The translations under genes were made by a program, and so were the position numbers. This document shows, in pieces, positions 1 through 64,000 of a stretch of 64,000 bases of DNA. The DNA is taken from assembly GCA_049975265.1 (NCBI GenBank), contig JBNGDF010000012.1:1513-65512 (forward strand), given 5' to 3'. Positions within the stretch are counted from its first letter, which is position 1. Every line of letters starts with the position of its first letter. The notes under the pieces are model-generated. The model was not told the origin of the DNA and made no database searches. It worked only from the letters and a program-made list of their open reading frames with translations. This DNA is from Fidelibacterota bacterium (GTDB lineage: Bacteria; Fidelibacterota; UBA2242).

Positions 1-442
1 CGGAACCCTCCTGGTGGACGGCGGTCTGCGGGAAAATTTACCCCTCAGTGCTCTCAGGAATTTCAAATACGATACCCTGATCGGTGTCAATGTCCTGAAA
101 ACACCGCAACTGAAACTCGAGGGTATCTGTACCCCCATCAGTGTGAAGAGAGATGAGACTAAGGATACAGAGCCGGACAATTTTTTCCAGAGGATCGCCG
201 AAGCGCTCCAAATCCGGATTTCCAACCGCCTGAATCACCTGCCCCGTCTGACCTACGCCGGCTATCAGTCGATTCTGATTATGCTCACGGAGCTCTCCAA
301 CAAGGAGATTCAAATCTGTGAACCCGACCTGGTGCTGCACCTGGATCTATCCAAGATTCGTCCCTGGGAGTTCTGGCGTGCTGCCGAAGCCATCGAAATC
401 GGCTATCGGGAATCGCTGGAGCAGCTGCAAAATTTTTCCTGA
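1..442 (+). CDS. patatin-like phospholipase, C-terminal part (5' end outside window)
   Basis: The frame is open from position 2. It reads ...GTLLVDGGLRENLPL, the patatin catalytic-Asp DGG motif. The track start at 14 is an internal GTG. Confidence 0.55.
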   Translation, partial: GTLLVDGGLRENLPLSALRNFKYDTLIGVNVLKTPQLKLEGICTPISVKRDETKDTEPDNFFQRIAEALQIRISNRLNHLPRLTYAGYQSILIMLTELSNKEIQICEPDLVLHLDLSKIRPWEFWRAAEAIEIGYRESLEQLQNFS

Positions 443-541
443 AAACGGGGTATACTCCTTTACTTTTAGCACAGAAATATTGTATTTTTAATAGTAATTG
501 CGAAAACTCCCGGACCCCCCCATGGTAAATTTTGCTGAAAC

Positions 542-3500
542 ATGACTGCTCCCCAAAATCTACCCTCTTTTGACCCTGCCCGTGAAGACGGTAATGCAGT
601 CCTGGAGATCATTCCGGATGCTGCTCTCATCATCGGTATCGACGGGAATATCCTGCACTGCAACCAGCGCTTTGAATCACTTACCGGTTACCGGCGATCC
701 GATCTGACCGATTTGCCCCTGGCAGATATTCCGCTGTTTTCCTGCAAAGACCGTCCGATTGTCCTGAAGATGTTCCGGGAGGTGCTGAAAGCAGAACGGG
801 AAGAGACTCTCCGGCTGGACTGGCATCCCCGGGAAGGTTTGCCCTCTACCGGGGAAGTGCAGCTTCGACCCTTCCGGAAAAACGGCGCGGCTACCGCCGT
901 TTTCCTGTTTATAAGGGACCTGAGCATTCCGCCATCAGCCCTGGAGACATTGCAAAAGACCACGACGGATTATCGGCAGATATTTGAAAATATGCGCGAC
1001 GGTTGGGTCATCACCGATCTGAAGAGTGTTATCCGGGAGGTGAACCCTGCTTTCGCCGAAATGACCGGCTATACCCGGACCCAGCTGATGGGTAAAAAAC
1101 TGACTGACATCACCCTCTCCAAATGGCACAAATTTGTAAAGTACGCTGTCGAAGAAGAAGCTCTGATTCACGGTCGCTCCGGAATTTATTACAAAGAAAT
1201 CAGCCGCAAAGACGGATCGGTTCTACCGGTAGAATCCGTCATATTTCTGGAAAGAGATCGCCATAACAGACCCAGAGGCATGTGGAACATGATCAGGGAT
1301 ATTACCGATCGGAAAAACGCCCAGGAGGCGGTGGCGGTCAGCGATTACCTGTACCGCCTGACCCTTTCCAATATCTCGGAAACCGTGTTCGTTACCGACG
1401 ATGCCGGCGACTTCACTTTCATCTGTCCCAGTACGGAAAAGATCTTTGGCTATCCGAAAGATGAGATCGCTGCCCTGGAAAATGTCAGCAATCTGTTCGG
1501 TCGTCAAATCTTCGATCCGGTAAAGCTGCGTTCCGCCGGCGAACTGGTTAACATTGAGCAGCGGATCGGGGATAAATTCGGGCGCCAGCACGACCTGCTG
1601 GTTTCCGTCAAGGCGGTGGTAATCGGTAAAGGGACGACACTCTATACCTGCCGCGATATCACCGACCGGAAAAGGATCGACCGGCTGTGGGCGCTTCATC
1701 GCGAAATCCTTGAAGAGGTAGCCCGGGGTTTATCACCGGGGAAACTGTTTGACCGGATCACAATGAGGATCGATGAGCTGCTGCCCGCCGCGCATTCTGC
1801 CCTTTTTCTTATGATGCCGGACAATCAACATCTTCATCTTGTTTCCGGTCCGCATATTCCGGATAAATGGAAAGAGCGGATGAAAATTCTCAGAATCCAT
1901 AAGGATCATACCTCCTGCACCGCGGCGGTCCAAAGAGCCGAAGCGATATTTGTCAGTGACATTTCAAAAAGTGATCTCTGGAAAAACAGCCGTACCGCTG
2001 CCCGCAAGGCGGGTATCCGCGCCAGCTGGTCACAGCCCATTCTGGCGTCTGATCAAAAACATGTTCAGGGGGTGCTTTCTCTTTACTTTGGTGCCGTTCA
2101 CCAGCCCGATGAATACGAAGGTCAGTTGCTGAAAACGCTGACCGAACTGATTGCGCTGGTGCTTGAGCATCGTCAGAACCAGGAAAAGGTGCAGACGGAA
2201 CGGGAACGACTCTATCAGGTTTTGGACATACTGCCGGGAAGTGTCTGTCTTTTTGGAACCGATCATAAAATCGCCTTTGCCAACCAGCACTTCCGGGATC
2301 AATACGGTTCGGATTTCAGCAAGCCCTGTTTTGAAATTATGCACGCCAAAAGCCAGCCCTGTGCCGACTGCCCCACTTTCCAGGTCTTTGAAACCGGCAA
2401 ATCCCGCATCTATGAGTGGACGCTGAACAATGGTGCCACCTGTCTGGTGCACGATCTGCCCTTCACCGACATCGACGGTTCTCCGCTGGTGCTGGAGTAC
2501 AGCCTGGATATCAGCGACCGGATCAATATGGAGAAATCGCTGCGTGCCAGCGAGGAACAGTTTCGCCTGATCTGGGAAAAATCACCTCTAGGATTGCGAT
2601 TGACGGATGCAGACGGTCAAATTGTCCGGGTCAATGGAGCCTATTGCAAAATGGTCAAAAAAAGCGCCGGTCAGCTCGAAGGACAACCGCTCTCCTGTGT
2701 CTATGAAAAATCCCGGCAGAACCATATTCTCGAAAGCCATCGTCGCCGCTTCAACGGCAGGACCGTTAAACGACACTTTGAAACTGAACTCACCCTTTGG
2801 GACGGTTCCAGGATTTGGCAACGCGTCTCCAACGCCTACTTTCAGTACGGTGATCCGCCCCGGGAACTGCTGCTGGGTATTTTTCAGGACATCAGCGAAC
2901 GTAAAAAAGCCGAGAATATATTGCAGAAAAGCGAAGAACGCTACCGCGCTTTTATTAACGCCACCCGGGATATGGTCTTTATCAAGGATGATGCCTTTCG
3001 CTATGTGGTGGTCAATCGCGCCAACCAGGAGTTTTTCGGAAAACCGGAGGAGGAGATTCTTGGCAAAACCGACTTTGATCTGATGTCGCCCGGGGCTGCC
3101 CGGCGCTGCCGCGAGACCGACAAACAGGCACTGCAATCTGATAACATCGTCAATAGTATTGAAAAAGTAAACGGGAGAATGTACGAAACCCGCAAATTTA
3201 TGGTGCCCATTGGCGACCGCAAAGGGGTTGGTGGCTTTATCCGGGATATTACAGAAAGACGGATCGCCGAAGAAAATCTGCAGTTTCAGGCGATGCTGCT
3301 GGATCGGATTCAAGACGGTATTGTTGCCACCGACCTGGAGGGCAATATTACCTATGCCAATGCGACAGAATTGGAGATTCTGGGAAAATCCCTGGATCAG
3401 GTGGTCGGGACCTCGGTCAGGTCCTTCGGTGGCGATCCCCGGCGGGGCGCCACCCAGGAGGAGATTATTGCCGAAACTCTGAAAAAGGGTTACTGGCGCG

Positions 3501-4327
3501 GCGAAGTCGCTAATTATCTGCCGGATGGGAAGCCGATTGTTTGGGACAGCCGGGTGCAGCTGATCCGGGACGGGGAAAACCGTCCGCAGGGAATGGTTGG
3601 CATCAGCACCAACATCACCGAGCGCAAAGAATTTATCAGTAAGCTGGAAAAATCCGAAAAGAGTCTGCGGGCGCTCGCCGGGCACCTGCAAAATATCCGT
3701 GAAGGTGAACGGGTTGCCATCGCCCGGGAAATCCATGATGAAATTGCCCAGATTTTCACCGCCCTGAAAATTGACCTGTCTATCCTGGAGTCCGATCTCG
3801 GGATTCATGTTCCGGATGTTCTCGAAAAATATGCCACTGACTTTACCGGAATGAAGGAGATGCTTGATGCGGGTATCGGGAAAATCCGCAGCCTGATCCG
3901 TCGCCTGAGACCCGAAAAGCTGGAAAATATGGGGCTCATTGAGGCTATCCGGTCACAGCTGGAAGAGGTCCGTCAGTCCGGCGGTCAGAAGACCACCTTT
4001 CATTCCGACCTTAACCACATTCATCTGAATAACGAACAACGGCTGGCTTTTTACCGCATCTTTCAAGAAGCGCTGACCAATATCAGTCGCCATGCCGAAG
4101 CCGACCACATCGCTGTTTCAATCAACCGAAAAAAGGAACGCGTTGTTATGACAATCCGGGACAACGGCATCGGCATTGACCCGGTGCACATGAAAAAACC
4201 GGAAAGCTATGGCATCATCGGAATGCGCGAACGGGCGATTTTTCTGGGTGGAACACTTACCATTAAGGGGCAGCCCGGCGCCGGAACCGAAGTCGTTCTG
4301 GAGATTCCGGAGGACCATGAGGAATGA
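542..4327 (+). CDS. multi-PAS/GAF sensor histidine kinase (HisKA_3 + HATPase_c)
   Basis: 1261-aa ORF with several PAS-like repeats and a GAF-like segment. The C-terminal ERVAIAREIHDEIAQ H-box is HisKA_3 type. GIGIDP...GMRERA...GG.L.I....G.GT is an ATPase G-box. Confidence 0.85.
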   Translation: MTAPQNLPSFDPAREDGNAVLEIIPDAALIIGIDGNILHCNQRFESLTGYRRSDLTDLPLADIPLFSCKDRPIVLKMFREVLKAEREETLRLDWHPREGLPSTGEVQLRPFRKNGAATAVFLFIRDLSIPPSALETLQKTTTDYRQIFENMRDGWVITDLKSVIREVNPAFAEMTGYTRTQLMGKKLTDITLSKWHKFVKYAVEEEALIHGRSGIYYKEISRKDGSVLPVESVIFLERDRHNRPRGMWNMIRDITDRKNAQEAVAVSDYLYRLTLSNISETVFVTDDAGDFTFICPSTEKIFGYPKDEIAALENVSNLFGRQIFDPVKLRSAGELVNIEQRIGDKFGRQHDLLVSVKAVVIGKGTTLYTCRDITDRKRIDRLWALHREILEEVARGLSPGKLFDRITMRIDELLPAAHSALFLMMPDNQHLHLVSGPHIPDKWKERMKILRIHKDHTSCTAAVQRAEAIFVSDISKSDLWKNSRTAARKAGIRASWSQPILASDQKHVQGVLSLYFGAVHQPDEYEGQLLKTLTELIALVLEHRQNQEKVQTERERLYQVLDILPGSVCLFGTDHKIAFANQHFRDQYGSDFSKPCFEIMHAKSQPCADCPTFQVFETGKSRIYEWTLNNGATCLVHDLPFTDIDGSPLVLEYSLDISDRINMEKSLRASEEQFRLIWEKSPLGLRLTDADGQIVRVNGAYCKMVKKSAGQLEGQPLSCVYEKSRQNHILESHRRRFNGRTVKRHFETELTLWDGSRIWQRVSNAYFQYGDPPRELLLGIFQDISERKKAENILQKSEERYRAFINATRDMVFIKDDAFRYVVVNRANQEFFGKPEEEILGKTDFDLMSPGAARRCRETDKQALQSDNIVNSIEKVNGRMYETRKFMVPIGDRKGVGGFIRDITERRIAEENLQFQAMLLDRIQDGIVATDLEGNITYANATELEILGKSLDQVVGTSVRSFGGDPRRGATQEEIIAETLKKGYWRGEVANYLPDGKPIVWDSRVQLIRDGENRPQGMVGISTNITERKEFISKLEKSEKSLRALAGHLQNIREGERVAIAREIHDEIAQIFTALKIDLSILESDLGIHVPDVLEKYATDFTGMKEMLDAGIGKIRSLIRRLRPEKLENMGLIEAIRSQLEEVRQSGGQKTTFHSDLNHIHLNNEQRLAFYRIFQEALTNISRHAEADHIAVSINRKKERVVMTIRDNGIGIDPVHMKKPESYGIIGMRERAIFLGGTLTIKGQPGAGTEVVLEIPEDHEE

Positions 4328-4376
4328 AAAAATCCCTGTTATTTTTCACATATTTCTTTTATAACTTCCAACTACA

Positions 4377-5009
4377 ATGATCAAGGTCCTCATAGCAGAT
4401 GATCACAGCCTGATTCGGGAGGGATTTAAGAAAATCATCGCCCGGGAATCCGACATCACAGTGGTCGGTGAAGCCGCCAACTCCACCGGGGTTTTGGATT
4501 ATCTCGAAAAACAGAGCTGCGATATCGTCGTACTGGACATCACCATGCCCGGCAAAAACGGGCTGGATATTTTAGGCGATATCCGGTTGCGGTATCCCAA
4601 TCTCAACGTCCTCATCCTCAGTATGCACGCCGAAGAGTATTACGCCCTGCGCGCCCTGAAAAACGGCGCCAGGGGCTACCTCACCAAGGAGAGCGCCCCG
4701 GACGAACTGATCAAGGCGATCCGTAAAATTCATAGCGGCAGGATGTATATCAGCCAGGAAGTCGCCGAGCAACTGGCTTACAATATCGGCGGAAAATCCG
4801 AAAAGATGCCGCATGACGAACTCTCCGACCGCGAATTTCAGGTCCTGCAGCTTCTGGCTAAAGGCAAGACCATTTCCGAAATCGGCGAAATGCTCGCCAT
4901 CAGCGCCAGTACCGTCAGCACCTATCGACAGCGCATCCTGGAAAAACTGAATCTGAGGAATACGTCGGAGCTGATTCTGTATGCGGTGAACAACCGCCTG
5001 GTGAGCTGA
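4377..5009 (+). CDS. two-component response regulator, NarL/LuxR family
   Basis: N-terminal receiver domain (IADDHSLIREG...DIVVLDITMPGKNGLD). C-terminal LuxR HTH (LSDREFQVLQLLAKGKTISEIGEMLAISASTVSTYRQRI). Directly downstream of the HisKA_3 kinase. Confidence 0.9.
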   Translation: MIKVLIADDHSLIREGFKKIIARESDITVVGEAANSTGVLDYLEKQSCDIVVLDITMPGKNGLDILGDIRLRYPNLNVLILSMHAEEYYALRALKNGARGYLTKESAPDELIKAIRKIHSGRMYISQEVAEQLAYNIGGKSEKMPHDELSDREFQVLQLLAKGKTISEIGEMLAISASTVSTYRQRILEKLNLRNTSELILYAVNNRLVS

Positions 5010-5018
5010 AGGTACGGT

Positions 5019-6305
5019 TTACGAAGAGATACTTTTTATGATATTAAAAAATTCCGGAAACGAGATTCCCACGCAGTCGGCGTCCCGAATCACCGATTCG
5101 CCGTCCGCAATAGAGGCGGCTACCGAAAGTGCCATGGCAATCCGGTGATCGTCGTAACTGCGGCATTCCGCACCGTACAGTTTCGTCGGTCCCTCTACGA
5201 TAAAGCCGTCCTCGGTCTCTTCAATTGCTGCCCCCATCTTTTTCAACTCACTGACAATCGCCGCAATCCGGTCGCTCTCCTTGATCCGCAGTTCCAGAGC
5301 ATCGCGGACAATCGTTTGTCCCTGAGCCTGGGTCGCCAGGACAGCAATAAGCGGCAGCTCGTCGATCAGTTTCGGGATCAGGCTGCCGCCTATTTCAACG
5401 GCTTTCAGCGGTGCCGACACAACCCGGATATCCGCCAGCGGTTCATTGGCAACCAGCCGCTCATTTATGAGCTCCGGCGCCGCGCCCATCTGCCTGAGGA
5501 CGGACAGCAACCCGGTGCGCGTCGAATTGATGCCCACATCGTGCAGGGTCAAGCGGCTGTCGGGAACGAGGAGCCCCAGCGCCAGCATAAACGCGGCTGA
5601 TGAAATGTCCCCGGGAACCTGAAAATTCCGCGCCGCCGGCTGACGATTTTTTCCGAGAGTGATGACGGCGCCCTTCCGTTGAACCTCCACGCCGCAAAAT
5701 GTCAGCATTCGTTCTGTATGATCGCGGCTTCTGACCGGTTCGATGACCTGCACGGCTCCGCCGGCATAGAGACCAGCCAGCAGGACCGCCGATTTGACCT
5801 GGGAGCTGGCGACCGGCAATTCATAGCTCACGTCGGATAATTCCGTTCCCCGGATAAAAAGGGGGGCGAACCGGTTCGTCCGGCGCCCGTAAATTTCGGC
5901 ACCGTTCTGCGTCAGCGGCTTGATAATGCGGTCCATGGGGCGCCGCCGCAAGCTGGCATCACCGGTCAGGATGGTCGCAAAATTCTGACCCGCCAACAGA
6001 CCGCAGAGCAGCCGCATCGTCGTTCCGGAGTTGCCGCAATCCAGAACATCCTCGGGTTCGCGGAGCGACCACTGCCCCTTTCCGTGGATTTCAATTTCGG
6101 AACCGCGGTGGCGAATATCCGCTCCCAGGGATTGCATACAGTTCAGAGTGGAACGGCAGTCAATCGCCGATGAGTAGTTCCGAATGCGGCTGATTCCGTT
6201 GCCGATTGATGCCAGCATTGCCGCCCGGTGTGAGATTGACTTATCGCCCGGAATGGTGACGTCGCCACGCAGGCGGGTGATGTGCGACAGAGAGATATCC
6301 GCCAC
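5019..6305 (-). CDS. aroA: 3-phosphoshikimate 1-carboxyvinyltransferase (EPSP synthase)
   Basis: 428 aa with KSISHRAAMLASIGNG and LDCGNSGTTMRLL motifs. Last gene of the minus-strand aro operon. Confidence 0.9.
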   Translation of the reverse strand: MADISLSHITRLRGDVTIPGDKSISHRAAMLASIGNGISRIRNYSSAIDCRSTLNCMQSLGADIRHRGSEIEIHGKGQWSLREPEDVLDCGNSGTTMRLLCGLLAGQNFATILTGDASLRRRPMDRIIKPLTQNGAEIYGRRTNRFAPLFIRGTELSDVSYELPVASSQVKSAVLLAGLYAGGAVQVIEPVRSRDHTERMLTFCGVEVQRKGAVITLGKNRQPAARNFQVPGDISSAAFMLALGLLVPDSRLTLHDVGINSTRTGLLSVLRQMGAAPELINERLVANEPLADIRVVSAPLKAVEIGGSLIPKLIDELPLIAVLATQAQGQTIVRDALELRIKESDRIAAIVSELKKMGAAIEETEDGFIVEGPTKLYGAECRSYDDHRIAMALSVAASIADGESVIRDADCVGISFPEFFNIIKSISS

Positions 6306-7319
6306 CTAAATACTCCGCCCGACGGCTTTAGCGACCTTTTCCAGCTCCTTCATCAGCTGTGCAAAATGCTCGAAAGTAATCGATTGATAGCCGTCAGAAA
6401 GCGCCTTATCGGGAAAAGGGTGGACCTCAATCATGACGCCGTCCGCACCGGCGGCGATGGCGGCTTTGGACAGGGGGATAATCATATCCCGGCGACCGGA
6501 AGCGTGACTGGGGTCCACCAGAACCGGCAGATGAGACTGCTGTTTCAGTTCCGGAATACTGCTGATATCCAGCGTAAAACGGGTATAGTCGTTAAATGTC
6601 CGGATGCCCCGCTCACACAGCACGACGTTGTAATTTCCGCCGGACATGATGTATTCCGCTGCCAGCAGAAATTCGCTGATCGTAGCGGAAATACCGCGCT
6701 TAAGCAGAATCGGTTTTTTGCAGTGCCCTGCCCGCTTCAGCAGCGAGTAGTTCTGCATGTTGCGCGCTCCGATCTGAACCATATCCACATATTCTTCCAC
6801 CAGATCAAAGCTCTCCGTATCAACGGCTTCGGAGACTACCGGAATGTCAATGAGCTCCCGGGCATCCGCCAGGATTTCAAGCCCCCGTTTTCCCAAACCC
6901 TGGAAGGAGTAGGGTGAGGTGCGTGGTTTGTAGGCGCCGCCTCGCATCAGATCGGCGCCGAGCATTTTCAACAGGCGTCCGCCTTCATTGGTGCCTTCTA
7001 CAGTTTCAACGGCGCAGGAGCCGGCAATGATTGTCAGCTTTTTCCCGCCGATGGCGACCTTTCCGACCTTTACAACCGTATCTTTGGCTTTCATCTCACG
7101 GCTGCCCAGCTTGTAAGGCTTTTTTACATCATCAATATTCTTGACGCCGGGCATTTTGGCGATTTGCTCCCGATCCAGTCCGGCGTGATCACCGGTCACT
7201 CCCATGGTGCCGGTGGAACCCTTGGGAAGATTATGCACATCACCCCCCATTTTTTTTATCAATTCGGTAACCCGTCTGATCTCCTTTTTTGTTGCCGAAT
7301 CGTCCATTGTAATAACCAT
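6306..7319 (-). CDS. 3-deoxy-7-phosphoheptulonate (DAHP) synthase, class I-beta with N-terminal regulatory domain
   Basis: 337 aa with a KDO8PS/DAHPS-like TIM barrel ([11 protein letters not shown]..., GARNMQN, LKRG). The roughly 70-aa N-terminal extension is typical of Tyr/Phe-regulated Thermotoga-type DAHPS. Its stop abuts the aroA start. Confidence 0.8.
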
Positions 7320-7334
7320 TTTAATATTTCTCCT

Positions 7335-7772
7335 CTACAAAGCACTTATGTTGCGAATAAAATATTCTATAGCCAGAATATATCCGAGATACCCCAGCCC
7401 GCTGATTTGACCCCGGCATACCGGCGCAATCAGCGAGGTCTGCCGGAAATGTTCCCGGGCGTGAATGTTGCTCAGATGGACCTCGATCACCGGAACAGCG
7501 ACCGCTTCCACGGCATCCCGAATCGCTACGGAGCTGTGTGTAAAACCACCGGGATTTAAAACAATCCCGGTCAGCCCTCCTGATTGCTGAATGGCGTCGA
7601 TAATGTCGCCTTCATGGTTACTCTGGACTATGTCCACCGTTACATTTTTGGATTTCGCAAAGGTTGTAATTTTTGCGTTGATCTCGTCCAGGGTCTGCAC
7701 GCCGTAATGCTCCGGCTTGCGCTGCCCCAGCAGATTCAAATTTGGTCCATGAATGACACGAAATTCTGCCAT
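7335..7772 (-). CDS. aroQ: 3-dehydroquinate dehydratase, type II
   Basis: 145 aa. The N-terminus VIHGPNLNLLGQRKPEHYG is the type II DHQase signature. Confidence 0.9.
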   Translation of the reverse strand: MAEFRVIHGPNLNLLGQRKPEHYGVQTLDEINAKITTFAKSKNVTVDIVQSNHEGDIIDAIQQSGGLTGIVLNPGGFTHSSVAIRDAVEAVAVPVIEVHLSNIHAREHFRQTSLIAPVCRGQISGLGYLGYILAIEYFIRNISAL

Positions 7773-9349
7773 GTCAACTCCTTTATGCTACTCTTTCCAA
7801 TGGACGTTAAAACGGGAATTTTCAGCCTCCCGTCCGCCAATTTTTTATCCTGAAGTAAATGCTCCCGCAGTTTCCCGGTCTCAAGCCCTGGTGGCAGGGT
7901 TACCGGCAGCCGGTAACGCCGGATCGTACGGACAATCCGATCGATATCATTCTCCGGCAAGCCGGATATCCGGCGGGCGATCTGTGCCTCCAGCACCATC
8001 CCGGTGGCTACCGCCTCACCGTGCCTGATGCCCCGGTAATGACGACCGGCTTCGATCATATGACCGACGGTGTGTCCGAAATTCAGCAGCGAGCGAAGTC
8101 CGGAAATCTCCCTTTCGTCTGCCCTGACGATGTTTCGCTTAATCTCGACACACCGGTAGACAATGAACCCCAACAGCTCGTTATCGCGCGCCAGCACCGC
8201 CCCGGAATTTTTCTCCAGCAGATCAAACAGTTCACTGTCCCGAATCAGAGCGGCTTTAATCACCTCTGCCAGACCGTTGCGGTATTCCCGTCCGGATAAT
8301 GTTTTCAGCAGTTCAATATCCGCCAGCACTAATTCCGGCTGATAAAAACTGCCGATCAGATTTTTCCCGGCGGGATGATTGACACCGGTCTTGCCGCCCA
8401 CGCTGGCGTCTACCTGTGCCAGCAACGTCGTGGGAATGTGTATCAGCCGGCAACCCCGCTTCAGCGTCGCCGCCACAAATCCGGATATGTCGGTCACCAC
8501 GCCGCCGCCCAGCCCGATGATCAGGTCGCTGCGGTCGAACTGATGTTCCAGAAGGGCGTCGTAGATTTTTACCACTGTCTTCAGTGACTTGAAGCGCTCA
8601 CCGTCAGGAATTACAACGGGTAGAACGGAAATATCCATCGCCGCCAGCAGACTGGTGAACCGGTTTAGCCACAGCGCGCCCACCAGCGGATTGGTGATGA
8701 CCGCACAGCGGCGGGGAACTTTCCGCAACAGCCGGGGCAGCGTCTCCAGAATGCCGGTGCCGATCCGGACGGGGTATTCACCACCTGCCGTTGTTACCGG
8801 TACGGTGATGGTTTTGATCGCTTTGGCTTTTTCGTAGAAATCTTCAATGCGAATTTCAGGATGCGTTTCCCGCAGGATTCTTTCGGCAATCTCCGCTGGT
8901 GACAGGTCATCGGTGGCGATGGTGATTTTTGCTAAGTCGTACATCCCGCGGCGCTCCGCCAATAAATTTTCAACAGCCCCCGGTTGTCTCAGCAAAGGGC
9001 GGGTTTCATCACCCGCCAGACGCTTTTTTACCGTCCCGGCGGTCACTTTCAAATGCACGACAGTTCCCAGTCGCGCCAGACGTTTTTGGTTCAGCGGCTC
9101 TTTGACGATGCCGCCGCCGGTCGCCAGCACGATATTTTGCAGGCCGCGGAGGGAGCGGAGCATTCTGGATTCCAGACGCCGGAAGTAGCTCTCGCCGCTC
9201 TCTTCAAAAATAGCGCTGATGCTGCGCTTTTCCGCCAGTTCGATCATCCGGTCGGTGGACAGAAAGCGCAGACCGCTACGCCGGGCGATTTCACGCCCTA
9301 CGCTGTCCTTACCGCTGCCCATGAATCCGATCAGGATCAAATTTTGCAT
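7736..9349 (-). CDS. aroKB: bifunctional shikimate kinase / 3-dehydroquinate synthase (AroK-AroB fusion)
   Basis: N-terminal P-loop LILIGFMGSGKDSVGREIA (shikimate kinase). The C-terminal 370 aa carry DHQ synthase motifs (GGGVVTDISGFVAAT..., DASVGGKTG). Overlaps aroQ by 37 nt. Confidence 0.85.
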   Translation of the reverse strand: MQNLILIGFMGSGKDSVGREIARRSGLRFLSTDRMIELAEKRSISAIFEESGESYFRRLESRMLRSLRGLQNIVLATGGGIVKEPLNQKRLARLGTVVHLKVTAGTVKKRLAGDETRPLLRQPGAVENLLAERRGMYDLAKITIATDDLSPAEIAERILRETHPEIRIEDFYEKAKAIKTITVPVTTAGGEYPVRIGTGILETLPRLLRKVPRRCAVITNPLVGALWLNRFTSLLAAMDISVLPVVIPDGERFKSLKTVVKIYDALLEHQFDRSDLIIGLGGGVVTDISGFVAATLKRGCRLIHIPTTLLAQVDASVGGKTGVNHPAGKNLIGSFYQPELVLADIELLKTLSGREYRNGLAEVIKAALIRDSELFDLLEKNSGAVLARDNELLGFIVYRCVEIKRNIVRADEREISGLRSLLNFGHTVGHMIEAGRHYRGIRHGEAVATGMVLEAQIARRISGLPENDIDRIVRTIRRYRLPVTLPPGLETGKLREHLLQDKKLADGRLKIPVLTSIGKSSIKELTWQNFVSFMDQI

Positions 9350-10476
9350 ATTCGTTCCCGGTATTGTCGAAAATTGGCTTTGATATCTTCTAAACTGTCA
9401 CCGCCGAACTTTTTCACCACGTCATCGGCGAGCGTCAGCGCCAGCATGGCTTCGCCCACGACGCCGGCTGCCGGCACAACGCAGACATCCGCCCGCTCTT
9501 TTTGAGCTGCCACCGCCCTGCCGGTGTGGATATCGGCGGATTGCAATGGCGTCCGCAGTGACGGCAGCGGCTTGATTTGCATGTATACGACAACATCTTC
9601 GCCGTTGGTCATGCCGCCCTCGATACCGCCAGCGTGATTGGTCTTGCGGAAAAATCTGCTCTTTTTTTGAAAGTAAATCTCATCCTGTGCCGCCGAGCCC
9701 GGTTTGTTGGCGATATCACGGTCGCCGATAATTACCCCTTTGACTGACGGAATAGACATCAGCGCCGCGGCAATTTTGGCGTCCAGACGCTCATCCCACC
9801 GGGTGTATGTGCCCAGCCCGGGGCAGACCCCTGCGGCGCGGATTTCCGCCACACCGCCCAAGGTATCGCCCTTTTTCGCCGCTGCATCAATCCGCTCCAG
9901 CATGCGCTGCTCCTGCAGCGGGTCGGCGCAGCGCAGCGGGGATGTTTCTGTTTCTTCCGCTGTCCGCGTTCTCTGGTCAATTTCAATATCGGCGATGGCG
10001 ATTGTCTGCGACGATAAATGAATTCCAAATTCCCGGAGAAAAAGTTTCATCAGCGCGCCAGCAGCCACCCGTGCGGCGGTCTCCCGGGCGCTGGCGCGCT
10101 CCAGAACATTGCGCACGTCCCGAAAACCGAATTTCTGTACACCCGCCAGATCAGCGTGCCCGGGACGCGGCGCGGTCACCGGTTCGTCAACGGTCAGTTT
10201 TTCCACATTCATCCGCCCCTGCCAGTTGGCATAATCCCGGTTTTGGATCCAGAGGGCAATGGGTGACCCGAGCGTTTGACCGTCACGGACACCGGATAAA
10301 ATTTCCACCTCGTCGGCTTCGATCTGCATCCGTCCGCCGCGACCGTAGCCCTGCTGCCGCCTCCGGAGTTCGGCATTGATAAAGGCAATATCCACCGGCA
10401 GTCCCGCCGGAAAGCCGTCAATAATGACGCTCAGCCCTTTTCCGTGCGATTCTCCGGCGCTGATCATTTTAATCAT
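9337..10476 (-). CDS. aroC: chorismate synthase
   Basis: 379 aa with GESHGKGLSVIIDGFPAGLP and RRRQQGYGRGGRM motifs. Confidence 0.9.
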   Translation of the reverse strand: MIKMISAGESHGKGLSVIIDGFPAGLPVDIAFINAELRRRQQGYGRGGRMQIEADEVEILSGVRDGQTLGSPIALWIQNRDYANWQGRMNVEKLTVDEPVTAPRPGHADLAGVQKFGFRDVRNVLERASARETAARVAAGALMKLFLREFGIHLSSQTIAIADIEIDQRTRTAEETETSPLRCADPLQEQRMLERIDAAAKKGDTLGGVAEIRAAGVCPGLGTYTRWDERLDAKIAAALMSIPSVKGVIIGDRDIANKPGSAAQDEIYFQKKSRFFRKTNHAGGIEGGMTNGEDVVVYMQIKPLPSLRTPLQSADIHTGRAVAAQKERADVCVVPAAGVVGEAMLALTLADDVVKKFGGDSLEDIKANFRQYRERICKI

Positions 10477-11248
10477 GATTCATTCCTAACGCTTTTTGCA
10501 TGACACCCACCGGCGCTTTTTCACCGGTAAAAATCTCAAAGGCTTTGACGCCCTGATAGAGCAGCATTTCCAGTCCGTTTACGCAGCGAATTTCGCCGCA
10601 CTGCCGTAGGGAAAATTTGTAATTCAGGTCCAGATACAACGAACCCCTTTGCATGAAAGGGGTTACGTCGTCCTGAAAATCAACCGGGCTGGCATTGATC
10701 ACCATAGCAGTGTTATTGAGAGTGGTCTGAAGAGCATCGGTGGCGATGACCGTCGCCGTCTTGTAGTGCGACGCCAGCGCCTCCGCCTTGGACCTTTCAA
10801 TGTCATGGAGATACAGTCGTTCGGGCTGGTACTGATTCAGCACCCAGGCGGCGGCTTTCGCTACTCCGCCGGCGCCGATCATGAGCACTTTTTTGCCACG
10901 CAGATCGATCCTGGTGTGTTCCAGCAAAATCCGGAAACCGTAGATGTCGGTATTGTATCCGGAGAGACCATCCTCATCGAAGACGACCGTGTTGACGGCA
11001 CCCACCTCCTGCGCTTCTTTAGCTATGCGATTGAGAAAGAGCAATACCGTTTCTTTGTGTGGGTTTGTAACGTTTACTCCCCTGCAGCCGATTACCCGGA
11101 GGGCGTCCAGGACGTCCTTCAGCCGGGTCGGTTCCACAGGTATCCGGAGATAGGCGCCGTCAATTTTTTTCGCCTGAAATGCCGCATTATGCATGCGGGG
11201 CGAATAGGTCGTTTCCAGCGGATAGCCGATAATGCCGGTAATCAGCAC
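10469..11248 (-). CDS. aroE: shikimate dehydrogenase
   Basis: 259 aa. GIIGYPLETTYSPRMHNAAF..., NVTNPHK, and the NADP fold GAGGVAKAAA. Confidence 0.85.
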   Translation of the reverse strand: MLITGIIGYPLETTYSPRMHNAAFQAKKIDGAYLRIPVEPTRLKDVLDALRVIGCRGVNVTNPHKETVLLFLNRIAKEAQEVGAVNTVVFDEDGLSGYNTDIYGFRILLEHTRIDLRGKKVLMIGAGGVAKAAAWVLNQYQPERLYLHDIERSKAEALASHYKTATVIATDALQTTLNNTAMVINASPVDFQDDVTPFMQRGSLYLDLNYKFSLRQCGEIRCVNGLEMLLYQGVKAFEIFTGEKAPVGVMQKALGMNHD

Positions 11249-11251
11249 ACT

Positions 11252-12367
11252 CTACTCCTTTCCTGAAATTTCCTCTCTGTTTAACCACTCCTTTGACCTG
11301 CACATGCTCTGAACGAAACGCTCCGGTTGATCGTTCATAACACAATCTATAAGAGCTGTCATAGCCTGTTGCATCTGCTCGTAAAGCTCTTTTTTAAAGG
11401 GATTATATTTCTGAATTAAATAATAGAGCTCCGGGTTTTCATTGATTACACTGGAAGCCGTCGCCATTTGCGAGAGAAAGGTGGTGCTGGCAATGTCGCG
11501 CATCTCGCTGTAGCGGAATCCGCTCCCCGCCAGAATTTTCATATAGATAATATTGCTGATATGCGAGAGCCCCAGCACGTAGGAAATCGCCCGGTCATGG
11601 GTGTCCAGCGCCAGGTCGACACTTCGGGCGGCGGTGTCTCTGAAAAAGGCTTTCGCCCGGTTCAGCGCTTCCGAACTGCCGCAATTGCAGTAGCAGACCA
11701 CCTTGTCCGAAAGGGTGCGCACACTCGGTCCGAACATGGGGTGAATACTGGTAATCAGGAGTCCCCGCTGCCGGGCTCGTTCGATCGCCTCCCGCAGATG
11801 ACCCTTGATGCTGGCGATGTCGAATACCAGCCCCCGGAAATTCAGGTCTGCGATCCGCATGATCATTTCGGGCACCGCATCCAGCGATACGGCAATCACG
11901 GTGCAGCTGGCGCGCGCCAGCCCCTCTTCCAGCGTCGCCACCGCCTTAAATCCCGGTGCCGTCTCCACGATATCATAGACCAGTACCTCGTGTCCCTGGG
12001 TCTCAAAAAAAGAGGCGAGCCAGTGCCCCATTTCACCGGCACCGCCTACAATCAGGATGGTTTCCTTGTCACCGCTGTAGGCGCTGTAATGCTGCCGTTC
12101 CTGTTGCGTCCGGGACTCGCCGATCAGCAGCTGCATGACCGCTTTGACAAAATCCGGCGACAGATTCAAGTCCCGGGCAACCGCCCCGGCATTTTCCATG
12201 ACCGCTTTTTCCACCTGGTAGTTCAGGAGCGGTAGACCGGCGGCTTTTTTAATCTGCCCGATGGTATGAGTCAGTTCGAGACGCCTGCCCACCAGCCGGA
12301 TAATCTCCCGGTCCACCCGGCGCACTTCGTCGCGCATCTCTTCCAGTTTTTCCATAACCTCTTTCAC
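11252..12367 (-). CDS. tyrA: bifunctional chorismate mutase / prephenate dehydrogenase (T-protein)
   Basis: The N-terminal 90 aa form an AroQ-class chorismate mutase helix bundle (LEEMRDEVRRVDREIIRLVGRRLEL...). The remainder has a Rossmann fold (ILIVGGAGEMGHW) and a prephenate dehydrogenase domain. RBS AAGAGG. Confidence 0.8.
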   Translation of the reverse strand: MKEVMEKLEEMRDEVRRVDREIIRLVGRRLELTHTIGQIKKAAGLPLLNYQVEKAVMENAGAVARDLNLSPDFVKAVMQLLIGESRTQQERQHYSAYSGDKETILIVGGAGEMGHWLASFFETQGHEVLVYDIVETAPGFKAVATLEEGLARASCTVIAVSLDAVPEMIMRIADLNFRGLVFDIASIKGHLREAIERARQRGLLITSIHPMFGPSVRTLSDKVVCYCNCGSSEALNRAKAFFRDTAARSVDLALDTHDRAISYVLGLSHISNIIYMKILAGSGFRYSEMRDIASTTFLSQMATASSVINENPELYYLIQKYNPFKKELYEQMQQAMTALIDCVMNDQPERFVQSMCRSKEWLNREEISGKE

Positions 12368-12382
12368 TTGTCATTAAAACCA

Positions 12383-12415
12383 AAACGCGGGTCTTTTCAG
12401 GCCCGCGGTTTTTAT
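12383..12415 (-). terminator. attenuator terminator hairpin upstream of tyrA (CGCGGG-loop-CCCGCG + U4GGU4)
   Basis: Minus strand reads AAAAACCGCGGGCCUGAAAAGACCCGCGUUUUGGUUUU. It sits 16 nt upstream of the tyrA RBS. An upstream GGUCCGCGG inside the leader ORF can pair with the 5' arm in a 9-bp antiterminator. Confidence 0.55.
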
Positions 12416-12431
12416 TCTTTTTCTGATTTGC

Positions 12432-12530
12432 TTAATGGTTTCGAATCCGCGGACCTGGCTCAATTTGCCCATTAAAATAGTAATATGTGGTGTAATTCAG
12501 AGGCATATTGAGCAGTTCACGCTTCATCAT
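12432..12530 (-). CDS. Tyr-rich leader peptide (32 aa, MMKRELLNMPLNYTTYYYFNGQIEPGPRIRNH) of tyrA-aro operon attenuator
   Basis: Not in the ORF track. Minus-strand ORF ATGATG...TAA has 4 Tyr codons plus 1 Phe codon in 7 consecutive positions. It ends 17 nt before a terminator hairpin that lies just upstream of tyrA. A TTTACA-17-TATATT promoter is directly upstream. Confidence 0.55.
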   Translation of the reverse strand: MMKRELLNMPLNYTTYYYFNGQIEPGPRIRNH

Positions 12531-12687
12531 GCACCAAATATAGGATTGAAAATCCTTAGTGTAAAGAAAATTTTTTCAAGGAGCCGTTTTTTTACACCGG
12601 GATAATTATTACTCCCCGGATGCCCGAAACAGTAACCGGATGGAGTCCGGCTGCGATGCTACTGACCACAGCCGGACTTTCCGGATG

Positions 12688-14055
12688 CTATTTCCCATTT
12701 AGCGGCAGATGATCGAGAGCCGCCCGGATTTTCTCTTCGGGATATTCGTAATCCTCCAGTTTTCCGGACAGGTAGGCGTCGTAAGCCGCCATGTCCACAT
12801 GCCCGTGACCGCTCAAGCCGATCAGGATCGTCTTCGACTCGCCAGCCTCTTTACATTTCAGCGCCTCATCAATGGCGACCCGCACGGCATGGTCGGTTTC
12901 CGGTGCGCAGATGATCCCTTCGTTGCGGGCAAACTGCAGCCCGGCTTCGAAGGTTCCCAGCTGGTGCACCGCGGTGGCTTCCACCAGCCCCAGCTTATGC
13001 AGATGCGTCACAATCGGCGCCATGCCGTGATAGCGCAACCCACCCGCATGTACCGGCGGCGGCATGAATTCATGTCCCAGGGTGAACATTTTCAGCAGCG
13101 GTGTCATACCGGCTTCGTCACCGTAGTCATAAGCGTATAATCCCTTGGTCAGCGTCGGGCAGCTGGTGGGTTCCACATTGATAATCCGCAGGTCCGGTTT
13201 CTTACCGTCCAGTTTGTCCTTTAAAAAGGGCAGATAGAGTCCTGCGGCATTGGAGCCGCCGCCCACGCAGCCGACGATGATATCGGGGTAATCACCGATA
13301 TCTTCCATCATGGTTTTGGTTTCCTGCCCTATAATCGTCTGGTGCAGCAGCACGTGATTCAGCACGCTGCCCAGTGAGTAATGGGTGTCATCCCGGGAAA
13401 CCGCGTCCTCCACCGCCTCGCTGATTGCCAGACCGAGACTGCCGGGGCAATCCGGGTCCTCTGCCAGGATTTTCCGTCCCACCGCCGTTTCATCACTGGG
13501 GCTGGGTATGCAATTGCCGCCCCAGGTCTCCATCATGATACGACGATAGGGCTTCTGGTAAAAGCTGCATTTGACCATATAGACTTTGATTTCCAGCCCG
13601 AACAGCGCTCCGCCAAAGGATAGCGCGCTGCCCCACTGACCGGCGCCGGTCTCGGTGGTGATCCGCTTGATGCCCTCTTTTTTATTGTAATATGCCTGAG
13701 CGACGGCGGTGTTGGGCTTGTGGCTGCCGGGCGGGCTGGTGCCTTCGTACTTGTAATAGATTTTTGCCGGGGTGTCCAGAGCCTTTTCCAGACGCCGGGC
13801 GCGGTAGAGTATCGTCGGACGCCATAGCCTGAATATATCCTGCAGCTCTTCGGGAATCTCAATATAGCGCTCGGAACTCATCTCCTGCCTGATCAGCTCC
13901 ATGGGAAAGAGCGGTGCCAGATCTTCAGGTCCCAGTGGCTGTTTGGTGCCCGGATGCAGTGGCGGCGGCAGCGGCGCCGGCAGGTCTGGCAACACATTAT
14001 ACCAGTGTGTCGGCATTCGTTTTTCGTCCAAAATGTACTTCGTCTGTTCCATCAT
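12688..14055 (-). CDS. trpB: tryptophan synthase beta chain, TrpB2 type
   Basis: 455 aa PLP enzyme with the N-terminal extension typical of TrpB2 ([10 protein letters not shown]..., [16 protein letters not shown]). RBS GGAG. Confidence 0.85.
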
Positions 14056-14097
14056 TCACTCCTCTGTTTAGATTTATGGATTTCCTCTGACTGTCAT

Positions 14098-14132
14098 ATA
14101 ACAAAAATCGCGGGCTTTTTCAGGTCCGCGAT
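14098..14132 (-). terminator. attenuator terminator hairpin in trpB leader (AUCGCGG-loop-CCGCGAU + U5GUU)
   Basis: Minus strand reads AUCGCGGACCUGAAAAAGCCCGCGAUUUUUGUUAUAU, about 45 nt upstream of the trpB start. Near-identical to the tyrA-leader hairpin. Upstream CAGGU...CGAUC can form an alternative antiterminator. Confidence 0.5.
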
Positions 14133-14155
14133 CTATTTTGCTATGGTTTTTTGAC

Positions 14156-14248
14156 TTACTGTCGATGCCCGATCGGCAAACCTGAAAAGATATCTGCCTG
14201 GTGCCACCACCAGTTCCAGGTATTGTTTATTGTCAGGTTCGCTCGCAT
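14156..14248 (-). CDS. Trp-rich leader peptide (30 aa, MRANLTINNTWNWWWHQADIFSGLPIGHRQ) of trpB attenuator
   Basis: Not in the ORF track. Minus-strand ORF with four TGG codons in five consecutive positions (W-N-W-W-W). The stop is followed 25 nt later by a terminator hairpin, then trpB. CCUGG...CCAGG flanks the Trp codons. Confidence 0.55.
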   Translation of the reverse strand: MRANLTINNTWNWWWHQADIFSGLPIGHRQ

Positions 14249-14302
14249 CGGCAGTTAATATAAACCGAAAATCCAAAAACACAAAAGAAAATTTCTTTTT
14301 CA

Positions 14303-14368
14303 AACCTTCGGAAGGTTTTCACAAGCCCCGCTCGTATCAAATCTCTTCCGTCAAAACTTCCGAAGGTT
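14303..14368. promoter_or_regulatory. two copies (one perfect, one degenerate) of 15-bp palindrome AACCTTCGGAAGGTT upstream of secreted-protein gene
   Basis: Perfect 7-1-7 palindrome at 14303-14317. A degenerate copy AACTTCCGAAGGTT lies at 14355-14368, 52 bp away. The same motif family is arrayed at 16650-16790. Confidence 0.45.
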
Positions 14369-14494
14369 GTATAAAGAAAGTCTTGCATTTTTTCGGTTTT
14401 TTTACATATTTCATAAGGAGAAATCGACATAATTATTCCTTCCGGGAAAATTTGCAGGAAAAGGTTTTGTGAATTATTTAACGAGGGGGAGACA

Positions 14495-16543
14495 ATGAAA
14501 AGAACCACGTACATACTATTGGTAGCCGGACTGCTCATCGCAGTGAGCGGGATGGTGATGGGGCAGACAGAGTTGCTGGAAAATGGAGGTTTTGAATCCT
14601 GGGATGACACTTCAACACCAGCTGGCTGGGATCACATTGAAAGTATCACACAAGAAGCAACTGAAGTCAGATCTGGTTCTTATTCGGCAAAGCATGTAGG
14701 AGGAACCAAAGATTTAGGCCAATATATTGCTGTTACTGGAGGAAAATCATATACTGTTACTCTTTGGTATAAGGTAACTGCAGGCGATGGTACTGACGCA
14801 AGAATTTGGTCATATTGGAGAAGTAGCGGTTCTAATCTGGATGATAATGCTAGTGAATTAAGAGGTCCAAATAATTCATATTTTGATAACAATGGTGGTG
14901 TCTGGACACAGTATACCGTTACATTGGATGCTCCGCTTTCCGCGGATGAATTTTATTTTGAGGTTAGAACATATTCTGGTGCTACTGTTTACTGGGATGA
15001 TTTTTCGTTTCTTGAAAATTCAGTATCTTCGGATCCAGAACCAACAAATCATGTCAGCAGCTTTTCAGCAAGTCTAAATGGCTATAGTGCCATTGACCTT
15101 ACCTGGTTAGATAACGATGGGACGGATGTTGCTTTAGGATTTTTAATATTGGCAAACACAAGTGGTTCTTTTACTGATCCAGTTGATGGAACACCTCAAG
15201 CAGATGACACCGATCTTAGCGACGGTTCCGGAGTAAAAAATATTGCCCATGGTGTTCAATCATATACATTTACCGGATTAACTGCAGAAACAACTTACTA
15301 TTTCAAAATTTATCCCTATAGCAATGTGAGTGAAAATATTAATTATAAAACGGAAGGGGATGTTCCAAGTGCAAGCGCCACAACTGAAACACTTCCCAAC
15401 GCCTGGATCAATGAGATCCATTATGATAATGATGGTAGCGATGTAAATGAGGGGGTTGAGATTATCATTGAAAATCCTGGTGATTACACGCTATCGTCTT
15501 TTACTGTCACATTATACAATGGAAATGGCGGAGCGTCTTATGGTTCAGAAACATTAGATAATTTTACCGTAGGAAACTCTCAAGGAGATTTTACAATTTA
15601 TTATAATACTTCAGCATGGGGAAGTGGAATTCAAAATGGAGCTCCAGATGGTCTTGCATTATCCTATCAGGGACATTTAATTCAATTCCTGAGTTATGAA
15701 GGTACATTTACTGCTACCGATGGTCCGGCTAATGGCATTACTTCAACTGATATAGGTGTCAGCCAAAGTGGATCTGATCCTGTTGGTGAAACTCTCCAAC
15801 TCATAGGCGGCGGTACACAATACTCAGATTTCACTTGGGGCAGTTCTACATACCCTGCAACCTGGGGCGCTCCGAATAATGATGGAAGTACCGATCAATC
15901 CCTCCCCGTCGAGCTGAATGGTTTCAATGCCGTTCCTGGCAACGGCGAGGTGACGCTCTCCTGGACCACCGAATCCGAGACGGAAAACCTGGGATTTATC
16001 ATTCAAAGGAGACAGGAAACAACCTGCCTGACTGCGCAGAGCGGTCAGGGAGAATGGAAACTGGTAGCGGACTATACGACCGATGAAACCTTAGCCGGGC
16101 AGGGCAGTACTTCCGAAGCCCATGAATATACATACACCGACGCGCAGGTTGTGCCGGGCGCAACTTATCTCTATCGCCTCGGCGATGTGGATTACAGCGG
16201 TAAGGTTACGTGGCATAAAGAGGTCGAGGTTAAGGTTGAGGTTGAGGATGAGCAGGTGCCAGTGGTTTTCAGCTTAAAACCGGCGTATCCGAATCCCTTT
16301 AATCCGGAAACCACGCTGCGCTTTCAGCTGGGCGAAGCCTCCCATGTTCGGGTTCAGGTGTATGATCTGCTGGGCAACCTGGTGACGACGCTGACCGATG
16401 GGCGCTATCAGGTCGGGCGCTACAACCTGCACTGGAACGGATGCGATGACCGGGGACGCCTGTCCTCCAGCGGAGTCTATTTCATTTATATCAGCAGCAG
16501 CACCGGTTTTACGAGTACGCAAAAGGTTGTCTTTCTGCGCTGA
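14495..16543 (+). CDS. secreted multidomain protein with T9SS C-terminal sorting domain (lamin-tail-like / FN3-like modules)
   Basis: Signal peptide MKRTTYILLVAGLLIAVSGMVMGQ. C-terminal PNPFNPETTLRFQL...VYFIYISS...VVFLR is a T9SS-type CTD. RBS GAGGGGGAG. The N-terminal two thirds are markedly lower in GC than the C-terminus. Confidence 0.7.
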   Translation: MKRTTYILLVAGLLIAVSGMVMGQTELLENGGFESWDDTSTPAGWDHIESITQEATEVRSGSYSAKHVGGTKDLGQYIAVTGGKSYTVTLWYKVTAGDGTDARIWSYWRSSGSNLDDNASELRGPNNSYFDNNGGVWTQYTVTLDAPLSADEFYFEVRTYSGATVYWDDFSFLENSVSSDPEPTNHVSSFSASLNGYSAIDLTWLDNDGTDVALGFLILANTSGSFTDPVDGTPQADDTDLSDGSGVKNIAHGVQSYTFTGLTAETTYYFKIYPYSNVSENINYKTEGDVPSASATTETLPNAWINEIHYDNDGSDVNEGVEIIIENPGDYTLSSFTVTLYNGNGGASYGSETLDNFTVGNSQGDFTIYYNTSAWGSGIQNGAPDGLALSYQGHLIQFLSYEGTFTATDGPANGITSTDIGVSQSGSDPVGETLQLIGGGTQYSDFTWGSSTYPATWGAPNNDGSTDQSLPVELNGFNAVPGNGEVTLSWTTESETENLGFIIQRRQETTCLTAQSGQGEWKLVADYTTDETLAGQGSTSEAHEYTYTDAQVVPGATYLYRLGDVDYSGKVTWHKEVEVKVEVEDEQVPVVFSLKPAYPNPFNPETTLRFQLGEASHVRVQVYDLLGNLVTTLTDGRYQVGRYNLHWNGCDDRGRLSSSGVYFIYISSSTGFTSTQKVVFLR

Positions 16544-16593
16544 TTATTACGCCCGTTAGTCCCCCGGATTTTCGGGGGTGACTATCCACAACG

Positions 16594-16622
16594 CCCCCGG
16601 CTACATCCGGGGGTATTTTTTA
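16594..16622 (+). terminator. rho-independent terminator
   Basis: CCCCCGGCTACATCCGGGGG hairpin followed by TATTTTTTAT. A second GC hairpin (16561-16578) precedes it. Confidence 0.65.
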
Positions 16623-16649
16623 TGATACTAATGATCGTTTGTCCCTGAT

Positions 16650-16790
16650 AACCTTCCGAAGGTTTTTACAAGAATTTTATACCAGTCTGAGCATCTCACT
16701 AAAACCTTCGGAAGGTTATAATAAGAATCCTGTTCTAGTCTGACCATTACACTAAAACCTTCGGAAGGTTTCCGTATCCTGTGACAAAAA
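16650..16790. repeat. three tandem ~53-bp direct repeats each headed by the palindrome AACCTTC(C/G)GAAGGTT
   Basis: Palindromes at 16650, 16703 and 16756 with exact 53-bp spacing. The units share AAGAAT...AGTCTGA...CAT..CACTAA. They lie upstream of the endonuclease I cargo gene. Confidence 0.55.
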
Positions 16791-16857
16791 TCGTTTTATT
16801 CCAACAAAAATCGCCGTAAACTTCACTGTTGACATCTAAGAATATCCAAAGGGACTC

Positions 16858-18732
16858 ATGTCTATTAAAAAATTCCTCTCACTCAGCATCGGCATTCTGC
16901 TGCTTTTTACAATTGCCGCCGAGGCGCAGATACCCGACGGTTACTACGACGCCGCCGACGGCAAAACCGGCTCAGAGCTGAAGGCGGCGCTGAACACCAT
17001 CGTAAACACGGGCTTGAATCGAGTTTCCTATGGCGATTCCAGAAATATCCTGGATAAAACCGATCAAGACCCGGATAATCTTGATAATATCATTTTAGTA
17101 TACCGGGGAACTTCCGTAAGTGGCGACTGGGACGAGGGAACAACATGGAATCGCGAACATGTCTGGCCACAGTCTTTGCTCGGATTAGAAGATTTAAGGA
17201 ATACAGATAAAAATGTCGGAACCGATCTTCATAATTTAAAACCCGCCAATCCCAGCGAAAACAGCAGTCGGAGTAATAAATATTATGACAATCAAACCAC
17301 ATCTGCCAGCTATGCTCCAAGAGATGCCGTAAAAGGCGATCTTGCCAGAATTTTATTTTACATGGTTATTGCTTACGAAACATATCCTCTGGATCTGGAA
17401 CTTGTCAATCACGAACCAAATCTATATCAAATGGCGATGCTTGATGTTCTACTTGAATGGCATGAACAGGACCCTGTGGATTCTTTTGAGGAAAACAGAA
17501 ACGAAATTATCTATAGTTATCAGCACAACCGCAATCCCTTCATTGATCATCCCGAATATGTCGCCCTGATCTGGTCCGAAAATCCACCGCCGCAGCCGCC
17601 ATCCGACCTGGTTGCACTGGATGCTGCGCAAACCTCGCTGCTACTCCGCTGGACCGACAACTCCGCCGAGGAGAATGGCTTTATTATCTATCAGAACAGT
17701 GTCAGGATCGACAGCGTCGCCGCCGATTCCACCAGCTACCAGGTGATAAATCTGCTGCCCGGCACCCTCTACTGCTTCGCCGTCACCGCCTATAATAATT
17801 ACGGCGAATCCGCCGCCGCCGTTCTGGAAGTCACTACCCTGCCCGGCGATTCGAGCCAGACGACCCCCGATTCACTCTTTTTCTCCGAATATATCGAGGG
17901 CAACGGTTTCAATAAAGCCTTGGAAATTTATAACGCATCCGGTCGTTCTGTAAACCTCTCCGGCTATTCCATTCTGGCTAATTCCAACAACAGTCCCTGG
18001 TACCAGACTCATTACAGCTTTCCCGCCGGGGCGGTCCTGGAACCCGGCTCCGTCTGGGTCATCATGAACTCCGGTTTCGATTCGACGTATCACTCAGTCG
18101 CCGACGAGCTGACTTCCGCCACCGTTGTTAATTTCAACGGCAATGATGTCCGCGCTTTGGTAAAATTCAATGCCGCCGATACGACCTTCCTTGATGTGAT
18201 CGGCGTCTATGGCGATACCGCTGAAGTCGCCGCCTGGTCGGTCGCCGGAATCACCGGTGCCACCGAGAATCATACCCTGGTTCGCAAACCATCGGTCAAG
18301 TGTGGCAATCCCGACTGGTACAGCAGCGCCGGAACGGATTCCCTTGATTCCGAATGGCTTGTCTATGCCGGCGACACCTTCGATTTCCTCGGCTATCATA
18401 CTGTTGATACGGTCAGCGCTATCGATATTTGTAATGTGGCGCCTGCCGTCGAATATTTTCGGCTCTACAGCTGCTACCCCAATCCCTTTAACCCCACGAC
18501 GAAAATCCGCTATGATCTCGAAACGATCGCTACCGTGACGCTGCAGATTTTCGATCTGCGCGGAGTCCTGGTCAAGACCCTTGTCCACACCCGGCAGCAA
18601 CCGGGACACTACCGGGTAGCCTGGGACGCCCGGGATCAGCAGCAGCGCAGCGTTCCGGCGGGTGTCTATCTCTACCGGTTGCAGACCGCCGACGGCTTTG
18701 GGCAGACCGGCAAAATGATGTACCTGAAATAA
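16858..18732 (+). CDS. secreted endonuclease I (EndA/Vvn family) fused to FN3, lamin-tail-like and T9SS C-terminal domains
   Basis: Signal peptide. REHVWPQS...NRNPFIDHPEY are endonuclease I motifs. An FN3-like segment (LRWTDNSAEENGFIIYQN) follows. C-terminal YPNPFNPTTKIRYDL...YLYRL is a T9SS CTD. Confidence 0.75.
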   Translation: MSIKKFLSLSIGILLLFTIAAEAQIPDGYYDAADGKTGSELKAALNTIVNTGLNRVSYGDSRNILDKTDQDPDNLDNIILVYRGTSVSGDWDEGTTWNREHVWPQSLLGLEDLRNTDKNVGTDLHNLKPANPSENSSRSNKYYDNQTTSASYAPRDAVKGDLARILFYMVIAYETYPLDLELVNHEPNLYQMAMLDVLLEWHEQDPVDSFEENRNEIIYSYQHNRNPFIDHPEYVALIWSENPPPQPPSDLVALDAAQTSLLLRWTDNSAEENGFIIYQNSVRIDSVAADSTSYQVINLLPGTLYCFAVTAYNNYGESAAAVLEVTTLPGDSSQTTPDSLFFSEYIEGNGFNKALEIYNASGRSVNLSGYSILANSNNSPWYQTHYSFPAGAVLEPGSVWVIMNSGFDSTYHSVADELTSATVVNFNGNDVRALVKFNAADTTFLDVIGVYGDTAEVAAWSVAGITGATENHTLVRKPSVKCGNPDWYSSAGTDSLDSEWLVYAGDTFDFLGYHTVDTVSAIDICNVAPAVEYFRLYSCYPNPFNPTTKIRYDLETIATVTLQIFDLRGVLVKTLVHTRQQPGHYRVAWDARDQQQRSVPAGVYLYRLQTADGFGQTGKMMYLK

Positions 18733-18745
18733 AGGAGAGCCCCGC

Positions 18746-19621
18746 ATGAATGTACTGGAAAAGGCAAGAAGCACCGGACTCCTGTTCGACGGCGCCATGG
18801 GTTCCATGTTAATGGCAGGCGGCATGCCCACGGGGATGGCTTCGGAAATGATGAACATTGAAAAACCGGATACCGTTCTGGCGATTCATAAAGCTTATCT
18901 CGAAGCCGGCTCCGACGTCATTACCACCAACACCTTCGGCGGCTCGCCGATCAAAATGAGGAGCGCTGGGATTGAACACTTAATGGAGCAAGCCAATCAA
19001 ACGGCAGCTCGGATTGCCCGGCAGGCTGCCGGCAGTGAGCGGTTTGTCGCCGGCGACATCGGTCCCATGGGCGAGATGCTGGAACCGTTGGGACTTATTA
19101 CCGCAGGCGAGGTAGAGGATAATTTTTCCCGGCAGGCGGAAATACTGGCTAAGAACGGTGTCGATCTCTTCATTGTCGAAACGATGTTCGATATCAATGA
19201 ATCTCTGGCGGCGATTAAAGGAATCCGGGCGGTCACCGATCTACCGGTTTTTGCTACCTTGACCTTTGAGAAAGGTCCGCTGGGTTTCGCTACGATTATG
19301 GGTAACCGGGTGGATGAGAGTATGCACGCGCTTGTTGATGCCGGGGCGGTTGCCGTCGGCGCCAACTGCTCCATCGGCAGCGATCTGATGATTGAACTGG
19401 CGGCAGAAATCCGCCGATGTGTTACCGTGCCGGTTATTATTCAATCCAATGCCGGACTGCCGGAAAACCGGGATGGTCGGCTGGTCTATCCGGAAACGCC
19501 GGAGCGTTATGCGGAAAACATTGCAGAGATCAGAGCGCTGGGCGTGGAGATCATCGGCGGCTGTTGCGGCACGACGCCGGAGTACATCCGCAGAATACGC
19601 GAAATATTTACGAAAAACTAA
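18746..19621 (+). CDS. homocysteine S-methyltransferase domain protein
   Basis: LLFDGAMGSML..., ITTNTFG, and the C-terminal GGCCGTTPEYI Zn-binding motif of the Hcy-binding (MetH N-terminal-like) family. RBS AAGGAG. Confidence 0.7.
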   Translation: MNVLEKARSTGLLFDGAMGSMLMAGGMPTGMASEMMNIEKPDTVLAIHKAYLEAGSDVITTNTFGGSPIKMRSAGIEHLMEQANQTAARIARQAAGSERFVAGDIGPMGEMLEPLGLITAGEVEDNFSRQAEILAKNGVDLFIVETMFDINESLAAIKGIRAVTDLPVFATLTFEKGPLGFATIMGNRVDESMHALVDAGAVAVGANCSIGSDLMIELAAEIRRCVTVPVIIQSNAGLPENRDGRLVYPETPERYAENIAEIRALGVEIIGGCCGTTPEYIRRIREIFTKN

Positions 19622-19718
19622 AATGGCGGCACAAAGCATTTGAATCTTGTGGCGGGATTCCGTACTTTATTTCTGCTGTGAAATCCATACCCAACGATAA
19701 AATGTCCGGAAGGTTGAG

Positions 19719-21749
19719 ATGAAAAAGTTATGTCTGCTTATAGCCCTTTTTATTACCGGAATTAGCGCACAGCGTTTTCCCAGTCCCTCGGACATTTTCC
19801 GCCAGCCGGCTTTTTACGGCGATGCGCCGGAACAGATTTGCTGGTCCCCCGGCGACTCCGCTGTTGCCTTTGTCTGGAATCAAGAGGGTTACCCTGATGG
19901 CGATATCTGGCTCGCCCGGATTCCTTCCGGCAGGCTCCGACGGATCACCCGTTTTAATGACGACGGCGCCGGTCATCCGCTCACCGAGTTACAGTGGTTT
20001 CCCGACCAGCAGCGCCTGCTCTTTGTCCGTAACGGCGACATCTATACCCTGCAACCCGGCACCCAGGACGAACCACTGGCGCTGACGATTACACCGTCGC
20101 CGGAGCTCTTCCCCCGGATTTCCCCGGCAGGGCGCTATGTCTCCTTTATCCGGGATAATACCCTGCGCCTGATCGATGTTAAGACGGGACGGGAGATTCA
20201 GCTCTCCGGCGCTATTCCCGCCGATTGGAATGCACTCGGTCTGCATTGCCGCAACAACCGGTATGCACCTTACTGCTGGTTGCCCGATGAAACCGCCTTG
20301 ATCATGCCAGCCTATGAAGATCATCTCGCCAACCGGCTGTATCGGTTTGACCTGGTGAATCAGGAAACGGCGATACTGCCGCTCACCGGAAACGAAAAGG
20401 TGCTGGTCCGTGACGTTTTGTACATTCCGGGAAAAAACCGGCTGGCTGTGGATTACCTTGCGGCAACGTTGACCGCCCGGACGATTATCACAATTGATTT
20501 ACATACCGCCCAAATCGACACCATCTATCACTGTAGCAATGAATTATGGTGTGGCGATTTCGGTGCCAAACTCTACTGGCTGCCGTCACGGGAAAAATTG
20601 CTTTTCGGCGAACTTCAGAACGGCTATCAGCACATTTTCAGCACGGGTCTGGAGCATCCTACACCGATCGCCATCACCCGCGGGAAATGGCATGTCTTTG
20701 ACTATCACGCCAATCCTGCCGACGACCAGCTCTATTTCTCCGCCAATAAGGAAAATTACCACGAAAAACAGATTTATACAATTGATCAGAAAACCGGTAA
20801 GGTACTCAATCTTTCCTACCTGCGCGGCTGTCACGATTTTGTCCTGTCGGCTACCGGTGGTTATATCGTTGATATCTACTCTACCCCAGCGATCCCGCCG
20901 CAGCTCTACCTGACCCGCACATTTCCCGTCAGCAAAGCAGGACTGTTTTTAAAAGCCGACAGCCGAATCCCCAATGCCGACCACCTGAATACTGCTCTCG
21001 ATCGTAAAATCGCCGACCCGCGCACCGGACAGGATATTCATTATAAGTTATGGTATCCCTCCGACCGGTTGAGCGCCGATAAGTACCCGCTGATTCTTTT
21101 TTTGAACCGGGCAAACGGACCGGTCAACGGATTGCACGAGTGGAAAATCAGCCATCTGCTTAGTCAGTGGCTTGCCAGCCGGGATTACGTCGTTGCCGAA
21201 ATTGATGTCACCGGGCTTGACCGGATTCCCTGTCTGGAGGCGACCGTTGACACGCTGGCGCCCTGGGTACAGCCGCTTTCCCAGATTTGTGAGGTTATCG
21301 GCGAATTGAGCCGGCAGGAATTTATTGATATGAGTCGCATCGGCGTCACCGGATTTGGCTATAGCGGCTATCTCAGTATTATGGCGCTGCTGAATGTGCC
21401 GGAATATTTCAACACCGCGGTGGCGGTGTTACTGGATAATCGCTGGGAACCGGAGCCTTCACTTTACGATTGGATTCTCTTTCAGCAGATTCGCCGGCGT
21501 CAACTCACTCCCGATTTGGCGTCTCCGGAAACGGTTGCTCGGTTACGCGGCAAGTTGCTGCTGTTTTATGGCGACAACCGCCCACTCAGACCGCTGGTGG
21601 ATAGCCCCGCACTGATCCGGCAGATGGTAACCCTGGAAAAGCGCATCGATTTTATTTACTATCCCTGGGAAGATGGCGTAATTACGTCGGGCCAGACCTA
21701 TATAGATTTGTTCTATAAGCTTCTGGAGTATTTTGATCGGTTTCTTTAG
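19719..21749 (+). CDS. secreted beta-propeller / alpha-beta-hydrolase peptidase (S9 family-like)
   Basis: Signal peptide. N-terminal DPP-IV/TolB-like propeller repeats. C-terminal hydrolase fold with nucleophile-elbow-like GFGYSGYLS. Confidence 0.5.
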   Translation: MKKLCLLIALFITGISAQRFPSPSDIFRQPAFYGDAPEQICWSPGDSAVAFVWNQEGYPDGDIWLARIPSGRLRRITRFNDDGAGHPLTELQWFPDQQRLLFVRNGDIYTLQPGTQDEPLALTITPSPELFPRISPAGRYVSFIRDNTLRLIDVKTGREIQLSGAIPADWNALGLHCRNNRYAPYCWLPDETALIMPAYEDHLANRLYRFDLVNQETAILPLTGNEKVLVRDVLYIPGKNRLAVDYLAATLTARTIITIDLHTAQIDTIYHCSNELWCGDFGAKLYWLPSREKLLFGELQNGYQHIFSTGLEHPTPIAITRGKWHVFDYHANPADDQLYFSANKENYHEKQIYTIDQKTGKVLNLSYLRGCHDFVLSATGGYIVDIYSTPAIPPQLYLTRTFPVSKAGLFLKADSRIPNADHLNTALDRKIADPRTGQDIHYKLWYPSDRLSADKYPLILFLNRANGPVNGLHEWKISHLLSQWLASRDYVVAEIDVTGLDRIPCLEATVDTLAPWVQPLSQICEVIGELSRQEFIDMSRIGVTGFGYSGYLSIMALLNVPEYFNTAVAVLLDNRWEPEPSLYDWILFQQIRRRQLTPDLASPETVARLRGKLLLFYGDNRPLRPLVDSPALIRQMVTLEKRIDFIYYPWEDGVITSGQTYIDLFYKLLEYFDRFL

Positions 21750-21764
21750 ACCGTTAATCCCGGC

Positions 21765-22088
21765 TTAATTGGGCAGGCTGCTTTTGGGCGGCGGCTGAAA
21801 TCCGAAAGGCACGTCCTCGCTCTTGTCAGGCAGCTTGATGGTGCCGAATTTATCCTCGAATTTTTTGATATTGTCCTGCAGGGTATAGAGCAGTGTCTTG
21901 GCATGCGTCGGCGTCATAATCACGCGACTCTGCACAACGGCTTTGGGGGAACCGGGCATAATCCGCGCAAAATCGATCACGAACTCGGCGGCAGAGTGGG
22001 AAATGACCGTAAAATTGCTGTAATTTCCTTCCGCCCGGCTTTCGGGGAGCTCAATTTTCAGCTGTTTGCCCTCATTTTTACTATTCAT
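21765..22088 (-). CDS. hypothetical protein, DUF3467-like
   Basis: 107 aa. The pattern IELPESRAEGNYSNFTVISHSAAEFVIDFARIMPG...TPTHAKTLLYTLQDNIKKFE resembles the DUF3467 family. Confidence 0.4.
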   Translation of the reverse strand: MNSKNEGKQLKIELPESRAEGNYSNFTVISHSAAEFVIDFARIMPGSPKAVVQSRVIMTPTHAKTLLYTLQDNIKKFEDKFGTIKLPDKSEDVPFGFQPPPKSSLPN

Positions 22089-22149
22089 GGCATTTACCTT
22101 TTGGGTTCGTTGTTTTAAAATGTTTGCTCAATCATCGTCCCGGTCGTTG

Positions 22150-22551
22150 TTATTCGTCGTCATCAAAATCGTCGAGATCATCCTCTTCCAGCACCTCGGG
22201 ATCGATGATATCCCAAGCCTCTTCTTCGATGTCGCTATCATCCTGGAGACCTTCATTCAGTTCTATATCATCCTCGAATTCGTCCCAAACCTCTTTGCGT
22301 TTCTCGAATTTGGAAGGATCGATATCCGGTTCGTCATAATCTTCCCGTTCCTCTTTCAGAATCTCCTCACCGTACAGGCTCATATCAAAGAAATCAATAT
22401 CATCAACGATATCGTTATAGACCAGCAGCTCGAGGAAGTCGATATACTTGGGATCCCGCAATTTTGTTTTACAGTGTTTACAGACCAGATTTTCACGTAA
22501 ATCTGCTTCGTTTAGTGCGGCGCCACACTCGGGGCATACCAAATCTTCCAT
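22150..22551 (-). CDS. zinc-ribbon protein with extremely acidic C-terminal tail
   Basis: CPECG...CKHC forms a CxxC-x14-CxxC ribbon. The following ~100 aa are more than 40% Asp/Glu. Strong RBS AGGAGG. Confidence 0.5.
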   Translation of the reverse strand: MEDLVCPECGAALNEADLRENLVCKHCKTKLRDPKYIDFLELLVYNDIVDDIDFFDMSLYGEEILKEEREDYDEPDIDPSKFEKRKEVWDEFEDDIELNEGLQDDSDIEEEAWDIIDPEVLEEDDLDDFDDDE

Positions 22552-22657
22552 TGAAGTTCCTCCTACTTAGCGGCGGTAAATATAAAGCGATAGAGTGCCA
22601 GCGTCAAGGAAAATTTTCGATAAAAACAATCGCCTTGATAAGCGTCAATTTTACAGC

Positions 22658-23185
22658 TCAGATCAGACCTGTATCGCGTACCAGATCCAGCATGATCCGG
22701 TAAGAGGATTCGATGGGATCAGAGCTCTTTTTGGAAATTTGTATATTGTAAAAATAATCGGCGTATTCCGTCAGAAAACCGATCCGTTTGGGCGCTCCGC
22801 TTTGTAAAACAGCGGCGGCATTATAGGGGTGAAATTCCGGATTCAGGTCCAGCGCCACGGCAAACCGGAAGCGCTGGAGCTGCCGACTGATTGCTGCATC
22901 CAGCAGCGGTTCTTTCAGAATATTTTCCGGCAATGTCAACAGCAGCTGCTTTTCAGGCGGAATATCCGTGAGTATATCCAGTCCCGATTTCGCTATCAGA
23001 TTGCAGGAGCTCAGCGCGGGAGATTTCAGCACCGGCGCGAAGACCCGGTAGGCGATCTGCTGGTGTTGTTCGTCAAAGGGGAAGGTCAGCAGGATCGCGG
23101 TGCGTCCGGTCTCTGCCGCCGAATCCGGCTGATTTCGCCGGCAATCCCGCAGGATTTTTTTTAATATTCGATTGGTGATTTCCAT
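22658..23185 (-). CDS. hypothetical protein
   Basis: 175-aa ORF in an operon downstream of the POT transporter. No recognisable motif. Confidence 0.35.
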   Translation of the reverse strand: MEITNRILKKILRDCRRNQPDSAAETGRTAILLTFPFDEQHQQIAYRVFAPVLKSPALSSCNLIAKSGLDILTDIPPEKQLLLTLPENILKEPLLDAAISRQLQRFRFAVALDLNPEFHPYNAAAVLQSGAPKRIGFLTEYADYFYNIQISKKSSDPIESSYRIMLDLVRDTGLI

Positions 23186-23203
23186 GAATCGATAGTGCCT
23201 CTT

Positions 23204-24868
23204 TTATTCCACCTCCTTCGGCGTCAGGAACTTATTGTAGAGGAATAACCCGATTATGGTTACGATGCCGATCAGCGAAAAGATTAACCAGAGCGTGCGT
23301 GGCTGTTGCAGACCGTCTACAAAATGGACATAGAGTTTTGCTCCGACGATGGCGCCGATGGATGAGCCGATCACTCCGTATAGAAAGATGTAGCCCATAA
23401 AGGTCGCCAGCCGCTCCTTTGGTGCGGTCTGCCCGATGTAACTGATAAATTTCGGATGGGCGGTCATTTCACCGATGGAAAAGATCACGATCCCCGCCAT
23501 GAAGACCCAGATGCTGGTGTTGATTGCCAATATCGCCATACCCAGCGTTCCCAGCCCGATTGCCACCATCATGGTGGGCAGGGCTTTGGTGTTTTTTACC
23601 AGCATGGAGATGAAAATCTGTAAAATGATGATGGTCAGGGCATTGATCACCGTGACATGCTCAATGTCAAAGTGCCATTCATAACCGATTCCCAGAAACG
23701 CCAGCATCCGGTTTACGGCGGCATCCAGACTGGCGGCATCCACATAATCGTTTACGTACCACAGCACCGAGTCGAACATCTGGAAATAGAGTACCCAGAA
23801 ACCGGAGTAGATGCAGATCAGCAGTAGAAATTTAAAATAGTCGATGAACTTCGCCGGCTCCGCCGAATCGATTTTAAACAGTGAAAAGACGGTTATGAAG
23901 ATGACCGAAGTGACGATTCGGGAGTAGAGGGTCAGACCCGGTAGCAGCCAGAGGATCAAACCGCCGACGACAAGGAGCATAACAGCCGCCCGTGTATGCG
24001 TACACGCTTTGAAAATCCCGCAACGGGATTTTACATTCAGGATGAAAAAACAGCCCGTTATCAACAGCGTGACATACAACAGGAAAAAGGAATTTTTAGC
24101 GATCAGCAGGTAGATCGCCAGCAAGGCAATCAACCCCGTGATACCGTAGATCAACCGGGCATTTTTTAACGCCTCCCGCGCTTTTAGAAAGAGCAGCACA
24201 ATGGGGCTGTAGATGATCTCAAAAGCATTGGCAATCGTCTGCAGCAGATCGGTCTCATGCTCCTTTCTGCGCTCGTGCATCGGAGGCTCTTTGTAGAGGA
24301 AAAAGGTGGGAATCAGCATAATTCCCGTTCCAATGCCCGAAGCGATGATCACCCAGCGCCAGCTGGGATCCGCCGATTTCAGGAAAGGTACCAGAAACAT
24401 GGGAAACAGAAACGCCCCGAGATTGATGCTCCAGTAGAAAATTCCGAAACCGAGTGAGGAATTGGATTTGTCCGTCACCCGGGCGATGGTCCCGGAGATA
24501 ATCGGTTTGAAGGTTCCGGCGCCCAGCGCCATGATACAGAGCGCCAGAAAGACTGCCGCATAGCTGGTCATCTGGCTGGTGATCAGGTAACCGGCGCCCA
24601 GCAGGGTAAACGCCACCGTCAGCGCCCGGCGGTACCCGAAACGGTCTGCCAGCGCTCCGGAGATGATCGGCAGAAAGTATAAAATCGGCTGGATTGTACC
24701 CTTTATCAAGCCGACGCTCTCCTTGGCGAACCCCAGTTTCTCCGTCATATAGACCGACAGAATACTCATCATTCCGTAATAGGAACCGCGTTCAAAAAAC
24801 TCCATTACGACCGCCAGCCAGTAGGTGGGCGGAAACGACCGGAAAGTTCCTTTTTTCTGTTCACTCAT
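23204..24868 (-). CDS. proton-dependent oligopeptide transporter (POT/PTR2 family, MFS)
   Basis: 554 aa with multiple TM segments. The N-terminal FFERGSYYGM is the POT signature (ExxERFxYYG). Confidence 0.75.
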   Translation of the reverse strand: MSEQKKGTFRSFPPTYWLAVVMEFFERGSYYGMMSILSVYMTEKLGFAKESVGLIKGTIQPILYFLPIISGALADRFGYRRALTVAFTLLGAGYLITSQMTSYAAVFLALCIMALGAGTFKPIISGTIARVTDKSNSSLGFGIFYWSINLGAFLFPMFLVPFLKSADPSWRWVIIASGIGTGIMLIPTFFLYKEPPMHERRKEHETDLLQTIANAFEIIYSPIVLLFLKAREALKNARLIYGITGLIALLAIYLLIAKNSFFLLYVTLLITGCFFILNVKSRCGIFKACTHTRAAVMLLVVGGLILWLLPGLTLYSRIVTSVIFITVFSLFKIDSAEPAKFIDYFKFLLLICIYSGFWVLYFQMFDSVLWYVNDYVDAASLDAAVNRMLAFLGIGYEWHFDIEHVTVINALTIIILQIFISMLVKNTKALPTMMVAIGLGTLGMAILAINTSIWVFMAGIVIFSIGEMTAHPKFISYIGQTAPKERLATFMGYIFLYGVIGSSIGAIVGAKLYVHFVDGLQQPRTLWLIFSLIGIVTIIGLFLYNKFLTPKEVE

Positions 24869-25113
24869 AAAAAATATCCTCTTGCTTGTCTTAATGGAAA
24901 GAAAAATACGATTTTCCGTCTAAATTCCAAATAGTAATTCCGAATCGGCAGCAAATTCCTGATTCATGTCGCATGGCAAAGCCACTCTCAAATCATTTCC
25001 ATAGTGACAATGACGACGGAGTTGGCTATATTAGATTCAGTTCGGTAACCGGGATGAATTATTGAAGCATCACCATTATACCAGTCAATGATCAATAACG
25101 GAAGGGACAGACG

Positions 25114-26520
25114 ATGAACGCTTGGGAACTTACGCTGGATTTAAAAAACGTTGTGCTGGATTTTGCCTGGCTCAGCGGATTTTTGATTTTAGGGACAATT
25201 TTACGGCGCTACGGAAAATTCTTTCAGAAATTCCTGATCCCCAATAATATAATTGCCGGCTTTATTGGACTGATTCTGGGACCGGAAATTCTCCGGCTGA
25301 TTCCGCTAAACGGCGACCGGCTCGGGATGTATGTGTATCACCTGCTGGCGATCACCTTTGTGGCGATCGGACTCCGGCAGCAGAAGACACACTGGGGGCG
25401 CGGACCACTTAGTAAAGCGATCGCAAATCTGTCAGGGATTCTGATCCAGGGCGTCATTGGTCTGATGGTAACGTTTTTATTCGTTTATACGATCAAGCCC
25501 GACCTCTTTCCGGCAATCGGACTGCTTTTACCGCTGGGTTTCGGGAATGGTCCCGGTCTGGCGTATGCGCTGGGCAACAGCTGGGAGCAATACGGATTTG
25601 TCGGCGGTGGGGATGTGGGACTGACCTTTGCGGCGCTGGGCTATCTGGCAGCCTATTTCATCGGTATCATCCTGATTTACCGGGGCATCAGAAACCGGGA
25701 AACCCGTCTGGTGAAAGGACTGGAGGGCATCACCGGAGATATGCGCCGGGGCGTCGTTAAAGAGGAAAAACCGCGGGTAGCGGGTTATTTGACGCTCTCC
25801 ACGGAAGCCATCGAACCGCTGGCGTTTCAGATTGCCACCATCGGCATCGTCTACCTGTTTACCTACTGGATTGTCTGGAACCTGACGCATTTTATGGAGC
25901 GCATGGGCGCCGGCGGATTTGTGCCCACGGTCTGGTCGTTTCATTTTTTAATTGCTCTCCTGGTGGCGCTGTTTACCCGCAAGATTCTGGACTTTACCAG
26001 GAAAAGTTATCTGATCGATAAGGGTTTGATGAACCGCCTGGCGGGTGTGTCGGTGGACTATCTGGTGGTGGCGGCGATTTGTGCCATCAGCCTGAAGATT
26101 GTCTGGATGTATTGGGCACCGATCCTGGTGATGTCCGTTGCTGCGGCATTTGCCACCTATTTTTTGCTGGGCTATGTCTGCTGGCGGGCTTTTGACGATT
26201 ACCACTTCGAGCGGTTTATCGCCCTCTGGGGCGAGCTGACCGGGACGCTGAACTCCGCGCTGGTCCTGTTGCGGGTGACGGACCCGGAGTTTGAGACGCC
26301 GGTGGCAGAGGATATGGTCTATGGCAGCGGCATCGGGCTGTTTCTGGGCTTACCGGTGCTGATTCTCCTGACCGTGCCGATGAACTTTTTCAACAATGAA
26401 CTGCGGGGTTACTGGATTGTATTTGGGTTGATAATCGCCTATCTGTTAATCATCTGGGGTGTCTGGCGTCTGATCGGTTATATTAAATTCAAAAACCCCT
26501 ATCCCAAAACCGTTAAATAG
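25114..26520 (+). CDS. polytopic membrane transporter, GltS-like (sodium:solute symporter family)
   Basis: 468 aa, about 12 TM. LGFGNGPGLAYALGNSWEQYGF resembles the GltS GGHGTGAAW...YGF loop. A paralog lies at 45675-47039. Confidence 0.4.
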   Translation: MNAWELTLDLKNVVLDFAWLSGFLILGTILRRYGKFFQKFLIPNNIIAGFIGLILGPEILRLIPLNGDRLGMYVYHLLAITFVAIGLRQQKTHWGRGPLSKAIANLSGILIQGVIGLMVTFLFVYTIKPDLFPAIGLLLPLGFGNGPGLAYALGNSWEQYGFVGGGDVGLTFAALGYLAAYFIGIILIYRGIRNRETRLVKGLEGITGDMRRGVVKEEKPRVAGYLTLSTEAIEPLAFQIATIGIVYLFTYWIVWNLTHFMERMGAGGFVPTVWSFHFLIALLVALFTRKILDFTRKSYLIDKGLMNRLAGVSVDYLVVAAICAISLKIVWMYWAPILVMSVAAAFATYFLLGYVCWRAFDDYHFERFIALWGELTGTLNSALVLLRVTDPEFETPVAEDMVYGSGIGLFLGLPVLILLTVPMNFFNNELRGYWIVFGLIIAYLLIIWGVWRLIGYIKFKNPYPKTVK

Positions 26521-26527
26521 GTGATTT

Positions 26528-29410
26528 ATGCGAAAGATTATCGGCGGATTGTGTCTGTTCATGTTTCTGCGGGTCGGGCTAGCGCAGGTTCAGCCGGAGG
26601 AGCAGCTGTTCGTTCCCTGGAATGTTGACTCCATGGGAAATGTCAGCTATACTCTCGATCCGGAGGGGCGGGTCGGACCGCAAAATTTTCGGGTTAATGG
26701 TGACAATGTATATCTGCTGGATCAGCATCAGCGGGTCATTCACCACTATGTTTCGGGGCATTTGGCGGATCGGCTGCCGGTTCCCCGGTCTGCCCGGGAT
26801 TTTATCATTCAACCCGACGGTGAATATGCCTATCTGGCGGATAATGGGATTATTATTTACAGGAATGGAAAGATGGCTGCATCGATTCGGCAGAGCGGAC
26901 CGTTGCCCATTATTCAGAAAATCAAACAGTTTCAAAATGAGATTGTCGCCATTAACCATGACGGCTCGGTATCAAAAATCACCAATCAGCGTCTGTCAAA
27001 AGCCGTTTCACCGGGGATACCCACCTGTGATCTGAAAAAAGAATCCCGGTCCCGGGCAACCGTCACCCTGTTGGATGAAAACGGGGACCGGACGGAAACA
27101 ATCAATCTGGATATTCCCGGTCACAATCTGGGCTCCTTTGGTTTGGTTGGTGTTGACAAATATGATCGCCTTTTTCTGAATTTGGACCTGATTATCCGGG
27201 AGATTCCGCTGAAGGTTCAGCGGGAGGTCTGGATTGTGAAATCATCCGGAGAGCACGCCGGGACAATCACGATTCCGCCCCATTGCTACGCAAAAATGTG
27301 GAACGATTTGCGCCTGGATGAAGACGGAATTCTCTATCATATGCTGTCTTCGGATGACGGGATTCATATTATCAAATGGGATTTATCACGGGAAAATTCC
27401 ACGATATTCGAAGCGGTCTATCCTGAGAAATTTCAACGCTACCTGCACTATAATGAGGCAATTCAGGAAGAATCGCCGGCATTGGAAAAAAAAAGCCCGC
27501 TCAGTAAACTCAGCGCCGTGGTAACTCGCAGCGAGGCGCTGGCGATTGCCGAGACCTATGTGGTGCATGGCTGGACGGCAACAGCGGCGAATATTACAAA
27601 CGGATTAATCACCGATCCCGACGGGGTGGAACTCTGGACGCCGGAATGGGTTCAGTTGGGGACGAACTATAAGGTTCCCTACAAGTGGGGCGGCTTCAAT
27701 ACAATCCCGCAATTCGATCAGGGATTATCGGATGGTAAATCCGCCGGAGACCGGGCGACCAGCGGCGTCAGCAGTTATGCCGTGGGGGTGGACTGCTCCG
27801 GTTTTGTGTCCCGCTGCTGGAAATTGACGTCCCATTATTCGACCCGCAGCATGGATGTCGATGTGAGCTGGGATAATGTCGATGGTCCGATCACAACGTT
27901 ACTTGATTCCTGGGATATTATTAAACCGGGCGACGCCATCCATAAACACGGGCATGTGATCCTGGCGGTGTCCAATTTGGGGGATGGAAGTATACTTGCC
28001 GTGGAAGCGGCGGGCTCAAAGACCGATTGGCGGGTGAATTATACGAATCGCACCTATTCGGAGATTGCCGATTATTCTCCCCGCGAGTATATCAACATGA
28101 TCGGTCCCTATATTCCTATGGCTCAACCAGTATTACTTACTACTATAGATAATGATATCCATGCATCGTTTAGTTGGAATCTTGGCTCTCAGGAAAATAT
28201 CAGCGGCATCCGTGTTGAATATTCGGAAGACGGGGAAAACTGGATCTCATTGCTGGGCGATTCGCTGATTGCAGCGGATATTACGAATGTTGATTATGAG
28301 TGGTCTGACGGTCCCGGGTTTATCCGGGTAAAGTCCATCAATAATGAAGGAGATGCCGACATCGAGAGTCTGCCGTCGGACACCTACGGTTTTTATACTG
28401 CTCCCGTGGCAGATGGGAAAGTATTGATCGTAGATGGTTTTGATCGGAGAGGCAGCTGGAGTTTGCCATATCATGCTTTTGCGCAATGGATGGGTGCCGA
28501 TTTAGCCGCTTTGGGAATTTCTTTTGAGACCGTCGCCAATGAAGCGCTCACCGCCGGGGCGGTCCAACTCTCTGATTACCGGGCGGTTTACTGGATTTTG
28601 GGTGATGAAAGCACGGATGACGAAACTTTTTCCGATGTCGAACAGGATTTGGTTGAGGATTATCTGGAAAACGGCGGTCAGCTCTTTGTCAGCGGATCGG
28701 AGATCGCCTGGGATCTGGATTACGAAGGCAGTGCGGCAGACAAATCATTTTTTCTGCAATATCTCCATGCCGATTATGATAAAGACGATGCGGGAATTTA
28801 CAATGTGATTGGTACCGAGGACGGAATATTTGCCGGTCTGACTTTTGAGTTTGACGATGGCTCCGGTGGGATTTATGAAGAAGATTATCCCGATCAGATT
28901 TCTCCCAAGCTGGGCGCTGCAGCCTGTCTTGAATACTCGTCCGGAAACGCTGCAGCAATTCAATACGAAGGAGCCTTTTTAGATGGCTCGACTCCGGGAA
29001 AACTGGTCTATTTCGGTTTTCCCTGGGAAACCATTACGGATCGCCAGCAACGCAGAACAATATTGAAAATTATCTCCCAGTGGTTCGGTTTTGATTGTAT
29101 GGATACTGCTCCCGATCATCCGCCTTTACCGGCGACCGCGACGCTCAGTCACGGCTACCCCAATCCCTTTAACAGTCGGGTCACTTTCAAACTGATGATA
29201 CCGGGGAATGACCCTTTTGAGGGTTATATTTATAATTCCAGAGGACAGATTGTCCGCAAAATAAACCATTACGGGAATAAACAGAAAGAATATTTACTGA
29301 CCTGGGACGGATGCAATGCTTACGGGCAGAGCGTCGCTTCCGGCTGTTATTTGCTGCAGGTTGTCTGCGGTGATCAGGTTCTCACGGAAAAGATGGTCTT
29401 GCTAAAATAA
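26528..29410 (+). CDS. large secreted protein with papain-like (NlpC/P60/CHAP-like) domain and T9SS C-terminal sorting domain
   Basis: Signal peptide. YKWGGF...GVDCSGFVSRCW...KHGHVILAV is a Cys-His papain-like motif. C-terminal YPNPFNSRVTFKL...YLLQVV...MVLLK is a T9SS CTD. Confidence 0.6.
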   Translation: MRKIIGGLCLFMFLRVGLAQVQPEEQLFVPWNVDSMGNVSYTLDPEGRVGPQNFRVNGDNVYLLDQHQRVIHHYVSGHLADRLPVPRSARDFIIQPDGEYAYLADNGIIIYRNGKMAASIRQSGPLPIIQKIKQFQNEIVAINHDGSVSKITNQRLSKAVSPGIPTCDLKKESRSRATVTLLDENGDRTETINLDIPGHNLGSFGLVGVDKYDRLFLNLDLIIREIPLKVQREVWIVKSSGEHAGTITIPPHCYAKMWNDLRLDEDGILYHMLSSDDGIHIIKWDLSRENSTIFEAVYPEKFQRYLHYNEAIQEESPALEKKSPLSKLSAVVTRSEALAIAETYVVHGWTATAANITNGLITDPDGVELWTPEWVQLGTNYKVPYKWGGFNTIPQFDQGLSDGKSAGDRATSGVSSYAVGVDCSGFVSRCWKLTSHYSTRSMDVDVSWDNVDGPITTLLDSWDIIKPGDAIHKHGHVILAVSNLGDGSILAVEAAGSKTDWRVNYTNRTYSEIADYSPREYINMIGPYIPMAQPVLLTTIDNDIHASFSWNLGSQENISGIRVEYSEDGENWISLLGDSLIAADITNVDYEWSDGPGFIRVKSINNEGDADIESLPSDTYGFYTAPVADGKVLIVDGFDRRGSWSLPYHAFAQWMGADLAALGISFETVANEALTAGAVQLSDYRAVYWILGDESTDDETFSDVEQDLVEDYLENGGQLFVSGSEIAWDLDYEGSAADKSFFLQYLHADYDKDDAGIYNVIGTEDGIFAGLTFEFDDGSGGIYEEDYPDQISPKLGAAACLEYSSGNAAAIQYEGAFLDGSTPGKLVYFGFPWETITDRQQRRTILKIISQWFGFDCMDTAPDHPPLPATATLSHGYPNPFNSRVTFKLMIPGNDPFEGYIYNSRGQIVRKINHYGNKQKEYLLTWDGCNAYGQSVASGCYLLQVVCGDQVLTEKMVLLK

Positions 29411-29424
29411 ACAGAGGAGAGGAT

Positions 29425-30816
29425 ATGGCGAAGTTGACATTTTTGGGTGCGACGCAGACAGTCACCGGTTCCAAATTTCTGCTGGAAGCCGGTGGAAAAA
29501 AGTTGCTAATCGACTGTGGACTGTTCCAGGGTTTGAAGGAGTTGCGGTTGCGCAACTGGGAGGATTTTCCGATGGATCCCGCGAGTATTGATATGGTGAT
29601 CCTGACGCATGCCCATATTGATCATACCGGCTACCTGCCGAAACTGGTGCAGCTGGGCTTTCAGGGAAAGATTTATGCGACGCCGGCGACTGCAGATCTG
29701 TGTGGAATCATGCTGCCCGATTCGGCGCATCTCCAGGAAGAGGATGCCAAATACGCCAACAAGAAGCAGTTTAGCAAGCACAAACCGGCGTTGCCGCTGT
29801 ATACGGTGGCGGATGCGGAGCGGGCGCTGGAGCTGTTTGAGCCGCTGCCCTATGGCAAAAAAATCGAGATCGGTTCCGGCATGACGCTCTGCTACCGAGA
29901 TGCCGGACATATCCTTGGATCGGCGTTTGTGGATATCCGGATTCAGCAGGAGAAGGGTGAACGGAGGATTCTATTTTCCGGGGATCTGGGGCGTCCGGCG
30001 CAACCGATTCTGCGCGACCCGCATACCGTGTATGGAACCGATTATCTTGTAATAGAATCCACCTATGGCGACCGCCTCCACGGTGAGACCGATCGCAAGG
30101 AGGATCTGGCGCGGATCATCAATGAGAGTTATGAACGCGGCGGCGTGTTGATTATTCCCTCCTTTGCCGTCGGACGAACCCAGGAGCTGCTGTTTACGAT
30201 CCGGGAGCTGGAAGAGGAACAGCGTGTACCGATTATGCCGATCTTTGTGGACAGCCCGATGGCGATTCACGCCACCGATGTGTTCGAAAAGAATACACAG
30301 GATCACGATCTGGAATCGAAAGTAGCGGCGCTGAAAGGGGTGGAAATTTTAAAAACAACGGATTTACGAGTCGCCCAGACAGCCGAACAGTCAAAAGCAA
30401 TCAACAATATTTCCGATAAGGCGATCATTATTTCCGCCAGTGGAATGGTAACCGGCGGGCGCATTTTGCATCATCTCAGTAATCGCCTGGGGAATCCTCA
30501 AAACACTGTGCTCTTCATTGGCTATCAGGCTGAAGGGACCCGGGGTCGGACGATCATGGAGGGGGCTGAGGCGGTGAAAATTCATGGTCAGCAGGTCCCG
30601 ATCAATGCCAAAATCGAGCAGATCAGCGGCTTTTCAGCCCATGCCGATTACAATGAAATCTTAGCCTGGCTGTCGAATTTCAATGAGGCGCCGCGAAAGA
30701 TTTTCATTGTGCACGGTGAGGCTTCGCAATCGGCGGCGCTGGGAAAACGAATTGCGGAAACATTCAACTGGGAGACGGTGATTCCGGAATATTTGCAATC
30801 CTTTGAGCTGAGCTGA
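29425..30816 (+). CDS. MBL-fold beta-CASP ribonuclease
   Basis: LTHAHIDHTGYLP (HxHxDH) plus beta-CASP and C-terminal RNA-specificity segments. 463 aa. RBS GGAGAGGA. Confidence 0.75.
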   Translation: MAKLTFLGATQTVTGSKFLLEAGGKKLLIDCGLFQGLKELRLRNWEDFPMDPASIDMVILTHAHIDHTGYLPKLVQLGFQGKIYATPATADLCGIMLPDSAHLQEEDAKYANKKQFSKHKPALPLYTVADAERALELFEPLPYGKKIEIGSGMTLCYRDAGHILGSAFVDIRIQQEKGERRILFSGDLGRPAQPILRDPHTVYGTDYLVIESTYGDRLHGETDRKEDLARIINESYERGGVLIIPSFAVGRTQELLFTIRELEEEQRVPIMPIFVDSPMAIHATDVFEKNTQDHDLESKVAALKGVEILKTTDLRVAQTAEQSKAINNISDKAIIISASGMVTGGRILHHLSNRLGNPQNTVLFIGYQAEGTRGRTIMEGAEAVKIHGQQVPINAKIEQISGFSAHADYNEILAWLSNFNEAPRKIFIVHGEASQSAALGKRIAETFNWETVIPEYLQSFELS

Positions 30817-30820
30817 TTTC

Positions 30821-32146
30821 ATGGAACTGTTTGATAAACAGGGAGAACAGGCGGCGCTTTTACCACCGCTGGCGGAGCGGATGCGACCGGCGGATATCGA
30901 GGACTTTGTCGGACAGGAACATCTGACCGCGGAGGGAAAAATTTTGCGGAAAGCGCTGGTGTCGGGCGGGGTCTTTTCGATGCTGTTCTGGGGACCGCCC
31001 GGCTCCGGTAAAACGACTCTGGCGAAAATCATTGCCAATCGAGCCGAAGCCAGATTCTTTCAGCTGAGTGCCGTATCTGCCGGCGTGAAGGATGTCCGCA
31101 AGATTATCGATCAGGCGGAACTGAACCGGCGCCAGAATCGGAAAACCATCCTCTTTATCGATGAAATTCACCGTTTCAACAAGGCACAACAGGATGCGCT
31201 GCTGCATGCGGTGGAGAACGGTTCGATTGTCCTGATTGGCGCCACCACGGAGAACCCCTCGTTTGAGGTCATTGCACCGCTCCTTTCGCGCTGTCGGGTA
31301 TTGAAATTGAAATCGCTGAGTGAGAAGAATCTGGAGACAATCCTCACCCACGCCCTGGAAAGCGACATTGTTCTGCAGAAGTGGGATATCCGGATTGAAG
31401 CCGCCGCCCGGCGGTTTCTGCTGCGGACCGTCAATGGTGATGCCCGTAAATTACTGAATGCGCTGGACATCTGTCTGCATCTGGCAGCACCGGACGAAGG
31501 AAATCGGGTTCATATAGATCAGAACCTGATCCGGGAGGCTCTCCAGCAACGTAATTTGCTCTATGATAAAAAGGGTGATTACCATTATGATGTCATTTCG
31601 GCATTTATCAAAAGCGTGCGCGGCAGCGATCCCGACGCAGCGGTGTACTGGCTGACCGTTATGCTCGAGAACGGAGAGGACCCGCTGTTTATTGCCCGGC
31701 GTCTCATTATTCTCGCCAGCGAAGATATCGGCAATGCCAGTCCGCTGGCGCTGACTGTGGCGACGTCGGGATTTCAGGCGGTACATGCAATCGGGATGCC
31801 GGAGGCGGCGATCATTCTGGCACAGGTGACCAACTATCTGGCGGCTTCGCCGAAAAGCAATGCCTCCTATCTGTCCCTGGAGCAAGCCCGTCAGGTGGTC
31901 AGAGAGGGCATACTTCCGATCGTTCCGCTACATCTCAGAAACGCACCCACCGGGCTGATGAAGTCACTGGATTACGGGAAAGAGTATCGCTACCCTCACG
32001 ATTTCGCCGATGATTTTGTGGCACAATCCTATCTTCCGGAGGAATTGGGAGAGCAGCTGTTCTACCATCCGAAAGATCGTGGTGTGGAGAAGTATATCAA
32101 AGACCGCCTGAAACGGCTTTGGCCTAAGCGTTATCAAAAGGATTAA
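30821..32146 (+). CDS. rarA: replication-associated recombination protein A (AAA+ ATPase)
   Basis: Walker [16 protein letters not shown], Walker [12 protein letters not shown], and the C-terminal MgsA-type domain. Confidence 0.9.
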
Positions 32147-32292
32147 TTATAGCCATACCGGGGAGTTGCGGTATTATTGCGCAATATTTCGGTCGATTTA
32201 TTGACAATTAATGATATTTTTTAAAACGGGGCTTGATTTTAATGATAATGTTAAGTATTTTGAGTCGAATTTTTGAGCGAAGGGGCGAATCG

Positions 32293-32553
32293 ATGAAAAG
32301 AAAAATTGTACGAGTTGGTGCAAGTCTTTGTATACTATTACCCAAAGACGTGATTAAAACGATGGATTGGGACTTTGGCGATCCCATCGACCTGATCCTG
32401 GATGAAGAGAACGAGAAGGTGGTTCTGCGCAATCCCCCCGAAGAGGAGCCGAAGCAGAAAACCTATCTTGAGGAATTCAATAGTTTTCTGGAAGATTACG
32501 GCGGCGTTTTGGAACAGATTGACGCTGACGAAGAAGTAAGCAATCGAGGTTGA
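32293..32553 (+). CDS. AbrB/MazE-type (SpoVT-AbrB swapped-hairpin) antitoxin-like protein 1
   Basis: MKRKIVRVGASLCILLPKDVIKTMDWDFGDPIDLILDEENEKVVLR fits a MazE/AbrB swapped-hairpin domain. The real start is internal to track ORF 32233. RBS AAGGGG. TTGACA -35-like box upstream. Confidence 0.55.
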   Translation: MKRKIVRVGASLCILLPKDVIKTMDWDFGDPIDLILDEENEKVVLRNPPEEEPKQKTYLEEFNSFLEDYGGVLEQIDADEEVSNRG

Positions 32554-32554
32554 T

Positions 32555-32797
32555 ATGCAGCGAAAAATTATACGGGTAGGATCCAGCCGGGGCGTACTGC
32601 TGCCGAGGGAAGTAACCAAAGCCATGCACTGGGATTTCGGAACAGAGGTCGATCTGGATGTAGACAAGGATCGCAGGGAGGTTACCCTGAAAACCATCAA
32701 GGTCAGCCTGCCGGACGATTATGAAATGGAACATCTGCGGGGTATTGAAGAGCGATTAATGATGCATGCCGATCTGCTGGGAGGTATCGATGACTGA
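32555..32797 (+). CDS. AbrB/MazE-type antitoxin-like protein 2 (paralog of upstream gene)
   Basis: MQRKIIRVGSSRGVLLPREVTKAMHWDFGTEVDLDVDKDRREVTL is about 50% identical to gene 1 over the swapped-hairpin domain. There is a 1-nt gap to gene 1. RBS GAGG. Confidence 0.55.
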   Translation: MQRKIIRVGSSRGVLLPREVTKAMHWDFGTEVDLDVDKDRREVTLKTIKVSLPDDYEMEHLRGIEERLMMHADLLGGIDD

Positions 32798-33188
32798 TGA
32801 TCAGAAAAGAGAACTGAAGTTGCTCTGCTATGTCAATTGGATGATGGCAAAAAAGTTCGAAGATGAATACGGGATTCGTGATCTTGACAAGCTGAAAAAC
32901 GTGGTGGAGCTGCCGGGCGGCGGTTCGCTGACCAGTTTTTTAGGCGAGCGGCTCTCCAATCGCCGCGATCTATATTCCCAGCTGGGTTGGTTTGTCTACT
33001 ATATGATAGACGGCGAACCGTTTATCACCAGAAACCGTGCGATGGTGCTGTTGATGCTGATCTGGACCCTGAGTTACTACCGGCTTGAATTTGATCTCGA
33101 GGCGCTGGCGGACTTTGTCGTTATGCTGGACCCTATGAAACAGGGGAATTCGGATATCTCCCTGTGGTTGTCGAATAACTGCCGTTAG
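32790..33188 (+). CDS. Doc/Fic-family-like protein with degenerate active-site motif (putative toxin or pseudo-toxin)
   Basis: Aligns end to end with P1 Doc: YG...P N-terminal region and ...LADFVV...GNSDISLW C-terminal region. The core motif is GEPFITRNRAMVLL versus Doc GHIFNDANKRTALN, so the catalytic His and Arg are lost. ATG overlaps the gene 2 stop (ATGACTGA). RBS GGAGG. Confidence 0.45.
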   Translation: MTDDQKRELKLLCYVNWMMAKKFEDEYGIRDLDKLKNVVELPGGGSLTSFLGERLSNRRDLYSQLGWFVYYMIDGEPFITRNRAMVLLMLIWTLSYYRLEFDLEALADFVVMLDPMKQGNSDISLWLSNNCR

Positions 33189-33220
33189 CCGCCGCAGTGA
33201 ACAACCGTTCTTGATGCAAA

Positions 33221-33253
33221 AAACACCTTCTGGGGCGAAGGTGTTTTTTTTTA
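33221..33253 (+). terminator. rho-independent terminator
   Basis: ACACCTTCTGGGGCGAAGGTGT hairpin followed by T9. Confidence 0.8.
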
Positions 33254-33277
33254 TATTTGTGAATTGAGGAGATTACA

Positions 33278-34990
33278 ATGAGCTTACAGAAAATGATCAT
33301 GGCGGCGCGGGGACAGGTGCCGGCTGATCTGCTGATTACGAATGTGCGGGTGATGAACCTGTTGTCCGGAGAGATTATTGAAACCGCTGTTGCGGTTTTT
33401 GCTGGCAAAGTTATCGGCTTTGGTGATTATGAGGCTGGGGCGACAATCGATGGCGAGGGAGCTTATCTGGCACCGGGACTCATTGACGGTCATGTTCATC
33501 TGGAAAGTTCAATGTTGGGTCCGGCGGAGTTTGCCAGAGCGGTGGTGCCGATGGGCACAACGGCGATTGTTGCCGATCCCCATGAAATCGTCAACGTCAT
33601 GGGTCTGGAGGGATTGAAATATCTGCTGGACGCCGGTATGGATTTGCCGCTGGAAATTTTCTTCATGCTGCCCTCCTGTGTTCCGGCGACTCATCTGGAG
33701 ACCTCCGGTGCGGTGGTTACCGCCGATGATATACGTACGTGGATTGACAATCCGCGTATTCTGGGTGTCGGCGAAATGATGAATTTCCCCGGAGTACTGT
33801 TCGGTGACCCGGCGGTGCTGGATAAATTGGCGGTAGCGGGTGCGAAAAGGATTGATGGTCATGCACCGCTGGTACGTGGCAGGGAATTGTCCGCCTACAT
33901 TGCGGCAGGCATCCGTTCCGACCACGAGAGCAGCGAGATTGAAGAGGCGCGGGAGAAGCTGCAAAAGGGGATGTTTCTCATGATCCGGGATGGTTCAGCA
34001 GCACGGAATCTGAAGGATTTACTACCGCTGGTTACGCCTCTGAATGCCCGCCACTGCGGCTTTGTCACCGACGACCGCCATCCCGATTTTCTGCTGGACT
34101 TCGGTCACATTAATTCCATGGTGCGGGATGCCATTGCGTTCGGGATCGATCCACTGATCGCCTTGCAGATGGCGTCTCTGAATACGGCACAGTATTTCGG
34201 ACTACGAACCAAAGGTGCCGTGGCACCCGGTTATGATGCGGACCTGATTTTATTCGATAATTTTGATAATTTTACGATTAAAAAGGTATTTAAAACCGGT
34301 CGCCTGGTGGCTGAGAATGGCGAGATTGTGCCGTTTAAAGCTCCCCGGACAGCAGCGCTGCCCCGGACGGTTCAAATTAAGGAAATGTCTCTGTCTGATC
34401 TTGTTATCAGACCTGAGCCGGCGTCGCAGGTCAACGCCATTGTCGTTGTCCCAAACCAGCTGATTACCAAAAAGGTGGTTCTGGAGTGTCGGGTTGCAGA
34501 CGGATGTGCTGTCAGCGATCCGGGGCGGGACCTGCTGAAAATGGCGGTGGTGGAGCGCCATCACGCCAGTGGCAATATCGGACTGGGATTTGTGCGGGGG
34601 CTTGGTTTGCAGGGCGGCGCGCTTGCCTCGACGGTGGCGCACGACTCGCATAATATTATCGTCATCGGCACCGACGACAGAGATATGCTGTTTGCCGTTA
34701 AGGAAATTCAAAGGATGGGTGGTGGGCAACTGGTCGTGAAGGACCAAAAAGTCCTGGCGGCGTTACCGCTGCCGATCGCTGGTCTGATGAGTGACAGACC
34801 GCTACTGGAGGTTCGTGCCGCAATGGATAAGGTCAATGAGAAGGCGCGCGAGCTGGGTTGCTCATTGGAAAATCCCTTTATGACGCTGTCGTTTCTGGCG
34901 CTGCCGGTGATCCCGGAACTGAAACTGACCGATAAAGGATTGGTAGATGTAACGAAGTTTGATTTTATCCCGCTGTTTGCAAAAAAATAG
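33278..34990 (+). CDS. ade: adenine deaminase
   Basis: 570 aa amidohydrolase. DGHVHLESSMLGP (HxH) plus the C-terminal adenine deaminase domain. RBS GAGGAG. Confidence 0.8.
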   Translation: MSLQKMIMAARGQVPADLLITNVRVMNLLSGEIIETAVAVFAGKVIGFGDYEAGATIDGEGAYLAPGLIDGHVHLESSMLGPAEFARAVVPMGTTAIVADPHEIVNVMGLEGLKYLLDAGMDLPLEIFFMLPSCVPATHLETSGAVVTADDIRTWIDNPRILGVGEMMNFPGVLFGDPAVLDKLAVAGAKRIDGHAPLVRGRELSAYIAAGIRSDHESSEIEEAREKLQKGMFLMIRDGSAARNLKDLLPLVTPLNARHCGFVTDDRHPDFLLDFGHINSMVRDAIAFGIDPLIALQMASLNTAQYFGLRTKGAVAPGYDADLILFDNFDNFTIKKVFKTGRLVAENGEIVPFKAPRTAALPRTVQIKEMSLSDLVIRPEPASQVNAIVVVPNQLITKKVVLECRVADGCAVSDPGRDLLKMAVVERHHASGNIGLGFVRGLGLQGGALASTVAHDSHNIIVIGTDDRDMLFAVKEIQRMGGGQLVVKDQKVLAALPLPIAGLMSDRPLLEVRAAMDKVNEKARELGCSLENPFMTLSFLALPVIPELKLTDKGLVDVTKFDFIPLFAKK

Positions 34991-35000
34991 AAGTCGAATG

Positions 35001-35489
35001 CTATTCGGTTTTCTCGAAGCGGTTCAGATCAACATTCTTGCGGGTGGAAAAGGGCTTAAATATCTGCCCGTTCATCGTCAGGTAAACTCCGTGAGGCAGG
35101 GTCTGGACGGCGGCTACTGCGCAGCCGATATTAAAGGCGGCATCACTGTTTTTAAACCGGGCGGGCTGCATGGAGCCGGTCAGAACGATCGTTTTACCCT
35201 GAATGGCGGATAATGTTTTGGCAGTCTCGATCATGGTGTCGGTGCCGTGGGTGACGATTATGAATTCATGGGGATCGGCGGCAATTTTATCGAGAACCAG
35301 TTGACGGTCAGTGTCGTCCATATCCAGACTGTCTTTCTGCATGACAGATTCGGTTTCAAAGTCGAAGGTCACGTTGGCTTCCTGCAGCACCTCAACGATT
35401 TTGGGATCGCCGACCTGGTAGGCGCTTTTCCGGTCGAAATAGATTTTGTCAATGGTTCCGCCGACGGTGAAAATTTTTATAAACGGCAT
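35001..35489 (-). CDS. asparaginase/glutaminase family N-terminal-domain protein
   Basis: FTVGGTID...IVTHGTDTM (the asparaginase TGGTIAG / hGTDT motifs) in only 162 aa. Confidence 0.5.
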   Translation of the reverse strand: MPFIKIFTVGGTIDKIYFDRKSAYQVGDPKIVEVLQEANVTFDFETESVMQKDSLDMDDTDRQLVLDKIAADPHEFIIVTHGTDTMIETAKTLSAIQGKTIVLTGSMQPARFKNSDAAFNIGCAVAAVQTLPHGVYLTMNGQIFKPFSTRKNVDLNRFEKTE

Positions 35490-35603
35490 AATGATTCCTT
35501 TTCAACATAAATCGCCTTTTAATTTAGGATTAAATCGGCAAATTGGAAATATTTCATAATCGAACCGGTTTGGTTAATTTACTTCTGGTAAACTTGAGGG
35601 TGA

Positions 35604-36644
35604 ATGGAGATGAAAACAGGATTCCGACTTTTTGTGGTGCTGCTGCTGAGTCTGGTTGTCTTACACGCCGGCGGCGAACAGCGTTTTGCCGAATTGGGTG
35701 ATTTTAAACTGGAGAGCGGGCAGATAATCAAAGACTGCCGGATCGGTTATCGCATTCTTGGAGAAATGAATGCTGAAAAATCGAACGTTATTCTATATCC
35801 GACCTGGTTTGGTGGCAGCAGCGAGCATGTTGCGAAATTGGTGGGTCCGGGAAAATTGGTGGATAATAGCGAATTATGTGTCATTGTTGTGGATGCCTTG
35901 GGCAACGGGGTTTCGTCGTCACCGTCGAACAGCCGGCGGCAGCGGAACGCCAAATTTCCGGAATTCACGATTCACGACATGGTAGAGAGTCAGTATCGAT
36001 TGCTTACGGAGCATCTGGGGGTCCGGCATCTATATGGCATTATCGGCGGTTCGATGGGCAGTTTTCAGACCTTTGACTGGCTGGTGAGTTACCCAAAATT
36101 TATGGACAAAGCGCTACCTTATGTTTGTTCGCCGGCGCTGAGCTCATTTGATTTACTGAGGCAGCGGCTGGAGCTGGAAATTATCGAGACAGTCCGGGAT
36201 GCCCGGCGACCCGAGCGGGAAATTCAACGGTTGACCAACATTTATACGGAACTGTTTGCCCGGACGCCGGAATATATTGTCAGGCACCATCCCAGAGAGG
36301 AATTTGAAACCTTTTTCGCCGGTTTTGATCGGGAACCATCAGAGCAATTTACATCCTGGAATAAAGCTGCGCAGCTGCGGGCGATGCAACATCACGATAT
36401 TTATCGTCGTTTTCATAATTCGGCTGAAGAGACCGCTGCCGCGATCCATGCGGAAGTTCTGATGATCGTTTCGGCAACGGATCATCTGGTGAATCCGCTG
36501 CCGGCGATGGAATTTGCCCGGCTGCTGGATTGTGAAATCGTTGTGCTGGAAAATGATTGCGGGCATCTGGCGATCGGTTGCGAGATGGAACGCTGTGCCG
36601 CAATTGTCAATACCTTTTTCAAGAAATCGTTGACGAGTGAATGA
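35604..36644 (+). CDS. secreted alpha/beta hydrolase, homoserine O-acetyltransferase (MetX)-like fold
   Basis: N-terminal hydrophobic signal. GIIGGSMGSFQTFDW is a nucleophile elbow resembling MetX GGSMGG. Confidence 0.5.
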   Translation: MEMKTGFRLFVVLLLSLVVLHAGGEQRFAELGDFKLESGQIIKDCRIGYRILGEMNAEKSNVILYPTWFGGSSEHVAKLVGPGKLVDNSELCVIVVDALGNGVSSSPSNSRRQRNAKFPEFTIHDMVESQYRLLTEHLGVRHLYGIIGGSMGSFQTFDWLVSYPKFMDKALPYVCSPALSSFDLLRQRLELEIIETVRDARRPEREIQRLTNIYTELFARTPEYIVRHHPREEFETFFAGFDREPSEQFTSWNKAAQLRAMQHHDIYRRFHNSAEETAAAIHAEVLMIVSATDHLVNPLPAMEFARLLDCEIVVLENDCGHLAIGCEMERCAAIVNTFFKKSLTSE

Positions 36645-37080
36645 TTTGATGATAAAAGAGAGACTGTCTGGAATCCAGAGACGCCGTATTTTGATCGCCC
36701 TGCTGATTTTGACGCCACTCGGGTTTTACACCAAATTTTATACCGGACCGCTGCAGGATTGGGTGAGGAATTCGCTGGGAGGGGTGTTTTACGAAATATT
36801 CTGGTGCCTTGTGCTGGCTCTGCTTTTCAGGCGCTTGCGTCCGGTCACCATCGCCGGGGTGGTTCTTCTGGTGACCAGTGCGCTGGAATTTCTGCAGCTC
36901 TGGCACCCGTCGTTTCTGGGGTATTTACGAAGCACCTTTCTGGGTGTGACGATTTTGGGAAATTCCTTTACCTGGAGCGACTTCCCCTATTATTTTGTCG
37001 GTTCGGCGTTGGGATATGTTTTGCTGATGCGACTGATACCCGGGAGTGACAAAACAGACCAGGCGGATTGTCCGCGGTAG
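36637..37080 (+). CDS. small membrane protein, DUF2809-like
   Basis: 147 aa, 4 TM. The GGVFYEIFWCLVL pattern is typical of DUF2809. Confidence 0.45.
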   Translation: MNDLMIKERLSGIQRRRILIALLILTPLGFYTKFYTGPLQDWVRNSLGGVFYEIFWCLVLALLFRRLRPVTIAGVVLLVTSALEFLQLWHPSFLGYLRSTFLGVTILGNSFTWSDFPYYFVGSALGYVLLMRLIPGSDKTDQADCPR

Positions 37081-37086
37081 TATTTG

Positions 37087-38472
37087 TTACGAATAATCTG
37101 CCTGTTGAACTCTTGCAATGTAGTGGTCGGGATTGAATTTTCGGTGCAGTCCGCCGCTGCTCATATAGCGTACTTTTCCAAAGACCGGTCGTTCAAACCA
37201 GGGGCGGTCATGGAGTCCGCCGATGGACCACAAAATACCAGCATAGCCGTTGGGATCGCGCCCGTCAAGTTCGTATTTGTCGTTCAGGTAGACAGCGGTC
37301 TGAATCGCCTCTTCCGGAGACAGACTCCATTCGAGGATTTTTTTCGCCCAATACATGCGCATATAGCCGTGCATTTTGCCGGTTGTACACATTTCTAACT
37401 GGCAGGCGTTCCAGACCGGATCGTGTGTCGTGGCAGATTCGAATTGGTTCGGGGTGTAGAGAAACTCCCGCGGGTCTGCTTTGTGCTCGGTAAGGGTTTT
37501 TTTAGACCAGTCGGGCAGACCGTTCCAATTGTCATATTCGGGATTGTAAAAACAGAAGTTGTCGGAGAGCTCCCGGCGGACAATCAGCTCTTCCAAAAAC
37601 GCTTCAGCGGACTCTTTATCCGTAGCGGTTTTTTCGATTTCAAGGGCGATACGCTGGGCGCTGATCTGTCCGAAGTGCAGGTAGGGAGACAGATTTGACA
37701 GACCGGCGAGAGCCGGATCGTTACGCTGGTTGTTGTAGTTTTGCAGTTTGTTCTGGATGAATGTGTTAAGCATTTCGCGGGCGCCTGTTTCGCCCGGTTG
37801 CAGCCAATCAACCGGCGGGACACTCCGATCGACCGGTAATGGTTTTAATATCTTTAACCAATCAATTTCCGCTTGCGGTGTAGCGTTGGCGGGCGACAGC
37901 GGTTCCAAAACCGGATATTCCTGCAGGTATTGATAGAGCTGCCGGTGAATTTTTGGACGAATTGTCCGCGCGGCAAACTCCTGTTTTGGGGAGGCGCTCC
38001 AGCAGGGGATGATATTGTGCGCATCTACTTCGAAAAGCGGAACATCGGTTTTTGTGGCGAGTTCCTGTTTCCAATGCCGGTAAATCCGCAGAGGCGAGAA
38101 GTCACAGATCACGGCACCGACCTGCTGATTTTTAATAAATTTCGGGATCGTTTCGTCGGGTTGACCGGTGAACAACAGGAAAGGAATATGCAGCTGTTCC
38201 AGATTGACAGCCACTTCCTGTAAACCTCTTACCATGAAGTCGTATTGGCGCAGGGTAGCTCCTAAAAATTCCGGCATTAGATTGAAGATGACGAAAAGTG
38301 GCGCCTGGAACTTTTTCGCCATTTCGTACGCAAAAAGCAGCGCCCAGTTATCATTTACGCGCTGGTCGCGGCTCATCCAGTAGAGGATGGAACCGCCGGA
38401 ATAGCGGTGCTGGTCCAGCTGGCGGATTCGGGTTTTGTCGACGAGCGATGCTGAAATGATTGATTGCACCAT
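37087..38472 (-). CDS. phr: deoxyribodipyrimidine photolyase, class II
   Basis: 461 aa. N-terminal ILYWMSRDQRVNDNWAL. C-terminal CTTGKMHGYMRMYWAKKILEW is characteristic of class II CPD photolyases. Confidence 0.8.
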   Translation of the reverse strand: MVQSIISASLVDKTRIRQLDQHRYSGGSILYWMSRDQRVNDNWALLFAYEMAKKFQAPLFVIFNLMPEFLGATLRQYDFMVRGLQEVAVNLEQLHIPFLLFTGQPDETIPKFIKNQQVGAVICDFSPLRIYRHWKQELATKTDVPLFEVDAHNIIPCWSASPKQEFAARTIRPKIHRQLYQYLQEYPVLEPLSPANATPQAEIDWLKILKPLPVDRSVPPVDWLQPGETGAREMLNTFIQNKLQNYNNQRNDPALAGLSNLSPYLHFGQISAQRIALEIEKTATDKESAEAFLEELIVRRELSDNFCFYNPEYDNWNGLPDWSKKTLTEHKADPREFLYTPNQFESATTHDPVWNACQLEMCTTGKMHGYMRMYWAKKILEWSLSPEEAIQTAVYLNDKYELDGRDPNGYAGILWSIGGLHDRPWFERPVFGKVRYMSSGGLHRKFNPDHYIARVQQADYS

Positions 38473-38490
38473 TTAAGATAAGGATATATA

Positions 38491-38894
38491 TGGAATTAAA
38501 AAAGCAGGTACGGCAGGAGAATTGTCAATTAAAAAAAGGAGTGCTGATAAAGTCCGGGATTTTTAGAAATAAAATTTGTAAAATAGACTGAGGTTTTTAT
38601 TATATTTGGTGATGATGTTGCCACTGACGAACGAAAAAAAGTTGGATTATAGACCCATTTGCGGGAGTCGGCTCCACACTTATTGCGGCGATAAAAAACA
38701 AGCGAAACTGTATAGGAATTGAAAAAGAATCCCAGTATTGTGAAATCTGTAAAAATAGAATTGACGAATTAAGAGAGGGTACTTTAAAAATCAGACCGAT
38801 AAACAAACCGGTCCATAAACCTTCCGAGAATGATAAAGTTGCCCGAATTCCAAAGGAGTGGTTGGCAATAGAAAAAAATGGTTATCTTAAATGA
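38491..38894 (+). pseudogene. decayed DNA methyltransferase remnant (N-terminal start fragment plus C-terminal motif-I fragment)
   Basis: 38628-38894 encodes DPFAGVGSTLIAA...CIGIEKESQYCEICKNRI, which is motif I and the C-terminal end of beta-class N4/N6 methyltransferases. It is preceded by an in-frame stop. The 38491 ORF MELKKQV..ENCQLKK resembles a methyltransferase N-terminus. The catalytic core is absent. Confidence 0.5.
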
Positions 38895-39064
38895 AAAATA
38901 TGCAGAAAGAGATGTCTTCCGGACCACCCTGGTTCGAGAAAGAGGTTCATAATGTGCTCCGGCACGGGCGGACAAACCCGCCCGTTCCGCTGCTGATTCT
39001 CGGTATTGAACCTTAAAAATCTATCCGGTGATCAGCTTTTTTCAATGCTCTGTGATAAATATTC

Positions 39065-39514
39065 GTGCACAATCAAATTATAATTGGAGGCTTGATGGTC
39101 AATACCCCGAGTGCGTTTATTACCTGGGACGATAGCTGGTGCACCGGCATCACCACTATAGATGAGGAACACCGCCGGCTGGTGAAATTAATTCAGAAAC
39201 TGTTCGGCGCGCTAATTTCAGTTCAGGCGGCAGAGCACATCAGAGAAATTCTCCATGAACTGATTGATTATACCCGTTACCATTTCAATAACGAGGAACA
39301 GGTAATGTCGGAATATGCTTATCCGGAACTGGCAGATCATAAGGTTCAGCATCAGGATTTGATTCGGCAGGTTCTGGATGTCAGTGACCGGATTCTGACT
39401 GAGGGTGAATCGGAACAGCTAAGTGATGATGTGTTCGAATTTCTAAAAGGCTGGCTGGTAAATCATATCATCAATGAAGACTTAAAGTTTAAGTCGTATC
39501 TTGAGAAAAAGTAG
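39065..39514 (+). CDS. hemerythrin-like metal-binding protein (bacteriohemerythrin)
   Basis: WDDSWCTGITTIDEEHRRL...YTRYHFNNEE...HKVQHQDL...WLVNHIINEDLKF. The His/Glu/Asp spacing matches hemerythrin. Confidence 0.8.
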   Translation: MHNQIIIGGLMVNTPSAFITWDDSWCTGITTIDEEHRRLVKLIQKLFGALISVQAAEHIREILHELIDYTRYHFNNEEQVMSEYAYPELADHKVQHQDLIRQVLDVSDRILTEGESEQLSDDVFEFLKGWLVNHIINEDLKFKSYLEKK

Positions 39515-39560
39515 CTGACGGTCAGCCCTCCTCTCGAAACCATCCGGTGGATTGTCGGCA

Positions 39561-39743
39561 CTACATGCAGAAATGTTGCAGGGCTTCAAACACGAAAAAG
39601 ACCGGCCAGATGAGAGCTTTGAAAAAACCGAGCACACCCACCCAGAAACCGGTGGCATGAGAGATATAATAGACCATTGCGCCGATCAAGCCAAGCCCGT
39701 ATAAGGCGTTGGACGGAGCGCTGCACTGCAATTCGTTTTTCAT
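39561..39743 (-). CDS. small hydrophobic membrane protein (60 aa)
   Basis: Near-consensus RBS AAGGGAGG 7 nt upstream. Two predicted TM helices. Downstream of the HAD gene on the same strand. Confidence 0.45.
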   Translation of the reverse strand: MKNELQCSAPSNALYGLGLIGAMVYYISHATGFWVGVLGFFKALIWPVFFVFEALQHFCM

Positions 39744-39793
39744 GATAAACCTCCCTTTTCAATGATGGTTGATAACTTGACAAAAAGTTGCAT

Positions 39794-40432
39794 TCATATG
39801 ATAATATTGCGTTTAATAAGTGCCTTATGGAAGGATGTCCAATCGGTGAACTGAATTGCATTAAGACCCAGATTTCTGGCGGCGGTGACATGGGTCTCCC
39901 GATCATCTATGAACAGTGTATTTTCGGGGGTGGCTGCCAGCATTTGCAGAATTTTTTCGAAGGCTTCCCGTTGCGGCTTGATGAGCCGGTGCTCGGAAGA
40001 GATCAGCATTGCGTCGAACAGCTCGTTCAGCTGGTTGGTCTCGAGAATCGGGCGCAGCCACTGGGCGATAAAATTTGTCAGCAGTCCGATTTTATAATCC
40101 TTTTGGCGGACGGATCGAATCAGTTCGACGACTTGTTTATTGAGGATGATATACGCCAGAATACCGTTTCGTATTTCCTTCTCCGGGAATCCAATTATCT
40201 GACCGATTCTTTTTATAAATTCGCCTTCCGAGATAGCGGCACTGTCGGCGAGCATTGAGAGCTCCAGCAGAGCGCTGCGGTGTTTTTCCAGACCGGGAAC
40301 ATTTTCTTCAAACCAGAGCCAGTAGCCGTCGGAAGCAATCACCCCGGCGAAATCAAATATGAGGGTGTTGATCATAGTTGAAAGAATTAAACCTCCGTTT
40401 TTGTCGGATAACTGGTGAATAAATATAATCAC
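39794..40432 (-). CDS. HAD-superfamily hydrolase, subfamily IA
   Basis: Motif I FDFAGVI (DxD-like) at the N-terminus and a C-terminal LFIDDRETHV motif. 212 aa. Confidence 0.7.
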   Translation of the reverse strand: MIIFIHQLSDKNGGLILSTMINTLIFDFAGVIASDGYWLWFEENVPGLEKHRSALLELSMLADSAAISEGEFIKRIGQIIGFPEKEIRNGILAYIILNKQVVELIRSVRQKDYKIGLLTNFIAQWLRPILETNQLNELFDAMLISSEHRLIKPQREAFEKILQMLAATPENTLFIDDRETHVTAARNLGLNAIQFTDWTSFHKALIKRNIII

Positions 40433-40615
40433 CGGTGGTGAAATTTGCGAATTGAAACGGAGAATATTGTAGAAATAATGTGACCGGAATTACTTTTCAA
40501 ATGGTTCGGTTTCTTTACCTTACACTTAACAAGCATTCGTTTTAGGTGGTCAGGGGGACAGGCAACAGAGGTTGTTTCGGGGGTCGAAACAGCCGAGAGA
40601 GGCGGGTTTAGGCAG

Positions 40616-42388
40616 ATGAGAAAAATGGCAGTGGCGCTTTTAATGGTATTGAATTTTGGTAGTGTTCTTTGGGCGGCGGGAACGGAACCAACAGGCAGTC
40701 CACGGCAGGTATCCACGCGGGAACATCTGCTCTGGATTTGTACGAACAGCTCTTCCTGGGGCGATGACTTTATTCAAACAGCGGACATTGTATTTACACA
40801 GGAAGATTTCGAAAACGGCGGCGCTTTTTATAATGTCGGTGCCGGCTTTTCACCAATCGGCAACAACGGCACCAAATTCACAGGATCGTATGACGGGCAG
40901 GAATTCAGCATCGAGGGATTATTAATAAATCGGACATCTGATTATATCGGGCTGTTCGGCTGGATCAGTGATGCAACTATTCAGAATCTGAGTGTTACCA
41001 GCGTCGATATATCCGGTGGAACCTTTGTCGGCGGGCTGGTTGGTGTCAATACGGTTTCTGCCACAATATCCAATTGTTCCACATCCGGCAGGGTAACCGG
41101 CACCGGTGATTATGTTGGCGGATTGATTGGATATAGCAATGCCATTATTGAAAATTCAAGCAGCGTTTGTCAGGTTATTGGTAATAGTTATATCGGAGGG
41201 CTGGTGGGTAGTAATGACGTGACTGTGAGTCGCTGTTATAGTTGTGGTGAGGTTACTGGAAATCAGCACGCCGGTGGCTTGGTGGGATATAACACATCAA
41301 CCATTGATAACTCTTTTTGTGTTGGAAGTGTAATCCGAGCCAGTGGAAGCACCTCAGAAAGTTTAGGTGATTTCGTTGGGTATAATTATAATGGAGTGGT
41401 GGCATTCTGTTATTCAACGGGTAGTGTCAGTTATAATAGTGCCGAAAATCCAACGGATAAAGGTTTTATCGGCGAGCAGGCTGGATCAGGTAATAGCTAT
41501 GCCAATAATTTCTTCGATAGTACCGCTTCCAACCAGAGCAGCGATGCCGTCGGATCGGCAACTCCCAAAACGACTGTTGAGATGAAAAATGTCAGAACCT
41601 TTACCGATGTGGAATGGAGTTTGGGTTTGTCATTCGCCTGGGACTTTGAAACCAATCCCTATGACGATGAAGCCAATAACAATTATTGGGACCTGGACCT
41701 CGATGGAATCATCAATAACGGCTATCCCTATCTCTCCTGGGAAGATGGCGCGGATGTGTCTCTGCCGGTGGTGTTGGTGAATTTCACTGCGGATCAGAGT
41801 CGTGATGGAGTGGTATTGCGGTGGACGACGGAAAGCGAGATTGAAAACTTGGGTTTCATTATATGTAGAAAGTGCAAAGTGTCTCCAACAGGAGTCCCTG
41901 AGGGGAAAAGTTCAAAATGGGAAGAAATTGCGAGTTATTTGACGGATGCAGCGTTGCAGGGGCAGGGTTCGACGGCGGAAAAACACGATTATCAGTATAT
42001 TGACTTTGCGGTTCAACCGGGAATGACCTATGAATACCGATTAAGCGACGTGGATTTCGGCGGGAAGGTCACCTGGTGCGCCGGGGCAGAGATCAGGATT
42101 AAGGTCGGAGATGCCCCGGTGGCGACAGAATTCGGTTTACAAAAAACCTTTCCCAATCCCTTTAACGCGAACGTGACGCTCTGCTACAACCTTTCCGATA
42201 ACGGTAAGACCAACCTGGCGGTTTACAACCTGCGTGGTCAATTGGTGGCAACCCTTGTCAATGTGGATAAAACGAAAGGTACATATCAGGTGAACTGGCA
42301 GCCGCGGCAGCTGAGTACCGGCATATATATTGTCCGTCTGGAATCGGGTGCCCGAACAACGTACCGGAAGATTGAATATGTAAAATGA
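40616..42388 (+). CDS. secreted GLUG-motif repeat protein with T9SS C-terminal sorting domain
   Basis: Signal peptide. Repeated GGLVG/GGLIGY GLUG-like repeats. A pre-CTD domain (LRWTTESEIENLGFI...YRLSDVDFGGKVTW) is paralogous to the protein at 14495. C-terminal PNPFNANVTLCYNL...YIVRL is a T9SS CTD. Confidence 0.65.
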   Translation: MRKMAVALLMVLNFGSVLWAAGTEPTGSPRQVSTREHLLWICTNSSSWGDDFIQTADIVFTQEDFENGGAFYNVGAGFSPIGNNGTKFTGSYDGQEFSIEGLLINRTSDYIGLFGWISDATIQNLSVTSVDISGGTFVGGLVGVNTVSATISNCSTSGRVTGTGDYVGGLIGYSNAIIENSSSVCQVIGNSYIGGLVGSNDVTVSRCYSCGEVTGNQHAGGLVGYNTSTIDNSFCVGSVIRASGSTSESLGDFVGYNYNGVVAFCYSTGSVSYNSAENPTDKGFIGEQAGSGNSYANNFFDSTASNQSSDAVGSATPKTTVEMKNVRTFTDVEWSLGLSFAWDFETNPYDDEANNNYWDLDLDGIINNGYPYLSWEDGADVSLPVVLVNFTADQSRDGVVLRWTTESEIENLGFIICRKCKVSPTGVPEGKSSKWEEIASYLTDAALQGQGSTAEKHDYQYIDFAVQPGMTYEYRLSDVDFGGKVTWCAGAEIRIKVGDAPVATEFGLQKTFPNPFNANVTLCYNLSDNGKTNLAVYNLRGQLVATLVNVDKTKGTYQVNWQPRQLSTGIYIVRLESGARTTYRKIEYVK

Positions 42389-42584
42389 AATAGCCAGAAG
42401 GTAATCATTCTTCCTGTGTTCTGAGACAGATGGTGCTTTTGCGGTCTGTTCAGCACCGAAAAACCATTCAAAGTTGAATAAATACAAGTCTTGTGTAATA
42501 TTAATCCTTGACATTGTATTATTACAGCCTTATATTGACCATGGTGGTATAATATTTGACAGATTGAGCAGAAAGGAGTTGGTT

Positions 42585-43331
42585 ATGTTAAGAAGTATAA
42601 ATGAGATTGTTGGATATTCTCTGGATGCAGAGGATGGTAACATCGGTAAATGTTGGGATTTTCTGTTTGATGATAAATTCTGGACGGTACGCTATATGGT
42701 TGCCGATACAGGTAAGTGGTTGCCGGGTCGTAAAGTCATTATTTCACCGATTTCTCTTGGTGAGCCGGATTGGTCAGCGCAGGCGTTCCCGGTGCGATTG
42801 ACGAAAAAGCAGATTGAGAATACTCCAGGTTTGGATGAAGCCGAACCGGTATCGCGGCAACATGAGATTCGCTTCTTTAAGTATTATGGCTGGCCTTATT
42901 ACTGGGGTGGAGCGCATGTCTGGGGTGCCGTGGCATTTCCGGGATTGCTGTATGATCGTAAACCGGTGGATAGTGATTCAGTGGACAAAGAATCCGGAGA
43001 CGAGCATTTACGCTCGGCAAGAGAGGTGACGGGATATTATATTCAAGCCCGGGATGGAGAGGTTGGTCACGTCGAAGATTTCATATTGGATGATGACGCC
43101 TGGATCATCCGCTATCTGGTTGTTGATACCCGCAACTGGCTGCCCGGTAAAAAGGTACTGCTTGCACCGGATTGGATCGAATCGATTGACTGGTCCTGTC
43201 AAAAAGTGGTGGTGGACCTGACCCAGGAAGAGATAAAAGCCAGTCCCGAATATGATCCCAAAGTACCGGTCAATCGGGAATATGAGGAACGACTGTACGA
43301 TTTTTATGGTCGCCCGATGTACTGGGTGTAA
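42585..43331 (+). CDS. tandem PRC-barrel domain protein
   Basis: Two repeats of ...G.VED...DD..W.IRYLV.DTG.WLPG.KVL..P. Perfect RBS AAAGGAG. The real start is internal to track ORF 42474. Confidence 0.7.
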   Translation: MLRSINEIVGYSLDAEDGNIGKCWDFLFDDKFWTVRYMVADTGKWLPGRKVIISPISLGEPDWSAQAFPVRLTKKQIENTPGLDEAEPVSRQHEIRFFKYYGWPYYWGGAHVWGAVAFPGLLYDRKPVDSDSVDKESGDEHLRSAREVTGYYIQARDGEVGHVEDFILDDDAWIIRYLVVDTRNWLPGKKVLLAPDWIESIDWSCQKVVVDLTQEEIKASPEYDPKVPVNREYEERLYDFYGRPMYWV

Positions 43332-43506
43332 TTGTCATCTTCGGGTTGGTGGTGATACCTGAACAGAAAATCACACGTAGCGAGTGGTATCTGCTATAAG
43401 CGGGGCTGAACCTGCTTTGCTGTGCTCCGCAGGTCAGGCGGGATACAATGAGGCATGACTTTCCGATAAAAGTAAAAACCCACCTCCAAGGTGGGTTTTA
43501 TGACTG

Positions 43507-43580
43507 CGGGGCCGACGGGATTCGAACCCGCAACTTCCGGCGTGACAGGCCGGTGCTCTAACCAGTTGAACTACGGCTCC
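43507..43580 (-). tRNA. tRNA-Asp (anticodon GUC)
   Basis: Minus strand reads GGAGCCGTAGTTCAACTGGTTAGAGCACCGGCCTGTCACGCCGGAAGTTGCGGGTTCGAATCCCGTCGGCCCCG. Cloverleaf with a GTC anticodon loop and a TTCGAAT T-loop. A terminator hairpin AAACCCACCTTGGAGGTGGGTTT plus U-tract is downstream (43462-43500). Confidence 0.85.
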
Positions 43581-43675
43581 ATTTTGAAAAATCATTGAGA
43601 ATTTCCGGAGTGATCCTGCTTCGCTGCGCTTCGCAGGACGAGTCCAGCCTCGCAATGCGACGCTGAACGCGCAGA

Positions 43676-43726
43676 CCGGTGCTCTAACCCGATCTATCGG
43701 GAAACTACGGCTCCATTTTCAAAGTC
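43676..43726 (-). pseudogene. degenerate partial duplicate of tRNA-Asp (5' flank + acceptor/D-arm, hairpin inserted in D-loop, anticodon/T arms deleted)
   Basis: TTGAAAATGGAGCCGTAGTT and TTAGAGCACCGG are identical to the intact copy. The rest is replaced or deleted. The downstream hairpin is also duplicated with compensatory changes. Confidence 0.55.
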
Positions 43727-43870
43727 CCGATTGCTCGGGCGGACGCAAATTTAAAGATTTTATCAGCCCAGCGCAAGCAGAAACAACAATGCCGGAAAAA
43801 TTATTCCTACTCTGAAATATTCTTCATATTTTAATGCCAATGACGAAACAATACAATATCGGGAGATAAA

Positions 43871-44974
43871 ATGGGATTCAAATGCGGAATAGTCGGTCTG
43901 CCGAATGTGGGGAAATCCACCTTGTTCAACGCTTTGACACACGCCGGCGTGGCAATGGAAAATTATCCCTTCTGCACGATCGAGCCTCACGTGGGAATCG
44001 TCGAAGTGCCCGATCAACGCCTGGAGCTCCTGCGGAAAATCTATCAACCCGAAAAACTCATTCCCACCACCCTGCAGTTCGTAGACATCGCCGGGCTGGT
44101 GAAAGGTGCTTCGCAGGGCGAGGGGTTGGGCAACCAGTTTCTCAGTTATATTCAGGCGGTTGATGCGCTGGTGCATGTGGTGCGTTGTTTTGAGGATATC
44201 AATGTAGCCCATATTGACGACCGCCTCGATCCCGCTCGGGATTTCGAAATTGTGGAGACTGAAATATTGCTGAAGGATTTGGAAACTATTGAGAATCGGA
44301 TTCACAAAATCCAGGTCAAAGCCCGCAGCGGCGATCAGAAATTGAAAAAGCAGATGGTGATTCTGGAGGAGCTGAGGGAACTATTATCCCGGGGTAAGTC
44401 CGCCAAGAATTATCATGCTCATCCTGAAGAGGAGGGGTTTATCAGGGAACTGGGACTGCTGTCCCGCAAACCGGTGCTGATTGTGGGGAATATCTCTGAA
44501 AGTGAAGCGACTTCCGGAAAAAAGACTCCCGTTACTACGGAGTTTGAACAATTCGCGCTTTCTACCGGCAACTTTTTTCTGACTCTCTCGGCGAATCTGG
44601 AGCTGGAGCTGACGGAGCTGGAGCCGGATGAACGGAAATTGCTGATGAAGGAGTGGCAGATCGCCGAATCCGGACTGGAACGCCTGATCAAAGCCGGTTA
44701 TTCGCTGCTGCAGCTGATCAGCTTCTTTACCATGGAATCCAATATTTGTCAAGCCTGGACGGTACCCACGGGTTCGCCGGCGGTCAAAGCCGCCGCACAG
44801 ATTCACAGCGGTTTTGAAGAACGGTTTATCAAAGCTGAAGTGCGCCACTGGCAGGACATTGAAAAAACCAAATCCGAGAAATTGCTGCATGAACAGGGTC
44901 TGATCCATATCGAAGGCAAGTCCTATATCGTCCGGGACGGCGACGTCATCACTTTCAAATTGGCGCCAGGCTAA
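43871..44974 (+). CDS. ychF: ribosome-binding ATPase YchF (Obg-family GTPase)
   Basis: GIVGLPNVGKSTLFNALT G1 motif, a DIAGLV switch, and the C-terminal TGS domain. Confidence 0.9.
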   Translation: MGFKCGIVGLPNVGKSTLFNALTHAGVAMENYPFCTIEPHVGIVEVPDQRLELLRKIYQPEKLIPTTLQFVDIAGLVKGASQGEGLGNQFLSYIQAVDALVHVVRCFEDINVAHIDDRLDPARDFEIVETEILLKDLETIENRIHKIQVKARSGDQKLKKQMVILEELRELLSRGKSAKNYHAHPEEEGFIRELGLLSRKPVLIVGNISESEATSGKKTPVTTEFEQFALSTGNFFLTLSANLELELTELEPDERKLLMKEWQIAESGLERLIKAGYSLLQLISFFTMESNICQAWTVPTGSPAVKAAAQIHSGFEERFIKAEVRHWQDIEKTKSEKLLHEQGLIHIEGKSYIVRDGDVITFKLAPG

Positions 44975-44982
44975 GGATTTAA

Positions 44983-45678
44983 ATGTCCTCTTTTTTAGCG
45001 GAGCTGCAGAAACTGAATCAGAAAGCAAATTTTTTCAGCAGGGAGCGCCGGCTGCTGCTGGCTGTTTCCGGCGGCATTGACAGCCTCTGCATGGCGCAGG
45101 TGCTGGCAGAATACCGCCGCGTGATTAATCCCGGTCTGAGCCTGGAAGCGGCGAATGTGCAGATCCCCCAAACGGCGCTGAAAGATTCTGATATGCAAAT
45201 CTTGCGCGATTTTTTTAAAGAAATGAATATTCCGCTAACGATAATCAATGGAAATGTTGACGATTCACAACCATTCATCTGCTATATCTGCGCCAGGGAA
45301 CGCCGCAAACGGATTTTCCAGCATGCCGCAGAGCGGAAAATCGGATTAGTCGCCCTGGGACACAATCTGGATGATTATCTGGAAACCGCCTTGCTGAATC
45401 TGGTCCACGCCGGACACATGGAGTCATTACAGCCGGTGCAATCCTATTTTAATAATAAAATTACAGTGCTGCGTCCGCTGCTTTCGATTCGTAAAAAGCA
45501 TGTTACGGCTTATGCGAAAGAGCATCAATTCCCAAAATTGACTTCCCAGTGTGCTTATGAATCCGACAACCGGCGTGCGGCAATTCGTACGCTTATGGCT
45601 CAGCTGCAACGCTTAAACCGGGCGTTTATTCCCAATCTGCGCAAGGCGGTGAACCGGTGGAATAAATTAGAGGTTTAA
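44983..45678 (+). CDS. PP-loop ATPase, TtcA/TilS-like tRNA-modification enzyme
   Basis: SGGIDS PP-loop. CYICARERRKRIF resembles the TtcA CxxC...RxRR motif. Confidence 0.5.
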   Translation: MSSFLAELQKLNQKANFFSRERRLLLAVSGGIDSLCMAQVLAEYRRVINPGLSLEAANVQIPQTALKDSDMQILRDFFKEMNIPLTIINGNVDDSQPFICYICARERRKRIFQHAAERKIGLVALGHNLDDYLETALLNLVHAGHMESLQPVQSYFNNKITVLRPLLSIRKKHVTAYAKEHQFPKLTSQCAYESDNRRAAIRTLMAQLQRLNRAFIPNLRKAVNRWNKLEV

Positions 45679-47039
45679 AATTTCGGCGCTTCCACCAGTT
45701 TTAAAAGCTTCATCAGCAGTAATGAGATAATCAGTGCTCCGGCAAATACACCAACGGTTAGAAGAAGACTCCAATTCCACCAGATCGGCGCGTTGATCAG
45801 GACACTATAGCCCAGAATCACCGGAACCATGAAGAGATTCATGATGCCGACCTCCACGGCGACCGGCGATTTGAATTCCGGATCAACGATTCGGAGCAGC
45901 AGCAGTCCGCTGGAGACGGTGCCGGTGACCGTTCCGTAAATGGTTACCGACCGTTCAATGTTGTACGAGAACAGCCGCCGCCCCAGGAAAATCACCATGA
46001 TAGTGGTTGTCAGACCGCCGGTCAGTGCAATCAGCGTCACCGGCAGGATGAATTTCCAGACCACTACCACCTGGATCGCCATAATGGTGGACACAATCAG
46101 GTAATCCACCGAGAACCCGGTAATGCGCCGTTGCAGACCGGAATCCAGCAGATGGTCTATTTTAAGTTTTTTCATTATGAGTTTGACCAGAAAGGCAATC
46201 GCCATCCCGATAAAGAAGAAAAATCCCCAGAGCATTTTTGCCATGTCCGGAGGGAGCAATTTTCCCAGTAGCAGTGTGAAACCGTACGACAGCAGATAGA
46301 CCAGTCCGATGACGGCGGCATGAAATGCCAGGGTTTCAATATTGCCGGAGTGCATGGTGAGATTCCCGGCGGGCTCTTTATCATGATCTTTTGGCACAAT
46401 GCCTTTCAGAAAGTGGCGTGGCAGTGATCCGGGCACCTGTGCCGTAAGCCCCTTGCGGATGCCCCAGTTCGCAATGGGTACTCCGACGAAAAAGGAAAAC
46501 AGAAATCCTAGGGCGGCAAAGGTCAGCCCGATCGTGGCGGCATGTTCGAATCCCACGGTCTCCCAGACTTTGCCGAAGGACAGCGCCTGCCCGGGTCCCT
46601 CCTCAAAGCCCAACGATAGGAGAAAACCGAAAGTCGGGAACAGTTTAAAACCCAGCAGCCCGATTACGATGACGATAAGTCCCCCGATCACCGCTTGCAT
46701 CGAAAAGGAGATGCTCTGAATCACCGCCATCCAGGCGGAGCCTTTCAGATAATCTCTGGCGCGGATGGTGTCCGGCTGATCTTCGTTGCTGCCGGACAGA
46801 CCGACAGAAATAAAGGAAATATTGAAAAAATGATAGGCAAATGTTTCGAGTGCTGAGGCTTCGATCCTAAGAACGCCGCAGCTGATAAAGACCAGCCCGA
46901 GAATGCCACCCAGAAGGCAGCTGGGAATTAGGAAATATTGAAAGAAGTGCAGCTTGTTGCGGAGATAGGCTCCGATCAGCAGCATCACGGATAATGCCCC
47001 GAAGATCAGCATCGTTTCAAATGGAAATGGAATGTTCAT
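45675..47039 (-). CDS. polytopic membrane transporter, GltS-like (paralog of 25114-26520)
   Basis: 454 aa. Shares LGFEEGPGQALSFGKVWE and LLLLRIVDPEFKSPVAVE blocks with the paralog. Confidence 0.4.
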   Translation of the reverse strand: MNIPFPFETMLIFGALSVMLLIGAYLRNKLHFFQYFLIPSCLLGGILGLVFISCGVLRIEASALETFAYHFFNISFISVGLSGSNEDQPDTIRARDYLKGSAWMAVIQSISFSMQAVIGGLIVIVIGLLGFKLFPTFGFLLSLGFEEGPGQALSFGKVWETVGFEHAATIGLTFAALGFLFSFFVGVPIANWGIRKGLTAQVPGSLPRHFLKGIVPKDHDKEPAGNLTMHSGNIETLAFHAAVIGLVYLLSYGFTLLLGKLLPPDMAKMLWGFFFFIGMAIAFLVKLIMKKLKIDHLLDSGLQRRITGFSVDYLIVSTIMAIQVVVVWKFILPVTLIALTGGLTTTIMVIFLGRRLFSYNIERSVTIYGTVTGTVSSGLLLLRIVDPEFKSPVAVEVGIMNLFMVPVILGYSVLINAPIWWNWSLLLTVGVFAGALIISLLLMKLLKLVEAPKF

Positions 47040-47235
47040 AAATCAGCATCCCCCACGTTTTATTCTCATTGTTCCTCATAATGATGAATAAAGTTAGCAA
47101 ACAGGATCAATATTGCAATATTGATGTTGTTTAATAAGGGGATCACTTTTTGTTTTTTCTATTAAATACGGGAGGTAAACAGGGTTTAATTCACGGTAAA
47201 ATACATTTTAAAGTCGGGATAAATTAAAAAAGATG

Positions 47236-47277
47236 TTGCATTTTAAAGTGGCGAATGATATAATTGTATAGACAATT
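47236..47277 (+). promoter_or_regulatory. sigma70-like promoter TTGCAT-17-TATAAT overlapped by 16-bp inverted repeat AATTGTATAGACAATT (GntR-type operator)
   Basis: Exact 17-nt spacer. The palindrome arms AATTGT/ACAATT start inside the -10 box. A twin module lies at 50725-50766. Confidence 0.6.
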
Positions 47278-47457
47278 AATTTTAATACTCTTTTTTACAA
47301 TGCTATTTAGAAAAATGAATACTGCATTTTTGGATGGAAAGTTTTAATTTCGGTTTGTCCAAATTCCGTCCGGTCGGGTACGGAGAACAGGGCTGGTAAA
47401 AATTCCAATGTAAATCCGAAGCGCCGCTGCGATAGGGCTGATAATCAGGGAGTAAGC

Positions 47458-48255
47458 ATGAAAATCATTGTACCGATTAAACAGGTTCCGGAAACCAGCA
47501 ATGTCAGGATGGATCCGGAGACCGGAACCATGATCCGGGAGGGGGTCGAGCCGATCGTCAACCCGCTGGATCTCTATGCCATTGAGGCAGCCATTCGGCT
47601 GAAAGAGCACGCCGGGGGTGAAATCATCGCTCTCACCATGGGACCGCCCAGTGCCCGCAAAGCGCTGATGGAAGCAATTGCCATGGGTTGTGATGATGGC
47701 ATTCTGCTCAGTAACAAGAAATTTGCCGGAGCGGATACCTGGTCAACATCATATGTTTTGTCGCAGGCGATTAAAAAAATCGAAAAGTTTGACCTGATCC
47801 TCTGTGGCGAGCGCGCCACCGATGGTGATACCGGACAGGTGGGACCCGGAATCGCCGCCTGGCTGGATATACCCTTTGCAACGTATGTCAGTAGGATTCA
47901 GGAGGTCCGTAACGGCAACCTGTACTGTGAACGGATGATTGAAACGGGGTATGAAGAGTTGGAGGTACAGCTGCCCTGCCTGCTGACTGTGGTCAAGGAG
48001 GTGAATTTTCCGCGCCTGCCGACATTAAAAGGAAAATTGCGTTCGAAAGCGGCGGAGCTGGAAACCTGGGGTCCGGCAGATATTGACGCCCAACCGGATT
48101 TTCTGGGTTTAAAGGGATCGCCGACCCGGGTAGTAAAAATTACCAAGCCGCAGGTGGCACGCCGGGGCAAAATTGTTGCGCCGAAAGATGAAAAGGAGTT
48201 AATGTCAGCGGTGGACGGACTGATTGAATTTTTAAAACAGAAAGAGATTGTCTGA
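47458..48255 (+). CDS. etfB: electron transfer flavoprotein beta subunit
   Basis: MKIIVPIKQVPE..., the characteristic EtfB N-terminus. 265 aa. Confidence 0.85.
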   Translation: MKIIVPIKQVPETSNVRMDPETGTMIREGVEPIVNPLDLYAIEAAIRLKEHAGGEIIALTMGPPSARKALMEAIAMGCDDGILLSNKKFAGADTWSTSYVLSQAIKKIEKFDLILCGERATDGDTGQVGPGIAAWLDIPFATYVSRIQEVRNGNLYCERMIETGYEELEVQLPCLLTVVKEVNFPRLPTLKGKLRSKAAELETWGPADIDAQPDFLGLKGSPTRVVKITKPQVARRGKIVAPKDEKELMSAVDGLIEFLKQKEIV

Positions 48256-49292
48256 TGGATAGCAACGCAGCATATCAACATGTCTGGATTCTGGGTGAGC
48301 AGGAAAGCGGAATTATCCGGCAGGTCTCCTTTGAGCTGCTGAAGCGGGGGCGCGCTTTGGCGGATAAACGCAGGTCACAGCTGGTGGCGGTTATCCTCGG
48401 TGATCGCTTTGAAGACCGTGAGTTGGCGCGCCTGTTTCACTACGGTGCCGACCGGATTATCGTTGTGCAGCGACCGGAGCTACGCTACTTTTTGCCGGAA
48501 CCCTATACCAGGGTTCTGAAGACATTGATTAATAAATACCGCCCGGAAATTCTGATAGCCAGCGCCACGACAACCGGAAGAACAGTAGCGCCGGCGGTGG
48601 CGGTTGTCTGTCATACCGGGCTGACCGCCGACTGTACCGAGTTGGATATCGATCCGGAAACGGGTAATCTGATTCAGACCCGTCCGGCGATCGGGGGCAA
48701 TATTCTGGCGACCATCAAAACGCCGGCACACCGTCCTCAAATGGCAACGGTCCGGCCTCACTCCAACAAACCACTGGAACCGGATGAGAGTCGCCGCGGC
48801 GAAATCATCCGGGAAACGGTGGAAGCAACGAGTCTGCAAAGCCGGGTCAAGCGGCTTGGATTTCGGGAAAACAGCGAAGCCGTGGGCAATATTCAAGACG
48901 CCGAAATCATCATCGCCGGCGGGAAGGGTTTCAAGAAAGATGAAAATTTCCGCATGGTGCGGGAACTGGCGGAGCTGTTTCCCGATGGTGCGGTCGGCGC
49001 AAGCCGGGATGCAGTAGACCGTGGTTGGGTCAGCTACACGCACCAGATCGGGCTGAGCGGGAAGACCGTCAGTCCGCGCTTCTATCTGGCAGTCGGGATA
49101 TCGGGTTCAGTCCAGCATCTGGCGGGGATTAAGACGGCTGAAAATATTGCCGCCATCAATAACGATCCGGAAGCCCAGATTTTTCAGGTGGCGGACTACG
49201 GAATTGTCGCGGATTTATTTGAAGTATTACCACTGATCAAAGAGAAGCTGGCAGCCCTGAATCTGAAACAGGAAGCGGAGGTGAGTGAATGA
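48255..49292 (+). CDS. etfA: electron transfer flavoprotein alpha subunit
   Basis: FAD-binding C-terminal domain (IIAGGKGF...AVGASRDAVDRGW...QIGLSGKTVSP). The start overlaps the etfB stop. Confidence 0.85.
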   Translation: MDSNAAYQHVWILGEQESGIIRQVSFELLKRGRALADKRRSQLVAVILGDRFEDRELARLFHYGADRIIVVQRPELRYFLPEPYTRVLKTLINKYRPEILIASATTTGRTVAPAVAVVCHTGLTADCTELDIDPETGNLIQTRPAIGGNILATIKTPAHRPQMATVRPHSNKPLEPDESRRGEIIRETVEATSLQSRVKRLGFRENSEAVGNIQDAEIIIAGGKGFKKDENFRMVRELAELFPDGAVGASRDAVDRGWVSYTHQIGLSGKTVSPRFYLAVGISGSVQHLAGIKTAENIAAINNDPEAQIFQVADYGIVADLFEVLPLIKEKLAALNLKQEAEVSE

Positions 49293-50713
49293 ATCCGTCC
49301 AGTTATAAGCGTGTTGATTCCGGAATAGTGGAAATGTTAAAAAAAATTGTCGGTCCCCGTTTTGTGCTTTGGGATGAGCCGGATAAAATGGAGCCTTATT
49401 CACATGATGAGGTGGTGGACAAGCGCTACATGCAGATGCCCGAAGTGGTGGTGAAACCGCGGACTGCCCAGGAGGTGGCTCAGGTGATGCAGTTAGCCAG
49501 CCGGGAAAATATACCGGTGACGCCCCGTGGTGCCGGGAGCGGGCTTTCCGGCGGTGCTGTCCCGGTGTACGGTGGAATTTTACTATCTGTGGAGCGCATG
49601 AACAGCATTTTGGAAATTGATAAAGCCAATATGGTGGCGGTTCTTGAGCCGGGTGTGATTACCAATGACCTGAATTTACTGCTGGCGGAAGAGGGGCTCT
49701 TTTTTGCGGGCTACCCCATGAGCGTGGAGAGCTGTTTTATCGGCGGGAATGTGGCGGAAAATGCCGGGGGCGGGCGAGCGGTGAAATACGGTGTCACCGG
49801 ACGCTATATTATCGGACTGGAGGTGGTTACGCCGGAAGGTGAGATCATCCAGCTGGGCGGCAAACGGGTCAAGGATGTGGTGGGTTACGACCTGATTCAT
49901 CTGATGGTAGGCTCCGAAGGGACGCTGGGGATTTTTACCAAAATTTTTATTAAACTGTTGCCGCTGCCGTCAAAGCGGGTAGACCTGCTGGTCCTGTTTA
50001 AAGATATCGCCAGTGCGGTGGCGCTGGTGCCGAAGATCATCGCTTTCGGCAAAATCATTCCCACCGCTGTGGAATTTATGGATAAAACCGCCGTTGAACT
50101 CGCCTGCCGCTATTTAAATGAACAGCTCTATTCGCAGGACGTGGGAGCCATGCTGCTGATCGAGCTGGACGGCAACGACGAGCCCGGGCTGGAGCGGGAA
50201 TATGAAGTGATCGGTAAAATGTGCGAAGAAAACGGCGCCATTGAGGTCTATGTAGCCGATAACGCCACGACTCAGGAGCGGGTCTGGGCGGTGCGGCGCA
50301 ATGTACCGGAGGGAATCCAGACCTTTTATCCCGTTAAAAGTTCCGAGGATTTGGTGGTGCCCATTGCCAACCTGCCGGAAATATTGCCGCAGATCACTGC
50401 CATCGCAAAAAAGCACGATGTCATCATCCCCTGCTTTGGTCATGCGGGCGACGGGAACATACATACCACGATTGTTAAGAAACCGGAAATGTCAATGGAC
50501 AGGTGGCATGAAGTTCAGGAGACGGTCCGGGTGGCGCTGTATCAGATGGTGCTTGCCAAAGGGGGCACGATCAGCGGTGAGCACGGTATTGGTCACAAGC
50601 GGAAAAAATATCTTTCCATGGCACTCGATCCGGTAACAATCCGGCTGATGAAGCGAATCAAGCAGGCTTTTGATCCGGATCATATTCTGAATCCGGGGAA
50701 AATGTTTGAATAG
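49289..50713 (+). CDS. FAD-linked oxidase, GlcD/D-lactate dehydrogenase family (LctD-like)
   Basis: FAD_binding_4 fold (PRGAGSGLSGGAVP) plus a C-terminal FAD-oxidase domain. Overlaps the etfA stop by 4 nt. The order etfB-etfA-oxidase matches the LctBCD lactate dehydrogenase/ETF complex. Confidence 0.7.
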   Translation: MNPSSYKRVDSGIVEMLKKIVGPRFVLWDEPDKMEPYSHDEVVDKRYMQMPEVVVKPRTAQEVAQVMQLASRENIPVTPRGAGSGLSGGAVPVYGGILLSVERMNSILEIDKANMVAVLEPGVITNDLNLLLAEEGLFFAGYPMSVESCFIGGNVAENAGGGRAVKYGVTGRYIIGLEVVTPEGEIIQLGGKRVKDVVGYDLIHLMVGSEGTLGIFTKIFIKLLPLPSKRVDLLVLFKDIASAVALVPKIIAFGKIIPTAVEFMDKTAVELACRYLNEQLYSQDVGAMLLIELDGNDEPGLEREYEVIGKMCEENGAIEVYVADNATTQERVWAVRRNVPEGIQTFYPVKSSEDLVVPIANLPEILPQITAIAKKHDVIIPCFGHAGDGNIHTTIVKKPEMSMDRWHEVQETVRVALYQMVLAKGGTISGEHGIGHKRKKYLSMALDPVTIRLMKRIKQAFDPDHILNPGKMFE

Positions 50714-50724
50714 CGAAAAAAAAC

Positions 50725-50766
50725 TTGCAGTTTTGAAACTGTTTAAGTATAATTGTATATACAATT
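50725..50766 (+). promoter_or_regulatory. sigma70-like promoter TTGCAG-17-TATAAT overlapped by perfect 16-bp palindrome AATTGTATATACAATT
   Basis: Same architecture as the 47236 module. Immediately upstream of the regulator gene, consistent with autoregulation. Confidence 0.6.
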
Positions 50767-50788
50767 GAATCAGGAGTAAGATCCAGCC

Positions 50789-51886
50789 ATGATCATCGAT
50801 CGAAACAGCCCGGTACCGCAGTATTTTCAGTTGCAAACCTGGCTACGGGAGCAGATTGAGCAGAGGGTTTTTAAACCGGGCGATAAGATACCGACGGAAG
50901 AGGAGCTGGTCCATATCACCGGTCTGGCGCGGGCAACGATTCGTCAGGCGATCAGCAATCTGGTGAATATGGGCTATCTGACCCGCAAACGCCGTCTGGG
51001 AACTTTTGTCACCCGGCGCTCAAACAGGACCCAGCCTAAAAACATCATCGGTGTTTTGGTGCCCGACATCCGGAGCGGCTATACACCGGAATTAGCCCGG
51101 GGTGTGGAAGATGCCGCCGCCAACAATAAACTGAGTACAATTTTGTGTAACACCGATGACCTGTTTATCAAGGCGGCTTTTCATGCGGAGCGTCTGCTTG
51201 AGAGCAATATCGGCGGGGTGATCTTTGTCCCCACCGCCGCTTCCGACGAAAAGAATCTGCAGATTATTGACAAATTTCGCAAGCGGAATATCCCCGTGGT
51301 GCTGGCGGACCGCATCATTCCGAACACCGATGTGGACTATGTGACAACCGATAATTTTCACGGCGGTTACCAGCTGACCAACTATTTAATCAAAAAAGGG
51401 CACCGCAGGATCGGCATCACGCTCAGCACGCTTTTCAGCACCGAGCGGCTGCGTTATGAAGGGTACCGCAAAGCCCTGGAAGAGGCGGGAATTTCACCCG
51501 AATCCGGCTGGATCAGACTGCATGACGGACCCTTTACAGAAAAGCATTATCAGCAGGTCGCCAAAGATCTGTTGAGCCATGACCGTAAAATCAGTGCCAT
51601 GTTCGCTGGGCATGACCGGATTGCCTATGTTGTTTATTCGGTTGCCCAGAAATTAGGCATAAAAATTCCGGTGGATCTGTCGATCGTAGGCTATGATGAT
51701 TTACATTCCACCTGCTCCCATCTGATTTCCCTGACGACCATGCATCAACCGATTTATGAGATGGGGCAGGAGAGTCTCGGAATTCTGGTTTCCAGGATGA
51801 ATGGTGACAACGGGGGGCTCAAGCGACTGGAGTTAAAATCCAATTTGGTGGAACGCAACTCGGTCGTACGCTTTAAGAATTCCTGA
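50789..51886 (+). CDS. transcriptional regulator, GntR-family HTH fused to LacI/PBP1-type sugar-binding domain (AraR-like)
   Basis: N-terminal PGDKIPTEEELVHITGLARATIRQAISNL winged helix. The C-terminal 290 aa have a periplasmic-binding fold (GVLVPDIRSGYTPE..., VGYDD). Confidence 0.75.
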   Translation: MIIDRNSPVPQYFQLQTWLREQIEQRVFKPGDKIPTEEELVHITGLARATIRQAISNLVNMGYLTRKRRLGTFVTRRSNRTQPKNIIGVLVPDIRSGYTPELARGVEDAAANNKLSTILCNTDDLFIKAAFHAERLLESNIGGVIFVPTAASDEKNLQIIDKFRKRNIPVVLADRIIPNTDVDYVTTDNFHGGYQLTNYLIKKGHRRIGITLSTLFSTERLRYEGYRKALEEAGISPESGWIRLHDGPFTEKHYQQVAKDLLSHDRKISAMFAGHDRIAYVVYSVAQKLGIKIPVDLSIVGYDDLHSTCSHLISLTTMHQPIYEMGQESLGILVSRMNGDNGGLKRLELKSNLVERNSVVRFKNS

Positions 51887-51916
51887 ATCCTAAAAAAAGT
51901 GAAAAGACATTAGTAA

Positions 51917-52930
51917 ATGAAAAAAATGATCAACATCGGATTGATTGGCACCGGACGGTTGGGGAGTATGTATGCCGAATTTCTGGTTCAGCATGTCCCG
52001 CAGGCAAATCTAATTGCGGTGGCGGATTTGATTCCGGAGCGTGCACAAAAGATAGCGGAACAGTACGATATTCCGAAATGGTACGACAGTCATCAAGGGG
52101 TCAATCGCGATCCGCAGGTAGATGCGGTGGTGATTACGGCGACCACCGGCAACCACAAGGAGATTGTCATTGATGCCGCCCGGGAAGGCAAACCGGTTTT
52201 CTGTGAAAAGCCGATGACGCTGAATCTTGACGATGCCCGGGAGATGAAGCGGGCGGTTATAACGGCGGGTGTTTTTTATCAGCAGGGTTATATGCGCCGG
52301 TTTGATAAGGGATTTTCGGCGGTAAAGCGGAAAATCGAAGAGGGTGTCATCGGAACGCCGGTGGTGTTTCGCGGATCATCCCGGGACCCCTTTCTGCCGG
52401 AGTTAGATTATCTTTTACCTGAGAACAGCGGGGGTCAGATTCTGGATATGGCGATTCATGATTTCGATATTGCCCGCTGGTATATGGGTGATATTCGGTC
52501 GGTCTATACGATTGGCGGCGTGCTGGCATTTCCCGAAGTCAAGTCTACCGGTGATACCGATAATGTGGTCATGGCATTTACTTTTCAGTCGGGCGCACTG
52601 GGCGAAGTTGATATCAGTCGCAACGGCGTCTATGGCTATGATATCCGGGCGGAAGTACTGGGAACCAAAGGGACCCTAAAGGCGGGTTATCTGCGAGATA
52701 CGCCTATTCTGGTAATGAACAAAGAGGGCGTAACCCACGACGTCGTACCCTATTTCCCGGAACGCTTTTGTGAAGCCTATGTCGCCCAATTGAATAACTA
52801 TCTGAATAATCTTCGTAATGCAACCGACCCGCTGATCACCATTGACGACGGCATCAGTGGTTTGCAGGTCGCTGTCGCTGCGACAGACTCCCTGAAAAAG
52901 GAAACCGCCGTTAACGTTGCCGATTATTAG
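51917..52930 (+). CDS. Gfo/Idh/MocA-family oxidoreductase (inositol 2-dehydrogenase-like)
   Basis: N-terminal Rossmann IGLIGTGRLG and an EKP motif (FCEKPM). Confidence 0.7.
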   Translation: MKKMINIGLIGTGRLGSMYAEFLVQHVPQANLIAVADLIPERAQKIAEQYDIPKWYDSHQGVNRDPQVDAVVITATTGNHKEIVIDAAREGKPVFCEKPMTLNLDDAREMKRAVITAGVFYQQGYMRRFDKGFSAVKRKIEEGVIGTPVVFRGSSRDPFLPELDYLLPENSGGQILDMAIHDFDIARWYMGDIRSVYTIGGVLAFPEVKSTGDTDNVVMAFTFQSGALGEVDISRNGVYGYDIRAEVLGTKGTLKAGYLRDTPILVMNKEGVTHDVVPYFPERFCEAYVAQLNNYLNNLRNATDPLITIDDGISGLQVAVAATDSLKKETAVNVADY

Positions 52931-52997
52931 AATTTTTTTTGAATATTATTGTCTATTCAATTATATGAATGTATCAATTAAAAAGAAAGGAAGATAG

Positions 52998-54185
52998 ATG
53001 AGAACCGTGACTCTTTTTGCCGACTGGGACCCTAAACCGGAGTTCAAGCTGGGTAGTAAGGATATCGAGGGTAAATTAACCTATCTTGGGAGCAAAGTCT
53101 GGCGGCATCCCCACGTGGAGATTGTGGAGAAAGAGATTCCGAAACCGGGTCCTTCGCAAGTGCTGATTGAAGTCCGGGCTTGCGGGATTTGTGGGAGCGA
53201 CGTGCATATGCTGCAGACGTCGTCGGACGGCTACATTTTTTATCCGGGACTGACTGCTTTTCCGGCGACGCTGGGGCATGAGTTTTCCGGAAAGGTGATT
53301 CAGGCGGGACCCCAAGCGATCAACAAGCGAACCGGTCTGCCCTACGAGGTGGGCGAGGCGGTCTGTTCTGAGGAGATGATGTGGTGTTCCTACTGTCGTC
53401 CCTGCGCCGACGGATTTCCCAATCATTGTGAGCATTTGCAGGAGATCGGTTTTTCCTGCGATGGTGCCTATGCCAAATACATCGCCGTGGATGCCCGCTA
53501 TCTCTGGAGCATTGAAGATTTACGACCAATTTACGGTGAGGAAAAAATGTATGAGCTGGGCAGCCTGGTGGAGCCGACGTCGGTGGCGTATAATGCGGTC
53601 ATCGAACGGGGCGGCGGCATTCGACCAGGCGATAATGTGGTGATCATGGGCAGCGGTCCGGTGGGCATCGCTGCCTGTGCTGTTCTAAGTCGAGCCGGTG
53701 CGGCGAGAGTGATCATTTCAGAACCCTCCCAATCCCGGCGGGATATGGCGATTGCCATGGGTGCCACACACGGCATTGATCCGACCAGAGTGAATGCCGC
53801 CGATGCTATCCTAAATATTACCAATGGTGAGGGCGCCAAGCTGATTCTCGAAGCCACCGGTCTGCCCAGCGTGGTCTGGCCGGATGTGGAGAAGATTATC
53901 TGGGAAGGCAAAACTCTGAACACGACGGTGGTCATCGTAGCCCGGGCGGACGATAAAATTCCTATGAACGGTGAAGTGTTCCAGGTCCGCCGGGCAAGTG
54001 TGGTTGGCGCCCAGGGGCATTCGGGACACGGAACCTTTCCACGGGTGATCAGCTCCATGGCAAGTGGCATGGACGTATCGGGATTGATCACCAAGCGCAT
54101 CAAGCTGGAAGAGGTACCGGAAAATCTGGTGCTGTTGCAAACCAATCGGGAAGAGGTGAAAATTACCGTTTTCCCTGAAGAGTAA
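52998..54185 (+). CDS. zinc-dependent alcohol/polyol dehydrogenase (MDR family)
   Basis: CGICGSDVHM, GHEFSG, and Rossmann GSGPVG. Confidence 0.75.
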   Translation: MRTVTLFADWDPKPEFKLGSKDIEGKLTYLGSKVWRHPHVEIVEKEIPKPGPSQVLIEVRACGICGSDVHMLQTSSDGYIFYPGLTAFPATLGHEFSGKVIQAGPQAINKRTGLPYEVGEAVCSEEMMWCSYCRPCADGFPNHCEHLQEIGFSCDGAYAKYIAVDARYLWSIEDLRPIYGEEKMYELGSLVEPTSVAYNAVIERGGGIRPGDNVVIMGSGPVGIAACAVLSRAGAARVIISEPSQSRRDMAIAMGATHGIDPTRVNAADAILNITNGEGAKLILEATGLPSVVWPDVEKIIWEGKTLNTTVVIVARADDKIPMNGEVFQVRRASVVGAQGHSGHGTFPRVISSMASGMDVSGLITKRIKLEEVPENLVLLQTNREEVKITVFPEE

Positions 54186-54218
54186 GATTCAACAAATAAA
54201 AAAAAGAGAGGTAACGAT

Positions 54219-55313
54219 ATGGAAGGCTGGCTGAAAACAGATCGAACCGACCTGAGTTTTGAGGACACGTCGGTCGGACGGCTGAAGAAGAAAATCTGGG
54301 AAGCTTCGGAAGATGAAATTTCCGAAATTCTGGAAAACTACGGAATTCCAACACCCTCGGAACTGGCGAAACCGGGTACCTATGTGCAGACAACCATTCG
54401 ACAGAAAGTGGTGGAAAACCGCAAGAAAAATGATATTGTCTTTGTGCCTATTGGCTGTACCGAGCTGCATGGTCGGCACACGGTCACTGCTTTGGACTCA
54501 TTTATGGTGACCCAGATTCTGGAGGGTGTCCGCCGGGATTCGGTGAAAAAGGGCACGCCGGTGAATCTGGTCTGGAATCCGCTGAATTATGGCGGTCATC
54601 CCCATCACCATATCGGCATGCCGGGCACGATTCACATTGAGGATGAAGTGCTGAAACGGGTGCTGATTGACGTCATGGTTGGTCTCTGGAATGACGGATT
54701 CCGTAAAATCATTCTGGTAAACAATCATGGTCACTCCTGGCTTCTGGAGGCGGCGATTCAGGAATTGCAGAAAACCTGGAATCTGCCGGGCATTTTCCGC
54801 ACGATTGACTGGCATCGCGCCGTACGGGAGTTTTTCCGCACCAGAGATAGGGGCGGCGATTGGGAGGATAATTTTTTCCATGCCGATGAAGCCGAAACCT
54901 CGGTAATGCTGCTGTTGGCGCCGGAATATGTCGAAATGGCGCTGGCGGAAGAGACCAGGGTAGAGGGCTATCTGCCCGATGGTCACATGGATAAAGCGGT
55001 AGATCCCTTTGCTAGACCCTGCCGCTGGTCGGAGGGACAGGGGCACGGCCCGATGGAGATCAATTCGATTCCCGAAGGGGTGGTAGGTCGTCCCACGATC
55101 GCCGAAGCCAGAAAAGCCCGGCGCACCATCGCTGCAATTTTGTCCTATCTGACCCTGTTATGGGAAGAGATTCTGGAAGCCTATCCCGCCGGCACATTTC
55201 CGCCGATTGAAAAGACCACCATGCGAACGGAAAAGGAGATGGAACCGTACCTGAAGGAGCCTTTTACTGAGGGTTGGCGTCCAATCTATGCCATTCGCAA
55301 GATGGGATTGTAA
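54219..55313 (+). CDS. creatininase-family amidohydrolase
   Basis: PIGCTELHGRH, LVNNHGHSW and HADEAETSVML match the three metal-binding blocks of PF02633. Confidence 0.65.
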   Translation: MEGWLKTDRTDLSFEDTSVGRLKKKIWEASEDEISEILENYGIPTPSELAKPGTYVQTTIRQKVVENRKKNDIVFVPIGCTELHGRHTVTALDSFMVTQILEGVRRDSVKKGTPVNLVWNPLNYGGHPHHHIGMPGTIHIEDEVLKRVLIDVMVGLWNDGFRKIILVNNHGHSWLLEAAIQELQKTWNLPGIFRTIDWHRAVREFFRTRDRGGDWEDNFFHADEAETSVMLLLAPEYVEMALAEETRVEGYLPDGHMDKAVDPFARPCRWSEGQGHGPMEINSIPEGVVGRPTIAEARKARRTIAAILSYLTLLWEEILEAYPAGTFPPIEKTTMRTEKEMEPYLKEPFTEGWRPIYAIRKMGL

Positions 55314-55393
55314 AAAATGAGAATGAATATCTGAAATAATCTGCCTGTGCCACAGATTGTGGTACGGGGCGGATTTAAATCGAAAGAAATCTC

Positions 55394-56386
55394 ATGAAGA
55401 GACAAAACATTCAATATTTATTGCTCAGTGCATTGATTCTGGCGCTTGCCATCGGTTGTCAACCCGAAATACCCGGAACAGGCGAAGATGTTATTCCCCA
55501 ACACGCCCAGTCTCTGGCGGAGCTGGAGGAGCCTTTTACATTTTTGATTGCCGGGGATCTGGGTCGCAACGGATATTATTATCAGAAGCCCGTGGCGGAA
55601 ATGATGGGGGCGGTTGTCGCCATCGTGGATGCGGAGTTTGTCGCAGCTGTGGGCGATGTCCACCATTTTCTGGGTGTCCGGTCGATTCATGATCCGCTCT
55701 GGGAGACCAACTTCGAGTGGATTTACAAACATCCCGAATTGATGACACACTGGTACCCGGTATTGGGCAATCACGAATATGAGGGCAATACCCAGGCTGT
55801 TATCGACTATTCCGGAATTAGCCGCCGCTAGGAAATGTCTGCCCGTTATTATGAAAAGACGTGGCAGGTAGCCGGTAATACCGAAGTTCTGCTGCTTTTT
55901 ATCGATACGGTGCCGCTAATTGACAAATATCGTAATAATCCGGAGGAGTACCGCGATGCCTGTACACAGTCCATGGAGCGGCAGCTGACCTGGATCGATT
56001 CCACTCTTGGCGCCTCCGGAGCCAAATGGAAAATCGTGCTGGGGCATCACCCCATTTATGCCGGTACATATAAAGATGATATTGAACGAACCGATTTGCA
56101 GAAACGCCTTCAGCCACTGCTTGACAAACATCATGTGGATTTTGTGGTTAGTGGGCATATTCACAATTTTCAGCATATCCGGGTGAAAGGCTCCGACATT
56201 GATTATTTGATCAACACTTCAGGTTCGCAGGCTCGTGAAGCTGATGAAAGACACCGGACGGAAGGACAACTGTTTACAAGTTCGGATTCCGGCTTCTCCC
56301 TTTGTACGGTGAAAGAGGATGAGTTGATTATTACCTTTGTTAATAAAAAAGGGGAAATCATCTATCAGTATGCCCGAAGCAAATAA
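55394..56386 (+). pseudogene. purple-acid-phosphatase (ACP5-type) metallophosphoesterase interrupted by in-frame TAG at 55829-55831
   Basis: ORFs 55394-55831 and 55835-56386 are in the same frame and together match ACP5 end to end (GDLG..., GDVHH, GNHEY / GHHPIY, GHIHNF). The TAG falls where ACP5 has a conserved Trp (ISKRW vs ISRR*), consistent with TGG to TAG. Confidence 0.6.
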
Positions 56387-56430
56387 TCCACGGAATGGTT
56401 TTTCCGGTTCCGGTAATTAGGAATGGAACA

Positions 56431-57243
56431 ATGAAGCTCAGTATAGTAATCTCGACCCAGCCGGCGACATTCAATGCCCTGGCTTATAAAGGCAAAGTTG
56501 CAGAGAACATTGAAAAGGTGCGAAAACTGGGTTACGATGGCGTCGAACTGGCGGTTCGTGATCCGCGGCTGCTGGATTTGGCGGTGGTGAAGGCATTGAC
56601 CATTGATACCGGATTTCCGGTGTCCGCCCTTGGAACCGGACAGGCTTTCGGCGAAGAAGGGCTGTCATTTTCCAGTCCCGATCGGACAATTCGCAGGAAA
56701 GCCATTGAAAGGATTAAATCGCACATTGATGTCGCCGCGCAGTTAAACGCAATTGTGATTATTGGATTGATTCGCGGCATTGTGAAGCCGGGAGATGATC
56801 CGGAGCAAGCCGAGGCATGGATTATTGAGGCGCTCGATACGTGTGCCGCTGTTAATCCGGATGTCAAATTGGTCATTGAGCCCTGTAATCGTTATGAAGC
56901 CAATACGGTCAACACGGTTGGCGAGGGCATGGCTCTGGTGGACAAACTGGGACGAGCAAATGTCGGTCTGCTGCTGGATACCTTTCATATGAATATCGAA
57001 GAGCCGGATATGCTGGAAAGTATTGAGAATGCCGGTCAGCGGTTATTTCACTTCCACATCGCCGATTCCAACCGCTGGTATCCGGGCGCCGGTCATATTG
57101 ATTTTCAGGCGGTTTGCTGGAAGCTGTCCCAAATCGGTTATGCGGGCTTTCTGTCCGCTGAGATTCTGCCCTTACCCGATGCCGATACCGCCGCCGAAAT
57201 GACCATTCATACAATGCGAAATTTGGAAAACATAAAAAAATAA
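56431..57243 (+). CDS. sugar phosphate isomerase/epimerase (xylose-isomerase-like TIM barrel)
   Basis: AP endonuclease 2 / IolE-IolI fold: LGYDGVELAV..., HIADSNRWYPGAGHIDF. Confidence 0.7.
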   Translation: MKLSIVISTQPATFNALAYKGKVAENIEKVRKLGYDGVELAVRDPRLLDLAVVKALTIDTGFPVSALGTGQAFGEEGLSFSSPDRTIRRKAIERIKSHIDVAAQLNAIVIIGLIRGIVKPGDDPEQAEAWIIEALDTCAAVNPDVKLVIEPCNRYEANTVNTVGEGMALVDKLGRANVGLLLDTFHMNIEEPDMLESIENAGQRLFHFHIADSNRWYPGAGHIDFQAVCWKLSQIGYAGFLSAEILPLPDADTAAEMTIHTMRNLENIKK

Positions 57244-57272
57244 AGCCCAATGGTATTGGGATTGGAGGACCT

Positions 57273-58316
57273 ATGGAAATGATGAATGCGCTTGTTTTTA
57301 AGAAAGTCGGACAGATTGACTTTGAATGGATTCCAATTCCGAAAGTGACCGAGCCGAACCAGGTTCTGGTCAAAGTCGCCGCCTGTGGGATATGCGGCTC
57401 CGATGTTAAAATTCTCGAGGGTAAACATGCTTACCGGGAAAATACGGTACTGGGACATGAGTTTTGCGGAACGGTGGTTGAGGTCGGCAATAGAGTCACG
57501 GCTGTCAAAAAGGGCGACTGGATTGCCCTGGATAACAACTCCCGCTGCGGACTGTGTGAATTTTGCCGGATGGGTATGAGCAGTCAGTGTGTGGAATTAA
57601 AGAATCGCACCCTGGGAGTTTTCAGGAACGGCGGTTTTGCGGAGTACACCCTGGCAACCGAGGACGTCTGTTTCAAAATTCCCGATACCATTGATGAAAT
57701 TCTCGGGACTCAGGTGGAAACCCTTGGCACCGTGCTGAACGGAATGAATACCGTCCAGATGCAGTGTTACGATTCGGTGCTGGTGCTGGGATGTGGTCCG
57801 ATTGGTTACCTTTTTACCGCCATTGCCAAGAATGTTGCCGCCGAAGTTGCCGTAACGGAAATTGATCCCTTCCGGTTCAAAGTTGTGGAAAAGTTCGGAG
57901 TACCTGTTTTTAATCCCGATGAGTGTGATCTGGAAGCTGAGGTCATCAAACTCACCAATGGCAAGAAGTTTGATATTGTCATAGATGCGGTGGGGACCCA
58001 ATTGGAGAATGCCCTGAAATATGTCACACCCGGCGGAAAAATTCTGGCATTCGGGATGGACAGCAGCTGTAAAGCGACGATTGATCCCTATATCGTTACC
58101 CGGAATGCGATTAAGATTCTGGGAACCTACATCGGGCAGAATACCATTTTGCCGGCGATTAAGCTCTATCGAACCCATAAGCTGGAAATGGACAATTTTT
58201 TCACTGAAACACTGCCTCTGAGGGATGGTCCGGGTGCGTTTAGAAAGCTCGGTCTGGATTTAAAAACGCTGCAACACCTACCCAAACGGGCGATGAAGAT
58301 TGTACTGAAGCCGTGA
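57273..58316 (+). CDS. zinc-dependent alcohol/polyol dehydrogenase (MDR family)
   Basis: CGICGSDVKIL, GHEFCGTV, and the structural-Zn cysteines CGLCEFC. Confidence 0.75.
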   Translation: MEMMNALVFKKVGQIDFEWIPIPKVTEPNQVLVKVAACGICGSDVKILEGKHAYRENTVLGHEFCGTVVEVGNRVTAVKKGDWIALDNNSRCGLCEFCRMGMSSQCVELKNRTLGVFRNGGFAEYTLATEDVCFKIPDTIDEILGTQVETLGTVLNGMNTVQMQCYDSVLVLGCGPIGYLFTAIAKNVAAEVAVTEIDPFRFKVVEKFGVPVFNPDECDLEAEVIKLTNGKKFDIVIDAVGTQLENALKYVTPGGKILAFGMDSSCKATIDPYIVTRNAIKILGTYIGQNTILPAIKLYRTHKLEMDNFFTETLPLRDGPGAFRKLGLDLKTLQHLPKRAMKIVLKP

Positions 58317-58344
58317 AAATCAAGCTCGTTACAGAGGACTATGA

Positions 58345-59697
58345 ATGAATAAAATATTACGATTTTTCGCGACCGGTAAAGATAAACCGCTGATTCAGGA
58401 TCAGGCAAAAGTCGACCGACTGTACAGGCGATACCGCTTGTCGGTTATGCTGGCGATCTCGGTGGGGTATGGTCTGGCGTATACCTTGCGATTGGCATTG
58501 AATATGGTCAAGAAGCCGATTCTGGATGCGGGAATTTTTACCCCCACCGACTTGGGGAATATCGGTTCGGCGCTTCTCTATACTTATGCCATCGGTAAAT
58601 TTACCAACGGATTTTTAGCCGACCATGCCAATGTCAAACGCTTTTTTGCGTTCGGGGTATTGATGTCAGCCCTTGTCAATATTGCGATGGGTTCTTCAGC
58701 GATTCTCTGGCTTTGGATCATATTGTGGGGGTTGAACGGCTGGTTTCAGTCTTTCGGTGCGCCCACGGGTGCGGTCACGCTTTCCAACTGGTTCAGTAAA
58801 TCGGAACGGGGACGTTTCTATGGAATCTGGAGTACCGGTCACAATATCGGTGAGGGCTTGACCTTTGTCGTGACGTCGGCGGTCGTCTCCTATTGGGGCT
58901 GGCGGGCTGGATTCATTGTTCCGGGAGTGTTTTGCATATTGCTGTCCGGACTGATTTATCTGGCGCTGCAGGACAAACCCCGCACTCTGGGATTACCCCT
59001 GGTAGCTGACTGGAAAAAGGATTACAGTGCTCCGCCGGATCTTGAGAAAAATAAAACCGAGCTGACCTCCAAAGCGCAGTTGCAGGTTCTGAAAACTCCG
59101 GCGATCTGGGTTTTGGGTTTCGCCAGCGCCTTTGTTTACATGACCCGCTACGCCATTAACAGCTGGGGCGTGCTCTATCTCCAGGAAGCCAAAGGCTATT
59201 CGCTGATGGAGACGGGCGCGATTCTCGGTTTAAATACGGTTGCCGGTATTTTCGGCTGTATTGTGTATGGTTTCATTTCCGACAAACTGTTCAAAGCGCG
59301 GCGTCCGCCGGTGACTCTGATTTACGGGATCATCGAGCTGACAGCGCTGTTTATCATCTTTTTCAGTGCTCCAAATCAGCCTATTCTGGTGACGGCGGCA
59401 TTTGTCTGCTACGGTTTTACCATGAGTGGTCTGCTGGCTTCACTGGGAGGCTTGTTCGCCATTGATATTGCGCCGAAAAAAGCCGCCGGCGCTGCGATGG
59501 GTTTTATCGGTATTTTCAGCTATATCGGTGCCGGTATCCAGGATCAGATCAGTGGTCTGCTGATTGAGAAGGGGTGCCGGATTGTGGATGGAGCCCTGAC
59601 CTACGATTTTTCGAAGGTGATTATGTACTGGATCGGTTCATCCTTCTTATCAATGATTCTGGCTGCGATACTTTGGAAAGCTAAAACCAGCGATTAG
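58345..59697 (+). CDS. MFS transporter, organophosphate:phosphate antiporter (GlpT/UhpT-like) family
   Basis: 12 TM. N-terminal YRRYRLSVMLAISVGYGLAYTLRLAL...GFLADH pattern as in GlpT/UhpT. Confidence 0.6.
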   Translation: MNKILRFFATGKDKPLIQDQAKVDRLYRRYRLSVMLAISVGYGLAYTLRLALNMVKKPILDAGIFTPTDLGNIGSALLYTYAIGKFTNGFLADHANVKRFFAFGVLMSALVNIAMGSSAILWLWIILWGLNGWFQSFGAPTGAVTLSNWFSKSERGRFYGIWSTGHNIGEGLTFVVTSAVVSYWGWRAGFIVPGVFCILLSGLIYLALQDKPRTLGLPLVADWKKDYSAPPDLEKNKTELTSKAQLQVLKTPAIWVLGFASAFVYMTRYAINSWGVLYLQEAKGYSLMETGAILGLNTVAGIFGCIVYGFISDKLFKARRPPVTLIYGIIELTALFIIFFSAPNQPILVTAAFVCYGFTMSGLLASLGGLFAIDIAPKKAAGAAMGFIGIFSYIGAGIQDQISGLLIEKGCRIVDGALTYDFSKVIMYWIGSSFLSMILAAILWKAKTSD

Positions 59698-59715
59698 AAA
59701 TCGGAGAAAAATTTT

Positions 59716-60597
59716 ATGAAACATTATGACACAGTAATTTTTGGGAATTATACCAGCGATACCATCATTACCAAACAGGGCAGCCGCCATGTAGACGGTG
59801 GTGGTTTTAATTACGGCGCCCATGCGGCGGTGGGGCTGGGATATAAAGTAGCCGCCGTGACACGGTTGGCGAAAGCCGACAGCCATGTGATCAGCATGCT
59901 GGAAAACGCCGGAATTGATGTTTTCCCCACCTTTACGTCGTCATCCACCCAGATGGTTCTGGACTACCCGACGGATAATCCCGACGAGCGGATTCTGACC
60001 TGTCCGCAAACCGCTGGCAGTTATACGATTGACCAGTTTCGGGATTTTCGCGCCAAAGCCTGGCTGATCAACACCTCCGTCAGGGAGGAGGCGCCGGTGG
60101 AGCTGGTAGAGTATCTGCATGCTCAGCCGGGACTGCTGGTGGCGGACGCTCAGGGCTTCGTCAGAGTGCGTGGTGAGGGCGGTCGTCTGATTCATGCTGA
60201 ATGGCCACAAAAGCGGCATGTGCTGAGCATGCTGAACATTCTGAAAGCCGATATCAAGGAGGCGGAGTCACTGACCGGTGAGAGCGATCTGAAAAAAGCG
60301 GCGAAGATTCTCAACGAGTGGGGACCTGCCGAAATTGTTCTGACCCATCGCAGCGGTATCCTGGTGTACGCCGATGGGAAATATTATGAAGCCGGATTTT
60401 TCCCGGAAAAGCTGATCGGTCGCAGTGGGCGCGGTGATACCTGTATTGCCTTGTATGCCGCTAAGCGACTATCGGCGCCGCCGGAAGAAGCAATTATCTG
60501 GTCGGCGGCGGTGACGAGCCTGAAAATGGAAGCGGACTCGCCCTTTTTAAGACCGCTCGGCGACGTTGAGAAACTCATCGAAAGGAGATACCGATGA
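59716..60597 (+). CDS. PfkB-family carbohydrate kinase
   Basis: Ribokinase fold with the C-terminal GRGDTCIA anion-hole motif (DTxGAGD-like). Confidence 0.7.
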   Translation: MKHYDTVIFGNYTSDTIITKQGSRHVDGGGFNYGAHAAVGLGYKVAAVTRLAKADSHVISMLENAGIDVFPTFTSSSTQMVLDYPTDNPDERILTCPQTAGSYTIDQFRDFRAKAWLINTSVREEAPVELVEYLHAQPGLLVADAQGFVRVRGEGGRLIHAEWPQKRHVLSMLNILKADIKEAESLTGESDLKKAAKILNEWGPAEIVLTHRSGILVYADGKYYEAGFFPEKLIGRSGRGDTCIALYAAKRLSAPPEEAIIWSAAVTSLKMEADSPFLRPLGDVEKLIERRYR

Positions 60598-61487
60598 ACA
60601 GGGGCAATACAATTTTAAGAAAGAGTTCCAGAACTGTCTTTATGGCGATTGTACTGGCGTTGATGCTGGTAATCCCGCTGTTCAATTGTTCGGTTGAAGA
60701 GCCGGTCTCCTTTATTGTCGCCCAGGATCAGCGGTATAAAGCCACAGAGGAGTATCACCACCCAGAATACTTTATGGGAGCATTGCTGGCGATTAAAGAG
60801 GTCGGACCGGGCGACTTCATGCTCAGTCCGGGCGATCTGGACCCGATGTATGCCACCCGGGAGCTGGTAGCGGAAATTCTCGGTGCGGATTATCCCTGGT
60901 ATCCGGCGGTGGTCAACCACGACATGGAGGATCCGGAAACTATGGCCTATTTTCGGGATTATAACCGCAACGGGAATTCCCTGCCCCATATCGTCCGCAG
61001 TGGTCCGCCGGGCTGTGAGGAGACCACCTACTCTTTCGAAATCGGTGACTGTCATGTGGCGGTCATCAACGTCTATTATGATGGGAAATCTGATGTGGGT
61101 ACCGATGGCGATGTGGTTCCGGAGCTGCTGGAATGGCTTGAGGAGGATCTCAAAAACACAGATAAGCCCTTTATTTTTGTCGCCGGGCATGAGCCGTTGG
61201 TGGCGCAGCCGGATATGGATAATGGTCGCGTTCGGCACCAGGGCGATTCGCTGGATAAATATTTTCGCAATGCCTACAAGCTGCGGGAGCTGCTGAAAAA
61301 ATATAACGTTCAGGGAATTTTCAACGGGCATTCCCACGGCTCTTCGGTTGCCAAGGTCAATGGTCTCTGGCAGCTGGATGCCGGGCACGCCTACGGGTTG
61401 GAAAGAAAAACCCCGGAGCGAATGTACTGCTCCAGGGCACCAATTTCGGTGCCACCACCGACCGAACCGGTTATTTTTGTATTCTGA
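60594..61487 (+). CDS. secreted/lipoprotein metallophosphoesterase (calcineurin-like); C-terminal ~30 aa probably out of frame
   Basis: Signal with lipobox-like LFNCS. GDLD, NHD, GHEP and GHSHG metal motifs. The tail LERKTPERMYCSRAPISVPPPTEPVIFVF looks like frame noise. Frame -1 continues as a receptor N-terminal domain (see next feature). Confidence 0.6.
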   Translation: MNRGNTILRKSSRTVFMAIVLALMLVIPLFNCSVEEPVSFIVAQDQRYKATEEYHHPEYFMGALLAIKEVGPGDFMLSPGDLDPMYATRELVAEILGADYPWYPAVVNHDMEDPETMAYFRDYNRNGNSLPHIVRSGPPGCEETTYSFEIGDCHVAVINVYYDGKSDVGTDGDVVPELLEWLEEDLKNTDKPFIFVAGHEPLVAQPDMDNGRVRHQGDSLDKYFRNAYKLRELLKKYNVQGIFNGHSHGSSVAKVNGLWQLDAGHAYGLERKTPERMYCSRAPISVPPPTEPVIFVF

Positions 61488-64000
61488 ATGTACCGGTGGG
61501 TACCTATACGGTGATGGTCTCGTATGTAGGATATGATGAGTATTCGGAGGCGGTGACGATTGGGGGATCGGATGAGCGGGTGACGCTCAATGTGGAACTC
61601 AGTCCCCGGAGTATTGAGATGGGTGAAGTACTTGTCACCGGTCTGCGCCAGGGACAGGCGAAAGCGCTGAGTCAGCAGAAATCGGCGGAAAGTATTAAGA
61701 ATGTCGTAGATGAAGAGCAGATGCAGCTCTTTCCCGATATGAATTCTGCCGAGGTTCTGCAGCGCATTCCCGGGGTCTCGATCACCAGAGATCAGGGCGA
61801 AGGGCGCTACGTGCTGGTAAGAGGTACCTCACCGCGTCTGAATTCCACATCCGTCAACGGTGTCAAGATTCCATCACCGGAAGGTGGTGACCGCAGTGTC
61901 ATGCTGGATGTCATTTCCGCCGATAATCTGTCCGGAATTGAAGTGACGAAAGCCATTACACCGGACATGGACGGCGATGCCATTGGTGGCGCCGTCAATC
62001 TGAAAACCAAGAGTGCACTCGACTATCCCGGTAAAGTTCTCAGTGGAACGCTGGGCGGCGGCTACAACAATCTGGTTGGTAAGGGCAATTTTCAGGGGGG
62101 TCTGAATTACGGGGATCGCTTTGGTGCTGACAACCATATCGGATTGATGCTTAGTGGCAGCTTCCAGCGCGCCAATCGGGGCTCCCACAACAACGAGATG
62201 GATTGGGGCGATGTGGATGATCCCAGCGGCGGAGAGTATGAATGGGCGCTGAAGACTCTGGAACTGCGGGATTACGTGATCAGACGGGACCGCATGACCC
62301 TGTCCGGAAATCTGGATTACATGATTAGCGAGGGCAATAAGTTTTACCTGTCCGGCATGTTTACGAACTACAGTGACGTGGAGACCCGTCGCGCTATGGT
62401 CATTGATCCCGATAATGCTGAATTCTACAATACGCCGACCAATAGTCCCGAAACGGCATTTGCCTCGGAAATCAAGGACCGGACCCAGACCCAGATGCTG
62501 TATAATTTCATTGCCGGCGGCGAGAACCAGTTTGCCAAGTTGAAAATGGACTACTATGTCTCCTACGGATATGCTCAGGAGGAAGAGCCGGATAAAATCG
62601 AGTATGCCTTCGAACTGGATGAAGAGCCGGAGGTTAACCTGGATATATCCGATCGGGACCTGCCATTATGGAATATTGCCGGTCTGGCTGAGGGCTATGA
62701 ATACGATCGGGCAAATTATGAGTTTGATGAACTCGAGGCGGACACAACCAAGACCACCAACCGTGACATCGGCGCCGCACTGAATTTTGAAATACCCTAT
62801 AGTCTGGCTGGCTATCAGGCGAAATTGAAGTTCGGTGGGAAAACAACGCTGAAGAAGAAAGATCGCGCTGAAAATATCTGGGAATACGGCTGGGAAGGCG
62901 ATGCTGATGTTACGATGGACCAGTTTAATGAACCGGAAAGAGATAAATTATTTGGCGGTGATTATGTCAGAGTTCTGTCTCCTGACCCGGGAAAGGTCAG
63001 AGACTGGTTTATAGAAAACCGGGACAGTGGTCTGTTGGAAGGTGAGCTGTTATTGGATGATACTTACGGTGCCACCTATGAAGCGACGGAAGATGTCTAT
63101 GCCTACTATGCCATGACTACGGCAAATCTGGGTCGGCTGATGCTGCTGGGTGGTTTCCGGCACGAGATTACGAGGATCGATTATCTGGGACATGAAGTGA
63201 TTTTTAATGAAGACGGTGACTTTGAACAGGTTCTTGACAGAGAAAATGAGAAGACATTGTCCCATATTCTCCCGATGGTCCATCTGCGATATCAAGCGAC
63301 TGAACGAACCAATCTGAGATTGGCGTTGACCACCGGCATTGCGCGACCGGATTACGAGACGCTGGTTCCCTACAAGCTAATCTACCGGGAAGATGAGGAG
63401 ATGGAGATCGGAAATCCGGACCTGGAGCCCACCACATCGGTGAATTTTGATCTGCTGGGCGAGCACTATTTCCAGAACATCGGTATCCTGTCCGGTGGTA
63501 TCTTTATGAAGTCGCTGGATAAGATCATCTACCCCTTTCAGTATGAAACGGAATCGGATGATCCGAATTACCCGAAATACGATGTCGAAACATGTTTTCA
63601 GGGAAAAACCGCCAACCTGTTCGGACTTGAGGTACACTGGCAGCAACACCTGACCTTTTTACCGGGATTTCTGAAACATATCGGCATCTATAGTAATTAT
63701 ACCTACACGACATCATCAGCAACTGTTGGAGAACGTGAGGATCTGCCCCTGGCAGGTCAGTCGGCAAGTATGGCAAATTTTGCCCTGAGTTATGACAAGG
63801 GTGGCTTCAGCGGTCGAATAAGTATGAATTATCACGGTGCATATCTGTCTGAATTAGGCGAAGAGGATGGCGAAGATATTTACTACGACGATCATGTTCA
63901 GTGGGATTTCTCTGCCAGCCAGAAACTGGTCGGCGGTCTGCAGTTCTATGTGCAGGCAGTCAATCTCAACGATGCCTATCTGCGGTACTATATGGGTGAG
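61307..64000 (+). CDS. TonB-dependent outer-membrane receptor with N-terminal carboxypeptidase-regulatory-like domain; no start codon in frame; 3' end outside window
   Basis: Frame open from 61307 to the window end. GANVLLQGTNFGATTDRTGYFCILNVPVGTYTVMVSYVGY is a CarbopepD_reg domain. A plug follows (VLVTGLRQGQ...VLQRIPGVSIT...VLVRGTSPRLNS...) and then barrel repeats. There is no ATG/GTG/TTG before the domain. Confidence 0.7.

Follow-up and report, generated by a model that had tools for sequence, protein, structure and literature searches.

Two 16-bp palindromes in the window (the whole 64,000-nucleotide stretch of Fidelibacterota DNA that was analysed) are most probably operators of a 365-residue repressor encoded next to them. 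With a probability of about 0.8, this repressor would control its own gene, the inositol (iol) operon behind it and an etfB-etfA-lctD-like cluster in front of it. This reading is drawn from comparative sequence analysis, and its main supports are a promoter with an overlapping palindrome that recurs ahead of the regulator gene in several phyla, the domain composition of the regulator, and the nature of the genes that carry the palindrome in related genomes.

Both promoter-operator modules lie on the forward strand. Module 1 comprises the -35 hexamer TTGCAT (47236-47241), a 17-nt spacer (47242-47258), the -10 hexamer TATAAT (47259-47264) and operator O1, AATTGTATAGACAATT (47262-47277; 29.8 bits with the weight matrix described below), whose end is 180 nt from the etfB ATG at 47458. 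Module 2 comprises TTGCAG (50725-50730), a 17-nt spacer, TATAAT (50748-50753) and operator O2, AATTGTATATACAATT (50751-50766; 27.6 bits), a perfect palindrome that ends 22 nt before the regulator ATG at 50789. Re-reading of the sequence bore out the first-pass annotation in its account of twin modules at these positions, with an exact 17-nt spacer, a perfect TATAAT whose last three bases begin the 16-bp palindrome, and one module before the regulator gene and the other upstream of etfB. The same annotation called the -35 boxes consensus-like, and this holds in part: each matches TTGACA at 3/6 positions and a generic promoter scan of the window called neither module, but the position of the boxes is validated by the orthologous promoters, which have TTGACA exactly there. 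Sigma-70-type promoters have spacers of 16-18 nt, a range into which the 17 nt here fall, and both modules can be taken as putative promoters of that type. TTGC occupies the position of the etfB -35 hexamer in five related loci (L001, L002, L004, L005, L064), and the position orthologous to the regulator -35 hexamer mostly starts with TTG. Besides the palindrome, the -10 and the spacer length, the two modules share TTGCA at -35 and an upstream A-tract; pairwise comparison finds them dissimilar outside the -35, -10 and operator, and a recent duplication is therefore rejected. The O1 20-mer recurs letter for letter in L001, ahead of etfB, and in L002, ahead of an ABC-etfB-etfA-glcD operon.

A third candidate operator, O3 (TATTGTCTATTCAATT, 52947-52962; 22.7 bits), lies in the spacer between iolG and iolM. 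It has a -10-like TATTAT in register and no clear -35, and may be an auxiliary site or the mark of a weak promoter inside the operon. O3 was absent from the first-pass list.

A chance origin of the window sites is excluded. The motif AATTGTATNNACAATT, allowing at most two mismatches, gives 6 strand-matches in the window versus 0.58 expected, a number reached in 0/100 shuffles, and the 20-nt weight matrix finds 3 window sites of at least 16 bits versus 0.01 expected (200 shuffles). One of the two-mismatch matches, at 36602-36617, was rejected as an operator, since it falls within coding sequence and its matrix score is under 8 bits. In the window and the homologous loci together (1.17 Mb) the matrix finds 108 sites of at least 16 bits versus 1.3 expected from dinucleotide shuffles; since the matrix was trained on regulator-proximal sites, about 69 of the 108 are not independent, and the independent part is about 35-39 sites, to be set against the same expectation of 1.3. 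The motif alone is not specific at metagenome scale: when metagenomes were scanned for ATAATTGTMTAKACAATT, which occurred in at least 120 stretches, 3 of the roughly 130 matches listed precede regulator homologues (L131, L145, L156), and the others listed lie in unrelated contexts and added no members to the regulon.

Homologues of the regulator with 60-70% identity occur in Marinimicrobia, KSB1, Ignavibacteria/Melioribacteraceae, Calditrichia and other groups; the closest (88% identity) is in L001, a Neomarinimicrobiota genome bin. The 79 homologue loci compared were taken from species-representative genomes that are related to one another, so that locus counts overstate the number of independent events. 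In 73/79 loci, from several phyla, a site of at least 16 bits lies no more than 60 nt upstream of the start codon of the regulator homologue, a conservation that supports the proposed autoregulation as a putative form of control. Alignment of 71 distinct upstream sequences on the operator yields the consensus aaAaaa..cTTGaca-N17-TAtaaTTGTaTAgACAAat, in which the spacer carries no information. The -35 position is TTGACA in 30/71 of these promoters and the -10 position is TATAAT in 32/71, while TTG at -35 together with at least five of six matches at -10 is found in 42/71. Conserved elements around an unconserved spacer have the form of a phylogenetic footprint, here of a predicted promoter with an overlapping operator. 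In most loci the regulator gene is syntenic with iolM, iolN and iolO, and in many also with iolG. The motif was not found at the regulator paralogues of 45% identity (L075-L077).

The regulator itself (50789-51886, forward strand) is assigned by Pfam GntR, Peripla_BP_1 and Peripla_BP_3 matches and by matches to solved structures. A GntR winged helix occupies residues 17-74 (PF00392, 54.7 bits versus a cut-off of 27), followed at about residues 86-360 by a LacI-type, periplasmic-binding-protein-like effector domain (Peripla_BP_1, 87.8 bits; Peripla_BP_3, 91.2 bits). A domain search found no other GntR winged helix encoded in the window, and the Pfam search reported no UTRA (chorismate-lyase-like) domain in the regulator, whose C-terminal part is LacI-type. 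By its domain matches the protein is a GntR-family regulator of AraR-type architecture; the AraR subfamily is a minor one within GntR and is defined by just this union of a winged helix with a GalR/LacI-type effector domain (PMC4494728; PMC1950556).

In Bacillus subtilis the target of AraR is a 16-bp palindrome, ATTTGTACGTACAAAT, and the gene for AraR itself is among those repressed (PMC1950556). The likeness to the system in the window extends beyond the shared chimera to the geometry of the operator (ATTTGTACGTACAAAT in AraR versus AATTGTATATACAATT here) and its location at the regulator's own gene, AraR being a sugar-inducible repressor (PMC1950556). An AraR orthologue was nevertheless rejected, because the winged helix is nearer NagR/YvoA (E = 3e-14) than the AraR DNA-binding domain (E = 5e-9), the effector domain is nearer the solved RbsR, CcpA and PurR structures (E = 1e-35 to 1e-30) than the AraR C-terminal domain (3tb6, E = 6e-16, rank 32), and the neighbouring genes are those of inositol; in addition the box centre is TATA or TAGA here rather than ACGT. 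AraR serves arabinose genes in other host phyla, whereas the genes here are those of inositol and phytate, and the GntR-LacI fusion in the present regulator may be independent of that in AraR.

The operator motif, TTGTMTAKACAA, matches the consensus GTMTAKAC of the HutC class, reported for the subfamily as NyGTMTAKACNy (PMC4494728). The palindromes had been assigned to the GntR operator class at large, and the weight-matrix counts allow this to be narrowed to a HutC-type core: within TTGT-M-TA-K-ACAA the G and T are invariant, M is A or C (54/46), TA occurs in 96/102, K is G or T, and AC is invariant. The regulators NagR/YvoA and DasR, which are GntR/HutC proteins with dre operators, resemble the present system in this core, in the 16-bp palindromic layout and in the guanine-reading Arg48, and NagR supplies the best match to the DNA-binding domain, the alignment being ungapped with identical numbering. 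They differ from it in that HutC proteins have a UTRA/chorismate-lyase fold where the present protein has a LacI-type effector domain; it is in operator and DNA-binding domain that the present system resembles them. The two guanines of TGGT are recognised in NagR by Arg38 and Arg48, of which Arg38 takes the second one (PMC4333415). The window regulator keeps Arg48 and has Glu in place of Arg38, a combination that would fit the TTGT half-site here as opposed to the TGGT of NagR.

The genes behind the regulator, all on the forward strand, were described at first simply as catabolic, and can now be named more closely. They begin with an IolG-like inositol 2-dehydrogenase (51917-52930; TIGR04380, 332 bits, just under the cut-off of 355), followed by the scyllo-inosose 3-dehydrogenase IolM (52998-54185; NF041097, 493 bits, cut-off 450) and the 3-dehydro-scyllo-inosose hydrolase IolN (54219-55313; NF041098, 314 bits, cut-off 245). 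Next come a secreted metallophosphoesterase with a lipoprotein-type signal (55394-56386; Pfam Metallophos on both halves), the 5-keto-L-gluconate epimerase IolO (56395-57243; NF041099, 360 bits, cut-off 300) and a Zn-dependent alcohol dehydrogenase paralogous to IolM (57273-58316; NF041097, 168 bits, below cut-off). The last three are an MFS transporter like the organophosphate:phosphate antiporters of the UhpC/GlpT/PgtP type (58345-59697; NCBIfam subfamily scores of 260-302 bits, below cut-offs), a PfkB-fold homologue of TM0415 (59716-60597; 1vk4, E = 7e-39, and 5ysp, E = 3e-38, both TM0415), and a second metallophosphoesterase (60594-61487; Pfam Metallophos, 34 bits). The latter is apparently the last gene of the operon, and a terminator-like hairpin is found at it (61460-61472). 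The predicted products thus make up a Thermotoga-type inositol pathway, with IolM, IolN and IolO above their cut-offs and IolG-like and TM0415-like proteins in addition, together with phosphate-ester functions. The first metallophosphoesterase gene is split by an in-frame TAG at 55829-55831, its product reading ..SRR*EMS.. where L001 reads ..SRRWEMT... Recoding of a conserved selenocysteine was considered and rejected, the codon being TAG in the window and TGG (Trp) in L001; the split is a TGG-to-TAG change relative to L001.

In Thermotoga maritima, TM0415 is a pyrophosphate-dependent myo-inositol kinase encoded in the inositol operon TM0411-TM0416 (PMC5931981), and the Thermotoga set of IolG, IolM, IolN, IolO and kinase has its counterpart in the window, with IolG-like and TM0415-like proteins in the first and last places (PMC5931981; PMC3750489). 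The regulators differ: the Thermotoga IolR is a ROK-family protein (PMC3750489), whereas the window has a GntR/LacI-type chimera, which by comparison of the gene sets is a non-orthologous replacement of the ROK-type IolR. A further difference is the presence of the phosphoesterases and the organophosphate transporter in the window, and of TonB-receptor and phytase genes in the regulon of its relatives. In vitro the T. maritima IolR responded to neither inositol nor inositol phosphate (PMC3750489), and for this reason the effector is generally uncertain for this type of pathway.

The sites other than the regulator-proximal ones lie, in the window and the loci, almost exclusively ahead of genes that are linked in function. 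Sites of the form ATTGTMTATTCAAT precede iolM in L002, L007, L053, L057, L065 and L079, as O3 does in the window, and L006 has the same 20-mer about 330 nt after iolG. An operator precedes the Zn-dehydrogenase/MFS transporter operon in L033, L034 and L050. It stands upstream of etfB in the window, L001 and L005, before the LctD-like gene alone in L004 and L064, and before an operon of sugar ABC transporter, etfB, etfA and lctD in L002. In seven loci (L017, L037, L044, L046, L056, L072, L073) it precedes divergent genes of about 950 codons, which in L017 and L072 were identified as belonging to operons of a TonB-dependent receptor and a beta-propeller phytase. The predicted regulon is accordingly one of inositol utilisation, and very probably covers the utilisation of phytate or inositol phosphates as well. 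Its proposed extent, i.e. the LctBCD-like operon, the regulator and the catabolic genes behind it, is favoured by the comparative conservation of O1 and O2, and O3 before iolM can be added as a candidate site.

The cluster that follows O1 consists of contiguous and overlapping genes on the forward strand for the electron transfer flavoprotein beta subunit EtfB (47458-48255; Pfam ETF, 154 bits; NCBIfam below equivalog cut-offs), the alpha subunit EtfA (48255-49292; Pfam ETF and ETF_alpha) and an LctD-like FAD-linked D-2-hydroxyacid dehydrogenase of the GlcD family (49289-50713; Pfam FAD_binding_4 and FAD-oxidase_C). Its description as LctBCD-like agrees with the best matches among solved structures. 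For the dehydrogenase the best is Acetobacterium woodii LctD (7qh2_C, E = 3e-105, full length), and for EtfA the best are bifurcating Etfs (CarE, 7koe, 4kpu, 5ol2 and LctC). The dehydrogenase belongs to a widespread and highly conserved family; Anaerolineae and Caldanaerobacter have proteins that share 63-65% of its residues. The gene order etfB-etfA-dehydrogenase is also that of the A. woodii LctBCD complex (PDB 7QH2), an electron-confurcating lactate dehydrogenase with its Etf. EtfA differs from LctC, however, in lacking the N-terminal [4Fe-4S] ferredoxin domain in the structure-match alignment, being 345 residues long as against 418 for LctC, with the alignment starting at residue 67-70 of CarE/LctC; the cluster differs furthermore in bearing the operator of an inositol regulon. 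Divergent from etfB is a gene for a Glt_symporter-like transporter (45675-47039, reverse strand; Pfam PF03616, 31.6 bits), whose start codon is 220 nt from O1 in a layout also seen in L001; this transporter is at most a tentative member of the regulon.

The proposed link between the regulator and the etfBA-oxidase cluster gains support from conservation of the module before the cluster in L001, L002, L004, L005 and L064. The L005 locus has etfB-etfA-lctD beside the regulator gene and both operators in place, with no iol genes behind. The link is lineage-specific rather than general, because at four etf-glcD clusters that are not beside the regulator (L200-L203) the operator was not found, the best score being 9 bits. 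In L006 and L007, etfB-etfA-glcD adjoins the regulator, and no site was detected upstream of etfB on the sequence covered. The simplest reading would be that a lactate-type dehydrogenase was recruited into the regulon in this Neomarinimicrobiota lineage only.

A different GlcD-family enzyme is encoded downstream of IolO in five loci, most of them from Ignavibacteria (L008, L013, L025, L034, L045). For two of these, L008 and L034, the enzyme was identified as a fusion of about 950 residues in which GlcD is joined to Fe-S and CCG domains. L008 has a sugar ABC transporter placed between the genes for IolO and the fusion, and in L002 the LctD-like protein and EtfAB share an operon with a sugar ABC transporter. 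The recurrence of GlcD-family enzymes in iol clusters in two unrelated forms suggests that D-2-hydroxyacid oxidation has a real role in this type of pathway. It is possible, although rather doubtful, that a GlcD-family D-2-hydroxyacid dehydrogenase takes an active part in the inositol/phytate pathway in these phyla and is not a lactate bystander. If so, the pathway would have an oxidation, as a step or as a branch, that follows IolN/IolO and has yet to be described.

Repression by steric hindrance is the most likely mode of action, because the operators overlap the -10 and the start site, and because the nearest characterised relatives, AraR and NagR, are repressors released by effectors. Each winged helix of a repressor dimer would contact one TTGT(A/C)T half-site of an operator that begins inside the -10 and covers the predicted transcription start (about 47271 for O1 and 50760 for O2), and the bound dimer would exclude RNA polymerase. 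Binding of a small molecule in the sugar-binding domain would lower the affinity for DNA and lead to induction; the inducer most likely would be myo-inositol, an inositol phosphate or an early pathway intermediate. O2 would control the regulator gene and probably the whole 11-gene operon behind it; with the regulator as the first gene of that operon, this one site could provide both negative autoregulation and induction of the pathway. O3 may act as a weaker internal site before iolM, and O1 would bring the etfB-etfA-lctD-like cluster under the same control.

Other readings of the palindromes were weighed. One has them bound by the product of a gene elsewhere in the genome, for example a genuine HutC-family protein like NagR or DasR, with the GntR/LacI-type neighbour incidental. 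It would accord with the generic nature of the GTMTAKAC core, a consensus of the whole HutC class, and with the exact 18-mer copies in many unrelated metagenomic contexts. It is made improbable by the way in which the site travels with the regulator gene, at 73/79 loci of several phyla and at a fixed distance from the start codon, by the lack of a second GntR winged helix among the proteins encoded in the window, and by the occurrence of the remaining sites at inositol and phytate genes and not at amino-sugar genes. The adjacent regulator might instead be an activator or a dual regulator rather than a simple repressor, and the weak (3/6) -35 boxes of the window are indeed typical of promoters that depend on activation. 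However, an operator lying across the -10 and the start site would stand in the way of polymerase, most orthologous promoters have the consensus TTGACA/TATAAT and so need no activator, and AraR and NagR, its nearest characterised relatives, are repressors; activation seems unlikely.

Two further readings would deny the palindrome an operator function altogether. The shared -35 TTGCA, spacer length, -10, palindrome and upstream A-tract of the two modules could mark them as copies of a recently duplicated or mobile promoter cassette, in which the palindrome has no regulatory role; yet their spacers and flanks differ, the elements but not the spacers are conserved where the regulators are just 50-70% identical, and the flanks that were read have no repeat-element features, so that such a cassette is highly improbable. 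Very little likelihood likewise attaches to action of the palindrome as RNA, whether it formed a 5' hairpin or belonged to a regulatory element in the 180 nt that lead up to etfB. This leader is long, and with the start within the palindrome at most a part of the palindrome would be transcribed; but no Rfam family reaches its gathering score, the fold of the leader does not surpass that of shuffled sequences (z = 0.06), the leader is unconserved in L004, L005 and L064, whereas the operator is kept there, and the stem would consist almost wholly of A-U pairs. Operators of the adjacent repressor are the preferred reading of both palindromes.

By analogy the mechanism is most likely an ordinary one that works like AraR or NagR, and it is the regulon that is undescribed. 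A search of the open literature, with subscription-only papers outside its scope, found no description of this regulator-operator-inositol system. The phyla concerned are Marinimicrobia/Fidelibacterota, KSB1, Ignavibacteria and Calditrichia, and to our knowledge almost nothing has been established about transcriptional regulation in them. For these uncultured or little-studied groups the regulator, its operator motif and the predicted regulon form a testable set for the use of inositol and probably of phytate. The alignment further indicates that these relatives of the Bacteroidota use canonical TTGACA-N17-TATAAT promoters, and the comparison with Thermotoga documents what appears to be a non-orthologous exchange of a ROK-type IolR for a GntR/LacI-type chimera. 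The motif may be used to find more regulon members in metagenome-assembled genomes, and would be useful for annotation and regulon reconstruction. The Etf-linked LctD-like dehydrogenase under a putative inositol operator is unexpected, and offers a lead to a possible missing step of the pathway.

The iolG-iolM spacer holds a third operator-like site, TATTGTCTATTCAATT (window 52947-52962), which at 22.7 bits in the 20-nt weight matrix is weaker than the operators preceding etfB (O1) and the regulator gene (O2). The site carries a TATTAT in register that resembles a -10 element; a clear -35 was not found for it. Among the loci with regulator homologues the site is kept as ATTGTMTATTCAAT 5' of iolM in six (L002, L007, L053, L057, L065 and L079), and in L006 the identical 20-mer lies 3' of iolG. 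Comparison of the 45 nt 5' of the regulator-proximal operators in L001-L079 showed canonical TTGACA-N17-TATAAT promoters with an A-tract upstream, the hosts being non-Bacteroidia members of the FCB group. Many of these loci also have TTGTAT immediately 5' of the operator (TTGTATAATTGTATAGACAA), a hexamer that could represent an additional half-site or merely a TG ahead of the -10; both modules of the window are without it.

O1 lies in an intergenic region common to etfB and a divergent Glt_symporter-like transporter (45675-47039, minus strand), 220 nt from the start codon of the latter, which is paralogous (34% identity) to a second such transporter at 25147-26385 on the plus strand. A distant etfB-etfA pair (48% identity) is found directly 3' of the regulator homologue and 5' of the iol genes in a genome of a different lineage (L041, 11120-13097), where a dehydrogenase accompanying the pair was not found. 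At five other loci, mostly of Ignavibacteria/Melioribacteraceae (L008, L013, L025, L034 and L045), the GlcD query matches a gene 3' of IolO within the regulator's cluster. In L008 (18899-21079, following a sugar ABC transporter) and L034 (15362-18220) the gene encodes a fusion of ~950 aa that joins GlcD-type FAD domains to 4Fe-4S and CCG domains. The order of transporter and GlcD-type gene in L008 parallels the ABC-etfB-etfA-lctD operon of L002.

The best-matching genome for the window is a Neomarinimicrobiota bin, and the type IX secretion C-terminal sorting domain of the protein encoded at 40616-42388 (plus strand) agrees with an FCB-group origin. A gene for a secreted metallophosphoesterase with a lipoprotein-type signal (55394-56386) is interrupted by an in-frame TAG at 55829-55831, where the closest locus, L001, has TGG (Trp); either the gene is a pseudogene, or the TAG reflects a nonsense mutation at the level of the strain or an error in the sequencing.

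Operons encoding a TonB-dependent receptor together with a beta-propeller phytase, each with its own operator site, lie divergent from the regulator on the minus strand of L017 (5491-9573) and L072 (5716-9858), and divergent genes of similar size (~950 aa), also with sites, occur in L037, L044, L046, L056 and L073. The association of the operator with receptor/phytase operons points to phytate as the probable environmental substrate of the regulon.

Follow-up and report, generated by a model that had tools for sequence, protein, structure and literature searches.

A probable deletion between short direct repeats joins a metallophosphoesterase gene to a TonB-dependent receptor gene in a Fidelibacterota genome

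Two overlapping frames and their intact relatives

The stretch of DNA analysed here (64,000 nt, hereafter the window) comes from a Fidelibacterota MAG, and the genes, codons and A5C4 run described for it below all lie on its plus strand. A metallophosphoesterase ORF at 60594-61487 encodes a product of 297 aa that is identical to protein MGC9364378.1 of the MAG, and the Pfam family Metallophos (PF00149) matches residues 72-249 of this product. A second frame, shifted by -1 relative to that of the phosphoesterase, opens at 61307 directly after a TAA codon (61304-61306) and continues to the end of the window at 64000, overlapping the final 180 nt of the phosphoesterase ORF. This second frame, referred to here as the receptor frame, has Pfam matches to CarbopepD_reg_2 (E=4.6e-18), Plug (E=1.6e-15) and TonB_dep_Rec_b-barrel (E=3.9e-24), as well as to OMP_b-brl_3.

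A first-pass annotation of the same DNA had described the receptor frame as open from 61307 without a start codon or signal peptide, and as overlapping the phosphoesterase ORF by 180 nt in the -1 frame. Both descriptions were confirmed by frame translation and by comparison with orthologues, and no ATG, GTG or TTG codon is found from 61307 up to the point where domain homology sets in. The annotation also had the frame “immediately” encoding a CarbopepD_reg domain, which is not the case. The CarbopepD_reg_2 match starts at frame residue 36 (nt 61412), and the 35 codons ahead of it are phosphoesterase DNA. Since the match begins at position 15 of a profile of 88 positions, the domain is cut at its N-terminus. 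In GenBank, a CTG codon (61427..61429) is used as the start of the receptor, giving a product of 880 aa (P0126, “MLQGTNFG…”) without a signal peptide. The frame is open to 64000, and the GenBank product has 23 more amino acids past the end of the window. A scan of positions 59600-62000 for promoters and terminators returned counts near the shuffled expectation.

The 120 nearest phosphoesterase homologs inspected are ~395-402 aa in length, nearly all of them falling within 385-415 aa, compared with 297 aa in the window. The 90%-identity cluster that contains the 297-aa phosphoesterase also includes a 402-aa protein (P0121), which was found on two contigs of the same species as the window: contig CAZRLZ010000116.1 of assembly GCA_964600915.1 (L002) and a Logan contig from SRR8186049 (L003). 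A 74-kb Logan contig (L001) is more distant and syntenic, and encodes a phosphoesterase (P0002) with 88% amino acid identity to that of the window. On all three contigs the homologous locus consists of two separate and intact genes, namely a 402-aa phosphoesterase and, after a spacer of 113-115 nt, a 941-aa receptor with an ATG start codon and a signal peptide. The first-pass annotation had suggested this comparison of homologous loci, and had stated that a start codon and signal peptide of the receptor's own would count against its reading; both are found in the intact alleles. Receptor homologs are ~920-945 aa long and begin with a signal peptide, and the full-length orthologue P0127 (941 aa) scores 519 bits against TIGR01782, for which the cutoff is 310. 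In L001 the receptor (11323-14146) is called as two overlapping genes of 309 aa and 640 aa, which implies a frameshift or an assembly indel near 12224-12252.

The gene order in L001 is regulator, GFO_IDH_MocA oxidoreductase, Zn-ADH, creatininase-family protein, Metallophos (355 aa) and AP_endonuc_2, followed by a further Zn-ADH, MFS transporter, PfkB kinase, Metallophos (402 aa), TonB-dependent receptor (TBDR) and beta-propeller phytase. L002 and L003 keep this order as far as their contigs extend, and the window is collinear with all three loci save for one absent block. By BLASTN, window positions 56717-61417 align with L002 1-4701 at 98.3% identity without gaps. The left flank aligns with L003 1-4675 at the same identity, likewise ungapped, and the gap pattern against L003 is that seen against L002. 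To the right of the absent block, window 61412-62230 matches L002 5367-6185 (92%) and window 61412-61561 matches L003 5341-5490 (99.3%). Against L001, the corresponding alignments pair window 50564-61418 with 6-10825 (85.4%) and window 61412-63999 with 11488-14076 (82.3%).

Divergence from the same-species contigs is uneven. The dS of the phosphoesterase gene relative to L002 and L003 is 0.196, compared with 0.014-0.025 for the adjacent ADH, MFS and PfkB genes. The window receptor is 92% identical to that of L002, yet 99.3% identical to that of L003 over the 150 nt available. This mosaic divergence suggests that the phosphatase-receptor end of the locus has undergone recombination or allele exchange (window 60594-62230 compared with L002 and L003).

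The junction and the two gene remnants

The block absent from the window comprises 671 bp (L002 4702-5372), and in the intact allele a copy of CCCGGA marks each of its ends, at L002 4696-4701 and 5367-5372. Three-way register alignments place the junction at a single retained CCCGGA (61412-61417), so that of the two copies present ancestrally exactly one is left in the derived allele. With a slash marking the breakpoint, L002 and L003 read …AAAAACCCCGGA/TTATAT… on the left and …CTGCCCGGA/GCGAATG… on the right, and the window reads …AAAAACCCCGGAGCGAATG…. Over a longer span, the left and right sides in L002 and L003 are …GGAAAGAAAAACCCCGGA/TTATATATTCC… and …GACTATCTGCCCGGA/GCGAATGTACTGC…, and the window is …GGAAAGAAAAACCCCGGAGCGAATGTACTGC…. 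The alignment with L001 shows the identical gap at 85% identity. Loss between short direct repeats is a well-known product of replication slippage or illegitimate recombination. Microhomology of at least 6 nt is expected at ~0.2% of random breakpoints, as estimated from L001 and L002. The longest direct repeats in the intact region (L002 4400-5700) are imperfect and 12-24 nt in length, and none of them is located at the breakpoints. Both CCCGGA copies contain CCGG, and cutting at such a restriction site with subsequent rejoining would yield the same product as slippage.

The deleted DNA covers residues 275-402 of the phosphoesterase (128 codons) and its stop codon, the 115-nt spacer with its AGGAGG ribosome-binding site, and residues 1-55 of the receptor, that is, the signal peptide MVKKSLYFRIWSKLFCSMLVAFFFICLLALPVELNA followed by DVTGCIEGRISDRESGDYL, including the ATG. 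In L002, the receptor signal peptide runs MVKK…PVELNA and is followed by DVTG. Because the two genes are in different frames, the loss of 671 bp joins them out of frame, which explains both the 22-codon tail of the phosphoesterase ORF and the 35 codons that precede receptor homology. Judging from these alignments, the 180-nt overlap is the footprint of the 671-bp deletion and not a chance feature.

The phosphoesterase remnant (60594..61417) consists of codons 1-274 and 2 nt of codon 275 of a gene that has 402 codons when intact, and it retains a signal/lipobox-like N-terminus (…VIPLFNC) and the Metallophos core up to GHSH. The remainder of the ORF (61418..61487) aligns to codons 58 onward of the L002 and L003 receptors and is CarboxypepD_reg coding DNA of the receptor in the wrong frame (…E RMYCSRAPISVPPPTEPVIFVF and a stop codon). 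The alignment with phosphoesterase homologs diverges exactly there. This tail had been taken at first for 30 codons of frame noise; it is indeed out of frame, though it is ~22 codons long (61419-61484) and made of receptor DNA. Conversely, positions 61307..61411 are a stretch of 35 stop-free codons in the -1 frame of the phosphoesterase gene, aligning to the phosphoesterase genes of L001-L003, and merely make the receptor frame look longer. Receptor homology starts at 61412, and from there the receptor remnant (61412..64000, extending past the window) corresponds to codon 56 of 941 onward; by tblastn, residues 56-285 of the L001 receptor map to 61412-62101.

We infer that the receptor remnant could be neither made nor exported, and could not reach the outer membrane, because it has no start codon, ribosome-binding site or signal peptide. 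Among the features of a functional TBDR, the Plug and beta-barrel domains are present, and the start codon and signal peptide are missing. The CarboxypepD_reg domain, which is complete in all close homologs, is reduced to profile positions 15-88 with the loss of the first 14. The phosphoesterase remnant probably misfolds, because it has lost a conserved C-terminal part of 128 residues that includes three terminal strands which a confident model puts in the core sandwich, and loss of function is its likely predicted fate. Where a lipoprotein metallophosphoesterase of ~400 aa has its C-terminal ~128 residues, the remnant has 22 out-of-frame residues instead. The lost part holds the invariant residues F341, S368, Y384, R385 and Y393 (alignment A2) and others that are near-invariant. 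In an AlphaFold2 model of the intact phosphoesterase (pLDDT 92.7, pTM 0.86), it forms five helices (a helical insert) and three terminal beta-strands. Foldseek aligned the intact model with purple acid phosphatases (1ute, 2bq8) and with GpdQ/Rv0805-type diesterases over up to ~405-415 columns. As these alignments take in roughly all 402 residues of the query, its terminal strands are likely to belong to the core sandwich.

In GenBank the two remnants pass for normal proteins, one a “metallophosphoesterase family protein” of 297 aa and the other a “TonB-dependent receptor” of 880 aa, and the CTG start at 61427 hides the truncation of the latter. Neither should be counted as functional in a metabolic reconstruction of this MAG.

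Further lesions and the origin of the junction

Two point lesions were found elsewhere in the locus. Codon 107 of the phosphoesterase remnant (60912..60914) is GTC, encoding Val, where the GNH(D/E) metal-binding motif (VNHD in the window) has its Gly. L002 has GGC at this codon, and Gly is found in 30 of 30 full-length homologs. The other motifs of the phosphoesterase (GD, GH and GHxH) are present. Further upstream, a second metallophosphoesterase gene (~55391-56386) encodes a purple-acid-phosphatase-like lipoprotein, the L001 orthologue of which is 355 aa long. In the window, this gene contains a premature TAG (55829..55831) for the TGG (Trp) of L001, a position occupied by Trp in 19 of 19 homologs. 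TAG also serves as the normal stop codon of the MFS gene that ends at 59697. The 120 best matches listed for the second phosphatase include no protein from this MAG, and the best match for a same-species copy is only 84% identical and comes from the L001 contig.

As a separate observation on the first phosphoesterase, its family has an invariant D45-x-R47 (alignments A1 and A2) where canonical metallophosphoesterases have their first D-x-H, and the Pfam Metallophos match starts only at profile position 30. The family may have an atypical active site.

A contig from a related population (L004, Logan SRR28876213; ~92% identical to L002) carries another deletion. Within its positions 1-1600, ~380 bp have been lost in a separate event, so that the PfkB gene, in its 3′ part, meets approximately codon 99 of the phosphoesterase gene at the repeat CGGCGG. 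Receptor homology in L004 stops after ~110 codons, beyond which lie genes for a response regulator, a histidine kinase and PAP2. L004 would represent either a chimeric contig or a state in which the locus has decayed further. Taken together, the premature TAG, the G107V substitution and the L004 deletion favour real and ongoing decay over a single assembly accident.

The first-pass annotation had placed the switch between the two frames at the A5C4 run and offered three readings of it: an indel error splitting two genes, a frameshifted pseudogene, or a genuine fusion. The run is present at 61406..61414 as described, but it is not the switch point. It belongs to the phosphoesterase gene's own coding sequence (…E R K T P…), just 5′ of, and overlapping, the junction repeat, and the intact L002 and L003 genes have it at the same length and unshifted; L001 has GAAAGAAAGACTCC instead. 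A one-base sequencing error in the run, splitting or merging otherwise intact genes, would suit the frame change of -1, and homopolymers are typical sites of indels. The equal length of the run in the intact L002 and L003 genes argues against it, however, and with 671 bp missing between the CCCGGA repeats no single-base correction restores either gene. A single-base error was rejected, as the phosphoesterase gene has physically lost 128 codons and the receptor gene 55, together with the spacer; the chance of this reading being correct is close to nil. The pseudogene option holds in so far as the lesion joins two genes out of frame, although its cause is a deletion and not a -1 shift.

A functional fusion would depend on a -1 slip in the 180-nt overlap during translation or transcription, such as at A AAA A / CCCC, and this we regard as extremely improbable. 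Equally improbable is the product that would result, a chimera of lipoprotein signal, phosphoesterase and TonB receptor coupling hydrolysis to uptake. Such a fusion could draw on a signal peptide from the upstream ORF, both frames are stop-free throughout the overlap, and five A followed by four C stand shortly ahead of the junction. Yet the two parts are out of frame in an arrangement derived by deletion from an ordinary two-gene locus, and both are cut inside folded domains, leaving a chimera without 32% of the phosphoesterase and without the first strand(s) of CarboxypepD_reg. The zero-frame codons GAA AGA AAA ACC CCG offer no canonical slippery heptamer (X XXY YYZ), and five A is well short of the lengths known for efficient transcriptional slippage. 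The run occurs in the L002 and L003 genes, which need no shift, and is missing in L001; neither the motif nor the overlap is conserved, the orthologues being two separate genes. The annotation had proposed a search for proteins with the architecture Metallophos+CarbopepD_reg+TonB_dep_Rec, and none was found among the relatives inspected. Metallophos does not occur together with Plug or a TonB barrel in any of the 120 nearest phosphoesterase homologs or of the 120 nearest homologs of the receptor. A scan with the phosphoesterase core against 1.84 billion representatives gave 739 matches at E <= 0.001, and among the 150 of these that were listed are 17 long relatives (844-1847 aa). According to Pfam, none of the 17 has a Plug or TonB barrel; they carry beta-propeller, Ig-like, CBM96, PKD or dockerin domains together with T9SS sorting signals.

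We assign a small chance to the organism keeping an intact locus and the gap being an artefact of assembly or consensus. Its source would then be a chimeric read, a chimeric contig join or a variant from a rare subpopulation that the assembler picked. The sequence does come from a MAG, the junction is present in one assembly only, and the low dN/dS of the retained phosphoesterase part (0.09 relative to L002) would suit a gene still under selection. A collapse during assembly, however, is difficult to reconcile with a repeat of 6 nt, which is far under any assembler k-mer, and with an intact region that holds no long repeat. Both flanks come from one species cluster (left 98.3% and right 99.3% relative to L003). 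Moreover, losing exactly the DNA between two short direct repeats is what marks a biological deletion, and 6 nt of microhomology would rarely be met by chance at the frequency given above. A misjoin would also leave unexplained the TAG at 55829 and the G107V substitution, two point lesions in the same locus, base substitutions being an unlikely product of an assembly join. Searches of GTDB species genomes and JGI metagenomes gave 0 matches for the deletion junction and likewise 0 for the intact junction, which served as a control. Because the intact junction was also without matches, these collections do not include this species, and the null results are silent on allele frequency.

On balance, we consider it probable that the window holds a microhomology-flanked deletion allele of an ordinary two-gene locus, with two gene remnants left behind, and that the deletion is present in the organism. 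The ancestral locus would have comprised a PfkB kinase gene, a gene for a 402-aa metallophosphoesterase of the surface-lipoprotein type, a spacer with a ribosome-binding site, and the gene for a 941-aa TBDR (followed in L001 by a phytase gene). Replication slippage or RecA-independent illegitimate recombination could then have removed 671 bp between the CCCGGA copies, leaving one copy. The dN/dS of 0.09 carries no sign of long-term relaxed selection, so the event is recent or, less likely, artefactual. The deletion would be both real and recent, and one part of the decay of the locus in this strain. The mechanism is nothing unusual, and events of this kind are already known. The window allele, the L004 deletion, the TAG codon and G107V could also be read as a sign that short-repeat deletions and point inactivation repeatedly strike this organophosphate-uptake locus in this Fidelibacterota lineage, with adaptive loss of a phytate/organophosphate uptake module at the strain level where phosphate is replete; this is doubtful. 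Low-level -1 slippage in the 180-nt overlap, exporting a chimera of phosphatase fragment and receptor by way of the lipoprotein signal peptide, would be more exotic still. More generally, what looks like a homopolymer frameshift or fusion can be the trace of a far larger deletion, and comparison with a close relative resolves such a case at once.

Locus context and comparison with known systems

Upstream of the junction, window positions 47458-60597 encode ETF beta/alpha, an FAD-linked oxidase, a GntR/LacI-type regulator, a GFO_IDH_MocA oxidoreductase, two Zn-ADHs, a creatininase-family protein, an AP_endonuc_2 TIM barrel, a UhpC/GlpT-type MFS transporter and a PfkB kinase. In L001, a beta-propeller phytase gene (14254-15384) is located 3′ of the receptor gene. 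From its gene content, the locus looks like a cluster for the uptake and catabolism of inositol phosphates or other organophosphates, the substrate being putative. The lesions hint at strain-level decay of a phosphorus-scavenging locus of phosphatase, TBDR and phytase genes in Fidelibacterota, which would be of modest interest for population genomics.

Pus-type clusters of Flavobacterium, which are phosphate-scavenging loci of the FCB group, have SusD-less TonB-dependent transporters beside phytase, phosphatases and sugar-phosphate permease-like transporters (bioRxiv 10.1101/719427). The intact locus is similar in that it contains two lipoprotein metallophosphoesterases, a SusD-less TBDR and an MFS transporter of the UhpC/GlpT/PgtP type, with a phytase in L001. 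It differs from the Flavobacterium clusters in its phylum, Fidelibacterota (Marinimicrobia), and in its receptor, which belongs to the TIGR01782 subfamily and not to SusC. In the window, a further difference is that inactivating or suspect lesions affect the receptor as well as the two phosphatases. The coupling of hydrolysis to uptake, which the first-pass annotation had pictured as a fusion, would be achieved in the ordinary way, through neighbouring genes that encode separate surface and outer-membrane proteins.

The window shares with -1 frameshifting of the dnaX type the overlapping frames and an A-rich run near the junction. Unlike dnaX, it has no slippery heptamer, no conservation of the motif and no intact downstream domain at the shift, and its overlap was made by deletion. 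Deletions in E. coli lacI are classic examples of deletions between short direct repeats. The allele in the window resembles those of the lacI type in the exactness of the loss, the retention of one repeat, a deleted length of hundreds of bp, and the presence of both repeat copies in the ancestral allele.
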